NCBI GenBank assembly: GCA_963790305.1
Contig: CAWBOC010000003.1
Coordinates: 1 to 64,000 of the forward strand
Origin: an uncultured Gemmatimonadaceae bacterium
Lineage (GTDB): Bacteria; Gemmatimonadota; Gemmatimonadetes; Gemmatimonadales; Gemmatimonadaceae
DNA: 64,000 nucleotides
Direction: 5' to 3'
In this document: positions 1 to 64,000 of the stretch, piece by piece
Numbering within the stretch: position 1 is the stretch's first letter
How the letters are laid out: each line of letters starts with the position of its first letter
Program-made: the position numbers and the translations under genes
The notes under the pieces: generated by a model
What the model saw: only the letters and a program-made list of their open reading frames with translations
What the model was told of the DNA's origin: nothing
The model's database searches: none

Positions 1-168
1 CTTCGCGAGGCGTTCGCCGGCGAGGGCCTCGGTCACGAGCGCGCCCACGATGTTCAGAGGAGACGCTAGCAGCTCCTCGACCGTGCGCACACCCTCGGCG
101 ACGAACAACGCCTGACGCTCACGCGCTTTACGCCGCTGCAGATCACGCGCAAGGGAGAGCAGCTTCAT
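1..168 (-). CDS. TrmH/SpoU-family RNA methyltransferase, 5' part (runs off the window)
   Basis: Hand translation from ATG at 168 gives MKLLSLARDLQRRKARERQALFVAEGVRTVEELLAS, resembling the TrmH N-terminal substrate-binding domain (R..R....F..EG.R.V.E). Confidence 0.75.
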   Translation of the reverse strand, partial: MKLLSLARDLQRRKARERQALFVAEGVRTVEELLASPLNIVGALVTEALAGERLAK

Positions 169-246
169 GTTGGCGGGAAAATCGTATCTGGAATGGGATT
201 TGCCCCGCCAGCCGCCGTACGCGGGCACACCTGGAGAGCCAAACCT

Positions 247-1050
247 ATGAAACGAAACATCTTGGTGGTCGGAGCCGTGGCGGTGCTTGCCGCCTGCGGC
301 GTCTCGACGCAGCAGGAAGTTGAGATGGGACAGACGTACTCGCAACAGATCAACGCTCAGCTTCCAATCGTATCGGATCCCGAAATCAATCGATACGTCA
401 ATGTGCTGGGCGACTCGATCGCGAGACTGTCAGACGAGCGCAACCTCGAGTGGCAGTTCTACATCGTCGACAGCCGAGAGGTGAACGCGTTCGCGGTCCC
501 TGGCGGCTTCATCTACATCAATCGAGGACTCATCGAGCGCGCGCAAAATCTCTCGATGCTGGCCGGGGTGCTCGGACACGAGATCGGGCACGTGATCGAG
601 CGGCACTCGGTTCAGCAGATGGAAAAGGCGCAGCAAGCGAACATTGGCGTGACGCTGGCGTGCATCCTCACGAAGGTCTGCGAGAGCCAGGCTGCTGGCG
701 CATTGATCAACGTTGCCGGGACCGCCGTTTTCGCGAAGTTCAGCCGTGACGACGAGCGTGAGGCAGATCGGGACGGCATCACGTACGTCACCCGCGCGGG
801 AATCGACCCACGTGGAATCCCGGCGATGTTCCGCGTGCTGCTCGCCGAGCGCAATCGGAACTCGGGGGCGGTCGACAGCTGGTTCTCCACGCACCCGCTG
901 GAGGAAGAGCGCATTGCCGAGACAGAGGCGATGATCAAGCAGATCGACGAAGCGATCCTGGAGACGTTGACCACGGACACGCAGAACTATCAGGAGTTCC
1001 GGCGTCGCGTGCAGTCGTTGCCGCCTCCGCCGGCGATGCCGAGAAGCTAG
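247..1050 (+). CDS. M48-family zinc metalloprotease lipoprotein (BepA/LoiP-like)
   Basis: Lipobox VLAAC, VNAFAVPGG, HEIGH zinc motif, FSRDDEREAD and STHP motifs. ATG at 247 preferred over the upstream ORF start. Confidence 0.9.
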   Translation: MKRNILVVGAVAVLAACGVSTQQEVEMGQTYSQQINAQLPIVSDPEINRYVNVLGDSIARLSDERNLEWQFYIVDSREVNAFAVPGGFIYINRGLIERAQNLSMLAGVLGHEIGHVIERHSVQQMEKAQQANIGVTLACILTKVCESQAAGALINVAGTAVFAKFSRDDEREADRDGITYVTRAGIDPRGIPAMFRVLLAERNRNSGAVDSWFSTHPLEEERIAETEAMIKQIDEAILETLTTDTQNYQEFRRRVQSLPPPPAMPRS

Positions 1051-1055
1051 GGGAA

Positions 1056-1136
1056 TCGAGGATGTCGAGGTCGTCGAGGTGGTCAAGGTGAAGTCACCTC
1101 GATCACCTCGACATCCTTGACGGCCTCGACAACCTG
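1056..1136. repeat. Inverted tandem 9-mer array (TCRAGGNNN units), hairpin between convergent genes
   Basis: Left arm tcgaggatg tcgaggtcg tcgaggtgg tcaaggtga; right arm tcacctcga tcacctcga catccttga cggcctcga. Confidence 0.85.
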
Positions 1137-1967
1137 CTAAAGCGTCTCCCGAACTCTCCCTACAAACCCCCGCACCAACTTCTCGAACGACTCCTGGACG
1201 CGAACGCCAACCTCGAGCACCTCCGCGTGCGAGAGCGGCTGGTTCGTCATCCCGGCGGCGTGGTTCGTTATGCAGCTGACGCCCGCCACGCGTATACCGA
1301 TGGCGCGCGCCGTCAACACTTCGGGGACAGTTGACATCCCCACCGCGTCGGCGCCCATCCAGCGCAGCATGCGGACTTCGGCCGGCGTCTCGTACGTCGG
1401 GCCAAGCAGGCCGGCGTAGACTCCCTCCGTCACGGGAATGCCACTGTCGAGGGCGATGTCGCGCAGGATCGAGCGCAGCTCCCGATCGTAAGGCTCCGAC
1501 ATGTCGGGAAAGCGCTCGTCTCCGGCGACGACCGGTCCGATGAGCGGGTTCCGACACATGAGATTGATGTGGTCCTCGATGATCATGAGGTCGCCGGGCC
1601 GAAGCGTGGCTCGAACGCCGCCCGCGGCGTTCGAGACGAACAGCACCCGGGCGCCCAGGGCGTGTGCCACTCTCACCGGCAAGCCAGCGGTCGCAGCCGA
1701 ATGACCTTCGTACAGATGGAAGCGACCGGAGAGCGCGATGACGTCGCACGATTCAATGGAGCCCGCGACGAGACGTCCCGCGTGGCCCGCGACGGTAGAT
1801 GCAGGAAATCCCGGAATGTCGGCGTAGGGAATGTTCGTCGCGCGCTCTATGCGGTCCGCCAGCTGGCCCAGCCCTGAGCCGAGTATGATCGCGATGCGCG
1901 GACGACAGCCGCCCAGCTGCTCGCCGATAAGAGAAGCTGCGCCGGCGATATCCAGACCCGCCGTCAT
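1137..1967 (-). CDS. punA: Purine nucleoside phosphorylase (trimeric type)
   Basis: IILGSGLG, GRFHLYEG, GPTYETPAE, DAVGMSTVPE and SCITN motifs; ATGA overlap with the add stop. Confidence 0.93.
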   Translation of the reverse strand: MTAGLDIAGAASLIGEQLGGCRPRIAIILGSGLGQLADRIERATNIPYADIPGFPASTVAGHAGRLVAGSIESCDVIALSGRFHLYEGHSAATAGLPVRVAHALGARVLFVSNAAGGVRATLRPGDLMIIEDHINLMCRNPLIGPVVAGDERFPDMSEPYDRELRSILRDIALDSGIPVTEGVYAGLLGPTYETPAEVRMLRWMGADAVGMSTVPEVLTARAIGIRVAGVSCITNHAAGMTNQPLSHAEVLEVGVRVQESFEKLVRGFVGRVRETL

Positions 1968-3007
1968 CGCGCCGCCCGACGCAGCCGCTCGATGTCCTCG
2001 GCAGCGCGCTGCAGCAACGTCATCCGCTGCTTCCAGGGAATGAACGCGGATGCGAATCCGTTGAGCGCGATCGCGCACAGCTCTTCGAAGGTGAACGAGT
2101 GGTGCCGCGCCGCGATGAGATACTCGTCGGTCAACGTGGTTCCGCTCATGAGGCGGTTGTCGGTGTTGAGCACGACGTTCATCCCGCGATCGAAGTACTG
2201 CCGCACCGGGTGTGCGTCGAACGACTCGGTCGCGTGCGTCTGCACGTTGCTGGTCAGGCAGACCTCGAGCGCGATCCGTCGGTCATTGACGTAGCTGGTG
2301 AGTGATTCATCCTCGATGAGTCGTGTCGCGTGTCCCAGCCGATGTGCGCCGCACAGATGCACGGCCTGCCGCACCGAATCGGCGCCATCGCCTTCGCCGG
2401 CGTGCACGGTGACCGCAAGATCATGCTGCCGGGCATACGCGAAGGCCTCTGCGTGCGCGCTCGCGGGATGACCGCGCTCACCGCCGGCCAGGTCGAAGCC
2501 CACGACGCCACGGTCGCGATGGGCGACGGCGAGCTTGGCCAGAGCGAGGGACATGGAGGGCTCGAGGTGCCGCAGCCCACACACGATGATGCGCGCGACG
2601 ATGGGGTGATCACGTTCCGCGCGAATCAGCCCACGCGCCGCCGACTCGACGGCCTCGTCGAGCGAGAGTCCCTCACGAATATTGAGCACCGGGGCGTAAC
2701 GGACCTCCAGGTACCGGACGCCGTCGCGTGCGGCATCGGCAGCAAGCTCGTACGCGATCCGCTCGATCGCCTCGGCGCGCTGCATCACCGACAGCGTGAT
2801 AGTGAACCGCTCGAGATACTCCTCGAGGTTGTGCGCGTCTTTCACGACCATGTGCTCACGAAGCGCGTCGGGGTCATCCACCGGCATCGTTTGGCCGTAC
2901 TCACGCGCCAGCTCCAGCATCGTCTCGGCCCGAACCGATCCATCGAGGTGGCAATGCAGCTCCGCCTTGGGAAGCACGCGGAGCAACTCTCGGGTAATCG
3001 CGGGCAT
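1964..3007 (-). CDS. add: Adenosine deaminase
   Basis: PKAELHCHLDGS, GFDLAG, TVHAGE, RLGH, EVCLTSN and NTDN motifs. Confidence 0.95.
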   Translation of the reverse strand: MPAITRELLRVLPKAELHCHLDGSVRAETMLELAREYGQTMPVDDPDALREHMVVKDAHNLEEYLERFTITLSVMQRAEAIERIAYELAADAARDGVRYLEVRYAPVLNIREGLSLDEAVESAARGLIRAERDHPIVARIIVCGLRHLEPSMSLALAKLAVAHRDRGVVGFDLAGGERGHPASAHAEAFAYARQHDLAVTVHAGEGDGADSVRQAVHLCGAHRLGHATRLIEDESLTSYVNDRRIALEVCLTSNVQTHATESFDAHPVRQYFDRGMNVVLNTDNRLMSGTTLTDEYLIAARHHSFTFEELCAIALNGFASAFIPWKQRMTLLQRAAEDIERLRRAAR

Positions 3008-3010
3008 GGG

Positions 3011-3232
3011 CTATTTGGCGGAGCGGGATCCGACGACCCGAAGAATGGACCCGGGCGCCACGCCATCGACGAGCGACGCAGGCAGGCCGCGGCTATCGGT
3101 GACGGCTCGCTCGCCCCGCGCCACGGCGCCCGCCTCGTCGGCATTCCACTCGCGCAGCGCGTCCTCGACGGTAGAGCCGCGAGGAAGATCGATCGCCTGC
3201 GCGTTCACGTAGACGCGGATGGTGCCGCTCAC
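3011..3232 (-). CDS. Small ThiS/MoaD-like beta-grasp protein lacking the C-terminal GG
   Basis: 73 aa with IRVYVNAQAIDLPRGSTVEDAL and GSILRVV, a ubiquitin-like pattern; tightly packed between the nucleotidase and add. Confidence 0.6.
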   Translation of the reverse strand: MSGTIRVYVNAQAIDLPRGSTVEDALREWNADEAGAVARGERAVTDSRGLPASLVDGVAPGSILRVVGSRSAK

Positions 3233-6200
3233 GAGCCAACCTGAACAATGCGTCGCTCAGTGGGGGCTCGCACGGGCTGCGGCATCTGCTCGAGATAGTC
3301 GATCAGCGCGTCGAGATCGATGATTGGCAACGGCTCTGTGCGCAGCGCCTCGGCGCCGAGGGCGAGACCATCGCCGCCGGAGGCCATGAAGTTGTTCATC
3401 ACCAGGGTGTATTGCGCGTCGTCGGCAATCTCGCGGCCATCGGCGAGGCGCGCGGAGACGATCCGCTGTCCCGCGGGTCGCTGCGGATCGTAGGACAGCG
3501 TCACTCCACTGACGTGCACGCGGGGCGGCGTCCGTCCGCCGAGCAGCTTCTCGAGGTACACCCGCAGCGCGCGACCGCGCAGCGTGTATCGGTATAGCGT
3601 ATTCGCGAAGGGCTGAACCTCGAAAATACGCCCGTACGTCGCCGTCCCCGCCGGAAGGTCGGCGCGAATACCGCCATTATTGGTCACCGCGACATCCGCC
3701 TTGCCCGCCCAGCGCTGTGCATCCGCGATCAGGTGTCCGAGCGGGTACTGTTCCCCCGATCGCTGCAGATGCGCCGGGATCTCGGCAACCCGTGCGCTCA
3801 CTCGAGACGCAACGGCCGCCAGCGCCGCGCGCGCCAGTGAGTCGATGCGGGCCGAAGGAACGATCGAGTCGGTGAGCACGTCGCGAACGCTGACGACAGG
3901 GACTTCACCGGGCACCAGATCGATCACGCCGACTGCGCGCCCGTTCGATCGCGCCTGCACGATGGGGACGCCAGGATCGACGGTGCGCACCAGCGAGTGC
4001 GTGTGGCCGCTCACGATCACGTCCACCGCGCCGGTCACGCCTGTGGCCAGGTCGACGATCTCGCCGGTGCAGCGATCGTCGCCCTCATCGTCGCAGAAGG
4101 CCCCGGCATGGGCAACGACGGCCACGAGGTGTGCCCCCCGCGCTCGCAGCGCCTGTGCGCGCTGGACGACGATCGGAACGGGATCGACAAAGCGGAGATC
4201 GCTCACGTTCGCCGCGAGAGTTACCCGCGGAGTCTCGACCGTCGCCACGCCAACGATGCCAACGCGCACGCCGTTTACCTCGACCAGCGTGTCGTTACGG
4301 ATCCACGGAACGTCGCGGCCGTCGGCATACTGGACGTTGGCTCCGAGGATCGCATAACGAGCCTCGCGCATCCGCGCCCGCAGCGTGTCCTGACCCCAGT
4401 CGAACTCGTGATTGCCCAGCGCCGCCGCCGTGTAGCCAAGCGCGTCGTAGATCCTGACGACGGAGCGGCCGAAGACCAGGTTCGAGGCGGGAGTACCCTG
4501 GAACATGTCACCGCCATCGAGGAGGAGCACGGCGCACTCGGCGCATTCCCGCCGCGCTTGCTCAATGACGCTCGCGACCGCCGCCGCGCCGCCCCGACGG
4601 ACGCCCCGGGCGTCGACGCGCGACTCCAGCGTTCCGTGGAAGTCGTTCGTGGCGATGATGCGGACGCGTCGCGGCAGCGCGCGGACTCGTGGGGCCGGAC
4701 CCGTGACCGGAGACCGCGTTGGAGCGAACGCACCACGCTGCATGGCGGCGTAGGCGGCGCCAACTGCCGACTGCGGCCGCAACTCCCAGTTGCGGCGGAA
4801 GACGTCCGTCGGCTCGAGCGTGCCGCGACGGCGCACCTCATCGATGAGCAGCTGGCGGATGTCACCGGTGGACTCGTACAGGACGGGTGCCCCGGCGAGC
4901 ATCGCGTACCCGCCGCCGCCCGTCTGCCGATAGTTGTTGAGCGCGAAGGTGAAGGAGTCGTCATCCCGAACGGGTCGGCCGTCGACTTCCAGCCGCGTTA
5001 TGCGCGACCCGGCCGGCTTCGAGACGTCGATCGTGTAATCGGCGCCGGCCACGACGTCATAGTTGTAGCCGGGCATTCTCGGATCGACGGCGGGCTCGCT
5101 CGTCCCGGCCGTCCCGAAGTATCGCGCGCTGAATTCGAGATACTCGCGCAGCTGCTTTCCGGTGATTCGGATCGCGCGCAGGGTGTTGTCGTATGGATAC
5201 AGTCGCGCGAGCTCGGCGACGGTGATCGCGCCGGTGTCGAGCGAGGCCTCGAGCGAAAATGCGGCGGTCGATGCCAACTGTGTCCCGGCGGCGCGGCGCT
5301 GCGTCTCGAGAATGAAGTCGATGATCGGCGAGTCGACGACGCGGGAGGAGTCGGCGCGCCAGGCAACCGTCGTTCGCCCGACGGCCATGGTTACATAGCT
5401 CGTCGCCTCCTGGTGGGCGCGATCGGTCGCCGCAAGCACCGCATCCGATTCCCGTCGCCCAGCGGTGGGGATCACCTCGCCGCGCCTTGCGGCCACCGTC
5501 CACCGTCCCCCATTCCGACGCAGCTGCAGATGCGCCACTGCAACGCTCCCCGCCCAATTCCGGGGCTGTACGAGCATCGTCGTCCCGATCGTCGTGTCGG
5601 CAACCTCCCGGTGTGAATGCCCGAACACGATGAGATCGATGCCTTCCACCTCACGAGCCACCCGTGCGGAGACGTTCTCGCCCGCCGCCCCGGTCGAGGC
5701 GGTGTCGTAGCTGGATGCGCCACCGAGCCCCGAGTGCAAAACGACCACGACGACATCGGCGCCTGCCCGGCGCGCTTCCTGAACGGAGCTGCGAACATCA
5801 GGGACAATGGAGCGAACCGTTACGCGCCCGCGCACGTTATCGCGGTCCCACACGTTCACCCCTGGCGTCGTCCCACCGATGATCGCGATGCGCGCGCCGG
5901 CTCGCTCCACCATCGTCCACGCGCGATACTTGCGCGTTCCGTCTACGCGATACGTGTTGGTGGACAGGAACGGAAACCGCGCCTGGCCCACGGCGCGGTC
6001 GAGAAATGGAACTCCGTAGTTGAACTCGTGATTGCCGATCGCGGCGGCGTCATATTGCATGGCGTTCATCGCGCCGATAATCGGGCTCAGCGTATCGCTG
6101 GACACGTGCGCCGCGGTATACGCCAACGGATTGCCCTGAAGAAGATCGCCCGCGTCGACGAGCACCACCCGTCCCGGATGCGCAGCGCGCAGCGAATCGA

Positions 6201-6387
6201 CGATCGTCGCTGCGCGGGTGAGCCCTCGAGTGGTGTCGGCGGAGTTCGCGTAGTAGTCCCACCCCCGAAGCCACCCATGAACATCGGTGGTCCCCGCCAC
6301 GATGAGCTCGGCGGTAGCGGGCGTATCGGCCGCGCGCGGGGCGGTTGCGCAGGCGGCAAGTAGTATCGCGAGTGCAAGTCGATGCAT
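3229..6387 (-). CDS. Multifunctional 2',3'-cyclic-nucleotide phosphodiesterase / 5'-nucleotidase lipoprotein with two tandem metallophosphatase plus 5'-nucleotidase-C modules (YfkN/CpdB-like)
   Basis: Lipobox LLAAC; module 1 TTDVHG, DAGDLLQG, GNHEFNYG, GHSH; module 2 TNDFHG, DGGDMFQG, GNHEFDWG, GHTH, NNGGIR. Confidence 0.92.
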   Translation of the reverse strand: MHRLALAILLAACATAPRAADTPATAELIVAGTTDVHGWLRGWDYYANSADTTRGLTRAATIVDSLRAAHPGRVVLVDAGDLLQGNPLAYTAAHVSSDTLSPIIGAMNAMQYDAAAIGNHEFNYGVPFLDRAVGQARFPFLSTNTYRVDGTRKYRAWTMVERAGARIAIIGGTTPGVNVWDRDNVRGRVTVRSIVPDVRSSVQEARRAGADVVVVVLHSGLGGASSYDTASTGAAGENVSARVAREVEGIDLIVFGHSHREVADTTIGTTMLVQPRNWAGSVAVAHLQLRRNGGRWTVAARRGEVIPTAGRRESDAVLAATDRAHQEATSYVTMAVGRTTVAWRADSSRVVDSPIIDFILETQRRAAGTQLASTAAFSLEASLDTGAITVAELARLYPYDNTLRAIRITGKQLREYLEFSARYFGTAGTSEPAVDPRMPGYNYDVVAGADYTIDVSKPAGSRITRLEVDGRPVRDDDSFTFALNNYRQTGGGGYAMLAGAPVLYESTGDIRQLLIDEVRRRGTLEPTDVFRRNWELRPQSAVGAAYAAMQRGAFAPTRSPVTGPAPRVRALPRRVRIIATNDFHGTLESRVDARGVRRGGAAAVASVIEQARRECAECAVLLLDGGDMFQGTPASNLVFGRSVVRIYDALGYTAAALGNHEFDWGQDTLRARMREARYAILGANVQYADGRDVPWIRNDTLVEVNGVRVGIVGVATVETPRVTLAANVSDLRFVDPVPIVVQRAQALRARGAHLVAVVAHAGAFCDDEGDDRCTGEIVDLATGVTGAVDVIVSGHTHSLVRTVDPGVPIVQARSNGRAVGVIDLVPGEVPVVSVRDVLTDSIVPSARIDSLARAALAAVASRVSARVAEIPAHLQRSGEQYPLGHLIADAQRWAGKADVAVTNNGGIRADLPAGTATYGRIFEVQPFANTLYRYTLRGRALRVYLEKLLGGRTPPRVHVSGVTLSYDPQRPAGQRIVSARLADGREIADDAQYTLVMNNFMASGGDGLALGAEALRTEPLPIIDLDALIDYLEQMPQPVRAPTERRIVQVGS

Positions 6388-6390
6388 GGA

Positions 6391-6494
6391 TAAAGGTGCT
6401 CAGGGTGCTCGACGTGCTCAAGGTGCTCCAGGGCACGGCAGTCCCCTTGAGCACCTCGAGCACCTCGAGCACCTTGAGCACCTTGAGCACCTTA
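6391..6494. repeat. Inverted tandem 9-mer array (TCRAGGTGC units) in a divergent promoter region
   Basis: Four left units (taaaggtgc, tcagggtgc, tcgacgtgc, tcaaggtgc) and five right units of ct(t/c)gagcac. Confidence 0.88.
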
Positions 6495-6532
6495 GTTACT
6501 CAACCGTGACCTTCCATTCGCTTCCTGTTCAC
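6494..6532 (+). promoter_or_regulatory. Putative Pho box upstream of udk-phoB-phoR
   Basis: Hexamers at exact 11-bp spacing: AGTTAC 6494, CGTGAC 6505, (ATTCGC 6516), GTTCAC 6527. Confidence 0.5.
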
Positions 6533-6534
6533 CG

Positions 6535-7161
6535 GTGAAACCGCTCATCATCGGCATTGCCGGCGGCTCCGGCTCCGGGAAGACGACCGTCGCACGGCGC
6601 GTCGCCGACGCGCTCGACACTTCATCGGTCGCGTTCATCGACATGGACGCGTACTACCGGAACTTCACGAACCTTTCGGCCGAGGAGCGCAAGTACGTCA
6701 ACTGGGATCATCCGGACGCATTCGATCTCGATCTTTTCGCGTCGCAGATGTCGGCGCTTGCCACTGGACACGCTATCGAAAAGCCCGTCTACGACTTCGT
6801 CGAGCACGGCCGGCGACCCGAGCCGGAGCGCGTCGAGCCAGCTGACGTCATCGTCATCGATGGGATCCTTCTCTTCGTCGATCGCCGATTGCGCGATCTC
6901 TGCGATGTAAAAGTGTACGTCGATGCCGACGCCGACATTCGACTCATCCGCCGCATCGAGCGCGACTTGCTTGCCCGCGGCCGGCCGCTGGAGGAGATTC
7001 TGACTCAGTACCTCACGACGGTGCGCCCAATGCATCTCGAGTTCGTCGAGCCCAGCAAGCGGTGGGCGGACGTCATCGTCCCGCAGGGAGGCCATAACGT
7101 CGTGGCCACCGAAATGATCGTGGCGAAGATCCAACGACGTTTGGCGGAGAGCCGACAGTGA
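6535..7161 (+). CDS. udk: Uridine kinase
   Basis: IIGIAGGSGSGKTT P-loop, NWDHPDAFD, RLIRRIERD, VRPMHLEFVEPSK. Confidence 0.95.
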   Translation: MKPLIIGIAGGSGSGKTTVARRVADALDTSSVAFIDMDAYYRNFTNLSAEERKYVNWDHPDAFDLDLFASQMSALATGHAIEKPVYDFVEHGRRPEPERVEPADVIVIDGILLFVDRRLRDLCDVKVYVDADADIRLIRRIERDLLARGRPLEEILTQYLTTVRPMHLEFVEPSKRWADVIVPQGGHNVVATEMIVAKIQRRLAESRQ

Positions 7162-7877
7162 GCGCGGCGTCGACCGGCGGCGAGCGCGTGCTCATCGTGG
7201 ACGACGAGCCCGACATTCTTGCGCTCTGCAGCTATCATCTTGCCCGAGCCGGATACCGCGTCTCCACTGCTGCGAGCGGACCCGACGGCCTTCGCGCCGC
7301 TCGCGAAGAGCGTCCCGCGCTGATCGTGCTCGATCTCATGCTGCCCGGTATGTCCGGGTTCGACGTCCTCGAGCGCATTCGGGCCGACGTCGCCACACGC
7401 GACATCGCCGTCTTGATGCTCACTGCGCGGCGGGAAGAGCCCGACCGCCTTCGCGGACTCTCGCTCGGCGCCGACGACTACCTGACCAAGCCGTTCAGCC
7501 CGCCGGAGCTCGTGCTACGAGTCGGCGCGATCCTCCGACGCACGTCGGGCGCGGCCGTGTCACCAACCGATCATTCGACGGTCGGCCCGATCGGCATCGA
7601 TCGCGCTGCGCATCGCGTTTCGATCGACGGTCAGGAGATCGAGCTCACGCCGACGGAGTACAAGCTGTTGCTGACGCTGGCCGAGCGACGGGGACGGGTG
7701 CAGGGGCGTGCCCACCTGCTCGAGACCGTCTGGGACGCGGCGCCCGACATTCAGACGCGCACCGTCGACATGCACGTCCAGCGCCTGCGCGCGAAGCTGG
7801 GCCCCGCGGGCGAGCTCATCGAGACGGTACGCGGGTTCGGGTATCGGCTGCGCGCCGCACAGACGCGGAGTGCGTAG
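7158..7877 (+). CDS. phoB: OmpR/PhoB-family response regulator, probably PhoB
   Basis: REC domain (DDE, LDLMLP, GADDYLTKPF) plus winged helix (LTPTEYKLL, RTVDMHVQRLR, ETVRGFGY); next to the pst operon. Confidence 0.85.
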   Translation: MSAASTGGERVLIVDDEPDILALCSYHLARAGYRVSTAASGPDGLRAAREERPALIVLDLMLPGMSGFDVLERIRADVATRDIAVLMLTARREEPDRLRGLSLGADDYLTKPFSPPELVLRVGAILRRTSGAAVSPTDHSTVGPIGIDRAAHRVSIDGQEIELTPTEYKLLLTLAERRGRVQGRAHLLETVWDAAPDIQTRTVDMHVQRLRAKLGPAGELIETVRGFGYRLRAAQTRSA

Positions 7878-7904
7878 TGTGCCCCCCATGACGCGCAGGC
7901 TGCG

Positions 7905-9614
7905 GTGCGGCTAGCACAGCGGCTGCTCCTCGGCTCTCTTCTCGTCATCGGCGTCATCCTCGTCCTGGTGATCGCGCTCAGCGAGCGCGGACTCCGGGAC
8001 GGAATGCTTCGCGCGATGACCGATCGTATGGAGGCTGACGCTCGCCTGCTCGGCGCGCTCTGGCGTCCGCGTGTCAACGCTGATTCGCTCGCCGACGCCA
8101 CGGCGGCGCTGCTTGGATTCCGCGTCACGCTGATCGACACTACCGGAACGGTCATTGGCGATTCGCAGTTCGACCCCCCGGCGCTCGCGCGTCTCGAGAA
8201 TCACGCCGCGAGACCCGAGATCGTTGCTGCCCGCAATGCGCCGCACGGCGCCGACCTTCGCGTGAGTCCCTCGGTCGGAGATGAAGAGCTCTACGTCGCG
8301 GTGCGCTGCCCTCTTGGGTTCGCGCGCGTCGCTGTCTCCACCGCGGAGGTCGACCGCACCATTGCCGGCGCAGGACAGTCGGTGTTGATCGCCGGTGTCA
8401 TCGGAGCGGTGGTGGCCATCGTGTTGGCGTTGCTGTTCGCGCGCACCATCTCGAGGCCGGTCGAGGAGCTGAGCGCGGTGGCGCGTGAGATCGCGGCTGG
8501 CGATCTCTCGAAACGTCCAACCCTTGCCGCGCCGGGCGAGGTCGGCGATCTCGCCGACGCGCTCCAGCGGATGACCGAGCAGCTGTCGAGTCGCCTCGTT
8601 GCTCTCGAGGAAGAAGACGTGCTCCTGAATGCGGTGATCGAATCGCTCAACGAGGCGGTGGTCGCCGTCGACGCACGCCGTCAGGTCGTGCGTATCAACG
8701 ACTCGGCACGACGCCTTCTTGCCGTTCGCGCTGCAACTCCCTTCTCGGCCGATTTGCTCCCCCGCGACCGCGAGCTCCGCGATGCGCTCGGGGTGGCCAT
8801 GGCCGGCCGCTCGGTCGATGGCGTCGAGTTCTCATTGGCGGGGCGAACGGTGGCCCTGGCCTCGCGACCGCTTGCACGAGGCGGGGCCGTCCTGGCAGCG
8901 TTCGACCTCACGGAGGTCCGCCGGCTGGAGACGATCCGGCGGGACTTCGTCGCCAACGTCTCCCACGAGCTGAAGACACCACTCACGGTGATCGGCGGAT
9001 TCGCCGAGACGCTGGCGGACCCCGCCGTGCCCGCTCCCGAGCGCCAGCGGTTCGCGGAGACGATCGTGACCAACGTTCGCCGCATGCAGCGCATCGTCGA
9101 TGATCTGCTCGACCTGTCCCGCATTGAATCCGGTGGGTGGGTTCCGCAGCCCGCTCGCGTCGACGTGGCGGCGGCCGCGAGTGATGCGATTCTTCCGTGC
9201 CGCGATAGCGCGCGCGAGAAGGGCGTAACTCTGGACCTCGACGTTCCGCGGGACGCGGCCACGGCACATGCCGATCCCACCGCTGTCCGACAGGTGATCG
9301 CCAATCTCGTCGACAACGCGATTCGCTATACGCCCCGGGGAGGGCGCGTCACCGTCGTTGCCGAGCGAGAAGGCGGCGGGGTGTGGCTCGGCGTGCGCGA
9401 CACGGGGGTCGGCATTCCTGTCGAGCACCTGTCCCGCATCTTCGAGCGCTTCTATCGGGTGGATCCTGCCCGGTCTCGTGAGGCAGGCGGAACGGGGCTA
9501 GGCCTCGCGATCGTCAGACATCTTGCCGAGGCACATGGGGGCCGTGTGCGCGCTGAGAGCGTGCTCGGCCGGGGCACCGCCATCGCGGCGTTCTTCCCGG
9601 ACCAGCGGAGCTGA
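7905..9614 (+). CDS. phoR: Sensor histidine kinase, PhoR-like (2 TM, HAMP, PAS, HisKA, HATPase)
   Basis: RRDFVANVSHELKTPLT, NLVDNAIRY, IFERFYRVD and GGTGLGLAIV motifs. Confidence 0.88.
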   Translation: MRLAQRLLLGSLLVIGVILVLVIALSERGLRDGMLRAMTDRMEADARLLGALWRPRVNADSLADATAALLGFRVTLIDTTGTVIGDSQFDPPALARLENHAARPEIVAARNAPHGADLRVSPSVGDEELYVAVRCPLGFARVAVSTAEVDRTIAGAGQSVLIAGVIGAVVAIVLALLFARTISRPVEELSAVAREIAAGDLSKRPTLAAPGEVGDLADALQRMTEQLSSRLVALEEEDVLLNAVIESLNEAVVAVDARRQVVRINDSARRLLAVRAATPFSADLLPRDRELRDALGVAMAGRSVDGVEFSLAGRTVALASRPLARGGAVLAAFDLTEVRRLETIRRDFVANVSHELKTPLTVIGGFAETLADPAVPAPERQRFAETIVTNVRRMQRIVDDLLDLSRIESGGWVPQPARVDVAAAASDAILPCRDSAREKGVTLDLDVPRDAATAHADPTAVRQVIANLVDNAIRYTPRGGRVTVVAEREGGGVWLGVRDTGVGIPVEHLSRIFERFYRVDPARSREAGGTGLGLAIVRHLAEAHGGRVRAESVLGRGTAIAAFFPDQRS

Positions 9615-9654
9615 CGTCACGCTCGTCGTGACATGATCGTTGCGCGAGCGTGTG
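9615..9654 (+). promoter_or_regulatory. Putative Pho box upstream of the TonB-dependent receptor
   Basis: CGTCAC 9615, CGTGAC 9627, CGTTGC 9638, CGTGTG 9649 (spacings 12, 11, 11). Confidence 0.45.
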
Positions 9655-9743
9655 GGGTTCGAGACAGGATCGGGGGAATGTTCTGGTGTGACGCGTCACG
9701 CGCCGCTACTTGCGCAGACCACATCCCCTTCTTCGCCCCGCAC

Positions 9744-12519
9744 ATGCCCCGACCATTCGTTCGCTGCACGTTCGCGCTTCACATCACCACGGCGATGCTG
9801 CTGGTGCCCCTCTCCTTGCTCGCTCAGTCACCGACGGGACGGATCGTCGGTCGGATCCTCGATGCCGCGTCGGGTCACGGAGTGACCGATGCCGGTATTC
9901 AGGTCGTGGGGACTACGCTTGGCGTGAACTCCGGCGTGGAGGGTCGATACACACTGACGAGCGTGCCCGCTGGGACCGTCACCATTCAGGTGCGTCTGCT
10001 TGGGTACCAGCCCAAAACCGTGACCGGACTTCTACTCGCCGGGGGGGCCACACTCGAACAAGACATCTCCGCTCACCCCTGCGACCGTTAGGCTCGACGC
10101 GACCGTCGTCACTGCGGATGCTGAGCGAGGCTCGGTGAACGCGGCGCTCGACGCGCAGCGACGGGCCGCTGGCATCGTGAGCGCGATCACCGCGGAACAG
10201 ATCCAGCAAAGCCCCGACGGCGACGCCGCACAGGCGATTCAGCGGGTGTCGGGAGTCACCGTCCAGGACGGCAAATACGTCTTCGTGCGCGGACTAGGTG
10301 AGCGTTACACGACGACGTCGCTGAATGGGGCGAGACTCCCAAGCCCCGAGCCGGAGCGCAAGATCGTGCCGCTCGACCTGTTTCCGTCCTCGTTGCTGCA
10401 GACGATCACGACCTCCAAGACCTTCACTCCCGATCTGCCAGGTGATTTCGCCGGGGCACAAGTGGACATCCGCACTCGGGAGTTTCCGGCACGCCGCTCG
10501 ATGAGCTACTCTGCGTCGATCGGCTACAACGCCGCTGCCACCGGAAAGGACATGCTTGCCGCGCCGCGAGCGGGCGCGGAGTGGATGGGGTTTGGCGGGC
10601 AGGAGCGCCGGCTTCCGAGTGGGCTTCGCACGGCAGGCGACCTGAGCGGCGTTTCCCGCACCCAGATGAATGATCATCTTCGCTCCCTTCGCGGCGTGTG
10701 GTCGACTCGTGAGGCGGCGGGTGCACCCAACTCATCCTTCGGGTTGGCGCTGGGCGGGGAGGATGCGGTTCTCGGTCGCAATCTCGGTTACGTCGCCTCC
10801 GCGTCCTACGCCTTCAGCCAGGAGGTGCGCGCCGACGAGACTCGGGCAACTGCCATCGAGAGTGGCGACGCTGCCGCGACGCCGTACAACGTCTTCAATG
10901 GAGGGACTGGCCGCACGAGTGTCCTGTGGGGTGGCGTCCTCAATCTCAGCACCTGGCTCGGCGCTCATACGAAGCTCACGCTCGACAACACATACAGTCG
11001 AAGCGCTGACAATGAAGCCCACAGCGATGAGGGATTTTTCGAGGAGCTCGGCTTCGACATCCGGCGCACGACGCTCCGGTACATAGAGCGGAGCGTCAGA
11101 TCGCATCGGCTGCGTGCGCAGCACGTGGCCGGTGAGAGGCACTCGCTCGATTGGTCCTTGACGTCGTCGGCGGTGACACGCGACGAGCCCGATCGTTCCG
11201 ACCTCGTCTACGGACGGGAGACGGACGTCGCAACTGGTGCGCCGCTGCCCTGGGCCTGGATCTCGTACAAGCCGGAGTCTGCGCGCCGCAATTTTGGTGA
11301 GCTGCGCGAGAACTCGCTCGGCGGCGACCTCGCATACGCACTCAAGATCGGTGCGCCAGAGCGAGCCGTCATGCTGAAGCTCGGCGCCGCACATCGAACG
11401 ACGCAGCGAGACGCGGATTCACGCTTCTACAACATCCTCGGCTCGTCACTCTCCCGGAGTCAGCGGGAGGGATCTCCAGAGGAAATCTTTGACGGTCGGT
11501 ATGCCCAGGGCGACGATGAGAGCCTGCTCCTTACCTCGAGCACTGCCGGCGGCGCGTACCGAGCGGACGAAGACGTAACGGCGGGCTTCGCCATGGCGGA
11601 CATCCCGCTCGGGCAGAGGCTGCGGATGATCGGTGGCGCGCGCGTCGAACGCTGGACCCTCGGGCTCGACGCGCGTCCTGTCATCGGAGAGCGCGTCACG
11701 AGCCAGTTCCGCAACACCAATGTGCTTCCCTCGCTGACGCTGAATCTGACGGTTACCGAATCCCAGAACATCCGGCTATCAGCGTCACGCACGTTGTCGC
11801 GTCCCGAGTACCGCGAGCTGGCTCCCATTACGTATCGCGAAGCCCTGGGCGATCAGGAGACGTTCGGCAACCCGCACTTGCGACGCGCACTCATCGAGAA
11901 TTACGACGCGCGCTGGGAATGGTACCCGAGCTCGGTCGAGGTGGTCAGTGTCGCGTTGTTCGGAAAGCGCTTCACCGATCCGATCGAGCGAATCGACGTT
12001 GCGTCGACAGGGAAGTCTCAGCTCAGCTTCGCTAACGCCGCCGGCGGGGATAGCTACGGTGTGGAGCTGGAGGTGCGGAAGGGCCTGGCGATCCTGTCGC
12101 CGACATTCGCCCCCTTCACGCTGTTCGCGAATGCCACGCTGATGCGGAGCGAAATTCGCGCAGGCTCGGACACCTTGTCCGCCCTGACCAACCCGGATCG
12201 TCCGATGCTCGGCCAGGCCCCGTATGTCGTCAACAGCGGAGTGGGATGGTCGCGCGGCCGAGCAAGCGCGACGGCGTTGTTCAACGTCGTCGGAAAGCGC
12301 GTCGCCGCCGCCGGCGTGGGAGGCCTGCCCGACACGTACGAGATGCCCCGCAACGTACTCGACCTATCGATGAGCGTACCGGTCAGCGGTGCGATCGCCG
12401 TCAAGGTCAATGCGAAAAACCTGCTCGACGCCCCGCATCTCGTCAGGCAGGGCGCGGTCATTCGCGAGCGCTATACGACCGGACGGGTGCTATCGCTCGG
12501 GGTGTCCTGGCGCGACTGA
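9744..12519 (+). CDS. TonB-dependent receptor with N-terminal carboxypeptidase-regulatory-like domain (one apparent +1 frameshift near 10069)
   Basis: Signal peptide, GRIVGRILDAASG..GTVTIQVRLLGY, plug motifs AQAIQRVSGVTV, VRGLGERY, VPLDLFP and beta-barrel C-terminus. Removing one base near 10069 joins DIS to LTPATVRLDATVVTADAERGS. Confidence 0.88.
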
Positions 12520-12526
12520 GGCGCGA

Positions 12527-12565
12527 CGTGACGAAGCCGTGACCGATCCGTGCCCGGCTGATGAC
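12527..12565 (+). promoter_or_regulatory. Pho-box-like array of four 11-bp direct repeats
   Basis: CGTGAC 12527, CGTGAC 12538, CGTGCC 12549, GATGAC 12560; 21 of 23 bases match the site before pstS. Confidence 0.75.
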
Positions 12566-12629
12566 GCGGCTGGCCTACGCTCCACTCATGACACCTGACA
12601 ACGCAACGACTTCCTCGAGAGGCTTCAGC

Positions 12630-14330
12630 ATGATCGTGCCGTTCAACCGAGCGAGGGCGGCGACTGCGCTGCTCGCGATCTCTTTGCTCACAGCAGCGTG
12701 CGGTGAGGATGACCCCATTCAGCCGGTGCGTCCTCCGACGCCGCCGAACGTCGCCGTGTCGGCAACGTCAGCGACCGCCGTGCGCGTCACCTTCGACGCG
12801 GTGAGTGGGGCAACCTCGTATCTCGTGCAACGCGCTCCCGGCGCTGGCGGAACGTACGCTACCGTCGGTACGCCAAACACGAATAGTTACGACGATGACG
12901 ATCTCGAGCCCAACACGGCGTATCGGTACCGCGTGGCTTCCGTTCGCGGGGGCGATACCAGCGCGTTCAGCGCGGATCGTAACGTCACGACACTTCAGGC
13001 GGGGCGCGCCCAGGCGATTCTCGACGGGACAAATCCCATCGCTGTGAATCGAACCTTGTACGCCGACACCGTCTATGTGCTCAAGGGGTTCGTCAAGGTT
13101 GCTCCAAGCGTGACGCTCACGATCCAGCCCGGAACGAAGATTGTCGGGGATACGAACACCGTCGGCAGCTCGCTGTACGTGCTGCGTGGCGCGCGCCTCG
13201 AGGCGAACGGAACGCGCGACAATCCGATCGTCTTCACCTCACAGCGCGCCGCGCCGAATCGCAAGCCCGGTGATTGGGGTGGCATCGTGATCATCGGCCG
13301 CGGAGTGATCAATCGCACCGCGAACCCCATTCTCACCGAGGGGCCTGCTGGCGTCTCGGAGAATTACGCCGGCGGGAGCGACAACAACGACTCGAGCGGA
13401 TCGCTCCGCTTCGTCCGCATTGAGTTCGCCGGTTACGATATCTCGAGCGGCAATGGCCAGGAGCTCAACTCACTCTCCATGTACGCCGTCGGTCGTGGCA
13501 CCACGCTGGAGTACGTACAGTCGCTGGCGGGCCTGGATGATTCGTTCGAGTGGTGGGGTGGCGCCGTCGATGGGCGATACCTCGTCTCGTATGAGGCGGG
13601 GGACGACCACTTCGACTGGACCGAAGGGTATCGCGGGCGCAACCAGTTTTTGATCGCCTATCAGTCGACTCGCCTGGCGCCGCGCACCGGCGCGGGGACC
13701 TTCTCGGGGGATCCACGTGCCTTCGAAGGCGACGGATGTGATCCTGCCGTGGCTGGTTGCACGGTCTCGGCGACCGGGACGAGCGAGCCTTTCTCACTTC
13801 CCGTGTTTGCGAATTTCACCGTGATCGGCCCTGGCAGCCTTGCCGGATTCCCCAGCGATGGCAACGCGCTCGTTGCGCGCCGCGGTACCGGTGGCGTGTT
13901 CGTGAACGGGGCGATCGCTCGCTGGCCAGGGCGCGCGGTCAACGTGCGCGATGCCTTCACCGACTCGCTCCGTCTTCGAGACAGCCTCTACATCGGCTAT
14001 CTCGCGCTGGCCGAGAACGGTGCGAACTACGATCCGGACGGATCCAACTTTGGACAGGAAGCAAAATTTGCGGCCAATGGAATGACGGCCGCTGCTGGAG
14101 CAGCAACGACGCTGTTCGTGAGTGTCAGCGGGCCGAACTTCGACTTTACCCCGGTGGCCGCGGGACCCGCCGCCACTGGAGGCCTGACGACGTTCCCCGC
14201 TCGCATAAGCGCGCGCGTCACAAACTTTCTCGGGGCGACTTCCCTCCCGGCGACGCCCTATCGAGGCGCCGCGAGCCCCGACGGGTCGAACAAATGGTGG
14301 GAAGGCTGGACGGCGCACGCTACGAACTGA
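12630..14330 (+). CDS. Surface lipoprotein with FN3 domain and beta-rich domain, recalled as ElpS-like
   Basis: Lipobox LTAAC, FN3 (DLEPNTAYRYRVAS), GTRDNPIVFTS, GDWGGIVIIG, SGSLRFVRIEFAG, DDSFEWWGG, DDHFDW and terminal WWEGWT. Family assignment is from memory, not a search. Confidence 0.7.
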   Translation: MIVPFNRARAATALLAISLLTAACGEDDPIQPVRPPTPPNVAVSATSATAVRVTFDAVSGATSYLVQRAPGAGGTYATVGTPNTNSYDDDDLEPNTAYRYRVASVRGGDTSAFSADRNVTTLQAGRAQAILDGTNPIAVNRTLYADTVYVLKGFVKVAPSVTLTIQPGTKIVGDTNTVGSSLYVLRGARLEANGTRDNPIVFTSQRAAPNRKPGDWGGIVIIGRGVINRTANPILTEGPAGVSENYAGGSDNNDSSGSLRFVRIEFAGYDISSGNGQELNSLSMYAVGRGTTLEYVQSLAGLDDSFEWWGGAVDGRYLVSYEAGDDHFDWTEGYRGRNQFLIAYQSTRLAPRTGAGTFSGDPRAFEGDGCDPAVAGCTVSATGTSEPFSLPVFANFTVIGPGSLAGFPSDGNALVARRGTGGVFVNGAIARWPGRAVNVRDAFTDSLRLRDSLYIGYLALAENGANYDPDGSNFGQEAKFAANGMTAAAGAATTLFVSVSGPNFDFTPVAAGPAATGGLTTFPARISARVTNFLGATSLPATPYRGAASPDGSNKWWEGWTAHATN

Positions 14331-14920
14331 TGCGCCACGCTCTCGGTCTCGCACTGCTCGCCGCCGTCATGGCGAGCAGTGCGTGCTCGCGCTCCGATGC
14401 TCGCGCGACCACGGTCGCCCCATCGGACACGCTTCACTCGTCCGAGGAGTCGCTTCGCCGTTTTCGCCACACGCTCACTCCGGTTGAATCGCTCGCACCG
14501 GTATTCAAGAGCAAGGAGGACCTTGCTCGCGCTTACGTCGCTGCCATCCTGTCAAGCGACATGCGCGGCATCGCGCAGACGTTGATGACACGCGCGGAGT
14601 TCGCCTGGGTGTATTATCCCGAGAATCCGCTCTCCAGGCCGCCGTACGAGCTCCCCGCGGGACTCGCCTGGTTCGAGCTCGAAGGCAATAGCCTGGCGGG
14701 CGTTCGCCGCGCCCTCGCGACCTACGGCGGCCGGGGTGTCGTCCTTCGTGAGCTCCAGTGCTCGCTTGCGCCCGTTGAACAGCGGACGAACCGGCTGTGG
14801 AATGGATGCGTTGCGGTGCTCAGACATGAAGACGGAAGCGACGCAGAGGTGCGGATGTTTGGAACCATCCTCGAGCGAGGAGGGAGATTCAAGCTCGTCA
14901 CCGCAGCCAACGATTTGTAA
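14330..14920 (+). CDS. Hypothetical lipoprotein
   Basis: TGATG overlap with the upstream gene; signal MRHALGLALLAAVMASSAC. Confidence 0.7.
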   Translation: MRHALGLALLAAVMASSACSRSDARATTVAPSDTLHSSEESLRRFRHTLTPVESLAPVFKSKEDLARAYVAAILSSDMRGIAQTLMTRAEFAWVYYPENPLSRPPYELPAGLAWFELEGNSLAGVRRALATYGGRGVVLRELQCSLAPVEQRTNRLWNGCVAVLRHEDGSDAEVRMFGTILERGGRFKLVTAANDL

Positions 14921-14942
14921 CGCGCTGTTACCGTTCCGATAC
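14916..14942 (+). promoter_or_regulatory. Possible Pho box upstream of the porin gene
   Basis: TGTAAC 14916, TGTTAC 14926, CGATAC 14937 (spacings 10, 11). Confidence 0.4.
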
Positions 14943-15042
14943 ACGCCACCCCATCCGTGTTCGAGTCTGCCCGGTAGTCTTGATGCGCGAGCGCGCACGC
15001 GATACTCCGTCGCGACGCCTGAGCCCACTCGAGACTCCGGTC

Positions 15043-16236
15043 ATGCCACGTCACCATCGCATACCCGTCGCTCTTCTGCTGTGCGCACTCGTCGCGCATG
15101 CCGTCCATGCGCAACGACCGGACAGCGTCGTCCGCTCGGACACCGCCCGGCCCGCCGAGGCGCCGAAAGCCGCCGAGCCCGCGAAGACACCACAGCTCGA
15201 GTTCTCCGGGGTCATCTTCGCGAACTGGAGCTACCGCACCGACAGGGGCGCACGTGCTCAGAACAGGTTCGACGTCGAGCGCGCCTATCTCACCTTTCGA
15301 ATGCCTGCCGGCGACCGCGCGAGCGTGCGCGTCACGGCCGATGTCTTTCAGAACACCGTCGCGCCCGGAGACGCGTTCTATCGCGGGTGGGCATTCCGGG
15401 CGAAGTACGCGTACCTCCAGTATGACGCGCTTCGCGGCCGGAGTGGGCTCACCGCCACTGCCCGCCTCGGGATGCTGCAGACGGTGGTCATCGAGCACGT
15501 CGAGTCCTTCTGGCCGAGGTGGATCTCTCGCACCGCGGTTGAGCTGAATGGGTTCTTTCAGTCCGCCGACCTTGGCCTCGCGACCCTGGTCGGATTGCCC
15601 GGCAAGCGGGGCGAGATCTACGCGACGGTCACCAACGGTCCCGGCTACTCCTCGCGAGAGACCGATCGCTTCAAGGATGCTGCGCTTCGCCTAACGCTCA
15701 CCCCATTCGCGGCCAAAGCCGGCTTTCTGCAAGCGACGGCGTTGTCGGTCTGGGGTTACAAGGGCGCGATCGCCTCACGATTCGTCAGCGGGGGGACGGG
15801 ACAGGTGGGGCCCGTCGGCGAAGGGCTGCAGCGCGACCGCTGGGGTGTGTTCGCGGGAGTGCGCGATCGCCGGCTGACGCTGGGTGCCGAGCTCGCGAGG
15901 CGGATCGAGGAGGGCGAGCTGGGCAACAACACTGTGGCAAGCCCACGAGTGCTCATCGACAGCACAAGCACGCTCGTATCGGCATTCGCTGTCGTACGGC
16001 CACTCGAGCTCCTCACGCCCGCGACACGAAGTCCGTTGGCCGCGGTGGTGCGTTATGACCGGGCCCGGTTCAACGACGACGCGGCGCCTGCGCAGAGGCT
16101 CATTATCGCCGGGCTCATTTGGGACATCACGTCGCGGCTCTCAATGGCGGCTGACTACCAGCAGCTGCTTCCGCGTGATGGAGCGCCGGGCAGTGATGCG
16201 AAGACCTGGTTTGCCCACTTCGTGGCGAATTTCTGA
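15043..16236 (+). CDS. Outer-membrane porin, probably phosphate/anion-selective (OprO/OprP-like role)
   Basis: Signal peptide, FDVERAYLTF and KYAYLQY motifs, alternating beta-strands, C-terminal Phe (FVANF); directly upstream of pstS. Confidence 0.7.
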   Translation: MPRHHRIPVALLLCALVAHAVHAQRPDSVVRSDTARPAEAPKAAEPAKTPQLEFSGVIFANWSYRTDRGARAQNRFDVERAYLTFRMPAGDRASVRVTADVFQNTVAPGDAFYRGWAFRAKYAYLQYDALRGRSGLTATARLGMLQTVVIEHVESFWPRWISRTAVELNGFFQSADLGLATLVGLPGKRGEIYATVTNGPGYSSRETDRFKDAALRLTLTPFAAKAGFLQATALSVWGYKGAIASRFVSGGTGQVGPVGEGLQRDRWGVFAGVRDRRLTLGAELARRIEEGELGNNTVASPRVLIDSTSTLVSAFAVVRPLELLTPATRSPLAAVVRYDRARFNDDAAPAQRLIIAGLIWDITSRLSMAADYQQLLPRDGAPGSDAKTWFAHFVANF

Positions 16237-16244
16237 TCGCGCGT

Positions 16245-16272
16245 TGTGACGAAGCCGTTACCGAGCCGATTG
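16245..16272 (+). promoter_or_regulatory. Pho box upstream of pstS
   Basis: TGTGAC 16245, CGTTAC 16256, CGATTG 16267 at 11-bp spacing; GTGACGAAGCCGTTACCGAGCCG is near-identical to 12528-12550. Confidence 0.75.
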
Positions 16273-16335
16273 GGGACCTCCGGCCGCCCGGGCCTACCTT
16301 TCGATGGCAATGCATCCTCCTCCTGGAGCCCAAAC

Positions 16336-17412
16336 GTGAAGCGAGACCTCCTGGTCGTCCTTGCACTCGGCGTGGCTGCGTGCGCTCCCTCGGATCGACA
16401 GGGCAGCGACACCGCCGCTGGAAGCGTGACCGGCTCCGCCGGCGTGGCCCTCACTGGCGCGGGCGCGACATTTCCGTACCCGATTTACTCGAAGTGGTTC
16501 AGCGACTACGCCACGCGGACCGGCGTGAAGATCAACTACCAATCGATCGGCTCGGGCGGGGGCATTCGTCAGCTCTCGGAGGGCACAGTCGATTTCGGCG
16601 CCACCGACAGCCCGATGAGTGACAGCGAGCTGGCCAAGTCCAAGGGCGGGGCGATCCTGCACATCCCGACGGTGATGGGCGCGGTCGTCGCGACGTACAA
16701 CGTTCCGGGCCTCGCCGAGCCCCTCAAGCTCACCGGCCAGGTGCTCGCCGACATTTTCCTGGGGCGCATACGCCGCTGGAACGACGCGCGCATCGCGGCA
16801 CTCAATGGTGACGCGGCGCTGCCTAACCAGGACATCCTCGTGGTCCATCGCTCCGACGGAAGCGGCACGACCTACATTTTCACGGATTACCTCAGCAACG
16901 TGAGCCCGGCGTGGAAGGGCGGGCCCGGAACGGGAAAGGAAGTGCAGTGGCCCGCGGGGCTGGGTGCAAAGGGCAACGAAGGGGTCGCGGGTCAGGTGAA
17001 GCAGACCCCCGGATCGATCGGGTACGTCGAGCTCGCTTACGCGAAGCAGAACCGCCTCGCGTTCGCGAACATGCAGAATGCCTCGGGCGAGTTCGTGACT
17101 CCCACGATCGAGTCGGTCACCGCCGCCGCGGCAGGAGTCGTGGCGCGGCTGCCGAATGACACCGACTACCGAATCTCCATCGTGAACGCGCCGGGGACTG
17201 GAGCGTACCCGATCTCATCGTTCACCTGGATCATTCTTCATCAGCAGCAGCCCGATGCCGACAAAGGTCAGAAGCTGGTCGACTTCCTGCGATGGGCGCT
17301 CCGCGAAGGTGGCGCATTTGCCGCCGCCCTCGACTACGCGCCACTGCCGCAGGAGATGGTCACTCGGCTGGAGCAGCGCCTCGGGACCGTGACGTTCGGC
17401 GCACGCGCGTGA
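16336..17412 (+). CDS. pstS: Phosphate ABC transporter substrate-binding lipoprotein
   Basis: GAGATFPYP, YQSIGSGGG, RSDGSGTT, GAKGNEGV, GSIGYVE; GGAG RBS, GTG start and lipobox VAAC. Confidence 0.96.
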   Translation: MKRDLLVVLALGVAACAPSDRQGSDTAAGSVTGSAGVALTGAGATFPYPIYSKWFSDYATRTGVKINYQSIGSGGGIRQLSEGTVDFGATDSPMSDSELAKSKGGAILHIPTVMGAVVATYNVPGLAEPLKLTGQVLADIFLGRIRRWNDARIAALNGDAALPNQDILVVHRSDGSGTTYIFTDYLSNVSPAWKGGPGTGKEVQWPAGLGAKGNEGVAGQVKQTPGSIGYVELAYAKQNRLAFANMQNASGEFVTPTIESVTAAAAGVVARLPNDTDYRISIVNAPGTGAYPISSFTWIILHQQQPDADKGQKLVDFLRWALREGGAFAAALDYAPLPQEMVTRLEQRLGTVTFGARA

Positions 17413-18395
17413 CGACTAGCGGGACTTCCGAAGTCGCGCCGGAAGAGGAGGGCCTCGCCGCCCGCCTCTCCGGAGCGAACATCGGAGATCGCGCGTATCG
17501 GATAGTCATTACGGCATTCGCCGTGTGCGTTCCCGTTCTCCTGTTGCTCATCGCGTGGGAGATCGGGATCGCGGGATGGCCGGCATTCCGTGAGTTCGGG
17601 CCTGGCTTTCTCGCATCGAGCACATGGGACCCGGTGCGCGGTGTCTTTGGAGCCGCGCCGGCGATCTATGGCACGATCGTGTCATCGATCCTCGCTCTCC
17701 TCATCGCGACGCCGCTTGCCCTGGGCGTCGCACTGTTTCTGTCCGAGTTCGCGCCACCATGGTTACGCCAGCCGGTCGCGTTTCTCGTTGACTTGCTCGC
17801 CGCGATTCCGAGCGTGGTATACGGTCTGTGGGGGATTTTCGTACTCCTGCCGCTTCTGCGCGAGCACCTGATGCCGTTCCTGCGCGATACGCTGCATCTC
17901 GGCTCGACACCGCTGTTCAGCGGGCCCGCGTACGGGCCGAGCATGCTCGCTGCCGGGATCATTCTGGCGATCATGGTGCTGCCCTACATCTCCTCGGTGT
18001 CGCGCGAGGTCCTGCTCGCCGTGCCGCGCTCGCAGCGGGAGGCAGCGCTTGCCCTGGGCGCAACGCGATGGGAAGCGATCCGCGGCGCCGTGCTCCCGTA
18101 CGCTCGCTCGGGCATCCTCGGCGGCGTGATTCTCGGCCTGGGGCGGGCCCTCGGGGAAACGATGGCGGTGACGATGTTGATCGGGAACAAGCACGACATC
18201 AGCGCCTCGCTGCTTGCCCCCGGCTACACCATGGCGTCGCTCATCGCCAACGAATTCGCCGAGGCGACGGGCGATTTGCACCTCTCGGCGCTGATGGCGG
18301 TCGGCTTCACCCTCTTCTGCCTAACGCTCCTGGTGAACGCGATCGCGCGGTGGCTGGTGTGGCGCGTCACGCGTGGCGCCGGAGTGGCCCGATGA
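17409..18395 (+). CDS. pstC: Phosphate ABC transporter permease PstC
   Basis: [37 protein letters not shown]. Confidence 0.95.
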   Translation: MTTSGTSEVAPEEEGLAARLSGANIGDRAYRIVITAFAVCVPVLLLLIAWEIGIAGWPAFREFGPGFLASSTWDPVRGVFGAAPAIYGTIVSSILALLIATPLALGVALFLSEFAPPWLRQPVAFLVDLLAAIPSVVYGLWGIFVLLPLLREHLMPFLRDTLHLGSTPLFSGPAYGPSMLAAGIILAIMVLPYISSVSREVLLAVPRSQREAALALGATRWEAIRGAVLPYARSGILGGVILGLGRALGETMAVTMLIGNKHDISASLLAPGYTMASLIANEFAEATGDLHLSALMAVGFTLFCLTLLVNAIARWLVWRVTRGAGVAR

Positions 18396-19321
18396 GCGCG
18401 ACGGTCGCCCAACGGCCGAGCGCCCACACCCCGCGGCCCAGTCAGCGGCAACGGGCGTTCGCTGACCGTACGCGACGGCGCGTGCGGCGGCGGCGCGTGG
18501 CCAACACGGTGATGGTGGTCGTCCTCGGCACTGCGGCCGTCGCCGCCACCCTGCCCCTGATCTTCATTCTGTGGCACCTCGTGCGTGAAGGGGCGAGCGC
18601 ACTGTCGCTTGACTTCTTCACTCAAATGCCGAAGCCGGTTGGCGAGGCGGGAGGTGGGCTCGCCAACGCCATCGTGGGAACGCTCATTCTGATCGGAATC
18701 GCCACGGCGATCGGGCTGCCCATCGGGGTGGGCGCCGGACTGTACCTCGCCGAGTATCGGCGTTCGCCGCTCGCTACGGTCGTGCGCTTCCTCTCCGATG
18801 TATTGAACGGACTGCCCTCGATCGTCATGGGCATCTTCGCCTGGCAGTTCCTGGTGCGCCCGGTCGGTCACTTTTCGGCACTGGCCGGCGGGGTCGCGTT
18901 GGCGGCGATGATGATTCCCATGGTCACGCGCACCACCGAGGAGATGGTTCGCCTGGTGCCGGTCGCGCTGCGCGAGGCGGCGTTGGCGTTAGGCTATACC
19001 CGGTGGCGGACCTCGGTCACCGTCGTACTGCGCACCGCCACTGCCGGCATCGTCACTGGCGCGCTCGTCGCCGTCGCCCGCATCGCCGGCGAGACCGCTC
19101 CCCTGCTCTTCACCGCGTTCGGCAATCAGTTCTGGTCGGTTCGACTGGATGAGCCCGTTGCCGCGCTTCCGCTTCAGATCTTCAACTATGCCGTCAGCCC
19201 CTATGATGAGTGGCATGCCCTCGCCTGGGCGGGAGCCCTCGTCCTCATTACGCTCGTCTTCCTCATCAGTCTCGCTGCCCGCTTCGCGACCCGCGCGCGG
19301 TTTGGCGGGATGGGTGACTGA
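18392..19321 (+). CDS. pstA: Phosphate ABC transporter permease PstA
   Basis: [31 protein letters not shown]. Confidence 0.95.
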
Positions 19322-20141
19322 CGACGCTCGCATGACCGCGCCGAAGCCGACGGCGGCTGCGCCGCACGCGGAGCGCGAGACGCGTGCGCGCGTCGCGGTA
19401 CGCAGCCTCAATGCGTTCTTCGCCGACGTGCAGGCCATTAAGGACGTGTCGCTCGCGTTCGACGATCGCAGCGTGACGGCGATCATCGGACCCTCAGGAT
19501 GCGGCAAGTCGACATTCCTGCGCTGCTTGAACCGAATGCACGAGACCATTCCAGGCGCGAGAGTGTCAGGGTCGGTCGAGCTCGACGGGACGGACATCTA
19601 CGCCCGGGGCTCGAACCCGATTCGCGTACGGCAGCATATCGGCATGGTCTTCCAGCGACCGACACCGTTCCCGACGATGTCCGTTCGCGATAACGTGGCC
19701 GCCGGGCTTCGTATCCTGAGCAAGCGTCCTTCGCGGAAGGAGACCAACCAGATCGTGGAGCGTGCCTTGCGACGCGCCGCTCTCTGGGATGAAGTCTCCG
19801 ATCGGCTCGACAGCAGCGCGCTCGGCCTCTCCGGCGGCCAGCAGCAACGGCTTTGCATCGCGAGAGCCCTGGCAACGGAACCGGGTGTGTTGCTGCTGGA
19901 CGAGCCGACGGCCTCGCTCGACCCACTGAGCACGCAACGCGTGGAGGAGCTCCTCTACGAGTTGCGCCGGGACATGACGGTCGTGATCGTGACGCACAAC
20001 ATGCAGCAAGCGGCGCGCGTCTCCGACACGACCGCGTTCTTTCTGAGCGGGGAGCTGGTGGAGGCGGCCCCGACACGAGCGATGTTTACGACGCCGGCCG
20101 ACCCACGGACCGAGGCGTACATCACAGGGAGATTCGGATGA
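19314..20141 (+). CDS. pstB: Phosphate ABC transporter ATPase PstB, copy 1
   Basis: [38 protein letters not shown]; start GTG 19314 or ATG 19332. Confidence 0.94.
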
Positions 20142-21013
20142 AGATTGCGGATTACGCGGGTGCCCCCCGGGCAGGGCGCATTGCGGGTGAGGACCACCGA
20201 CGTCAAGCGGGCGATGGCTCGCCTGCACAATCCGCAATCAGCAATCCGCAACTGCCTCACCCCGGGACCATCACCGCGACCGACTTCTCTTTCTGGTACG
20301 GAAAAAAGCAGGCGCTGAAGAGCGTGAGCCTGACGATGCCGGCGCGCTCGATCACCTCGCTCATCGGGCCCTCCGGATGCGGGAAATCGACCTTTTTGCG
20401 CTCGATCAATCGCCTCAATGAGCTGATTCCCGGCGTGCGCACCCAGGGCGAAGTCCAGATCGATGGTGAGAACATCTATGCGCCCGGAACCGACCTCGTC
20501 TCGTTGCGCCAGCGCGTGGGAATGGTCTTCCAGAGATGGAACCCGTTTCCCAAGTCGATCTACGACAATGTGGCCTACGGCCCGCGCATCAACGACGCAC
20601 CGCCGCGCAACGAGCTCGACGGCATCGTCGAGAGCTCGCTTCGACGCGCAGCGCTCTGGGACGAGGTGAAGGATCGGCTGCGCGAGAGCGCGCTGAGTTT
20701 ATCGGGAGGACAACAGCAGCGGCTGTGCATCGCGAGAGCCCTGGCCAACGAGCCACAGGGGCTGCTGCTCGATGAGCCGGCCAGCGCCCTCGACCCGAGC
20801 GCGACGCAGAAGATCGAGGAGCTCCTCTACGAGCTCAAGAACGAGTTGACGGTGGTGATCGTGACGCACAACCTGCAGCAGGCCGCTCGCGTCTCCGACC
20901 GAACCGCATTCTTCTACCTCGGTGAGCTCATCGAGACGGACGCGACCGACCGCATGTTCACGAGTCCGCGAGAAGAGCGGACCGAAGCATATATCACGGG
21001 GAGATTCGGATGA
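20138..21013 (+). CDS. pstB: Phosphate ABC transporter ATPase PstB, copy 2, with an N-terminal extension containing heptamer repeats
   Basis: Same Walker A, signature and Walker B motifs; ATGA overlap with pstB1. Confidence 0.93.
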
Positions 21014-21708
21014 GTCCCGACACAGGCTACCGCCACTTTCACGATCAGCTCGACGCGCTCAAGCAGCGACTGATCGACATGTCCGAGCACGCTGAGCGAC
21101 TCGTCGAGCTTTCGGTTCAGGCACTCCTCGAGCAGGATGCCGATAAGGCCCACGCGGTCATCGCTGGAGACCGCACGGTCGATGCGCTCGAGATCGAGGT
21201 CGAGCAGGCCGCGATCGCGCTGCTGGCGCTGCAGCAGCCGCTCGCGCGCGATCTGCGGTACATCATCGGGGCCATCAAGGTCTCGAGCGATCTCGAGCGC
21301 GTCGGCGATCACGGTGTGAACATTGCCGAATCAGCGCTGCGCCTCATTGAGATGAAGGCGAACATCACCCCGGACCCGGAAATTCAGGACATGGCCCGTC
21401 GCTCGCGCGACATGCTTCGCGATGCGCTCGACGCCTTCGTGCGTGCGGATGGGTCTCTCGGCCGCGCCGTGTGCCGGGCCGATGACGCCGTCGACTCGCT
21501 GCACGATTCGGTGTTCCGGATTCTCCTCACCCACATGATGGAGAGCCCGCCGCGAATCTCGGAGGCGCTCGAGCTTCTCCTGGTGAGCCGGAACCTCGAG
21601 CGTGTCGCCGATCTGGCGACGAACATCGGAGAAGACGCTGTGTACCTCGCGGAAGGCAAGCAAATCAAGCATCACTTCGAGGACCGGAGCACGACACCTG
21701 CCGCCTGA
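21010..21708 (+). CDS. phoU: Phosphate signalling regulator PhoU
   Basis: [16 protein letters not shown] and [14 protein letters not shown] motifs. Confidence 0.95.
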
Positions 21709-23344
21709 CACCGCGACCAAGCCGGTTCACATCGCCGCCAAACCTGGCAGCAACGGCGGCGACGGCGAAGCGCGTACCGAGCGCGTCGCCGCGATCGACA
21801 TCGGATCGAACTCGGTGCGGCAGATTGTCGCCGACGTCGCGCCGGATGGCGGTATTCGCGTCGTGGACGAAATGCGCGCGCACCCGCGCCTGGGCGCGGG
21901 TCTGGACGAAGCGGGCGAGCTCACGGACGTGTCAATGCGCGCGGCCGCCGATGCGGTGAGCCATATGGTCACCCTGGCGCGGCAGCTCGGAGCCGCGCGC
22001 ATCGAAGCGGTGGCCACGAGTGCCGTCCGAGACGCCGCGAACGCGAGCGCTTTCCTCGACACGGTTCGCAAGGAAACAGGCATTCGCGTCCGCGTGCTCA
22101 CCGGTCAGGAGGAGGCGCTGCTCGGTTTTCGCAGCGCCCTGGCGCATTTCGATCTTGGGCGCGGGCGCGCGGCGGTGATGGACATCGGCGGCGGCTCCCT
22201 GGAGCTCGCCCTGTCGGTCGACGGCCTGCTCGAGCGTCTGGAATCCTTCCCTTTCGGGGCCCTGCGATTGACCGAGCGGTACCTCGGCGACCGCGTTCGG
22301 CGCGGCAGAGTGCGCAAGCTTCGCAAGCACGTTCGGGAGGAGCTCCGAACGAGGCTTCGCGCGCGCCACTGGCGTGGTGCACGCCTCATCGCCTCAGGGG
22401 GAACCTTTACCAGCCTCGCCGGGATGGTGCTCGCACGTCAGGAGATGAGCGTCGCGCAGAGCGTCCACGGTACCACCGTGCCGCGCAGCGAGCTCGAGCA
22501 CGTCCTGGAGGCACTGCAGGACATGTCGCTGGAAGAGCGGCGCGCCGTTCCCGGTCTGAGCGCGGCGCGCGCCGACATCATCATCGCCGGGCTGGCGGTG
22601 ACGGCGGAGGTGATGGCCCGCGTCGACGCACCCGAGCTGCTCGTCTCCGCGTACGGCATTCGCGAAGGGCTGCTGCTCGAGACGGCGCGCATCGCGCCCG
22701 CGGCCGCGAGCTCAGGCGACGCGCGTGCGCGCTCGGTGCAACGCCTCGCCGATGCCTGCCGGTTCGAGGAGCGCCATTCCCGACATGTCCAGCGACTGGC
22801 ACTTCAACTCTTCGACGCCATCGGACCGCGCCTCGGCGCGACGCCTGACGAGCGGGATCTGCTGTCGGACGCGGCGCTCCTGCATGACATCGGATACCAC
22901 ATCAGCTACGAGCGCCACCACAAGCATTCGTATTACCTGATCCTGCACGCTGAGCTACTCGGCATGTCCCCGGCCGATCAGGTCGTGGTCGCGAACGTTG
23001 CGCGCTATCATCGGGGAACTCTACCGAAGAAGAAGCATCGGAATTTCGGCGTGCTCGACAGGGAGTTTCGCGCCCGCATCAGGCGCCTCGCGGCAATCCT
23101 GCGCGTTGCTGACGGATTCGACCGCGGGCACATCGGCGCGGTGGAGCGCGTGAAGTGCCGCTGGATAGAGCGGGCCCTTCGCATCACGCCAGTGCCGACT
23201 TCGGCGGCACGATCGCTCCGCCTGGAGCTCTGGGGGGCCAGCCGAAAGAGCGAGCTGCTTGCGAAGGTCGCCGGAGTCCCGGTAGAGATCGTCGCGCCGG
23301 ATGGAAGTATCTCCAACTGGCGCGAGGGAGACGAGCCCGACTAG
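21698..23344 (+). CDS. ppx: Ppx/GppA exopolyphosphatase with HD domain (start uncertain)
   Basis: AAIDIGSNS, ATSAVRDA, DIGGGSLE, GGTFT, RADII, GIREG, LLHDIG, LRVADG. Confidence 0.9.
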   Translation: MPPDTATKPVHIAAKPGSNGGDGEARTERVAAIDIGSNSVRQIVADVAPDGGIRVVDEMRAHPRLGAGLDEAGELTDVSMRAAADAVSHMVTLARQLGAARIEAVATSAVRDAANASAFLDTVRKETGIRVRVLTGQEEALLGFRSALAHFDLGRGRAAVMDIGGGSLELALSVDGLLERLESFPFGALRLTERYLGDRVRRGRVRKLRKHVREELRTRLRARHWRGARLIASGGTFTSLAGMVLARQEMSVAQSVHGTTVPRSELEHVLEALQDMSLEERRAVPGLSAARADIIIAGLAVTAEVMARVDAPELLVSAYGIREGLLLETARIAPAAASSGDARARSVQRLADACRFEERHSRHVQRLALQLFDAIGPRLGATPDERDLLSDAALLHDIGYHISYERHHKHSYYLILHAELLGMSPADQVVVANVARYHRGTLPKKKHRNFGVLDREFRARIRRLAAILRVADGFDRGHIGAVERVKCRWIERALRITPVPTSAARSLRLELWGASRKSELLAKVAGVPVEIVAPDGSISNWREGDEPD

Positions 23345-25527
23345 AACGACGCGCCGGCCACGTCCTGTGGACGCGGGGTAGGCTCGACGCTGACGTCGAC
23401 GCGGGGCGAGGGTCGGGCCGTCTCGGGAAGCGGCAGCCCCCACGAGTCACTCATGAAGGTCGCGTGCGCACTGATCTCGGGTAGACCGTCCGCCGCTCGC
23501 TTCAGATACGAGCCATCGGGGCGAAGATCCCACGACTGCCGATTGTCGGCTAGCGACGTCTCGAGGAGACGCCGCATTCGGATGTGGAGCGCCGGATCCT
23601 CGATGGGCACCACCGCCTCGACCCGCCGATCGAAGTTGCGGGGCATCCAGTCGCTCGACCCGATGTAGCACTCGGGAGCGCCGTCGTTCTCGAACATCCA
23701 GGCGCGCGAATGCTCGAGAAAGCGACCGACAATGCTCGTCACCCGGATGCGATCGCTCACGCCAAGCACGCCGGGGCGCAGGCAGCAAATGCCGCGAACG
23801 ATGAGGTCGATGTCGACGCCGGCGCGGGACGCGCGATAGAGCTCGCGAATGATCTCCGGATCGACGAGCGCATTCATCTTCGCGATGATCCGCGCGGGTC
23901 GCCCCGCACGCGCATGCTCCGCTTCCCGTTCGATCAGCGTGATGAACCGCTCGCGCAGGTTCCCTGGCGCCACCAGAAGCTTGCGATACAGCCGTTGGCG
24001 TGAAAACCCGGTGAGGAAGTTGAAGAGGTCGCTGACATCCGCGCCGATCGACGGGCTGCTGGTAAGAAAGCCGAGATCGGTGTAGACGCGCGCGGTCCTC
24101 GTGTTGTAGTTCCCGGTGCCGAGGTGGACATACCGCCGAATACCGTCCGGCTCGCGGCGGACCACCAACGCGGTCTTGGCATGGGTCTTCAGCCGCACCA
24201 GGCCGTAGACGACGTGAACGCCAGCGCGCTCGAGCGTGCGCGCCCACGCGATGTTGTTCGCTTCGTCGAAGCGGGCCTTCAGCTCCATGACCACGACCAC
24301 CTGCTTACCGCGCTGCGCCGCCTCGACGAGGGCGCGCACGATCGCCGTGTCGCCCGACGTCCGGTACAGCGTGAGCTTGATCGCGAGCACATCGGGATCC
24401 TCGGCCGCCTCCTCGAGGAATCGCTCGACCGAGGTGGTGAACGAATCGTAGGGATGATGCACGAGCAGATCACGCTCGCGGACGGCGTCGAAGACGGGGC
24501 GGCCATCGTCGCGCAGGGCCGCCGGCGTCACCGACGCGCAGGGCGCATCGCGAAGCGTCGGGACATCGAGCTGCGAGAGCGCCAGCAGGTCGCCGAGCTC
24601 GAGAAGAGGACCCGTCTTCTGCACGTCACGCTCCGAGAGCATGCTCCCTTCCGGCGTGTCGTCACGAAGCTCCTCGAGCAGGAGCGCGCGCATCGTCTCG
24701 GGCATGCCCTCCTGCACCTCGATTCGGACGACCTCGCCGAAGCGGCGCTGGAAGACCTGCTCTTCAATGGTCGCCAGCAGGTCCTCTGGCTCTTCCGCGT
24801 CGGCGAGGTCGATGTCCGAGTAGCGATTGACGCGGAAAGCGAACCATTGAACGACTTCCATCCCGGGAAAGAGTGCACCGAGATTGGCGCCCACCAGCAA
24901 CTCGAGCGGGATGAAGTGTCCGGGACGTCCGAACGGCACCCATCGCGGCAGACTCTTCGGCACCTTTACGCGGGCGAAGTGCACCGTGCCGGTGGCCGCG
25001 TCGCGGATCTCGACCGCGAGCGACAGCGAGAGATTCGAGATGTACGGGAACGGGTGAGCGGGATCGACGGCGAGCGGCGTGAGAACCGGGAAGACCTGCG
25101 ACTCGAAGAATTGATCGACGACGGCCCACTCGGAGGGTGTGAGATCGCTCATCCCGACGAGGCGTACACCGTGCTCGGCGAGGCCTGGCAGTACGATGTC
25201 GTACAGACACGCCCGTTGACGCTCCAGCAGCGACTGCACGCGAACATCGATGGCATCGAGCTGTTCCTGCGGCGTCATCCCGTCGGGCGTTGTCTGGGTG
25301 ACGCCGGCAGCGACCTGCCGCCGCAGCCCCGCCACGCGCACCATGTAGAACTCATCGAGATTCGTGCTGACGATCGACAGGAACTTCAGCCGTTCGAGGA
25401 GCGGCGTTCTCGAGTCGAAAGCCTCGCTCAGCACGCGCTCGTTGAACGCGAGCCAGCTGAGCTCCCGGTTGAGCAGGAGCCGCGAATCGAGGAGCGCTTC
25501 GTCGGGGACGACGCTGGTGGCGATCAA
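23341..25527 (-). CDS. ppk1: Polyphosphate kinase 1
   Basis: NRELSWLAFNERV, NLDEFYMVRVA, HPFPYISNLS, HHPYDSF, ELKARFDE, GTGNYN, GRFLEHSR. Confidence 0.96.
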   Translation of the reverse strand: MIATSVVPDEALLDSRLLLNRELSWLAFNERVLSEAFDSRTPLLERLKFLSIVSTNLDEFYMVRVAGLRRQVAAGVTQTTPDGMTPQEQLDAIDVRVQSLLERQRACLYDIVLPGLAEHGVRLVGMSDLTPSEWAVVDQFFESQVFPVLTPLAVDPAHPFPYISNLSLSLAVEIRDAATGTVHFARVKVPKSLPRWVPFGRPGHFIPLELLVGANLGALFPGMEVVQWFAFRVNRYSDIDLADAEEPEDLLATIEEQVFQRRFGEVVRIEVQEGMPETMRALLLEELRDDTPEGSMLSERDVQKTGPLLELGDLLALSQLDVPTLRDAPCASVTPAALRDDGRPVFDAVRERDLLVHHPYDSFTTSVERFLEEAAEDPDVLAIKLTLYRTSGDTAIVRALVEAAQRGKQVVVVMELKARFDEANNIAWARTLERAGVHVVYGLVRLKTHAKTALVVRREPDGIRRYVHLGTGNYNTRTARVYTDLGFLTSSPSIGADVSDLFNFLTGFSRQRLYRKLLVAPGNLRERFITLIEREAEHARAGRPARIIAKMNALVDPEIIRELYRASRAGVDIDLIVRGICCLRPGVLGVSDRIRVTSIVGRFLEHSRAWMFENDGAPECYIGSSDWMPRNFDRRVEAVVPIEDPALHIRMRRLLETSLADNRQSWDLRPDGSYLKRAADGLPEISAHATFMSDSWGLPLPETARPSPRVDVSVEPTPRPQDVAGASF

Positions 25528-25590
25528 CGCTGGCGGGGAAAGGGGCCCCTGAATTTACGACGGCCTTCCGCCCCGCGCCCCTCCGAAATG

Positions 25591-25607
25591 GTCCCGACAG
25601 AGTAACG
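25591..25607 (-). promoter_or_regulatory. Possible Pho box upstream of ppk1
   Basis: Minus strand reads CGTTAC-N5-CGGGAC, 11-bp spacing. Confidence 0.3.
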
Positions 25608-25625
25608 CTTTCGAGGTTGACCCCC

Positions 25626-26660
25626 TCAGGGAAGGGCTAACCGCGTGAGGAGCAGAATGGCGAGAGCGCCGATGCCGGCCGCGGCGGGAATGGTCAGAAC
25701 CCACGCCCACACAATGCGTCCAGCGACGCCCCACCTGACGGCGGACAGCCGGTGCGTAGCGCCGACACCGACGATGGCGCCGGTGATCGTATGCGTGGTG
25801 CTGACAGGGATACCGAAATGCGTCGCGAAGAAGATGCTGATCGCCCCCGCGGTCTCAGCGCAGAACCCCCCCACCGGCCGCAGTTTCGTGATGCGACTGC
25901 CCATGGTGTGAACGATGCGCCACCCACCGAACAGCGTGCCTAACGCGATGGCCGTGTACGCACCCATCTCGATCCAGAAGGGGACCGTGTCCGTGTTTTG
26001 GAGGTAGAGATGCCTGCGCCACCCCGTCTGATTGGCGAAGTAGGCCTGCGCAGACACGAGTAGCCCAACGATGATGCCCATCGTCTTCTGTGCGTCGTTC
26101 GCCCCGTGCGATAGCGAAAAGAACGCCGCCGACAGGAGCTGAGCACGACGGAAAACACTGTCCACCTTGTGCGGAGAGGTGCGCTTGAACAGCCAGTACA
26201 CCGCGACCATCAGGAAATACCCGAGCAGCATCCCGATGAGCGGCGATAGCACGATGAACACGAGCGTCTTCGTCCACCCGGAGAGGATGATCGCCGCGAA
26301 GCCCGCCTTGGCGACCGCCGCGCCCGCGTACCCGCCGATGAGGGCGTGGGAGGAGCTCGAGGGCAGCCCGTAATACCAGGTAATGAGGTTCCAGATGATC
26401 GCGCCCAGCAGTCCTGCGAGGATCACGTTGGGATCGACGACGGCGATGTCGATCATCCCGCTCCCGAGCGTCTTCGCCACGGCTGTCCCGACCGTGAACG
26501 CCGCCATGAAATTGAAGAACGCGGCCCAGATGACGGCGGCGATCGGGCTGAGCACGCGCGTACCGACGACCGTCGCGATGGAATTCGCGGAGTCGTGGAA
26601 GCCATTGATGAAGTCGAAGACGAACGCGACCGCGACGATCGCGACGACGTACGTGACCAC
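25626..26660 (-). CDS. pit: Inorganic phosphate transporter, PiT family
   Basis: FINGFHDSANSIAT, PSSSSHALIGG, HGANDAQK and PVSTTH signatures. Confidence 0.94.
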   Translation of the reverse strand: MVTYVVAIVAVAFVFDFINGFHDSANSIATVVGTRVLSPIAAVIWAAFFNFMAAFTVGTAVAKTLGSGMIDIAVVDPNVILAGLLGAIIWNLITWYYGLPSSSSHALIGGYAGAAVAKAGFAAIILSGWTKTLVFIVLSPLIGMLLGYFLMVAVYWLFKRTSPHKVDSVFRRAQLLSAAFFSLSHGANDAQKTMGIIVGLLVSAQAYFANQTGWRRHLYLQNTDTVPFWIEMGAYTAIALGTLFGGWRIVHTMGSRITKLRPVGGFCAETAGAISIFFATHFGIPVSTTHTITGAIVGVGATHRLSAVRWGVAGRIVWAWVLTIPAAAGIGALAILLLTRLALP

Positions 26661-26662
26661 GT

Positions 26663-27277
26663 CTAGGCGTTCTTGAGCGAGATGCTCTCGAGGACGTTCG
26701 CCACATCCTCGCACTGATCGAGTGCGCGCTCGAGCGTGTCGTACAGCTCCTTCCACTTGATGATCTCGAGGGCATCGGGATTCGGACCGTCGAACAGGCC
26801 CCCGACCGCGAGGTGGTAGATCGCGTCCCCTTCCTCCTCGAGCGATTTGATCTCGCGTGCCTTCTCGATCACGAGACTGCTCTTTTTCATCCCGACGACC
26901 GCCTCCTCGATGCGAGTAGCGGCTCGCACGAGCACGGCGGCCAGCATCTGCGCCGGCTCGCGAGTCTCCTTGATCCGGAACATGGCCACACGCCGCGCGG
27001 TCCCGTCGAGCAGGTCGACGACATCATCCAGCCGCGACGCGAGCATGTGGATGTCCTCGCGGTCGAGCGGCGTGACGAACGTCTTGTCGATCCGCGCGAT
27101 GATGTCGTGCGTGAGCACGTCCGCCTCGTGCTCGATATCCTTGATGGCGCTCACGTGCTTGTGGAGGTTTTCCGGCTCCTTGAAGAGCTGGTGCGTGAGC
27201 TTCGCCGCTGTCGTCACGCGCTTGGCGATCTCGGCGAACATGGCGAAGAACTCCTGGTCACGCGGGATCAGTCGCAC
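26663..27277 (-). CDS. DUF47 / PhoU-like Pit accessory protein
   Basis: EHEAD, FVTPLDREDI, LEEEGD and WKELYD motifs; upstream of pit. Confidence 0.9.
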   Translation of the reverse strand: MRLIPRDQEFFAMFAEIAKRVTTAAKLTHQLFKEPENLHKHVSAIKDIEHEADVLTHDIIARIDKTFVTPLDREDIHMLASRLDDVVDLLDGTARRVAMFRIKETREPAQMLAAVLVRAATRIEEAVVGMKKSSLVIEKAREIKSLEEEGDAIYHLAVGGLFDGPNPDALEIIKWKELYDTLERALDQCEDVANVLESISLKNA

Positions 27278-27328
27278 GAAGCACTCCGGTCTGAGGATCC
27301 TTGGGGCGGGAAGATAGAGCCTCGGCGG

Positions 27329-27408
27329 CGAATACGGAATTCGGAAGTTGGCGTGGAGCTATCGGAGCGCATTTGATCGCAGGCTTCCGGATTCCGCTTT
27401 CCGCATTC
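27329..27408. repeat. Inverted heptamer array (GGAATNC type)
   Basis: cgaatac ggaattc ggaag ... cttcc ggattcc gctttcc gcattc. Confidence 0.6.
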
Positions 27409-28033
27409 AGGTAAAGAACGCCTCCCGTATCCCGGTCACAATGAACTGCACCGCCACCGCCGCGAGCATGAGCCCCATGATCCGCATGATCACGCGGATC
27501 CCCGTCTGCCCGAAGCGCGACATCACGCGGTCGCCGACGCGCAGCATGATCCACGAGATCAGGAGGGTTACCACGATCGACGCGTAGACGACGGCGGCGC
27601 GCGCTGGCGTGCGTGCCTGGCCGGAGAGCACCATCACCGTCGAGATGGCGCCCGGCCCGGCGAGCATAGGCATCGCCAGCGGCGTCAGCGCGACGTCGTC
27701 CTTTCGGATGCCCTCGTCGATCTCGGCTTCACTCTCCTGCGTGCGGCGCTCGCCCCGCAGCATGTCCATCGCCACCAGCCACAGAATGGCGCCGCCGGCG
27801 ATGCGAAAGGCAGGCAACGTGATGCCGAAGGCGCGGAAAATCAGGTTGCCGCCGGCCGCGAAGACGATGAGGAGAATTCCCGCCGCGATGCAGGCTCGCC
27901 GTGCGGTCGCCCGGCGACGCTCCATGCTCTCCCCCTCCGTGATCGCGAGAAACGTGGGGACGACCGCGATTGGGTCGACGAGAAACAGGATCGACGTGAA
28001 CGTGACGAGGGCGAACTGCGCGAAGTCGTTCAT
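27407..28033 (-). CDS. MarC-family membrane protein
   Basis: VDPIAVVP, FRIAGG, PLAMPMLAGPGAIS, RIMGLML. Confidence 0.92.
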   Translation of the reverse strand: MNDFAQFALVTFTSILFLVDPIAVVPTFLAITEGESMERRRATARRACIAAGILLIVFAAGGNLIFRAFGITLPAFRIAGGAILWLVAMDMLRGERRTQESEAEIDEGIRKDDVALTPLAMPMLAGPGAISTVMVLSGQARTPARAAVVYASIVVTLLISWIMLRVGDRVMSRFGQTGIRVIMRIMGLMLAAVAVQFIVTGIREAFFT

Positions 28034-28057
28034 GGACGCTTCGCGGCGCTCACGCCG

Positions 28058-28828
28058 TCAACGCCAGCGGGCCGTGAAGTTTCCGGCTGCGCGTGCGACG
28101 CGGTGTGCCTCCACGAGCTGCGGATCGCGGAAGACCATCACCAGCAACACGCCGGCAACGAAGCCGCCAATGTGCGCCCAGAAGGCTGTCCCGCTCGACA
28201 CCTCGGGATCGACCTCCATGAGCTGCGGCAGTGCGCTGATGACTTGCAGCACGAGCCACCAGATCAGCACGAGCCAGGCGCGCGCCCAGAAGATGAAAAT
28301 CGGCGGAAAGATCATGCGAACGTGCGCGCGAGGATAGAGAATCAGGTAGCCGCCCATGATTCCCGAGATCGCGCCCGACGCTCCCACCGTGGGGATGATC
28401 GACCGCGGCTCGACGAGTACGTGCGCGCCCGCGGCCGCCAGACCGCATAACAGATAAAATGCCGCGAACCGGCCGCGGCCCATGCTGTCTTCGACGTTAT
28501 TTCCGAAGACCCAGAAGAACACGAGATTGCCGATCAGGTGGCCCCACCCGCCGTGCAGAAACATCGACGTGATCGGCGTCAGCATGTTGATCGCCTGGTC
28601 GTCGACAATGCAGGCGACACCGGGCGCGATGGGGATGCCATCCCCAAGGCGCGCGAGCTTGGTGATCTCGCCAGGCACGAGCCCGAGATTGCACACGCTC
28701 GCCACCAGGCTCATCTGGTTGAACCCCGCTCCCTGGAGAAGAATCCAGGACGCCAGAATCAGCCCGACGATCACGTAGGTGACGATCGGAGTACGGAGCG
28801 TGGGATTGTCGTCGCCTATCGGAATCAC
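28058..28828 (-). CDS. Rhomboid-family intramembrane serine protease
   Basis: SMFLHGGWGHLIGN, GASGAISG catalytic serine motif, AHIGGF. Confidence 0.92.
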   Translation of the reverse strand: MIPIGDDNPTLRTPIVTYVIVGLILASWILLQGAGFNQMSLVASVCNLGLVPGEITKLARLGDGIPIAPGVACIVDDQAINMLTPITSMFLHGGWGHLIGNLVFFWVFGNNVEDSMGRGRFAAFYLLCGLAAAGAHVLVEPRSIIPTVGASGAISGIMGGYLILYPRAHVRMIFPPIFIFWARAWLVLIWWLVLQVISALPQLMEVDPEVSSGTAFWAHIGGFVAGVLLVMVFRDPQLVEAHRVARAAGNFTARWR

Positions 28829-29087
28829 GTCGCGATATCCCGGGTGAACCAGCGGTGTGCCGCGGCTGCCGCGGCTGAGCGCATCCGCCGAAGCGGCGAG
28901 GCGACCTCCCCCGTCCTCTCAATTCTCCTGCCAAACTGGCGCAAAGGCACGGTCCCTTGCTTGCGGGTACCGCAAGGCAACTTCGTGGCCGCGCAAAATA
29001 TACGCACGAACGGCCACGACGGCGCGAGCCTCGCGGTCTCGAAGTCTCCCGCGACTCGGGCCGCCTCGAACACGAAATGAGGTGACA

Positions 29088-31071
29088 ATGGCTGAGAAAA
29101 TCATCGGAATCGACCTCGGCACCACGAACTCCGTCGTGGCCGTGATGGAAGGCGGCGATCCTGTCGTCATCCCCAACGCCGAAGGCGGTCGGGTGACGCC
29201 CTCCGTCGTCGGCTTCACCAAGGACGGTGAGCGCCTCGTCGGCACGGTGGCGAAGCGCCAGGCGGTCACGAACCCGCAAAACACCGTCTTCTCGATCAAG
29301 CGGTTCATGGGCCGGCGCATCACCGAGGTCCCGGAAGAGATCAAGCGCGTTCCGTACAAGGTCGTCAACGGGCCCAACGACATGGTGATGGTCGAGGTGA
29401 TGGGCAAGCGGTATTCGCCGCCCGAGATCTCGGCGATGATCCTCCAGAAGATGCGCCAGACCGCCGAGGACTACCTCGGGCACAAGGTCGAGAAGGCGGT
29501 CATCACCGTCCCCGCGTACTTCAATGACGCGCAGCGACAGGCGACGAAGGACGCGGGCAAGATCGCGGGCCTCGAGGTCCTCCGCATCATCAACGAGCCG
29601 ACCGCGGCCGCTCTCGCCTACGGTCTCGACAAGAAGAAGGACGAGAAGATCGCGGTGTTCGACCTCGGCGGCGGCACGTACGACATTTCCGTGCTCGAGC
29701 TGTACGACGTCGACGGCTCCCGCCAATTCGAGGTGAAAGCCACCAACGGCGACACGCACCTCGGCGGCGATGATTTCGACCAGCGCGTCATTGACTGGCT
29801 CGTCGGCGAGTTCAAGCGCGACCAGGGCATCGATCTGTCGAAGGACCCGATGGCGCTCCAGCGGCTGAAGGAAGGTGCCGAGAAGGCGAAGATGGAGCTG
29901 TCCACGGTGCAGCAGACGGACATCAATCTGCCGTTCATCACCGCGGACCAGTCGGGACCCAAGCACCTCAACTACTCGCTCACGCGAGCGAAGTTCGAGC
30001 AGCTGGTGGACGATCTCATCCAGCGCACGATCCCGCCAATGCAGCAGGCGTTGAAGGATGCCGGGATGAAGCCTGAGGAGGTCAACGAGGTCATCCTCGT
30101 CGGCGGCTCCACGCGAATTCCGAAGGTGCAGCAGATCGTGAAGGACTTTTTCAAGAAGGAGCCGCACAAGGGCGTCAACCCGGATGAGGTCGTGGCGATT
30201 GGCGCGGCGATTCAGGGGGCCGTGCTCACCGGTGAGCAGAAGGACGTGCTGCTGCTCGACGTTACGCCGCTCTCGCTCGGTATCGAGACGCTTGGTGGCG
30301 TGATGACGACGCTCATCCCGCGCAACACGACGATTCCGACGAAGAAGGCGGAAACGTTCTCGACGGCCGACGACAATCAGACCACCGTCGAGATCCACGT
30401 GCTCCAGGGCGAGCGCGAGCTCGCGCGCGACAATCGCACGATCGGCAAGTTCCAGCTCACCGGAATTCCGCCGGCACCGCGCGGGATGCCGCAGGTTGAA
30501 GTCGCTTTCGACATCGATGCCAACGGGATCCTGCACGTCACGGCGAAGGACAAGACCACCGGCAAGGAGCAGAAGATCCGCATCGAGGCGTCGAGCGGCC
30601 TGTCCGATACACAGATCGACCAGATGGTGAAAGACGCCGAGAAGCACGCCGACGAGGATCGCAAGAAGCGCGAGGAGATCGATGCGCGGAATCGCCTCGA
30701 TACCATGTCGTACGAGGTGGAGAAGAGCTCGAAGGAGTGGGAGGAGCGCCTCTCCGAGGAGCACAAGACCCGGCTGAAGGAGGCGATCGAGCGGGCCCGC
30801 AAAGCCCTTCGCGCCGACGACATTGCCGAGATCCGCGCGGCGCAGGAAGAGCTCACGAAGGCGTACAACGAGGCGGGTCAGTCGTTGTATGCCCAGGCGC
30901 AGACGACGGGCGCTGAGGGCGCTGGAGGCCCTGGTGCGCTGGAGGCGCCTGGAGGCGCTGCTGGCGGGCGCCGAGGGCGCTGGGCAGGGTCAGCCCGCGG
31001 GGGCGACTGCCGGCAAGCAGGACGACGTCGTGGAGGCAGACTACGAGATCGTCGACGAGAACAAGAAGTAA
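29088..31071 (+). CDS. dnaK: Molecular chaperone DnaK (apparent frameshift in the Gly/Ala tail near 30950)
   Basis: [35 protein letters not shown]; the typical end [16 protein letters not shown] lies in another frame stopping at 31071. Confidence 0.96.
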
Positions 31072-31098
31072 TCTGGCAATTCGCTGACAACTCCCCAC

Positions 31099-31136
31099 CG
31101 CCCGGCGTGTGTCGAACCTGAGACACACGCCGGGCG
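31099..31136 (+). terminator. Hairpin after dnaK (15-bp perfect stem)
   Basis: CGCCCGGCGTGTGTC-gaacctga-GACACACGCCGGGCG; weak U tail. Confidence 0.6.
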
Positions 31137-31214
31137 TTGGTCGTGAAAGCGCGAAACTTGCGCGCCAACGGCCGTGTATCACAGGTTGCACTCATCATCT
31201 GGCGGACACCCATC

Positions 31215-32781
31215 ATGTCTCGTACACTCGCGCGCGCTCGCCTCGGCCTCGTCGCGGCAGGCGCTTTCTTCGGCGGCCTGATCGTGGCCGCGGGCGTCAA
31301 CCTCACCCCGTTCGGCTACGCGCAGCAGCAGGCGACTGCGCCGAAGCCGAGCGCTCAAGAGGTCAAGCCACTCGCTGATGCGAGTCAGGCCTTCACGTCC
31401 ATCGCCGATCACGTCACCCCGGCGGTCGTGTCCATTCAAACGGAGCGGAGGGCGACGACGCGGGCCAACCCGCGACAGCGCGGGCAGGTGCCCCCAGGGC
31501 TCGAGGATTTCTTCGACCAGTTCGATCCGCGTCGCCAGCAGCAACAGCCGTCGCGCGGCTCGGGGTCGGGGTTCATCGTGTCGGCTGACGGATACGTCCT
31601 GACCAACAATCACGTCGTCGCCGACGCGGATCGCGTCAACGTCACGCTGATGGACAAGCGCGTGTTCAAGGCGCGCGTGGTGGGCCGCGATCCCTCGACG
31701 GACGTCGCCGTCCTCAAGATCGAGGGTGGCAAGTTCCCATCGGTGACCTTCGGGAACGACCTGAACACCCGCGTCGGCGAGTGGGTGCTCGCGATCGGCA
31801 ATCCGCTCGGGCTCGACTTCACCGTGACGGCCGGGATCGTGAGCGCCAAGGGTCGCAGCGGCGAGCTCCGCGGTCTGTACGAGAGCAGCTACGCGATCGT
31901 CGACTACATCCAGACCGACGCCGCGATCAATCCCGGCAACTCCGGCGGACCGCTGGTGAACATCCGCGGTGAGGTCATCGGCATCAATTCCGCGATCGCG
32001 AGCCAGACGGGCTTCTACGCCGGATACGGCTTCGCCATTCCGATCACGCTCGCCAAGAGCGTGATGGAGGATCTCATCGCGCATGGTCGCGTTCGCCGCG
32101 CCGTGCTCGGGATCGCGATCAACGAGGTGACGCCGGAAGACGCCGAAGCCGCCGGCCTCAAGGAGATTCGCGGCGCCCGCGTCGATGGCTTCACCGGCGA
32201 GCCCAGTCCCGCCGAGCGCGCCGGGCTCGAAGTCGGCGACGTGATCGTTGCCATCAACGGTCAGCCCGTCGAGCGCGTGGCGTCACTCCAGCGAATCGTT
32301 CGGGGCTTCGAGCCTGGCCAGCGTGTGCACGGTCGAAGTCATGCGGTTCGGCGAGCGCAAGACGGTCACCGTGCCGCTCACGGAAGCGCCGGCGGAGACG
32401 CAGGTAGCTGCGCGCGCGAACGACGCTGTCGAGAACGCTTCGGTATCGAACGTCAAGCTCGGAATCTCGGTGGAGCCGATCCCGGTGGAGCTCGCTCGTC
32501 AGGCAAATCTGGACGCCGACGCGCGCGGCCTGCTGGTGCGGGAAGTGGACCTCGACGGTCCGGCCAACCAGCAGCTGTTCGCCCGCACCGACGTGATCGC
32601 CGAGGTGCTGCGCCCTGCCCCACGCCGTGCGGTGAAGACGGTCGCTGATCTCGAGCGCGCGATTTCGCGTGCGCGCGACGGAGAGATCGTGTCGCTGTAC
32701 GTGTACAACATCGGCGCGCGAAGGGACGGCAGTGAACCGCAGGGACGCGTCGTCAATCTTCGCGTAGGCGGCGACGAGTAG
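31215..32781 (+). CDS. degP: DegP/HtrA (Do) serine protease with two PDZ domains (frameshift near 32328)
   Basis: GSGFIV, TNNHVV, DVAVLKI, QTDAAINPGNSGG; PDZ2 continues in the +1 frame to 32781. Confidence 0.9.
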
Positions 32782-32784
32782 AGA

Positions 32785-32925
32785 GGGAACTTCCGCAGAC
32801 GTCAGGGATCAGACGTCAGGTCTCAGGGTGCGGATGAACCTACGGGGAGCCAATTACTGGCTCCCCGTAGTCGTTTCTGACTGCTGACCCCTGACGTCTG
32901 AGACCTGACGTCTTCGGAAGTTCCC
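32785..32925. repeat. Inverted heptamer element with ~22-bp terminal inverted repeats enclosing a terminator hairpin
   Basis: GGGAACTTCCGcAGACGTCAGG ... CCTGACGTCTtCGGAAGTTCCC; internal tcagacg/tcaggtc-type heptamers. Confidence 0.8.
32840..32878 (+). terminator. Rho-independent terminator after degP
   Basis: 13-bp stem CTACGGGGAGCCA/TGGCTCCCCGTAG followed by tcgtttct. Confidence 0.7.
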
Positions 32926-32997
32926 GCTGGTGTTGGCTGCCGTCCCTGCGCTGGCAGAACTAGGCGCGAGCGCGCTCCAGCCTTAACTTTCCGGAAC

Positions 32998-33079
32998 GCG
33001 AAAGTGGCGGAACTGGTAGACGCGCAGGACTTAGGATCCTGTGGGGAAACCCGTCCGGGTTCGAGTCCCGGCTTTCGCA
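32998..33079 (+). tRNA. tRNA-Leu (anticodon TAG)
   Basis: Acceptor GCGAAAG/CTTTCGC, D-loop GGCGGAACTGGTAGACGC, anticodon arm CAGGA-CTTAGGA-TCCTG, long variable arm, GGTTCGAGTCC; CCA not encoded. Confidence 0.95.
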
Positions 33080-33117
33080 TCCACGTCACCGTTATGCGGC
33101 GGCTCGGTCGACGCTCG

Positions 33118-33672
33118 CTAGGGCTGCGCCTCCCCGACGCGGGACGGCGCGCCAAACATGTCGCGCTGACTGTGAGCGAACGCGGTGCGCAGGAGCGGGC
33201 GTCCGTCGGGGGCGCGCTGGGTGTCCGGGGCCTCGAAGACGAACGTCAGCCATTGATCGTACAGCGGCCGGGAGGGACGCTTCAGGGAGAAGCGCAGCGT
33301 ATCGACGAGACCGCCCGCTCGATCCCGCCGGATGCTCGAGAGCGGCGTCGCTACGCTCGCGTCCCCCACGCGCCACCGCGCGGCGGTATCGCCGCGGGCG
33401 AGCGCGACACGGAGGAGCACTTCGTCCTCAGGCTGTCCGCGGGTGTCGATCCGCCCCGACGTCACCAGCACCATGAGTGAATCTCGCCACACTTCCACCG
33501 TTCCCTCGAAGTCGCCGACGACGAAGAATTCCGTGTGCATCGACGACGCCCGAAACGGCCGTCGCTCTCCCGGCTCCAGATCCGGTTGCCGTGTCCTTCC
33601 AGCGCAGCCTGCCGCAACCGCGAAAGATGCGATCGCGAGGACGCAACGAAGTGGCAGTGTCGAGCGTTTCAC
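33118..33672 (-). CDS. Hypothetical lipoprotein
   Basis: GTG start, signal KRSTLPLRCVLAIASFAVAAGC; fills the gap between the tRNA and tig. Confidence 0.6.
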   Translation of the reverse strand: MKRSTLPLRCVLAIASFAVAAGCAGRTRQPDLEPGERRPFRASSMHTEFFVVGDFEGTVEVWRDSLMVLVTSGRIDTRGQPEDEVLLRVALARGDTAARWRVGDASVATPLSSIRRDRAGGLVDTLRFSLKRPSRPLYDQWLTFVFEAPDTQRAPDGRPLLRTAFAHSQRDMFGAPSRVGEAQP

Positions 33673-33783
33673 GGCGGGTATCCCCTGATTGTCCGGTAGG
33701 GTCAGGATAGTCGACGGTCGGCGTCTCGATAAGCCCCCGCTGCCGGACGCAGCATTTCTTTGCACCCCCATTATCTTGTCACC

Positions 33784-35024
33784 ATGGATTTAGAAATCAC
33801 GACGAAGAAGTCGGAGGGCGGCGCGCGGCACCTCGAAGTGCGCGTTCCCGCTGAGACCGTGGCGGACGCCGAGGACAAGGCGGCCCGGCGGTACGCGACG
33901 AAGCTGCGGCTTCCCGGGTTCCGGCCGGGCAAGGCTCCCGCCGCGATCGTTCGAAAGCGCTTCGGGCCGGCCATCCGCGAGGAGGCACTCAACAGCCTGC
34001 TCAACGAGGCGTACAAGGAGATCCTCGAGCGCGAGAAGATCCAGCCGGCAGGGCAGCCGCGCGTCGAGCACGTGCACTTCGACGAAGGCCAGCCGCTGAC
34101 CTTCGAGCTGCACGTCGAGGTGCGCCCCGAGATCGTCCTCGCCCGAACCACTGGCTTCCGCGTGCAGCGGAATCGGCGCCCGGTGAGCGACGACCAGGTA
34201 CGCGACCAGATCGAGCACCTGCGCGACCAGCGGGCGACGTGGACGCCGCTCGAGGAGAAGCCGCTGCCCGGCGACCTGGTGTCGGTTGAGCTTGCGACCG
34301 CGGACGAGATCGGGGGAGATGCCGGAGGCCAAGCAGTATCAGGTCGTGCTGGGTGCCGGACAGGCGATCCCCGGCGTCGAAGAGGTGATCATGGAAGCCA
34401 CGCCTGGCCAAACGGTCGAGCGGCCGGTGAAGTGGCCTGAGGATTTCCCCGACGAGGCGCAGCGCGGCAAGACGAAAGCGGTGCGCGTGAAGCTGGTGGA
34501 CGTCAAGCGGAAGCAGCTGCCGGAGCTGGACGACGCCTTCGCGCGCGAGGTCGGCGACTTCGATTCCATCGACGCGCTGACCACGACGGTGCGCGACGAT
34601 CTCGACCGCCACGCCGATCGCGACGCCGATGCCGAGGTTCGTCAGCGCCTGGTCGATGACATCATCTCCGCCAATCCGTTCGACATTCCGCGCAGCTGGG
34701 TCGACCAGATGGTGGAGGCGTACATCGAGGCGTATCAGGTCCCCGAGGAAGAGCGCGAGCGGTTCCGCGGCGAGTTCCGGGCGGTGGCAGAGCGTCAGGT
34801 GCGTCGCGATCTGGTGATCGAGACGATCGCCGAGAAGCAGAGTCTCAAGGCGACGCGAGAGTGACATCGACACGCGCGTGGCCGAGGTCGCCGAGAAGCG
34901 CAACGCTGACCCGGGGCAAGTGTACGCGTCGTTACAGAAGGCAGGACGAATTCGCGAGCTCGAGCGAAGCATCACCGAAGACAAGGTCTTCGCGTGGCTG
35001 CTGGAGCAGAACATTGTTGAGTGA
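33784..35024 (+). CDS. tig: Trigger factor (apparent frameshifts near 34310 and 34858)
   Basis: PGFRPGKAP ribosome-binding motif, FKBP-like segment, LPELDDAFA, and terminal [17 protein letters not shown] across three frames. Confidence 0.9.
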
Positions 35025-35034
35025 AACGTCAAAG

Positions 35035-35670
35035 ATGACCGACCAAGGGAACCCCGTGCCAATGTCCACGATCTATCCGCCCTACGTAATCGAGCGCTCC
35101 AGCCGCGGCGAGCGCACCTACGACATCTTCTCGCGGCTCCTCATGGACCGCATCGTGTTCCTCGGCACGCCGATCAACGACGATGTGGCGAACATCGTGA
35201 TTGCCCAGCTGCTGTTCCTGCAGGCGGACAATCCGGAGCGCGACATCCACGTGTACATCAACTCGCCCGGCGGCAGCGTGTCGGCGGGCATGGCGATCTA
35301 CGACACGATGCAGTTCCTCACCGCGCCCATTCGCACGATCTGCATGGGCATGGCGGCGAGCATGGGCGCATTTCTGCTGGCGGCGGGTACCCCCGGGAAG
35401 CGTTCGGCTCTCCCGCACGCCCGCATCATGATTCACCAGCCGTCAGGCGGAACGCAGGGCACGGCGGCGGACATCGAGATTCAGGCGCGTGAGATTCTGT
35501 ATCTTCGGTCGAAGATGAACGAGCTCTTCTCGAAGCATACGGGACGTCCCGTGGAGCAGATCGAGCGCGACGTCGATCGCGATCGCTTCATGTCGTCCGA
35601 CGAAGCGCGCTCGTACGGCATCATCGACCACGTGATTAGCGCGGCTAAACCAGTCGAGGTCACCAAGTAA
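35035..35670 (+). CDS. clpP: ATP-dependent Clp protease proteolytic subunit
   Basis: [30 protein letters not shown]. Confidence 0.96.
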
Positions 35671-35873
35671 TCGGGCTGTTCGTGGTTAGCTTTCCGTTGC
35701 AGTTTGCAGTCGCAATTGATGCTTGTGAAATTCTTCACGAGCGTCGCTGACAATCGTTACGCTTGACCGGGTCGGGGGTCAATCATTACGTATAGGCGCC
35801 CCCCCGCCCCGGCTTCAGACCGGGGCAACACGCCTGCCCCGCGGGCACCCGGTTTCCCTGTCTCGAGCAACTA

Positions 35874-37120
<1,247 letters not shown>

Positions 37121-37124
<4 letters not shown>

Positions 37125-37231
37125 GGCGCTAAGGGCGCTAGACGCGCTAAAGGCGCTGAGGGGCAATCCCTCAGCGCCTTCGCCTTTTGCGCCTCTAGCG
37201 CCTTTAGCGCCTTTAGCGCCTTTAGCGCCTT
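37121..37231. repeat. Inverted tandem 9-mer array (TARAGGCGC) between clpX and lon
   Basis: Four left units, central ctgagggg-caat-ccctcag, and several tagcgcctt units. Confidence 0.9.
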
Positions 37232-37250
37232 CGTCTTAGATTCTCTCCTC

Positions 37251-39634
37251 ATGCCCCTCGTCACTCGCGACGCCGACTCGTACGACATTCCGGAGCGCCT
37301 GCCGGTCCTGCCGCTGCGCGATCTCGTCGTGTTCCCGTACATGGTGGTCCCCCTCCTCGTCGGGCGCACCGCCTCTCTCGCCGCGATTGACGAAGCGGGA
37401 CGCACTGAGCGGTGGGTCTTCCTGGTCGCGCAGCGAAGCGCCGACGTGCAGGAGCCAGCCGCGGCGGATCTGTTCCGCGTCGGCGTGATAGGGCGAATCG
37501 TCCAGACAACGCGCCTGCCGAACGGAACGATCAAGGTGCTCGTCGAAGGGGTGGCTCGCGCCCGGGCGATGCGGTTCACGACCGCCGAAGGGCATCAGCG
37601 CGTTACGATCGCGGCGCTCCCGCTCGAGCCGGGCGACGACGCGACCGGTCACGCCATCGTGCGGCGCGCCGATGAGCTGTTCGAGGAATACGTCGCGCTG
37701 CACCGGCGCCTCCCGGGAGAGGTCCTCTCGGTGGCGCGCGAAGCGGAGACCGCTGACAAGCGTGCGTTCGCCATGGCGGCGCACCTGCTCGTCCGCCTCG
37801 AGGACCGGCAGCGCCTGCTCGAGTCGGCCACACGGGCCGAGCTCCTCTCGCGCATCGCGGAGCTTCTTGCCTCCGAGCTCGAGCTGCTGAGGCTCGAGCG
37901 GAAGATCGAGGACGACGTCAAAGGCGCGATCTTTCAGAACCAGCGCGAGTTCTACCTGCACGAGCAGCTGCGGGCGATTCACCGCGAGCTCGGGCAGGAA
38001 GAGAGCGACGATTTCGACGAGCTCGAGGCCGCGATCAGCCGCAAGGGGTTCCCGGAGGCGGTGCGCGCCCGAGCCGATCGCGAGCTGCGCAAGCTGCGGC
38101 GCACGCCGTCGCTCTCGCCCGAAGCGGCCGTCGCGCGCAACTATCTCGATTGGCTGGTGGCGCTGCCGTGGACGGAGCGCTCCGATGACGCCATCGACGT
38201 CGCGCACGCGCGTATTGTGCTGGAGGAGGACCATCACGGTCTCGAGGAGGTGAAGGATCGCATCCTCGATTTCATCGCCGTGCTCGGGCGGGTGGGCACG
38301 CTCGAGGGGCCGATCCTCTGTCTCGTCGGGCCGCCGGGCGTCGGAAAAACCTCGCTCGGCCGCTCGGTCGCCCGCGCGCTCGGACGCCGGTTCGTCCGCA
38401 TGTCGCTCGGCGGCGTTCGTGACGAAGCGGAGATTCGCGGTCACCGACGCACGTACATCGGCGCCATGCCCGGTCGGGTCGTGCAGGCCATGCGCCGCGC
38501 CGAGGTGATCAACCCGGTGCTGCTGCTGGACGAGGTCGACAAGCTCGGCCAGGACTGGCGCGGCGATCCCGCCGCTGCGCTGCTCGAAGTGCTCGATCCC
38601 GAGCAGAACCGCGCGTTCAACGATCACTACCTCGAGGTCGATTACGACCTGTCGTCGGTGCTCTTCGTGACGACCGCCAACTCGCTGGCGAACATCCCCG
38701 ACGCGCTGCGCGATCGGATGGAGATCATTCGCCTGCCGGGCTACCTCGATCACGAGAAGCACGCCATCGCGCGACGGTTTCTCATCCCGAAGCAGCTGCG
38801 TGCGAACGGCATCGATCCGGCCACCGTGGCGTGGGAGGACGGAGCGGTGCCCGCGATCGTGCGGGGATGGACTCGTGAGGCGGGCGTACGCGAGCTCGAG
38901 CGGCGGATCTCTCGCATCGCGCGCAAGCTCGCGCGCGGGCGCGCCGAGCGAAGCGCCGAGCCTGCTGAAGAGCGTGTGCAGGTGAGCGAACTCGCCGACG
39001 CTCCTCGGCACATCGCCGTTCGACGAGGACGATGTGACGCTCGACGACAAGGTCGGCGTCGCGGCCGGCCTCGCGTACACATCGGTCGGTGGCGAGGTGC
39101 TCGAGATCGAGGTCAGCGTCGTCCCCGGCCGCGGAAAGCTGCAGCTCACCGGTGCGCTCGGCGACGTGATGAAGGAATCGGCGACGGCGGCCATCAGCTA
39201 CGCGCGGGCCCGCGCGAAGCCGCTCGGCCTCGAGCCCGATTTCCACCGCACGCGCGACATCCACATCCACATTCCGTCGGGCGCCACGCCGAAGGACGGA
39301 CCCTCGGCCGGGATCGCGATCGCGAGCGCGGTGGTGAGTGCGCTCACCGGCATTCCGCTGCGGGGCGGGCTCGCCATGACCGGCGAAATCACGCTGCGTG
39401 GGCGCGTCCTTCCCATCGGCGGACTCAAGGAGAAGTCGGTCGCGGCGCTGCGCACGGGCATTCGAGAGGTCGTCATTCCCCGTGGAAACGCGCGCGAGCT
39501 GCCGGAGCTGCCGGAGGAAGTGCGCACCTCGGTGCGCTTTCACGTCGTGTCGAGCATGGATGAGGTGCTCGCGCATGCCCTCTCGCCGATGACCGCGACG
39601 CAGGGGCTCCACGCGTCCGCAGGTCGCACACTGA
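37251..39634 (+). CDS. lon: Lon protease (apparent +1 frameshifts near 38993 and 39605)
   Basis: [39 protein letters not shown]; probable true end QVAH* with TGA at 39632-39634. Confidence 0.93.
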
Positions 39635-40267
39635 TGACGACCGCGCGCGAGGCCGATCCGCTCGTCATCCGGCGGCTCGAGTTCCTCGGCGGCCAGGCAT
39701 CGGTCACGGGGTGGAAGCCCACCAGCGAGCTTCCCGAGATCGCGTTCAGCGGACGCTCCAACGTCGGGAAGTCGTCGCTGCTGAACAAGCTCGTCAAGCG
39801 GAAAGCGCTGGCGCGCGTGAGCGCGACGCCCGGCAAGACGCGCGAGATCAACTTCTTTCGTGTGAACGACGCGTTTCACCTCGTCGATCTCCCCGGCTAC
39901 GGCTACGCACGCGTCTCGAAGGCGGCGCGCGAAGCGTGGCGGCCGCTGATCGAAGGATATCTGGAGACGAGCGAGCATCTTCGCGGTGTCGTGCAGCTCA
40001 TCGACGCGCGACACGCGCCGTCCGACGACGACCTTCGCATGATGGACTTTCTCGGGTCGGTCGGCGTGCCGACCATTGTCGTCGCCACGAAGGTGGACAA
40101 GCTCTCGAGGGCGGAGCGCGGTCAGACGCTGGCAGCGCTTGCCGCGCGGCTCGGTGTCGAGGACGAGCAGCTCATTCCCTTCAGCGCGCGAACGGGCGAA
40201 GGTCGCGATGAGCTGGCGCACGCGGTGGTCGTCGTTGCTTGCGCAGCCGTCATGGAGAGACCAGTGA
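39634..40267 (+). CDS. engB: Ribosome biogenesis GTPase EngB/YihA (frameshift near 40230)
   Basis: GRSNVGKSS, TPGKT, DLPGYG and TKVDK motifs. Confidence 0.92.
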
Positions 40268-40903
40268 GAGCGTTCCTGCTCACACTGCTTTCGGTGAACC
40301 CTCGCATGCGCCTCGGGCACAGGCAGTCGAGCGCCGGACACGCCCGCCAATGCAACACGGCCCGAGCAGGCGACCGCGGACCTCCCGGTCGGCTTCGGCA
40401 CGCTGCATCAGGAAGACATCGCGCTTCGGATTCAATTGCCGTCGGTGCTGGTGCGCGCCCTCCCGCTGGACGAATCGGTGATTCGGGTGCTGTCGCCGGA
40501 CTCGTATCGAGGGCTGCACGAGCTGGTGACGAGCCGGCAGGCCGAGCTCGATGAGCGCGCGCGACGCTACGGCGCGCGGCAGCCGAGCCTATGGTACTTC
40601 TCCTATTACGGCGTGCAGCCGGACGCGCGCTTTTCGCCCGAGGAAGTGGTCATTACCAGCGCGGGCCGCGTCTTCCGTCCGCTGTCGATCGTGCCTCTCA
40701 CGACCGGCTTCGGCGAGCAGCGTCTCGAGCAGCGCGGCGTACAGACGGCGATCTACATCTTCGACGACGGCGTGGACGTGAACCTTCCGCTGGTCGTAAC
40801 CGTTCAAGGAGTACCGAGCGCCGGCTGGGAGGCGAACCTGCGCCGCATCGAGCGGGAGCGCGCACTCGTGCGCTCGCGAGCCGCGGCGCGATCGGGCAAC
40901 TAG
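40264..40903 (+). CDS. Hypothetical exported protein (frameshifted in the 5' half)
   Basis: GTGA overlap with engB, hydrophobic N-terminus, coherent C-terminal frame 40436-40903. Confidence 0.55.
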
Positions 40904-40978
40904 AGTCGAGGCCTCGGACCGCCGAAGACCGTAACTAACTGCCACGTCAACAGTGTTACGAACGGACCGGTAACGATC

Positions 40979-41812
40979 ATGGTTCTCCGCCCCCTCCGCG
41001 CCCTCACTCGCGCGCCGCGCTTGCCGGTCGTCGAAGCATGGCTCGAACAGCTCGCCGATGAACTGAAGGGTTCCGACGCCGATCGCGCCGAGATCTGTCG
41101 GCGGACGCTGGCCGAGCTCGTCTATCCCGAGTACGCGCGCAACTGGGAGACGGCGGTGGAGGACGAGTCGGTTCCGCTCGCGACGCGAGCGGCGCTGCTC
41201 GCGCTCGATCCGCGCAACATCACGCTCGAGCCGGAATACTACGCCGAGTGCGACGACGCGAAATTCCAGCGCGTGAAGCCGCTATTGTGGCTCTGGTACT
41301 CGTTCGACCGCACGGTGCGTTGGCGGACAGAACGTCGACGTGGGCGTGCGCCTGCGCCGGCTGCTCGCGCCGCAATGATCTTCAAGCGCGTGGGAGCGAA
41401 CTTCAAATGCTTCCAGTTCGTCGAGTTCTCCTTCGGCTACAATCTCGACGTGGGTGACGATGTCGTCGTGCACCGCCACGTTCTGCTGGATGACCGCGGC
41501 GGCATCGTGCTGGGTAACCGCGTCTCGATCAGCGATTACGCGAACATCTACTCCCACACGCACAGCATCGTCGACCAGAAGGACGTCACCGATCTCGAGA
41601 CGGTGCTCGAGGACGACGTCCGCATCACCTATCACGCGACGGTGCTCGCCGGCGTGCGCGTCGGGCAGAACGCGATGGTGGGCGCGATGGCCGTGGCGAC
41701 GAAGGACGTCCGCGCCTTCCACGTAAACGTCGGGATCCCGGCGAAGAGCGTGCGCGTGAAGCCGAACGCGCCACCGGACGCGTATGCGACCGTTCGGCGA
41801 CCGAGAGAGTAG
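40979..41812 (+). CDS. Hexapeptide-repeat (left-handed beta-helix) acyltransferase
   Basis: VGDDVVV, LGNRVSI, LEDDVRI, GVRVGQNAMVGAMAVATKDV, GIPAK; likely compensating indels near 41320-41375. Confidence 0.85.
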   Translation: MVLRPLRALTRAPRLPVVEAWLEQLADELKGSDADRAEICRRTLAELVYPEYARNWETAVEDESVPLATRAALLALDPRNITLEPEYYAECDDAKFQRVKPLLWLWYSFDRTVRWRTERRRGRAPAPAARAAMIFKRVGANFKCFQFVEFSFGYNLDVGDDVVVHRHVLLDDRGGIVLGNRVSISDYANIYSHTHSIVDQKDVTDLETVLEDDVRITYHATVLAGVRVGQNAMVGAMAVATKDVRAFHVNVGIPAKSVRVKPNAPPDAYATVRRPRE

Positions 41813-41890
41813 AATGCGGAATCCGGAATGCGGATGCGATGCGGATACGGTCACACGTTAGGGTTGATCCGCATTCCGAATTCCGCATTC
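41812..41890. repeat. Inverted heptamer array (GGAATGC type), ~24-bp stem between convergent genes
   Basis: GAATGCGGAATCCGGAATGCGGAT ... ATCCGCATTCCGAATTCCGCATTC. Confidence 0.85.
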
Positions 41891-41896
41891 GAGCGT

Positions 41897-42368
41897 TCAC
41901 TTTACGCGCAGAACGTCCTCCACCGTCCCCGCATCCCCTCCACGCAGCAGCTCCGCCGCGTCGCGCACGTTCGCGCGCTCGCGCGGCCAGGCGAAGCGGC
42001 GCTCGGCGTCGGCAATGGGCAGCCACTCGGCGCGCGTGTGCTCGGGACTCAGACGTAACTGCGCGTCGCGTACGACGGCGGCGAACACTACGGCGAGCAT
42101 CACCGCGCTCTGCTGGTGCAGATAGAAGGGCTGCACCGTGATGTTGTACAGGCGCTCCACGGTGAGGCCGGTCTCTTCGCGAACCTCCCGCATCGCCGCA
42201 TCCTCGGGCCGCTCGCCAGGCTCAATGCGGCCGTGCACCGTCTCCCAGGCCCCTGGGCAGCGCACTCCGGGCGCCCGCTCGAGAACGAGCGCGTCCCACT
42301 CCCCACTCTCGGCGTCGCAGCACGAAGACGTCGACGACGCCGACGCGAACCGCCGTCGCGTCGCTCAA
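41897..42368 (-). CDS. NUDIX hydrolase, NudB-like (frameshift near 42300)
   Basis: Nudix box GRIEPGERPEDAAMREVREETGL and LSPEH; N-terminus VRVGVVDVFVLRR in an adjacent frame. Confidence 0.85.
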
Positions 42369-44665
42369 TCCGCCTGACGAGCGCGCCCCAGCAGGGCGTT
42401 GATGCGCGCGCTCAGGGCGCGCGGGCGGAACGGCTTGGTGAGGAAATCGCTCGCGCCATACTCGAATACGCGCACCTCGCTGTCCTCGTCGCCCTTGGCG
42501 GTCAGCACGATCACCGGCAGCGCCGGCGGTCGCCGGGCGGGCGCGCAGGTGGCTGAGGACGCCGTAGCCGTCGAGACGCGGAAGGTTGAGGTCGAGCACG
42601 ACGATGTCGGGAGCACCGCGATCGACCTCATCCAGAGCGAGGACGCCGTCGCTCGCTTCGAGAACGGTGAAGCCCTCTCGCTCGAGAAGCTCGCGAAGCA
42701 CGCGTCGGAGGGGCTCCTCGTCCTCTACCAGCAGCACCGTCGCGTGCTCGCGTCGCGCCGTCGCATGTGGCGTGAGGTCGTCGAGCAGCTCGAAGGCGGC
42801 GCCGTGAACCGTGGTCGCCGGGGCCGGCATCCGGCTGCGGCGTCCGCGCGTTGCCGTGCGCGTTGTCACGCGCCCGTCCCCGCCTTCCGCGCCGGTGGCG
42901 ATCCGCCGGGTCGCGAGGTCGTGGGTCGTGAGGGATCCTCCTGCGGGATCTCGAGCACGCGCAGCAGCTCTTCGATCGTCGTCTCGCCGCCAATGACCCG
43001 ACTCAGTCCCGACTCCCACAGTGATCGCATTCCCGCCTTCGCGCGCCGCATCGGCCACGCGATCGACGCTCTCGCCCGCCGAGATTCGCCGTTCCACTTC
43101 GGGATTCGATACGAGCACCTCGACGACGGCCATGCGGCCACGGTAGCCCGTCTGCGAGCAGTGGTCGCAGCCCGCGGCACGGAAGAGCGGCGTGCCCGCC
43201 GGTATCCATGGGCGCAGGCGATCCGGGATGGGGTCCATCCACACTTCGCGGCACTGCGGGCAGACCCGCCGCAGCAGTCGCTGCGCGATGATTCCCTTCA
43301 GCGCTGCCGCCAGCTTGTAGCTCTCGACGCCGATGTCGGTGAGGCGCGTGATCGAGCTCGCGGCATCGATGGTGTGCAGCGTCGTGAGCACGAGGTGGCC
43401 GGTGAGCGACGCCTGTACGGCCGTCGCCGCCGTCTCGCGGTCGCGCACCTCTCCGACGAGGACCACGTCAGGATCCTGACGCAGAATCGAGCGAAGAGCG
43501 GCGGCGAAGGTGAGTCCTGCCTTCTCGTGGACCTGCACCTGAACGACGCCCTGTAGCCGATACTCGACCGGGTCCTCGACGGTAACAATGTTGACGCCGC
43601 GCGTCTGGATCTGACGAAGGGCGGAATAGAGCGTCGTCGTCTTGCCCGATCCCGTGGGGCCGGTGACGAGGATGACGCCCTCGCGCATTTCCAGCAGTCG
43701 CTTGATGCGGTCGAGCTCGTCGGTGCGAAGCCCCATCCCGTCGAGCGAGAGGACCGTCGCACGCGTATCGAGAATACGTACGACGACTTTCTCGCCCTGC
43801 GACGCCGGCAGCGTCGACACGCGAAGGTCGATCGGCACACCATTCACCGCCACGCGAGCGCGGCCGTCCTGCGGGCGCAGCCGGTCCGCGATGTCGAGGC
43901 CCGACATGATCTTGATGCGCGACACGAGCGGGATGCCGGCGGCGCGCGGCAACACCATCGTTTGCCGAAGCACGCCATCGATGCGGTATCGAACGGCGAC
44001 ACCACCTTCCTCCGGCTCGAGGTGGATGTCGCTCGCGCGCGACGTGATCCCTTCGGCGAAGATGTGGTCGACGAGCCGGATGATCGGGCGCTCCGCCGAT
44101 GCCTTCTCGCCGCCGAGCTCCATGTCGTCCTGCGCCTGGACGTCGGCGATGGCCTGGATGTCGTAGTTCGCGCTGACGTTCTCGAGAATCTTCGAGACGA
44201 CGTTCTCCGGGCCGATACAGCTCATCGAGCCGCTCGGCGATTTTCGTCGGCGCGGCCAGGGACATCTTCACCGTGCGTCCGGTGGCAAACGCGAGCGTTC
44301 GCTCGCAGTCGAGATCGTGTGGATCGGCGGTGGCGATCTCCAAGCGCCGAGTCGCTGATCGTCAGCGGAATGATGCGGTACTTCCGCGCCAGCGGCTCGG
44401 GAACGTGCTCCCGCGCCTGCGGCGTCGCGAGGGAGAGGTTCGCGATCTTCATGTGAAACCGCGACGCGAGCGCGGTCAGGATCTCATCATCGGTGATGAA
44501 TCCGCGACGCACCGCTGTCTCCCAGTAGCTGTCCTGGGCGGCTGTTTTCAGCACGCCGACGGACTCCTTCGATAGGAGCGTCTCCAGCGTGGGCAACAGC
44601 CAATCGTCGCGAACGTGACCCTTCGACACGGCAGCTCCAACAGGGACCGAGGGCGCGTTCGCCAT
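42365..44665 (-). CDS. PilB/GspE-family secretion ATPase with C-terminal response-regulator receiver domain (about five apparent frameshifts)
   Basis: ASDIHLEP, PQDGR, GPTGSGKTTT, TVEDPVE, LRQDPD..GEVRD, LTTLHT, CxxC motifs; then LLVEDE, VLDLNLP, DFLTKPF. Confidence 0.85.
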
Positions 44666-44758
44666 CGGGCAGGAGGTGGCCCAGGAGGTAGACCGAGTCG
44701 CATACGGGCTCCCGGCCATAACTTAGACGATCGAAGACCGAAACGAGATATTGAGAGT

Positions 44759-44846
44759 CAAAGGCGCTAGAGGCGCTAAAGGCGCTAGAGGCGCTAAGGA
44801 GTTTCGCTTTAGCGCCTTTAGCGCTTCTAGCGCCTCTAGCGCCTTG
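44759..44846. repeat. Inverted tandem 9-mer array (TARAGGCGC)
   Basis: Four (a/g)aggcgcta units, short spacer, four tagcgc(c/t)t(t/c) units. Confidence 0.9.
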
Positions 44847-44850
44847 TCGT

Positions 44851-46929
44851 TCACAGCACCCGCCAGAGCTCGGGCGTCACGTCCACGCTGAACGTCCACT
44901 TACCGTCGCGAAGGCCACGGCCGACGTCGAGGCGAAGGGCGTCGAAGAACAGCAGCGCGCCCGTTCCGAGGCTCGGGTACCAGCCTGCCGGGCGCTCGGC
45001 GGCCGATCGCGCGAGGAAGACGACGTGGGCGAAGGGCGCGAGAGTCATCCGCGGCGGCGCTTCGCCAAATCGCCCCAGCGGAATCGCCACGAAAGGTGCC
45101 GGGATGCGCCACTCAATGCGCTGGCTTCCGCCGATATCGCCTACGAGCTCGTGGTAATCGTACCCCGGCCCGCTCACCGGGCCACCCAGATACACCAGCT
45201 CCTGTGGGGGGACGCCCGGGGAGCTCGCATCCACCGCCGCGAAGGTGGTTCGCGAGATGACGCGGTAGCGTCCGAGCGGACGCTCGAGGGCGGCATCGAG
45301 GAATAGCCGAGCCGTTCGCGGATTGTTGGGTGCGGTCGCGTCGACCGGCCGAAACCACAGAGCGCGAGCTTCGCCTTGCACCCGCAGCTCCGTGCCGCCC
45401 ACGAAGAGCGATGTCGGGCGATCGAACGACAGGGCGAGGCGGGTGGCGCGCGCATCGAGGGCATCGATCACCGGCTCGTAGGTCCCGCGGGATGGGGTGG
45501 CAACGACCTGAACCGGATCGTGTCGCTCGTAGGCAGCGGTAACGCGCCAGCCCATGCCTAACGCTTTCCCGAGATCGACGGCGAGACCGGCAGCTCGCGT
45601 GTCGAACGGCTCCGTGGCGTCACTGCCGAACTCCTGCGCCGCGATGGAGTTGACGAGCCCCGACCGCTCGACAATGTCACCGGCGTCGCGGTACTCTCGC
45701 TCCGCGAACAGATGCAGACCGACACCGCTCGCACGCATCCACGAGAGTCCGACGCGCCCCTTGAGCTGCTCATCGGAGAGCCCATAGCGCGCCTGAATAG
45801 CAGTGCGCACACCGCCGCCGAGCGCGCGCGAAATGCCGGCGCCGAGGGCAAGTCCTTCGGCGCGCCGAACGCGGGCGACATCGGAAATCCCCCGCGCGGC
45901 CACCGTCGCGCGGCGACTGCGGGCGAGCGCCTGGGCGCGCACCAGCCGCCGGGCCTCTTCCTGGATGATGCGGACCTCGGGATCGGTGGGCGCACGTACG
46001 TCGGGCGGGAGCGAATCGAGAATCGCGCCGCCCCAGCGATGCACGTCCATCACGCGCTGCGGCGCCTGCACGATCTCCGGTCCGTTGAACAGTGCGAGGT
46101 CCAAGCCCGTGTTTACGTCGTGACAGCAGATCTCCCACCGCCCGCGGATGATTCCGCGGACGGGGAAATCCATCCACGTTCCGGCGCGACGGATCTCGAT
46201 CTCCTGTCGTCGCGGAAGCCAGAAGGTGCCAGACACGAGGGCGTTGTCGAGGACAACCGCCAGATCCTCGAGCTGCCGATCCACGAACGCGGCGCGTGTG
46301 AAGTTGAACGCCATGCGCACGAGCTGAGCGCTCTCGCGCTCGATGAAGAGCGCGCCGACGACCCGGGGCTGGGTGTCGTCCGTCGGTCGCACCCGTACGA
46401 TCGCCACCGCGATCGTGCGATCGGGGAGACGCATCTCGATCGAGTCGCCGATCGCGAAGTCGTAGACCCCAAGGCCCTGCGGGCTGAGCGGATGCGGAAC
46501 GTCGCGCACCTCATCGCCGTCTCCGATGCGAATGACCTCGGGAAAATTGTTCTGGACGATGCCGAGGTGATCCCGGTGGTACGCGATGTCCGTCGGGAGC
46601 AGGAGGGTATCGCGTCGACCGATGATTCGCTGCTTGCTCAGCCCGGGAGCGCGCCAGTACACTTCCAGGGCGAGCTCATCCGCCTTGATGACCTTCGGCG
46701 GCTCGGTGAAGCCTTCACCGAGTTGAGCGAGAAAGGTGACGTACCCGCGTGCGATGGCGCGCCAGTCGTGCAGCGCCGTGTCGGCGAGTTGGCGCTCGCG
46801 GAGCTCGGTCGCGCGATGCACGAGCGCCATCGTTCGCGCATCGTTCCACTCTGATTGCGCCCTCGCGGGCGTGATGAGCGGCCCCAGGAGACAGCACGCG
46901 GCTGCCATCGCCGCGAAAAGGCGGAGCAT
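44851..46929 (-). CDS. Hypothetical outer-membrane protein with probable C-terminal beta-barrel
   Basis: Signal peptide ending ARA-Q, 692 aa, amphipathic strands, C-terminal LRLDVGRGL..WTFSVDV. Confidence 0.65.
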   Translation of the reverse strand: MLRLFAAMAAACCLLGPLITPARAQSEWNDARTMALVHRATELRERQLADTALHDWRAIARGYVTFLAQLGEGFTEPPKVIKADELALEVYWRAPGLSKQRIIGRRDTLLLPTDIAYHRDHLGIVQNNFPEVIRIGDGDEVRDVPHPLSPQGLGVYDFAIGDSIEMRLPDRTIAVAIVRVRPTDDTQPRVVGALFIERESAQLVRMAFNFTRAAFVDRQLEDLAVVLDNALVSGTFWLPRRQEIEIRRAGTWMDFPVRGIIRGRWEICCHDVNTGLDLALFNGPEIVQAPQRVMDVHRWGGAILDSLPPDVRAPTDPEVRIIQEEARRLVRAQALARSRRATVAARGISDVARVRRAEGLALGAGISRALGGGVRTAIQARYGLSDEQLKGRVGLSWMRASGVGLHLFAEREYRDAGDIVERSGLVNSIAAQEFGSDATEPFDTRAAGLAVDLGKALGMGWRVTAAYERHDPVQVVATPSRGTYEPVIDALDARATRLALSFDRPTSLFVGGTELRVQGEARALWFRPVDATAPNNPRTARLFLDAALERPLGRYRVISRTTFAAVDASSPGVPPQELVYLGGPVSGPGYDYHELVGDIGGSQRIEWRIPAPFVAIPLGRFGEAPPRMTLAPFAHVVFLARSAAERPAGWYPSLGTGALLFFDALRLDVGRGLRDGKWTFSVDVTPELWRVL

Positions 46930-46977
46930 GACGAGCGAATATCGCCGTGGGTGCATCGTGCGGCAAGCGCACGATCA

Positions 46978-48509
46978 GTGACGTCGGAGCGATTCGTCGC
47001 GCTCGCGCGCGGCGCGGAGCGCGAGCGCACGCTCATTCCCGGTGTGGCGCGACGTGCTGCTCGACACCGATACGCCCGTCTCGGCCTTCGCGAAGCTCCG
47101 GCGTGGACCATTCGCCTTTCTGCTCGAATCGGCTCCCGCGGGCGGCGAGACGTGGGCGCGATACACGTTCCTCGGGACGGAGCCCGCGGGGGCGTGGCGG
47201 CTTCGCGATGGCGTCGTGGACGAGTGGCATCCGGAGCGTGGATGGCATGGTGCTCGCCGACCGGCGGACCCCATCGCGGACCTCGGCGCGCGGCTGCGCG
47301 AGTACGAGCCTGCCGCGGTTCCCGAGCTCGGCGCATTCTGGGGCGGGGCGGTTGGCTACTTCGGCTACGATGTGGTACGCCTCATCGAGCGACTCCCCCA
47401 CCCTCCACCTCGCTCCCTCGACGTACCCGACGCGCTGATGGTGCTGACGCGTGCGGTCGTCATCATCGACAACCTCCGGTCCCGCGCGCGCATCGTGATC
47501 GGCGTTCCGGTGGAATCCACCCTCGATGATCGCGCGCTACGTTCGTTGTACGATGAAGCCGAGCAGGAAATCGACGCGCTCGCGGCGCGACTGCGGGAGC
47601 CCGTAGATCTGCCAGCGCTCGACGTCGAAAGCCCAGGAGCGACTGCCGCTGCGCGCAGCTCGATGAGTCGCTCGGAGTTCGAGGCCGGTGTGCGGCGTAT
47701 CAAAGAGTACATTCTCGCCGGCGACGCGTTTCAGGTTCTGCTGGCGCGGCGCTTCGAGATGCCGCTCGACTTCGATCCGGCGACGCTCTACCGCGCCCTG
47801 CGCGCCCTCAATCCGTCGCCGTACATGTTTCACCTGGTGCTCGACGGCCTGGAGCTGGTGGGCTCCAGCCCCGAGCTTCTCGTGCGCGTCGCCAACGCGC
47901 CGTCTCACCGTACGACCGATCGCGGGTACGCGCCCCCGGGGCCTCACGCCCGATGAGGATGCGGCGCTGGCGGCGGAGCTCCTCGCCGATGAAAAGGAGC
48001 GCGCCGAGCACATCATGCTGGTCGATCTGGGCCGCAACGACGTTGGACGGGTTGCCCGATTCGGCTCGGTCGAAGTGAGTGAGCTGTTCGGCGTGGAGCG
48101 CTACAGCCACGTGCTGCATCTCGTGAGCCAGGTCGACGGGGCGCTTCGTGCGGAGCTCGACGCCCTCGACGCGCTGAGGGCGACGTTTCCCGCGGGTACG
48201 ATGACGGGCGCGCCCAAGGTGCGCGCGATGGAGATCATCGACGAGCTCGAGCCGGAGCGACGCGGTCCGTACGCCGGGGCTGTCGGCTACATCGCCGCCG
48301 GGGCCACGCGCATGGATCTCGCGATTGCGATCCGCACCTGCATGATCGCGGGCGGAGTAGCGTCCGTCTCCGCGGGCGCCGGCATTGTCGCAGACTCGGT
48401 CCCGGAGCGAGAGTGGGAAGAAACGGAGAACAAGGCGCGCGCCCTGCTCCTGGCCATCGGCATGGCTCGGCGCGCGCTAGAAGCGAGCACGACCGCACGC
48501 CATATTTGA
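46978..48509 (+). CDS. trpE: Anthranilate synthase component I (frameshifts near 47040 and 47897)
   Basis: [57 protein letters not shown]. Confidence 0.9.
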
Positions 48510-48516
48510 CCACTCA

Positions 48517-50121
48517 ATGCGTCTGAAGCTCGTCGGCACCGATGGCGCGCAGTCGTTCGAGCTGCGCGAAGGCCCGCCACTCGTCGTGGGGCGCGCGCCG
48601 AACAGCGACGTTCCGATCTTCGATCCCACGATCTCGCGCCGACATGCCGAGGTCGAGTGCGGTGAAGGCGGATTCGCGATTCGCGACCTCGGGTCCAGCA
48701 ACGGGACGTATGTGAATGGCGAGCGCGTCACCCATCGCGCGATAACGCCCGGCGACGTGCTGACGTTCGGGAAGGTGTCCTTCCGGGTGGCGGAAGCTCC
48801 CGATCTCCCCATCGCGCCGCCGCGCACGTCGTCAGCTCATCCAACGCCCGACACCGGACCGCGCAGCAGCGGAACCATTCGCCGGGAGCTTTCGGCATCC
48901 GGCACGCGCGGGCTGTTATCGAGTCGGCTCCGCGGCCCGGACATCACTGCCTCGCCGAGCGATGACGCGAGCCAGGACGAGCGCCGCCTCGCGCTTCTGG
49001 TGGAGATCGCCAAGGGACTGTCGGGCGCGGTCGACATCAACAGCCTGCTCGACAAGATCGCGACGTACGTCTTCCAGATCTTCGACGCGGACCGCGTCGC
49101 GATCAACCTGCTCGGCGACACCGGTGAGATGGTGCCGAAGATCTCGCGCGATCGCCGCGGCACGGAAGCGGGACGCACGGTGCCGCAGTCGATCGCACGC
49201 AAGGTGATTCAGGAGAAGGTCGCGGTGCTCACCGACAACGCGCCGGAGGACGAGCGGTTCGGTGGCCAATCGATCCTCCTCCAAAGCGTGCGGTCAGCCA
49301 TGTGCGCGCCACTGCTCGGCACCGATCATGAGGTGCAGGGCGTGCTCTACGTGGACAACCAGGCGGCGACTCACCAGTTCGGCGATGAGGATCTCGATTT
49401 TCTCGTCGCGTTCTCCGGGATCGGCGGTGTCGCCATCGAAAACAGCAAATTCGGCGAGCGCATTCGAAAGGAAGCGCTCGTGCGCAGCAACTTCGAGCGC
49501 TACTTCGCGCCCTCGCTGGCGGCGCGTATCGCGAGCTCGCCCGACGCCGTGCGCCTCGGCGGTGACAAACGAGCGATCGCCGTGCTATTCAGCGACATTC
49601 GCGGCTTCACCGCGTTGTCGGAGACGATGAATCCCGACGACATGGCGTCGCTGCTCAGCGAGTACTTCAGCGAGATGGTCGATTGTGTGTTTCGCCACGG
49701 CGGGACGCTCGACAAGTTCATGGGCGACGCGGTCATGGCGCAGTGGGGCGCCCCCATCGCCGCCGAGGACGACGCCGATCGCGCCATGACGGCCGCGCTC
49801 GACATGATCCGCGGGCTCGATGAGCTCAACAAGAAATGGCGCACCGCTGGCAAGCCCACGCTCCAGATTGGCATTGGGCTCAACTACGGTGAGGCATTCG
49901 CCGGGAACATTGGCTCGGAGAAGCGGCTCGAGTTCACCGTCATTGGCGATGCCGTCAACACCGCGGCCCGACTGTGCTCCGCGGCCGACGGCGGTGAGAT
50001 CCTGCTCACCGAGGAGATGAGGCGCGCGCTGCGCCATCCGCCGAAGCTGAAGGAACGAGCCCCGATGGAGCTGAAGGGAAAGGCGCAGCCGGTCCCGGTG
50101 TACTCCATCGTGCGCAAATGA
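48517..50121 (+). CDS. Class III adenylate cyclase with FHA and GAF domains
   Basis: FHA (VGR, ISRRHA, DLGSSNGTYVNG), GAF (RSAMCAPL, GVLYVD), cyclase (FSDIRGFT, DKFMGD, TVIGDAVNTAARL, LKGK). Confidence 0.92.
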   Translation: MRLKLVGTDGAQSFELREGPPLVVGRAPNSDVPIFDPTISRRHAEVECGEGGFAIRDLGSSNGTYVNGERVTHRAITPGDVLTFGKVSFRVAEAPDLPIAPPRTSSAHPTPDTGPRSSGTIRRELSASGTRGLLSSRLRGPDITASPSDDASQDERRLALLVEIAKGLSGAVDINSLLDKIATYVFQIFDADRVAINLLGDTGEMVPKISRDRRGTEAGRTVPQSIARKVIQEKVAVLTDNAPEDERFGGQSILLQSVRSAMCAPLLGTDHEVQGVLYVDNQAATHQFGDEDLDFLVAFSGIGGVAIENSKFGERIRKEALVRSNFERYFAPSLAARIASSPDAVRLGGDKRAIAVLFSDIRGFTALSETMNPDDMASLLSEYFSEMVDCVFRHGGTLDKFMGDAVMAQWGAPIAAEDDADRAMTAALDMIRGLDELNKKWRTAGKPTLQIGIGLNYGEAFAGNIGSEKRLEFTVIGDAVNTAARLCSAADGGEILLTEEMRRALRHPPKLKERAPMELKGKAQPVPVYSIVRK

Positions 50122-50898
50122 CGCGAGCCGCCGAGGGGCCCCGGGATACGAGCGGCTCGTTCGTCCGGGCGTCGAGACGGTCGCGCGGCGCATCGCTGGC
50201 CGGTCCCGTGGACGAGGCGCTCGCCGCCGGGCTCGCTTTACGACTACGCGGCCCACCATCCCCAGGCGCGGCCCCTGCACGGCCGCGGCGTCGCGTACGC
50301 CGTTCCGCTTCCGGATGGTGAGACCCGTGTCGTCGTGCGACGCTCGAGGCATGGTGGATGGCTTGCGCCGCTCACGGGAGAGATCTTTCTGCGTCCCACG
50401 CGCGCGCCGCACGAGCTGGAGGTGTCGCTTCGTCTGGCCCGCGAGGGTATCCCGACACCCGAGGTCGTCGCCTACAGCACGTACGAGGTTGCCCCGCTGC
50501 TACGGCGAGCCGATGTCGCGACGCGCGAGGTACCCGACGCCTTGGATCTCGCCGCGACCCTCGACCGTGACCGCGATCCGTCGGCAGTGCGCGATGCGGT
50601 GCGCGTGGTCGCGAAGCTCCTCGCGCGCATGGCCGTCGCGGGCGTCCGGCACCCCGATCTGAATGTGCGAAACGTGCTGATCGCCCGCGATGAAAACGGC
50701 AACCGCGAGGCGTGGCTCCTCGACGTCGACCGGGTGTGGTTCGATGCGCGGCGGCATCCCCGAGTGCGCGAAGCCAACCTGAGTCGCTTTGCGCGCTCGG
50801 CGCGAAAGCTCCGGGAGCGCGAGGGGCTTCCGGTCGGCGATGGCGAGATGGCACTGCTTGCGGCGCTTGCCCGCGAGGAGGAGGAGGCGCTGCCCTGA
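50118..50898 (+). CDS. Lipopolysaccharide kinase, Kdo kinase/InaA family (5' part frameshifted)
   Basis: VVVRRSRHGG, GIPTPEV, HPDLNVRNVL, WLLDVDR, NLSRFARS; ATGA overlap with the cyclase. Confidence 0.8.
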
Positions 50899-51927
50899 TC
50901 GCCACTCCGCTCGAGCGCATCTGCATCGTGATGATGAGCGCGGTCGGTGATGCGGTGCATGTGCTGCCGCTCATTACCGCGCTCAAGCGTCACCGGCCGC
51001 GGACGCGCATCACGTGGGTTCTCCAGCCCGGTCCAGCGTCGCTCGTCCGCGGCCATCCCGATGTGGACGAGATCATCCTCTTCGAGCGCAAGAAAGGGTG
51101 GCGGGCCTTCGCGGACGTTCGGCGCGCCTTGCGAGAGCGCACGTTCGACGTCGTGCTGTCGCTGCAAGTCTACTTCAAGGCGGGTGTCATCACCGGTTTC
51201 GCACGCGCCCCGGTCAAGCTCGGATTCGACCGTGCCCGCGCTCGCGATCTCAACTGGCTGTTCACCACGCACCGCATTCCGGCACGCCCCAATCAGCACG
51301 TCCAGGATCAGTACTTCGAGTTTCTCGAGGCGCTGGGGGTGCCTCACGAGCCTGTCACGTGGAATCTCGGCCCCTGGCCGCACTGAGTCCGAGATGCGCC
51401 GGGCCTTCGTGGCGACACTTCCCCGCCCCGCCGTGACGCTGGTGCTGGCGACGAGCAACCCGCACAAGGACTGGATCCCCGAGCGATGGGCGGAGCTCGT
51501 CGATGTACTGTACGAGGACTTCGGCCTTCACCCGGTGCTGGCCGGCGGACGCAGCGCCCGCGAGCTCGCGGTGCAGGAAACCATCATGCGCCTGGCGCGC
51601 CACACCCCCCACACGACGTTAGGCGTGCCGCTGCGCGAGCTGGTGTGGCTCATCGATGCGTCGGAGCTGGTGATCTCTCCCGACACGGGCCCGCTCCACA
51701 TGGCGGTGGCACTCGACACGCCGGTCATCGGGTTGATGGGCTACAACAACCCGAAGCGCATCGGGCCCTATCGGAAGTTTCACGATCTCATGCTGGATGT
51801 GTATGGTGATCCCGGAGAGCATTACCCGATCTCACCCGAGCATCGCGAAGGGCGCATGGCGCGGATCCAGGTGGCGGACGTCGTGGACAGGGTGCGGCTG
51901 TGGAGGGCGAGGTACCAGTCGGGATAG
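50895..51927 (+). CDS. Glycosyltransferase family 9 (heptosyltransferase-like), frameshift near 51385
   Basis: SAVGDAVH, KDWIPERW, ISPDTGPLHMAVAL. Confidence 0.88.
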
Positions 51928-52003
51928 GGTGTCGAGGATGGCGAGGTGATCAAGGTGACCTCGCCTCGATCACCTCGACCACCTCGCCATCCTCGCCCAC
52001 CTC
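51928..52003. repeat. Inverted tandem 9-mer array (TCRAGGNNN) between convergent genes
   Basis: gtcgaggat ggcgaggtg atcaaggtg ... cctcgatca cctcgacca cctcgccat cctcgccca; same unit type as 1056-1136. Confidence 0.8.
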
Positions 52004-52012
52004 ATCTTGCCG

Positions 52013-53092
52013 TCACGCAGTAACAAGGCGGTACACCTCAATCGTCCGATCCACCATCCGGTCGACCGAGAATTCCTCGACCCGCGTGCGGGCGCGCGCG
52101 GCGAGGGACGCGGCGAAGTCTGGATTCGAGAGCAGCCTCACGATGCTCTCACCGAGCGCGGATGCGTCGCCGGGCGGCGACAAGAGTCCTGTCTCCCCAT
52201 CGGTGACGAACTCGGGAATTCCACCGGCGCGCGTCGCGGCGACCGGCACGCCGAACGCCATCGCGTCGAGCAAAACGCTTCCCATTCCCTCCTCCACGGA
52301 GCTCAGGGTCGCGATACGCGCAGCGGCCAGAATCTCATCGGCGTCGCGCCGAAAGCCCGTGAGTGACAACGTCCGGTCCAGGTCGAGCCTGGTCACCTCC
52401 GCCTGCACGATCGCGCGCAGCGGCCCTTCACCCACCAGAAGGCCACGAACTCGCGGGATGCGCTCACGCACCGCCGCGATCGCGCGAACGAAGGTCAAGG
52501 GATCCTTGTGGGCCACGAGCGCGGCCACCTGCACCACCAACAGCTCACCGGAGACAATACCTAACGACCTCAGGGCGTCGTCGCTCGCAGGCTGCACGCG
52601 TCGCGAGAGGTCGACGCCATCGGGGACGACGTGGATGCGGTCGCCTGGCACGCCCGCCTCCACGAGGACGGCGGCAACGGCCTTCGATACCGCGACCACG
52701 GCTTGCGCGCGACCGTACTTCAGGCGCGTGCCGAGGTTCCGGCGCAGCGCGAAATCCACACGCCGGGCGATGACGACTCTCGTCGCCGTCCCGAGCGTCG
52801 CCAGCGCACCAATCGCCGCGGCGTGGGCGGTGTGCGCGTGCACGATCTGCGCACCATGCCGCAGGATCGCGCGTCGGAGATCACGCGCCGCGAAGAGATC
52901 GAGCTCACCGCGCGGAGCGGCGTCGATGACCTCGAGCTTCAGCGCCTCGGCGCGTCGGGCCAGCTCGTCGTCGCGACGCGCGACGATGATCGCACGATGC
53001 CCGCGATCACGCATTCCCGTCGCGAGCCAGAGCACCTGGCGCTCTCCGCCGCGCCACCCTCGCTCCGTATCGACGTGAAGCACCGTCAACAC
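52013..53092 (-). CDS. Glycosyltransferase family 4
   Basis: WRGGERQV, HAHT, EEGMGSVLLDAMAFGVPVAATRAGGIPE. Confidence 0.92.
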   Translation of the reverse strand: MLTVLHVDTERGWRGGERQVLWLATGMRDRGHRAIIVARRDDELARRAEALKLEVIDAAPRGELDLFAARDLRRAILRHGAQIVHAHTAHAAAIGALATLGTATRVVIARRVDFALRRNLGTRLKYGRAQAVVAVSKAVAAVLVEAGVPGDRIHVVPDGVDLSRRVQPASDDALRSLGIVSGELLVVQVAALVAHKDPLTFVRAIAAVRERIPRVRGLLVGEGPLRAIVQAEVTRLDLDRTLSLTGFRRDADEILAAARIATLSSVEEGMGSVLLDAMAFGVPVAATRAGGIPEFVTDGETGLLSPPGDASALGESIVRLLSNPDFAASLAARARTRVEEFSVDRMVDRTIEVYRLVTA

Positions 53093-53108
53093 CGGAGCGC
53101 CCTCGGCG

Positions 53109-53378
53109 TCATTTCGTTTGCCGGTACTGCGGATCGTTATACATCTTGAACTGACGATACACCTTCGGCACCACCCTGCCCGCCGCTACATCGGACACGA
53201 GCTGCGATAGCTCTGCCGCGAGGTCGTCGCGCTGCAGTCGGAGCACCTCGAGCCGCGCCTCGCAGCGCTCACGGAACTCCGATGCAACGTCCTTTCGGTC
53301 CGCCTGCTCCTGCATGTGATAGATCTTGAGCTCGACGATGCTCAGCTTGTCCGCGAGCCACCCAACGGTCTCAGCCAC
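53109..53378 (-). CDS. DUF4254-like protein, C-terminal half as a separate ORF
   Basis: [20 protein letters not shown] and [12 protein letters not shown] match my recollection of the DUF4254 C-terminal region. Confidence 0.75.
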
Positions 53379-53598
53379 GGCGGGCACCCGCCTCGCGTTG
53401 CGCCTCGCGCGCCGCCTGCATCACGGCCTCGTCGATGCGCTCGATGAGGTCGTTGCGACGCTGGTTGAGCTTGTCGACGTTTCGCTTGGCGGCGGCCACC
53501 TGATGATCGTCCTCGACGCGCGCCTTGTCCTCTTCGTGCCACAGCTCGATGTTCGTCTGGGCCAGTCGCGCGATCAGTGTACCGATGGTCTCATCCAT
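53371..53598 (-). CDS. DUF4254-like protein, N-terminal half as a separate ORF
   Basis: [12 protein letters not shown] and [19 protein letters not shown]; strong RBS (GAGG/GAGGG) before the ATG. Confidence 0.75.
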
Positions 53599-53662
53599 CC
53601 CTCACCTCACACTTCTGTATTGAGCCGTCCCTCGCCGCGTCCAGGGACGCGTGGCGGAGAAT

Positions 53663-54718
53663 CTATCCCGATCGCGAAGCGCTCGCACTGTCCCCCATGA
53701 CGGGTCGTCGTGCGAGAAGCGTGCGCACGGCCTGAAAAACTTGCGTGGGGGTCACTTCCGCTGTGAGCGCCGACGCCCGCGGATCGCTCTTGGGGACGAT
53801 GCCGACGTCCCGCGCGGCCTCGGCGCGCAGCGCGATCACGGACGCATCGTCCGATGGAGCCCAGGCCGCCGGTGGCTCGGGGCCAAAGATCGTTACGCGC
53901 GGCACCCGGAGCGCCGTCGCGATGTGCGCCGGACCGGTGTCTGCGGACACGAGCGCATCGCACGCGGCAAGCGCGCTCATGAAGTTCCGCAGGCCGGGCA
54001 CGGAGATGCGCGCGAACGCACGCGATCCCTGGGACGCGCGTGACGCCTTCTCGCTGTCGCCCGGCATCTCGAACAGGACTACCTGAATCCCCGCCCACGC
54101 GAGCCCATCCGACAGCAGGGCGAAGTGGCCCGGCGGCCACTCCTTCGCCGACTCGCCTGCCGAGAGAACGAGAGCGACCACCGGGGCATCACCGCGGGTC
54201 CCATGGGACGTGAGAAGCGCACGCCCCGCGGCACGCTCCTGCTCGGTCAGCGCAAGACTCGTTCGCACTGGACCCACTCGCACGCCCAGGAGCTCGAGCA
54301 GGCGCTGCCGCTCGCGCGGGACGTATTCGACGGCGCGTCCCGCGCGCGGTAGACGGTGCGTGTAGACCCATCCCCATCCTCGCACCGCGAACCCCGCGCG
54401 AACGGGCGACCCTGAGACGAGTGCCAACGGCGCCGTCCTCGGCGACGATTGCGGGTCAACGATCCAGTCGTAACCGCGCCGGCGCACTGCGCGCCAGGTA
54501 CGTGTGGGATGCTTGCGATCGTAGACAAGCCGTTCCCGAATGGCTGGATGGTGCTCGAGCAGGGGCGCCGCGCCCTCGCCCACGAGGAAGTCGATCGGCG
54601 TGTGCGGAAACGCGCGCCGGAGATCCTCGAGCAATGCCGTCGTTAGGACGACGTCGCCAAGGCGTCGCAGCTGCACGAGGAGCACCTGACGCGGATGCGA
54701 AACGCGCGGCTCCTTCAC
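53663..54718 (-). CDS. Glycosyltransferase family 9
   Basis: RRLGDVVLT, KEWP, SADTGPAHIATAL. Confidence 0.9.
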   Translation of the reverse strand: MKEPRVSHPRQVLLVQLRRLGDVVLTTALLEDLRRAFPHTPIDFLVGEGAAPLLEHHPAIRERLVYDRKHPTRTWRAVRRRGYDWIVDPQSSPRTAPLALVSGSPVRAGFAVRGWGWVYTHRLPRAGRAVEYVPRERQRLLELLGVRVGPVRTSLALTEQERAAGRALLTSHGTRGDAPVVALVLSAGESAKEWPPGHFALLSDGLAWAGIQVVLFEMPGDSEKASRASQGSRAFARISVPGLRNFMSALAACDALVSADTGPAHIATALRVPRVTIFGPEPPAAWAPSDDASVIALRAEAARDVGIVPKSDPRASALTAEVTPTQVFQAVRTLLARRPVMGDSASASRSG

Positions 54719-55461
54719 TCCGGCTCGCGCCACAATTTGGCGTACTGCACGAACGCGTAGAAGGCTGCCATTGTCGCATGGATGACCCCCGCGCGTCCGT
54801 CGAGAATGCCGAGACGAAGCACCAGGCGCGAAAAGAGCTCCCACGGGATCCGAAGCACGTGCGTCACCGAAAACCGGCGCCCCGCCTCGCCTTTGCGACG
54901 CGCCGCAAGCTCCGTGTACCGGTTGATCGTGTCGACATGCTCGCGAAGGGAGCGATACTTGATGTGATCGAGGGCGCCGGACAATCGCTCCGTGCGCCCA
55001 TCGACGATCAGGTGCTCGTGCACCGCGAGAGGCGCGAATCGTGCTCGCTCCCGTCGAGCGAGGCGAAGAACCCACTCCGAGCCTGCCCCTCCGAAGCGGA
55101 GCCGGCGTCCGAGATAGATCATGGTGCGCCTCAGCCAGTAGCCGTCGGCTGGCCGTTCGCGGCGAATGACCTGCGCAATCTCGCCGGCGAGCGCCGGTGT
55201 GATGCGCTCGTCGGCGTCAATGGAGAGTATCCAGCTGCCGGTCGCCATCTCGAGCGCCGCCTGCTTTTGCCGGCCGAAGTCGTCGAACGGCCGCATTGCC
55301 ACCCGCGCTCCGCTCTGCTTCGCGATCGAGACGGTGGCATCGGTCGAGCCATCGTCGAGTACCACGATCTCATCGGCGATCTCCCGAATGCTCGCGAGGC
55401 ACGCTTCGAGGTGCGCTTCCTCGTTGTGCACGATGAGGACGACGGAGAGAAGGGGGGGCAC
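54715..55461 (-). CDS. Glycosyltransferase family 2 (WaaE/KdtX-like)
   Basis: HNEE, DDGSTDAT, IDADE, VHEHL, LGILDG. Confidence 0.9.
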   Translation of the reverse strand: MPPLLSVVLIVHNEEAHLEACLASIREIADEIVVLDDGSTDATVSIAKQSGARVAMRPFDDFGRQKQAALEMATGSWILSIDADERITPALAGEIAQVIRRERPADGYWLRRTMIYLGRRLRFGGAGSEWVLRLARRERARFAPLAVHEHLIVDGRTERLSGALDHIKYRSLREHVDTINRYTELAARRKGEAGRRFSVTHVLRIPWELFSRLVLRLGILDGRAGVIHATMAAFYAFVQYAKLWREPE

Positions 55462-55552
55462 GTCTCGCGGAGCGGGATTAGACTATGGACGGCATTGCGA
55501 GCGCAATGACACGGCAGGCAGAATCGTACCCGTCTCGCGATCGAGACGCCAT

Positions 55553-56551
55553 ATGACCGACCCCTCGCGAATTCTCCTGGTCAGTCTCGACAACGTCGGC
55601 GATCTGGTGTTCGCATCGGCGCTCGCGCCGGCATTGCGGGAGCGCTTTCCTGCCGCGCCCCTCGACCTCTGGTGCAAGGCGTACGCTGCCGATGTCGCCC
55701 GGCTCATTCCGGGAGTCACGCGCGTCATCGCCTCCGATCCCTTCTGGGACCGTGCGCCGGGCGCGTCGAAGGGCAAGCTCGCGCCCTTCCTTCGAGCGCT
55801 CCGCGAGATCCATGGTGCTCGCTACGATCTCGCCGTGTTGGCATCCTCGCACTGGCGCGTGGCCACGGCGCTCGCGCTGGCTGGTGTCCCCGCTCGCATC
55901 GCCCGGCAGCGGAAGCGCAATCAGCGGTGGCTCACGCACGTGCTTCCCGAGGAGGACCGTTCGCGCCCCGTCGTCGCGGAGCTTGGGCGCATCGCGCACG
56001 CACTGGGCGCCACCCCGCGCGCCCACTACCGCCTCGATCCGGCGCCGCTTTCCGAGCGCCGGGCATCGTTCGCGTCAGTGATCAGGGGACCGCGCCGCGT
56101 GGCGCTGCACGCCTTCGCGGGAAGTCGCGCACGATGCGTCGCCATCCCGGTGTGGCGCACGTTCGGCGAGGCACTCGTCAGGCGCGATGTCGATGTCGTG
56201 TGGATCGGCTCCGCCGCCGAGTTGGCCGAGATCCGTGCGGGCGGCGTGTCGCCGCGCTGGCATTTCGCAGACACGGTCGGCAACCGATCGCTCTTCGATT
56301 CCGCCGCGCTCATCTCACTGAGTGACGCGTTCGTCGGTCACGACTCCGGGCCGTTGCATATCGCGGCCGGCCTTGGGGTGCCCGTACTCGGGATGTTCAC
56401 GCCCGGCGAACCACAGCGGACATTCCCTCAGGGACCGGGGATGTCCCGCGTTATCGCGCGTCCGTCACCAGCCGGCGTTACGGTGGAGGTGATGCTGGCC
56501 GAGCTCGATCTGCTGCAGCCGCTCGGACCACTGTCGCCAGCGCATCGATGA
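55553..56551 (+). CDS. Glycosyltransferase family 9
   Basis: DNVGDLVF, GHDSGPLHIAAGLG. Confidence 0.88.
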   Translation: MTDPSRILLVSLDNVGDLVFASALAPALRERFPAAPLDLWCKAYAADVARLIPGVTRVIASDPFWDRAPGASKGKLAPFLRALREIHGARYDLAVLASSHWRVATALALAGVPARIARQRKRNQRWLTHVLPEEDRSRPVVAELGRIAHALGATPRAHYRLDPAPLSERRASFASVIRGPRRVALHAFAGSRARCVAIPVWRTFGEALVRRDVDVVWIGSAAELAEIRAGGVSPRWHFADTVGNRSLFDSAALISLSDAFVGHDSGPLHIAAGLGVPVLGMFTPGEPQRTFPQGPGMSRVIARPSPAGVTVEVMLAELDLLQPLGPLSPAHR

Positions 56552-57599
56552 CCGGCTGAGCCGCGAGAGAGTCCAGAGTCGGACCCGGGCTGTACACGAA
56601 GCGACCAGGTGTCTCGTACGGCTCGAAGATCGCTGACCCCCCGATCATCATCACGACCGACGGCTTCGCGAACGCGGACGCAGCATGGGCAATGCTCGTG
56701 TCCGGGGTGAAGACGACGTCGGCCGTCGCCACGAGGGCGAGCGCGTCGCGCAGCCCGGGCACGATCGCCCGAGCACCGGCGTCTCGCGCGATACGGTCGG
56801 CCTCATCGAGCTCGGCGGGTGGCGCCATGACCAGCACGGAACTGGGTGGAGCGACATCTCGAGCTGCGCGGATGGCGGCGACGACGCGATCGGACGGCCA
56901 GCGGCGGCGTGCCTCGCTCGCGGCGATGTTCACGAGGATGCGCAGGCGGCCGTGGTCGTCCACGCGCCACGCGTCCTCTGCCCGCCCGCGCTCGTCGGCG
57001 TCGATGAACAGCTCCGGTCGCCAGTCCGTTCGCCGTACATCCACCCCGAATGGTGTCGCCGTCGCGGCCGACTGCAAGATCTGATGCGCGTCGGGCGAGG
57101 CCGCGCGAACGGGGAGCGTATAGATGAAGTCGTTCGCCCGCCCGCCGATTCCAATGCGGTAGCGGGCGCCGGTCACCAGCATGAGCATCAGCATCGTGAC
57201 CGACGGCTGAAGCACCATGCCATCGATGACCGCATCATATCGCTCGCCGCGCAATGTGCGCGCGGTGCGCACGAACGATCCGAGACGCTTGCGATCGAAG
57301 GTGATGACGCGTCTCACGTTTGGATTCCCCGCCAGCACGACCGCGTTGGACGGCGATGCGAGGACATCGAGCTGGATCGTTGGATGCGCGGTCGCGATCG
57401 CCCGGATGAGCGGTGTCGCCATGATCATGTCGCCGATGCGGTCATACCGCAGGTAGAGCACGCGATGCGCCCGATCGTCCCACCGCGGCTCCTCCGGTGC
57501 ACGGCGACCAGGCAGCATCGCGCCGAGGGCCCGGAACACCACACGCTTCCACGCCCGCTCGAGCTGCTTCAATGCCCGCTTGATCGGCGGCGAGGTCAC
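56478..57599 (-). CDS. Glycosyltransferase family 9
   Basis: RYDRIGDMIM, RRWP, TPDTSIAHAASAF. Confidence 0.88.
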   Translation of the reverse strand: MTSPPIKRALKQLERAWKRVVFRALGAMLPGRRAPEEPRWDDRAHRVLYLRYDRIGDMIMATPLIRAIATAHPTIQLDVLASPSNAVVLAGNPNVRRVITFDRKRLGSFVRTARTLRGERYDAVIDGMVLQPSVTMLMLMLVTGARYRIGIGGRANDFIYTLPVRAASPDAHQILQSAATATPFGVDVRRTDWRPELFIDADERGRAEDAWRVDDHGRLRILVNIAASEARRRWPSDRVVAAIRAARDVAPPSSVLVMAPPAELDEADRIARDAGARAIVPGLRDALALVATADVVFTPDTSIAHAASAFAKPSVVMMIGGSAIFEPYETPGRFVYSPGPTLDSLAAQPVIDALATVVRAAAADRARPASPPP

Positions 57600-58735
57600 C
57601 GAGCCGTTGAGGCGGAAGAGAGCGGTGCCACGCGCATCAGCATATCGAGCACCGCCCGCTCGACGCGCTCGGGTGGAATCGATCGGATGTGTCCACCGTC
57701 GCCAAACAGGGGCATGCCATCCACACCGGCGGGGACGAGTGGCTCGTGGCCGCTCGGCAGCATCACGACGACTGGTGTACCAAGCGCCGCAGCCGCGTGT
57801 CCCATGCTCGTGTCGGGAGTGAGCAGAAGGCTCGCCTTCGCCACGGTCGCGAACGCGACACGCAGAGGAGGCACCATCGCGATCGCACCAACATTCCGCG
57901 CCAGCGCCGTCGCCCGCACCTCGTCACCAGGGCCGCCGATGATGCCGACCTGGACGTCCGGGCGCTGACGGCGAATGGCCCGCAGCGAGATCGCATATGC
58001 TCCATCATCCCACCGTCGGCACTCGTTGAGTGAGGAGATGTTGACCAGTAGCCGAGGTGCATCGGCTCCTGCCGCCGCCCAAGCGCGTTCACCCTCCGCC
58101 AGCTCCGCGGTGCTCAGGACGAGGGCCGGACGCGGATCCATCCCCGACGGGTCGACGCCAAAGGGCAGACCGAGTGACGCAGTGTACCGACTGTGGTGCG
58201 CCTGCTCGTTCGACGCCCGAATGGGAATGGTGTAGACGAAATCATTCTCGCGCCCGGCCATTCCAATGCGTTGCCGCGCCCGCGAGGCCAGGAGCAGCAG
58301 CACCATTGCCGCCTTCACCCGGCCGCCGAACTCCCGTCCATCGACGAAGCGGCGGACCGTTCCGTCGATGATTGCGTCGTACCCCTCTCGGCGAATCTGC
58401 GCGATGACCTCGCGCGGATACGTCAGCCGTCGCCCCGGCGAGAACGCATGCACGTTGCGGAGGAACGGGAGGCCGCGAAGCGCTTCCGCGGGCCCGGGGA
58501 AGGTCAGCACATCGATCGCGATGTTGGGTCGCACTCGCGCGATCGCGCGCAATAGCGGCGTCGACATGAGCACGTCACCAATGCCGTCGTGGCGAATGAA
58601 CAGCACGCGAAGTTGACCGGACGACCAATCCGGGACGGACCGTCGGCGAACTCCGCCGAGCACCAACCCCAGGAGGCGCAGTAGCACACCCTTCGCCTTG
58701 CGCTCCAGCTCCTTGAGCGCCCGCGGCGTACTCAC
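57596..58735 (-). CDS. Glycosyltransferase family 9 (paralogue of the neighbouring gene)
   Basis: RHDGIGDVLM, RRWD, TPDTSMGHAAAAL. Confidence 0.88.
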   Translation of the reverse strand: MSTPRALKELERKAKGVLLRLLGLVLGGVRRRSVPDWSSGQLRVLFIRHDGIGDVLMSTPLLRAIARVRPNIAIDVLTFPGPAEALRGLPFLRNVHAFSPGRRLTYPREVIAQIRREGYDAIIDGTVRRFVDGREFGGRVKAAMVLLLLASRARQRIGMAGRENDFVYTIPIRASNEQAHHSRYTASLGLPFGVDPSGMDPRPALVLSTAELAEGERAWAAAGADAPRLLVNISSLNECRRWDDGAYAISLRAIRRQRPDVQVGIIGGPGDEVRATALARNVGAIAMVPPLRVAFATVAKASLLLTPDTSMGHAAAALGTPVVVMLPSGHEPLVPAGVDGMPLFGDGGHIRSIPPERVERAVLDMLMRVAPLSSASTAR

Positions 58736-59337
58736 TGGAGACGCACGCCGCGGAAGTCGTACCTCACGCCATGCTGCGAGAGCAGGGTGACGAGGCGCAC
58801 GAGTGAGAGGCCCATCACCGCGAAGAAGTCGCCGTCGATGCGCTGGACGATCGTCGCGCCATACCCCTGTATGCCATACGCACCAGCCTTGTCCATGGGC
58901 TCGCGCGTCGCGATGTAAGCGCTGATCTCTTCATCGCGTAACTCCCGGAACGTCACCGACACGATCTCGACGGTCGAGTCGATGCGTGTGCCGCGCGCGA
59001 CGGCGACCGCGGTAAAGACCTCGTGCGTCCGGCCGCTCAACTGGCGGAGCATCAGCGCGGCATGCGCTTCGTCGCGAGGCTTGCCGAGCACTTGATCATC
59101 GATGACGACGATCGTGTCCGCGCCAATGACCACCGCGTCGGGCGCTCCACGAGCGATCCTGTCGACCTTGGCGCGGGCGAGACGTTCGGCGTGTGCCACC
59201 GGCGCTTCGCCAGCCAGGTACGCTTCATCAATGTCCGCCGGGATGACCTCGTGCGCGATGCCGATCATCGTGAGGAGCTCGCGTCTCCTCGGCGACGATG
59301 ACGCGAGGAGCACGCGGGGCGTCAGCGCTCCAGCCAC
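58732..59337 (-). CDS. maf: Maf-family nucleoside triphosphate pyrophosphatase
   Basis: LASSSPRRRELL, IGADTIV, LGKP, DKAGAYGIQG; start uncertain (59325 or 59337). Confidence 0.92.
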   Translation of the reverse strand: MAGALTPRVLLASSSPRRRELLTMIGIAHEVIPADIDEAYLAGEAPVAHAERLARAKVDRIARGAPDAVVIGADTIVVIDDQVLGKPRDEAHAALMLRQLSGRTHEVFTAVAVARGTRIDSTVEIVSVTFRELRDEEISAYIATREPMDKAGAYGIQGYGATIVQRIDGDFFAVMGLSLVRLVTLLSQHGVRYDFRGVRLQ

Positions 59338-59774
59338 AACGTCACCGGCCCGTCGTTCACGAGCTCCACGTCCATCATCGCGCCGAACTCGCCACGCTCC
59401 ACGCGCACGCCGCGCTGGGTGAGCATCGCGATGAATTGCTCGTACAAACGCTCGGCCACCTCGGGGCGCGCGGCATCGATGAAGCTGGGGCGACGCCCCT
59501 TGTCCACGTCCCCGTAGAGCGTGAACTGCGACACGACGAGAAGCGCGCCGCCGACCTCGGGGAGCGCGAGGTTCATCTTCCCTTCCCCGTCGCCAAAGAC
59601 GCGCAGTCCGACGACCTTCTCAGCCATCCACGAGAGCCGTGCGTCGTCATCGTCGTGCGTGAAGCCCACCAGGAGCAGAAATCCGGCATCGATGCGCCCC
59701 GTCGTCCGCGTATCGCCGCTCGCCTCGCGCACGCGCACCTCGGCGCGCGACACTCGCTGGACCAGAATGCGCAT
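59322..59774 (-). CDS. dtd: D-aminoacyl-tRNA deacylase
   Basis: QRV, SQFTL, GRRPSF, NDGPVT. Confidence 0.95.
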   Translation of the reverse strand: MRILVQRVSRAEVRVREASGDTRTTGRIDAGFLLLVGFTHDDDDARLSWMAEKVVGLRVFGDGEGKMNLALPEVGGALLVVSQFTLYGDVDKGRRPSFIDAARPEVAERLYEQFIAMLTQRGVRVERGEFGAMMDVELVNDGPVTLWLER

Positions 59775-59782
59775 GGGGTAAA

Positions 59783-59867
59783 TAAAGGCGCTTGAGGCGC
59801 TAAATGCGCTAGAGGCGCTGAGGGATCCCTCAGCGCCTCTAGCGCATCTAGCGCCTTTAGCGCCTCA
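59783..59867. repeat. Inverted tandem 9-mer array (TARAGGCGC) between glmS and dtd
   Basis: Four left units, central palindrome ctgagggatccctcag, four right units ending in the glmS stop. Confidence 0.9.
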
Positions 59868-61694
59868 CTCCACCGTCACCGACTTGGCGAGGTTGCGCGG
59901 CTGGTCGACGTTCGCGCCGCGCTTCACCGCGATGTAGTACGCGAGCAGCTGCAGCGGCACCGAGGCGAGCACGGGCGTGAACATGTCGATCGTCTCGGGG
60001 ATGCGAATCTCGTAGTCGAGCAGGCCGGCCAGCGCTGGCTCGTCGCGGCTGGTAATGGCGATGACGCGCCCGCCGCGCGCCTTCACTTCCTGGATGTTGG
60101 AGCAGATCTTGTCGAACACCGAATCGTGCGGCGCAATGAAGACGACGGGCATGTTCTCGTCAATGAGCGCGATCGGACCGTGCTTCATCTCCGCGGCCGG
60201 ATAGCCCTCCGCGTGGATGTAGCTGATCTCCTTCAGCTTCAGCGCGCCCTCGAGCGCCGCGGGGAAATTGTAGCCGCGGCCAAGGTACAGGAAATTCGTC
60301 GCGTCCTTGAACTCGTCGGCGATGCGCTCGATGATCGGCGCGCCGTCGAGGATCTGCTGGATCTGCTGCGGAAGCTGGTGCATCGCCTGCACGATGTTCC
60401 GTCCCTGAAGGACCGAGAGGCTCCGCAACCGCGCGAGCTTGAGCGTGAACATCGCCAGCGCCATGACCTGGCTGGTGAACGCCTTCGTCGAGGCGACCCC
60501 GATCTCGGGGCCCGCGTGGATGTAGACGCCGCCGTCGGACTCGCGAGCGATCGTCGAGCCCACGACGTTGACGATCCCGATCGCGCGCGCCCCGCGCTGC
60601 TGCGCTTCGCGCATCGCGGCCAGAGTGTCGGCGGTCTCGCCGGACTGCGAGATGACGATGCAAAGCGTGCGGTCACTCACGATGGGATTGCGATACCGGA
60701 ACTCCGAGGCGTACTCGACCTCCACCGGCACGCGCGCGCACTCCTCGATCATGTGCTCGGCGATCAGCGCCGAATGCCAGCTGGTTCCGCAGGCCGTGAT
60801 GACGATGTTCTCGATGTGAAGCAGATCGTCGGCGGTCATGTTCAGGCCGCCCAGCTTGGCCGTGCCCTCCTCACCCAACAGGCGCCCGCGCATGGTGTTT
60901 TCCACGCTCGCCGGCTGCTCGAAGATTTCTTTCAACATGAAGTGCGCGAATCCGCCGCGCTCGATCATGTCGAGGTCCCAATCGATCTGGCTCACCTGCC
61001 GATCGATCTGGCTCGCCGCGTTCACATCGAGAATGCGGTACCCGTCGCGGCACAGGACCGCGACGTCGCCATCGTCCAGATAGATCACCTGGCGCGTGTG
61101 CGCCAGAATCGCCGACACGTCGCTGGCGACGAAGTGCTCGCCATCGCCGAGCCCGATGAGCAGCGGACTTCCCTTGCGCGCCGCGACGATCTTGTTCGGA
61201 TCGCGACTCGAGACGACGGCGATGCCGTACGTCCCCTCGACGTGCCGGAGCGCATCGATGACCGCCGTCTCGAGGGTGCCATCGAAGTGCTCCTCGATGA
61301 GGTGGGCCAGGACCTCGGTGTCGGTCTCGGAACGGAACTCGTGACCGCGGGCCTCGAGGAGCCTCCGCAGTGTGGACGCGTTCTCGATGATCCCGTTGTG
61401 CACGACGGCGATCGCGTCATCGCAGGAGTGATGGGGATGGGCATTGCACGTCGTCGGGGCGCCGTGGGTGGCCCACCGCGTGTGCGCGATCCCGAGCGTT
61501 CCGTGGACCGGGCTCGCCAGCACGACCGACTCGAGCTGCGAGATCTTGCCGGCCGCCTTACGAGTCTCGACGCCCTTGCCGTTCATGACGGCGATGCCTG
61601 CCGAGTCGTATCCGCGATACTCCAGTCGCTTCAGCCCTTCTACCAACAGCGGCGTCGCGACGCGCGCTCCGACGTAACCGACGATTCCACACAT
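59865..61694 (-). CDS. glmS: Glutamine-fructose-6-phosphate aminotransferase
   Basis: MCGIVG, LEYRGYDSAG, HTRWATHG, SQSGETADT, PRNLAKSVTVE. Confidence 0.98.
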   Translation of the reverse strand: MCGIVGYVGARVATPLLVEGLKRLEYRGYDSAGIAVMNGKGVETRKAAGKISQLESVVLASPVHGTLGIAHTRWATHGAPTTCNAHPHHSCDDAIAVVHNGIIENASTLRRLLEARGHEFRSETDTEVLAHLIEEHFDGTLETAVIDALRHVEGTYGIAVVSSRDPNKIVAARKGSPLLIGLGDGEHFVASDVSAILAHTRQVIYLDDGDVAVLCRDGYRILDVNAASQIDRQVSQIDWDLDMIERGGFAHFMLKEIFEQPASVENTMRGRLLGEEGTAKLGGLNMTADDLLHIENIVITACGTSWHSALIAEHMIEECARVPVEVEYASEFRYRNPIVSDRTLCIVISQSGETADTLAAMREAQQRGARAIGIVNVVGSTIARESDGGVYIHAGPEIGVASTKAFTSQVMALAMFTLKLARLRSLSVLQGRNIVQAMHQLPQQIQQILDGAPIIERIADEFKDATNFLYLGRGYNFPAALEGALKLKEISYIHAEGYPAAEMKHGPIALIDENMPVVFIAPHDSVFDKICSNIQEVKARGGRVIAITSRDEPALAGLLDYEIRIPETIDMFTPVLASVPLQLLAYYIAVKRGANVDQPRNLAKSVTVE

Positions 61695-61719
61695 GGTGCG
61701 TACGTTCCAGGATCCAGGG

Positions 61720-63093
61720 TTACCCGCTCTGTCTCAGCGCCTTGATCGGCGCCCAGGCGCGACTCACCAGCTCACGCGCCGCGTCCTCGGTTCTCGCTTC
61801 GGCGATCACCCGCACGATCGGCTCCGTTCCCGAGGGCCGGACGTGCACCCAACGGTCGGGCCACGACAACCGCAACCCGTCCTGCAGGTCTGCGGTCGCA
61901 TCGGCGAACTCCTTCCGAAGCGCTTGATACACCGCCTCGAGCGACACATTCGGGCGGTCCATCTTGTCCTTGACGATCGAGTACGCGGGAAAGCGGCCTA
62001 CGATCGCCGATAACGGCGTGTCGTCCTCCAACAACAACTGAAGGATGAGCGCGACACCGACCGGCGCGTCGCGGCCGAGGTGAAGCTCAGGGAGAATGAC
62101 ACCGCCGTTCCCCTCGCCTCCGACGGGCGCGCGCTCTTCGCGCATGCGCACCGCCACGTTCACCTCGCCCACAGGCGCCCGGATCACCTTCGATCCGGCC
62201 TCCCTGACCATGTCGTCGAGGATCAAACTCGTCGACAGGTTCGCAACCACGGGCCCTTTCCGGTGTCGCAAAACGACACGAGCGGCGAGTGCGAGGGTAT
62301 AGTCCTCGCCCACCGCCACCCCTTTTTCCGACACCAGGGCCAGCCGATCCACGTCCGGATCGACCGCCATGCCCACGTCGGCCCCGCTCTGAAGCACGAG
62401 CCGTTCCAACTCATGCAGGTTTTCGGCTACTGGCTCGGGAGAGCGTGGGAAACGGCCATCGGGCTCCAAATGGATCGCCGTTACCTCGCAGCCAAAGCGC
62501 TCGAGAAGCTGCGGGATGATGCGTCCCCCGGCTCCTCGAACGCAGTCGAGTGCGACCTTGAAGCCGCGCTTGCGGATCCCGGCGACGTCGAGGAACGGGA
62601 TCGCCAGCACCTGCTCAATGTGCCGGGAGATTGCGTCGCGATCCTCGGTGACCGTTCCGAGCCGGTCCCATGAAGCACGCGGAATATTCCCGTCGACGAC
62701 ACGGCGCATCTCCGCCCCTTCGTGGGCCTCGAGAAAGGCGCCGCTCGGACCGATGAACTTGAGCGCATTCCACTCGACGGGGTTGTGACTCGCCGAGATC
62801 ATGAGGCCACCGGCTGCGTGGTGGTGCTCGACCGCCAGCTGGCAGGTGGGGGTCGTGGTCAGCCCAATGTCGACGACGTCGCACCCCACGGATTGGAGCG
62901 CTGAAACGACGGCGCGATGAAACATGGGACCCGAGACGCGCGAGTCGCGGCCAACGACGATCGCGCGGGTCTTGGCGCGGCCGCTCGCCCATGCGCCGAA
63001 TCCGGCCGCGAATCGCGCCACCACCTCCGGCGTCAACGCCTCGCCCACGCGTCCGCGCACGCCGGACACGCTGATCATCAGCCCTTCGTACAC
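61720..63093 (-). CDS. glmM: Phosphoglucosamine mutase / phosphomannomutase family
   Basis: SGVRG, ISASHNP, DPDVDR, GGEGNGG, RPSGTEP; upstream of glmS. Confidence 0.85.
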   Translation of the reverse strand: MYEGLMISVSGVRGRVGEALTPEVVARFAAGFGAWASGRAKTRAIVVGRDSRVSGPMFHRAVVSALQSVGCDVVDIGLTTTPTCQLAVEHHHAAGGLMISASHNPVEWNALKFIGPSGAFLEAHEGAEMRRVVDGNIPRASWDRLGTVTEDRDAISRHIEQVLAIPFLDVAGIRKRGFKVALDCVRGAGGRIIPQLLERFGCEVTAIHLEPDGRFPRSPEPVAENLHELERLVLQSGADVGMAVDPDVDRLALVSEKGVAVGEDYTLALAARVVLRHRKGPVVANLSTSLILDDMVREAGSKVIRAPVGEVNVAVRMREERAPVGGEGNGGVILPELHLGRDAPVGVALILQLLLEDDTPLSAIVGRFPAYSIVKDKMDRPNVSLEAVYQALRKEFADATADLQDGLRLSWPDRWVHVRPSGTEPIVRVIAEARTEDAARELVSRAWAPIKALRQSG

Positions 63094-63187
63094 GCTCCTC
63101 TCCCGGTGCAGTCGGCGCGAAAGCTACCGAGGGCGATGTCGCGCACCAAGCGCGCGTTACGTGTGGGACTGGCGGCGCGTTCTATGA

Positions 63188-64000
63188 GTGCCGGCAGCAT
63201 GTCGTTTTCCCTGGTGCGCCACCTGGTGGCGACCGTCCCGGAGGCTCCCCCTGTCCTGGTCGTTCAGCTCGTGGGCATCGCGGCAGCCATTTCGCCGCAA
63301 AATGGTCGCGCTCACCGCGGCCGCTGTCATCGCGACGCTGGTGCTCGTGCTGACGCCCATTTACTTCGCGGGGCGCGAGCGTCTCACCGCTCTCAATGCA
63401 ATGCGGTTATCGGCGATCGCCCGCAGCGCCGCCGTCGCCATCCCCTCCGACTCGATCGACGTCATCGCGCGCCCCGACGGACGCACCGGCGCCGCGTTCG
63501 TGTTCGCGCAGCGCACCCTCGCGCGCTTGTGGCTGACCAATGGCGGAAATCTCGCCGAGCTCACCAACGGTCTCGCGATCGTCCGGAGGCAGCAGGCGCG
63601 GTACCGCTACCTCGTCCACTCGCAGTGGAAGGCGGGCCAGCCGCAGTACAGCCAGCTGCTCGACGCGCCGGAAGGGCTCGCCGACTCGCTCGGGCACAAC
63701 AAGGGCGGGACCACGCCGATCTATCTCGACGCAGGCGGCGGACGCGTCCTCACCGCGGTCGCACCGATCGTCCGTCCCAATGGGACGGCCGCGGGATTCG
63801 TGATCGCGACGCTCCGCGCCGACAACTTCCTGCGTGACTTCGGCGTACAGATTCGAAATCTCGCCTGGCTCCCGTTGATGATCATGCTGTCGGGCATCGT
63901 GATCGCGGGGTGGACGGCGGGTCGGCTCACCCGTGGAATCGAGGCTGTCGCGTCACACGCCGAGGCGGTTGCACGAGGGAGTCTCCGCCAGGAGCTGGCA
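63188..64000 (+). CDS. Membrane sensor protein (TM, periplasmic Cache-like domain, TM, HAMP), truncated by the window edge
   Basis: Hand translation in the frame of ATG 63302: MVALTAAAVIATLVLVLTPIY..VLTAVAPIVRPNGTAAGFV..LMIMLSGIVIAGWTAGRLTRGIEAVASHAEAVARG; start uncertain. Confidence 0.7.
   Translation, partial: MPAACRFPWCATWWRPSRRLPLSWSFSSWASRQPFRRKMVALTAAAVIATLVLVLTPIYFAGRERLTALNAMRLSAIARSAAVAIPSDSIDVIARPDGRTGAAFVFAQRTLARLWLTNGGNLAELTNGLAIVRRQQARYRYLVHSQWKAGQPQYSQLLDAPEGLADSLGHNKGGTTPIYLDAGGGRVLTAVAPIVRPNGTAAGFVIATLRADNFLRDFGVQIRNLAWLPLMIMLSGIVIAGWTAGRLTRGIEAVASHAEAVARGSLRQELA

Follow-up and report, generated by a model that had tools for sequence, protein, structure and literature searches.

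Several envelope genes separate phoR from pstS in a window of 64,000 nucleotides from an uncultured Gemmatimonadaceae bacterium, and this arrangement raises the question of whether they form a single phosphate-starvation system and what such a system might capture. The original prediction described a four-gene module, made of a TonB receptor, an ElpS-like lipoprotein, a smaller lipoprotein and a porin; its reading that four same-strand envelope genes occupy the phoR-pstS gap was borne out by inspection of open reading frames and translations and by family scans.

Layout of the locus

The genes concerned are the following (positions in the window):

7158-7877, + strand: phoB-like response regulator (best NCBIfam match PhoB, 232 bits, below cut-off)
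7905-9614, + strand: phoR-like sensor kinase (PnpS/WalK/PhoR matches, all below cut-offs)
9744-12519, + strand: TonB-dependent receptor of Cc0171 type, with CarboxypepD_reg-like, plug and barrel domains (Pfam, NCBIfam, homology)
12630-14330, + strand: ElpS-family lipoprotein, 566 aa, with lipobox Cys24, FN3 domain and right-handed beta-helix (homology, AlphaFold model)
14330-14920, + strand: small lipoprotein, 196 aa (197 codons including stop), Cys19, conserved Cys144 and Cys160
15043-16236, + strand: likely OprO/OprP-type phosphate porin (Atlas cluster likeness)
16336-17412, + strand: pstS (PstS above NCBIfam cut-off)
16336-25527, + strand: pstS, pstC, pstA, two pstB, phoU, ppx, ppk (pstS scanned; other names from reading of translations)

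The names phoB and phoR were assigned because of the position adjoining the pst genes, the NCBIfam scores being below cut-offs. The locus is the Gemmatimonadota version of a described gene pair, a TonB-dependent transporter and an ElpS-family beta-helix lipoprotein (hereafter the lid), with an extra small lipoprotein.

Conservation of the module

On comparative sequence evidence, receptor, lid and small lipoprotein are a conserved three-gene unit, with the porin outside it. A synteny survey confirmed the expected linkage in relatives: the receptor lies immediately 5' of the lid in 71 of 78 loci, and the whole triad is found in 61 of 73 Gemmatimonadota loci, 22 of these 61 triads having no pho gene within about 10 kb. 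Such co-occurrence is the pattern of a partner dedicated to the module, as had been supposed for the small lipoprotein, whose gene is almost never seen without the lid gene. The module is dispensable, the lid being present in 79 of the 201 genomes sampled; relative G094 has lost it through an internal deletion, and in G195 it is in decay. In G167, from the same genus, these queries detected no lid, small gene, porin or phoR orthologue, a result that is uninformative.

Membership of the porin did not survive the survey: 5 of 80 loci hold a homologue, and pstS is nearby in every one of them; G094 has kept the porin. A four-gene unit was rejected on this rarity and on the retention of the porin when the module is deleted. 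The porin has an Atlas likeness of 0.97, with 196 shared features, to a cluster that is 93% Porin_O_P (PF07396), and neither it nor its G094 relative has an HMM match of its own; it is likely an OprO/OprP-type phosphate porin tied to pstS. In relative G073, phoR and the porin are convergent and 1.6 kb apart. A double 5'-nucleotidase/cyclic phosphodiesterase lies near 17 of 80 loci, a link found mostly among close kin.

The receptor

The receptor carries the Pfam domains PF13620/PF13715, PF07715, PF00593 and PF14905, and is homologous to Caulobacter Cc0171 (26% identity over about 830 aa). When Cc0171 was used as query, this receptor was the only match in its genome (G000), and it was the best match there for all six ElpS-type receptors from Alpha- and Gammaproteobacteria and Bacteroidota, Cc0171 included. 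A TonB receptor is present as predicted, but not as a single open frame, its sequence being broken by a +1 shift near 10068-10070; N- and C-parts were compared with NCBIfam one at a time. The best-scoring family was TIGR01782, with 262 bits for the C-part against a cut-off of 310.

The reading frame is continuous in 72 of 72 relatives, and the shift is probably an assembly error. Across 131 kb of coding DNA in G000 there are 12 breaks that look like frameshifts, two of them in trigger factor and others in the clpP region and in trpE, a pattern that points to assembly indels. For the receptor shift, no near-identical contig spanning it was found in a search. These breaks, together with the intact lid, small gene and boxes, argue against a real pseudogene in a module that is starting to decay in this strain, an alternative independent of family function. 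It is improbable, even with the frameshift present in the sequence and with family members that have lost the module, one of them through internal deletion.

The position of the receptor outside the iron and haem families is supported by NCBIfam scores (TIGR01783, TIGR01785 and TIGR01786: 35, 48 and 24.5 bits, with cut-offs of 223, 317 and 324), from a model set without a B12 model. The proposed SusCD-like nature, conversely, was not upheld: the SusC/RagA model TIGR04056 gave 22 bits on the N-part and none on the C-part, with a cut-off of 368, and neither lipoprotein has a Pfam match to the SusD families PF07980/PF14322. SusCD membership was rejected on these results and on the beta-helix, not helical, fold of the lid; "SusCD-like" is valid for this module by analogy only.

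The ElpS-family lipoprotein

The recognition of the large lipoprotein as ElpS-like proved sound: BLASTP gave 38% identity over 216 aa to Caulobacter ElpS (E 2e-29), whose sequence was located via a published promoter primer, and profile comparison to ElpS gave E 1e-61 over positions 159-555. The lipobox was read by eye, and Cys24 is found in at least 90% of the homologue alignment. PF28492 occurs in all 120 listed homologues, and ElpS-family members repeat the lid domain 2-5 times. The AlphaFold model (pLDDT 92.9) is a right-handed beta-helix whose nearest folds among structures (VIA) are lyases, epimerases and tailspike depolymerases (Z 19-22.5). A PDB sequence search returned FN3 matches only, and PDB searches with profiles of the lid, small lipoprotein and receptor gave nothing meaningful.

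The helix carries a ladder mainly of Asp and Glu residues (E278, N280, D303, D304, E307, D325, D326, D329, E366, D368, N395 and R417), conserved at 85-98% in an alignment of about 300-330 domain copies, with 88-98% for its acidic part. The pectate lyase Pel9A (PL9, PDB 1RU4) is also a beta-helix (Z 21.4, rmsd 3.5, 302 aligned residues) and has 15% identity, the highest in the structural list, where several other beta-helices score as high in Z. According to the review PMC10992409, the Ca2+ ligands of Pel9A are Asp209, Asp233 and Asp237, and Lys273 is catalytic. The lid shares with this site a DDxFD motif and a similar rung spacing, a likeness judged by eye, and has extra carboxylates; at the place of PL9 Lys273, Glu stands in 95% of the 315 domain copies of the lid family, the register being taken from the motif. 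The near-invariant ladder resembles the PL9 calcium site with Glu for the catalytic Lys, in motif register only. No significant sequence or profile link to PL9 was found, hhalign against one PL9 protein giving a probability of 0.1%, and no full-length PL9 was found in 121 Gemmatimonadota genomes.

The small lipoprotein

The small lipoprotein has no Pfam or NCBIfam match; a search of 251 Pseudomonadota genomes did not turn it up, and it had no match in the Caulobacter genome. Its model (pLDDT 86) gave a best Foldseek E of 0.033 (probability 0.96, TM 0.34/0.48), with top ranks mostly NTF2-like or cystatin-like, and this weakly suggests a fold of the NTF2/cystatin type. The TGATG overlap from which translational coupling to the lid had been proposed is present here, but it is not conserved: among 42 loci with a called start, 3 overlap, 2 of them in TGATG manner, the start calls being rough and 20 of 62 loci having none. 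Conserved coupling was rejected on this count.

Pho-type boxes

A repeat with an 11-bp period, GTNAC-N6-GTNAC, precedes the lid and pstS. A matrix built from relatives only was used to score 8.6 million positions in G000, giving these sites:

16246-16261, + strand: before pstS, 22.7 bits, best in G000
12528-12543, + strand: before the lid, nearly identical to the pstS box, 21.6 bits, second best in G000
6495-6510, + strand: before udk-phoB-phoR, 18.7 bits, seventh best in G000
9628-9643, + strand: before the receptor, one mismatch, 14.3 bits, with 36 G000 sites as good

Of the repeats originally seen before receptor, lid and porin, that of the lid is strong and that of the receptor holds with its mismatch, a similar site being kept in G094 (17.2 bits); the one before the porin is weak, a palindrome with 10-bp spacing, the maximum in that gap being 11.2 bits, equalled by 133 G000 sites. 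The box at 6495 was absent from the original prediction. Sites of at least 15 bits number 29 in G000, and beyond pstS, lid and udk-phoBR none clearly precedes a phosphate gene, as judged by eye.

In relatives, 11 bp is the commonest repeat spacing (shuffle maximum 2). Of 68 loci, 47 have a strict box 5' of the receptor or the lid and 21 have none; the strict box occurs 5' of the receptor in 29/68 relatives, in the receptor-lid gap in 26/72, in 17 of the 26 loci without a pho gene nearby, and in 4 of 22 pstS upstream regions. The boxes are likely phosphate-starvation switches and are predicted to be PhoB boxes, and the strength of the lid box suggests a second, internal promoter.

Comparison with known pairs

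The idea is largely in print, in the accounts of PUSIV (PMC8115612), of ElpS/Cc0171 and of bioRxiv 2023.03.17.533168. In Caulobacter crescentus, ElpS (CC0170/CCNA_00169) is a homologous lipoprotein with the same acidic ladder and a homologous adjacent receptor; the adjacent TonB receptor mentioned in the original prediction is Cc0171, as documented in PMC2996285 and PMC5172544. According to these sources, elpS deletion left supernatant phosphatase activity unchanged, cc0171 is constitutive, and the purified ElpS protein did not act as a phosphatase on pNPP; overexpression raised phosphatase activity. Induction of elpS requires PhoB, a dependence demonstrated there (PMC5172544) and predicted here. 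The present locus differs in its reversed gene order (receptor first), added FN3 domain, lack of a T2SS alongside and small lipoprotein, which was not found in the Caulobacter genome; the box differs too, the matrix giving the elpS promoter -0.7.

The PUSIV/PUSIII cast of Flavobacterium johnsoniae comprises OprP, phoR, phoB, the TBDT Fjoh_0545 and the lipoprotein FII Fjoh_0546; Fjoh_0545/0546 adjoin phoBR and OprP and are strongly induced by Pi depletion. Common to PUSIV and this locus are phoBR, a phosphate porin, a PF07715/PF13715/PF14905 receptor and an ElpS-related pectin-lyase-fold lipoprotein, the kinship of Fjoh_0546 to the lid being drawn through the paper's ElpS link; unlike PUSIV/PUSIII, this locus continues with pstSCAB-phoU-ppx-ppk. 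ElpS is shed, and Flavobacterium FI makes up 18.7% of the exoproteome (all from PMC8115612). For Bacteroides thetaiotaomicron, bioRxiv 10.1101/2023.03.17.533168 predicts BT4055/BT4056 as a non-SusD lid pair of the same family, adjacent in 621 genera, the lid having 40% identity to Fjoh_0546 and stated homology to ElpS; the likeness to this module is taken from that paper. There, AlphaFold-Multimer places BT4056 on the outer face of BT4055 with few high-confidence contacts, 519 experiments gave no fitness phenotype, and no third lipoprotein is described. The working analogy is PusCD1/PusCD2, a TBDT and surface lipoprotein importing organophosphate under Pi starvation; these are true SusC/SusD and hold phosphate by Arg/Thr/Tyr, whereas the lid is an acidic beta-helix, and the available part of that preprint (bioRxiv 10.64898/2026.09.03.749221) leaves Pus3/Pus4 unresolved.

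New here are the small third lipoprotein and its triad, the 11-bp-period box and the acidic ladder with PL9-like register. A literature search, with subscription journals mostly outside its coverage, found a third lipoprotein or a Gemmatimonadota module described nowhere.

Proposed function and alternatives

The chances are about even that the three-gene module imports, under PhoB control, a phosphorus compound bridged by cations. PhoB would bind the boxes, and the second promoter would give an excess of lid, which would sit on the outer face of the receptor barrel, as predicted in print for BT4055/BT4056. Since some eight near-invariant carboxylates could not bind a phosphate anion directly, the lid may hold its ligand through metal ions, Ca2+ or another cation bridging to a polyanion. 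The ligand, too large or scarce for the porin, would most plausibly be a nucleic-acid fragment or nucleotide, polyphosphate, or a metal-organophosphate; periplasmic enzymes, for example the neighbouring double 5'-nucleotidase, would free Pi for PstSCAB, and the porin would separately let in free Pi. The small lipoprotein may be a non-catalytic helper of the lid in folding, export or anchoring. A more specific version is speculative and rather unlikely as a whole: ElpS-family lids would be disarmed PL9 relatives whose ladder clamps several Ca2+ and in this way captures polyanionic phosphorus, such as nucleic-acid fragments, polyphosphate or phytate, on behalf of a TonB receptor of their own; in Gemmatimonadota an obligatory NTF2-like third subunit would see to the folding, export or anchoring of the lid, replacing the T2SS link of Proteobacteria.

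Shedding of ElpS and the abundance of FI fit a free binder or an enzyme as well as a lid. The lid could be a surface or shed cation-dependent hydrolase or lyase on a phosphate-bearing polymer (teichoic acid, phosphodiester capsule), the receptor importing its products; its nearest folds, a conserved cluster with N280, N395 and R417 that looks active-site-like, its own box, its shed and abundant homologues and the domain repetition all suit this reading. The Glu at the position matching Lys273 by motif register, the inactivity of purified ElpS on pNPP and the lack of a sequence or profile tie to PL9 make it unlikely, slightly more so than the disarmed-PL9 version. Less probable again is that the metal itself is the ligand, with the lid chelating Ca or Fe, for metal-dependent phosphatases or from mineral phosphates so that Pi is freed, and the receptor importing this metal, as such or complexed. 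Metal transport is common among TonB receptors, the ladder can be read as carboxylate-only, ElpS overexpression raised phosphatase activity though ElpS itself is no phosphatase, and in one locus (G183) PhoX directly adjoins the small gene; yet searches of G000 (94% complete) found no PhoX, PhoD or PhoA, and 41 of 79 lid-bearing genomes have no PhoX, while 22 of 60 PhoX genomes have no lid, counts in which kin are not independent. An obligate PhoX link was rejected on these 41 genomes.

Least probable of all is that the pair serves the envelope under phosphorus starvation, in adhesion, as a surface coat or through lid export via the receptor, with no import. Very abundant homologues, lipid-remodelling-type neighbours (GT4 and PAP2, in 9 loci each) and the FN3, PKD and cohesin domains of paralogous loci fit such a role, but both plug and barrel of the receptor are complete and carry many invariant residues, the lid is tied one-to-one to one receptor subfamily across phyla, and its pocket residues are invariant.

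Relevance

In Caulobacter and Flavobacterium, few products are induced more strongly by Pi starvation than the ElpS-type pair, which has been reported from 621 genera. What this locus adds is a set of named ladder residues, a small partner gene and a PhoB box predicted at the level of the phylum. Gemmatimonadota are common soil bacteria; if the proposed function is true, an importer of bulky phosphorus compounds in about 40% of the genomes sampled would be relevant to the cycling of phosphorus in soil.

Organization of the locus and its neighbourhood

The genes run on the plus strand in the order udk, phoB, phoR, receptor, large lipoprotein, small lipoprotein, porin, pstS, pstC, pstA, pstB (two copies), phoU, ppx and ppk; the four envelope genes therefore lie between phoR and pstS in one direction, as in the original prediction.

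3229-6387, minus strand: double 2',3'-cyclic phosphodiesterase/5'-nucleotidase (1052 aa)
6395-6492: 9-bp unit in two inverted arrays
9744-12519, plus strand: TonB-dependent receptor
12630-14330, plus strand: large ElpS-family lipoprotein, the predicted lid (566 aa)
14330-14920, plus strand: small lipoprotein (196 aa)
15043-16236, plus strand: porin
16336-17412, plus strand: pstS
6495, 9628, 12528, 16246: predicted PhoB boxes ahead of udk-phoBR, receptor, lid and pstS

A +1 shift near 10068-10070 breaks the receptor frame, which is single in all 72 relatives having both parts. Assembly error is the likelier cause, because the genome carries 12 frameshift-like breaks in the 131,363 bases covered by proteins of relatives, including two in trigger factor and others in the clpP region and in trpE. 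Breaks in the window lie at about 34300, 34850, 35080, 44200 and 47940 (trigger factor, clpP region, a GspE/PilB-like ATPase, trpE), and indel errors should therefore be kept in mind for this assembly; near-identical secretin and GspE-like matches on its contigs C3 and C11 suggest a duplicated segment.

Synteny was surveyed in 80 lid loci of Gemmatimonadota relatives (80 of the 94 matches outside this genome). The nucleotidase gene is divergent from udk-phoBR; 17 of the 80 loci have it close to the receptor-lipoprotein module, which hints weakly at substrates of the nucleotide type. The inverted arrays between it and udk could form a long hairpin, and an array similar in kind occupies the receptor-lid gap of one relative (L074).

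The porin resembles OprO/OprP by Atlas features. Five of the 80 loci have a homologue of it and nine have a different Porin_O_P family, and it is also found in genomes devoid of the module; since it was moreover kept in a natural deletion of the module (G094, below), its proposed place in the capture module was abandoned, and it belongs with pstS. The complete layout, with phoR upstream and pstS downstream, is found in 12/80 loci, while 39 of 61 triads of receptor, lid and small gene have at least one pho gene within about 10 kb. A GT4 glycosyltransferase adjoins the module in nine loci (L031, L032, L035-L037, L040, L046, L049, L058) and a PAP2 gene is present in nine, largely the same ones; a glycosyltransferase is also reported in Flavobacterium johnsoniae PUSIV (PMC8115612), and P-free lipid remodelling near the module is therefore possible.

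A known receptor-lipoprotein pair

Caulobacter elpS was located through its published promoter primer: the downstream ORF has an LAGC lipobox, and a receptor gene and gspD/E/F-type genes come next, in agreement with the published description. The window lid matches ElpS at 38% over 216 aa (profile E 1e-61), which bears out its prediction as ElpS-like. A homologue with an adjoining receptor was also found in all five plasmid-collection loci inspected, out of 23 matches (Sphingomonas, Hymenobacter, Indioceanicola, Pseudoalteromonas, Parabacteroides), and the window receptor is the best match in its genome to all six ElpS-type receptors, Caulobacter Cc0171 and the five plasmid-collection ones. 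By the features tested, receptor and lid are a member of the ElpS / FII / BT4056 pair. PUSIV already joins phoBR, OprP, this type of receptor and the ElpS-related lipoprotein FII (PMC8115612).

SusCD membership was rejected on both the SusC and the SusD side, and the predicted SusCD-like nature holds only as an analogy of working, with the organophosphate importers PusCD. Pus3/4 are left open in the 2026 PusCD preprint (bioRxiv 10.64898/2026.09.03.749221).

The lid family comprises 6,026 clusters at 50% identity, many members having 2-5 domain copies. The lid model (pLDDT 92.9) combines FN3 with a right-handed beta-helix. Conservation over some 300-330 aligned domain copies is 93-98% for E278, N280, D303, D304, E307, D325, D326, D329, E366 and N395, 88% for D368 and 85% for R417. 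Pel9A (Z 21.4) is among the top fold matches. Its Ca-site motif DDGFD and spacing to Lys273 (residues from review PMC10992409) match, by eye, DDHFD and E366 of the lid; this register is inferred, because profile comparison was not significant and many beta-helices score alike. Long lid paralogues form a second subfamily (L096, L097, L100, L103, L104, L107, L109), with open frames of 730-1170 codons, often in tandem pairs; a related receptor lies several kb off, an FN3/cohesin/PKD protein is adjacent and the small gene is absent.

The small lipoprotein and loss of the triad

Family searches with the small lipoprotein gave no match; its model is confident, with weak likeness to NTF2-like folds. 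D77 and E90 are invariant and P97, W114, two Cys, F177 and K188 nearly so, and these residues look structural in role. In 63 of the 75 loci with sufficient flank the lid is directly followed by the small gene, and 61 of 73 loci have the whole triad, with scores inflated there by a profile built from these same loci; the anticipated linkage is thus conserved among Gemmatimonadota. Among 201 genomes of the phylum, the lid is present in 79, the small gene in 71 and both in 67; of the four with the small gene alone, G094 retains a deletion remnant and G148 a remnant interrupted by stops, and the other two give weak partial matches. G157 (two copies) and G093 (one) carry the small gene apart from the lid locus or next to a contig end, and in one genome PhoX directly adjoins the small gene (G183:C6:77501-78403). 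A survey of 251 Pseudomonadota genomes, including 22 with the lid, did not find the small gene, nor was it found in Caulobacter; its named matches are all from Gemmatimonadota.

In G094 (L117:9650-10620, contig C28) a natural deletion fuses the receptor 5' end with what is left of the small gene, its 3' part, sparing box, phoBR, porin and pst; receptor, lid and small gene were lost as one unit. In L125 (G195) and L121 (G148) receptor and lid are decayed, or small-gene remnants carry stops and frameshifts, with phoBR intact alongside.

Predicted Pho control

PhoB boxes are typically 11-bp direct repeats, as ahead of pstS and phoBR. Strict GTNAC-N6-GTNAC occurs in relatives upstream of the receptor (29/68), in the receptor-lid gap (26/72) and upstream of pstS (4/22); 47 of 68 loci have it at one or both of the first two positions, including 17 of 26 with no nearby pho gene. 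Spacing of repeat pairs peaks at 11 bp, and in 200 mononucleotide shuffles the maximum never exceeded 2. With a matrix of 70 sites of relatives, selected by the pattern itself and excluding the window, the pstS site ranks 1st, the lid site 2nd and the udk-phoBR site 7th across the genome. Of the proposed repeats, the one before the lid stood, the one before the receptor scores 14.3 bits, and the weak one before the porin did not stand (best site 11.2 bits). PhoB is predicted to bind these boxes, and the module is real and likely Pho-regulated.

Function of the module

The preferred reading, to which we give about even chances, is a PhoB-controlled, TonB-driven importer: PhoB would switch on the module, the lid would grip a phosphorus compound through bound cations, TonB would drive uptake through the receptor and the small lipoprotein would assist as a helper. 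Against it, Bacteroides BT4055/56 showed no phenotype in 519 fitness experiments and their predicted complex has few confident contacts (bioRxiv 2023.03.17.533168); elpS deletion leaves phosphatase unchanged and cc0171 expression is constitutive, according to the ElpS papers (PMC2996285, PMC5172544); and the distribution is patchy (lid in 79 of 201 genomes). It is rather unlikely that the large lipoprotein is instead a surface enzyme. Metal capture is improbable, weakened because a search for PhoX, PhoD and PhoA in this genome found none and PhoX is absent from 41 of the 79 lid genomes, and an envelope role has only a slim chance.

The core receptor-lid pair is already known, and what varies here is the third lipoprotein, which, on the Gemmatimonadota and Pseudomonadota genomes sampled, appears to be a phylum-specific variation on that core.
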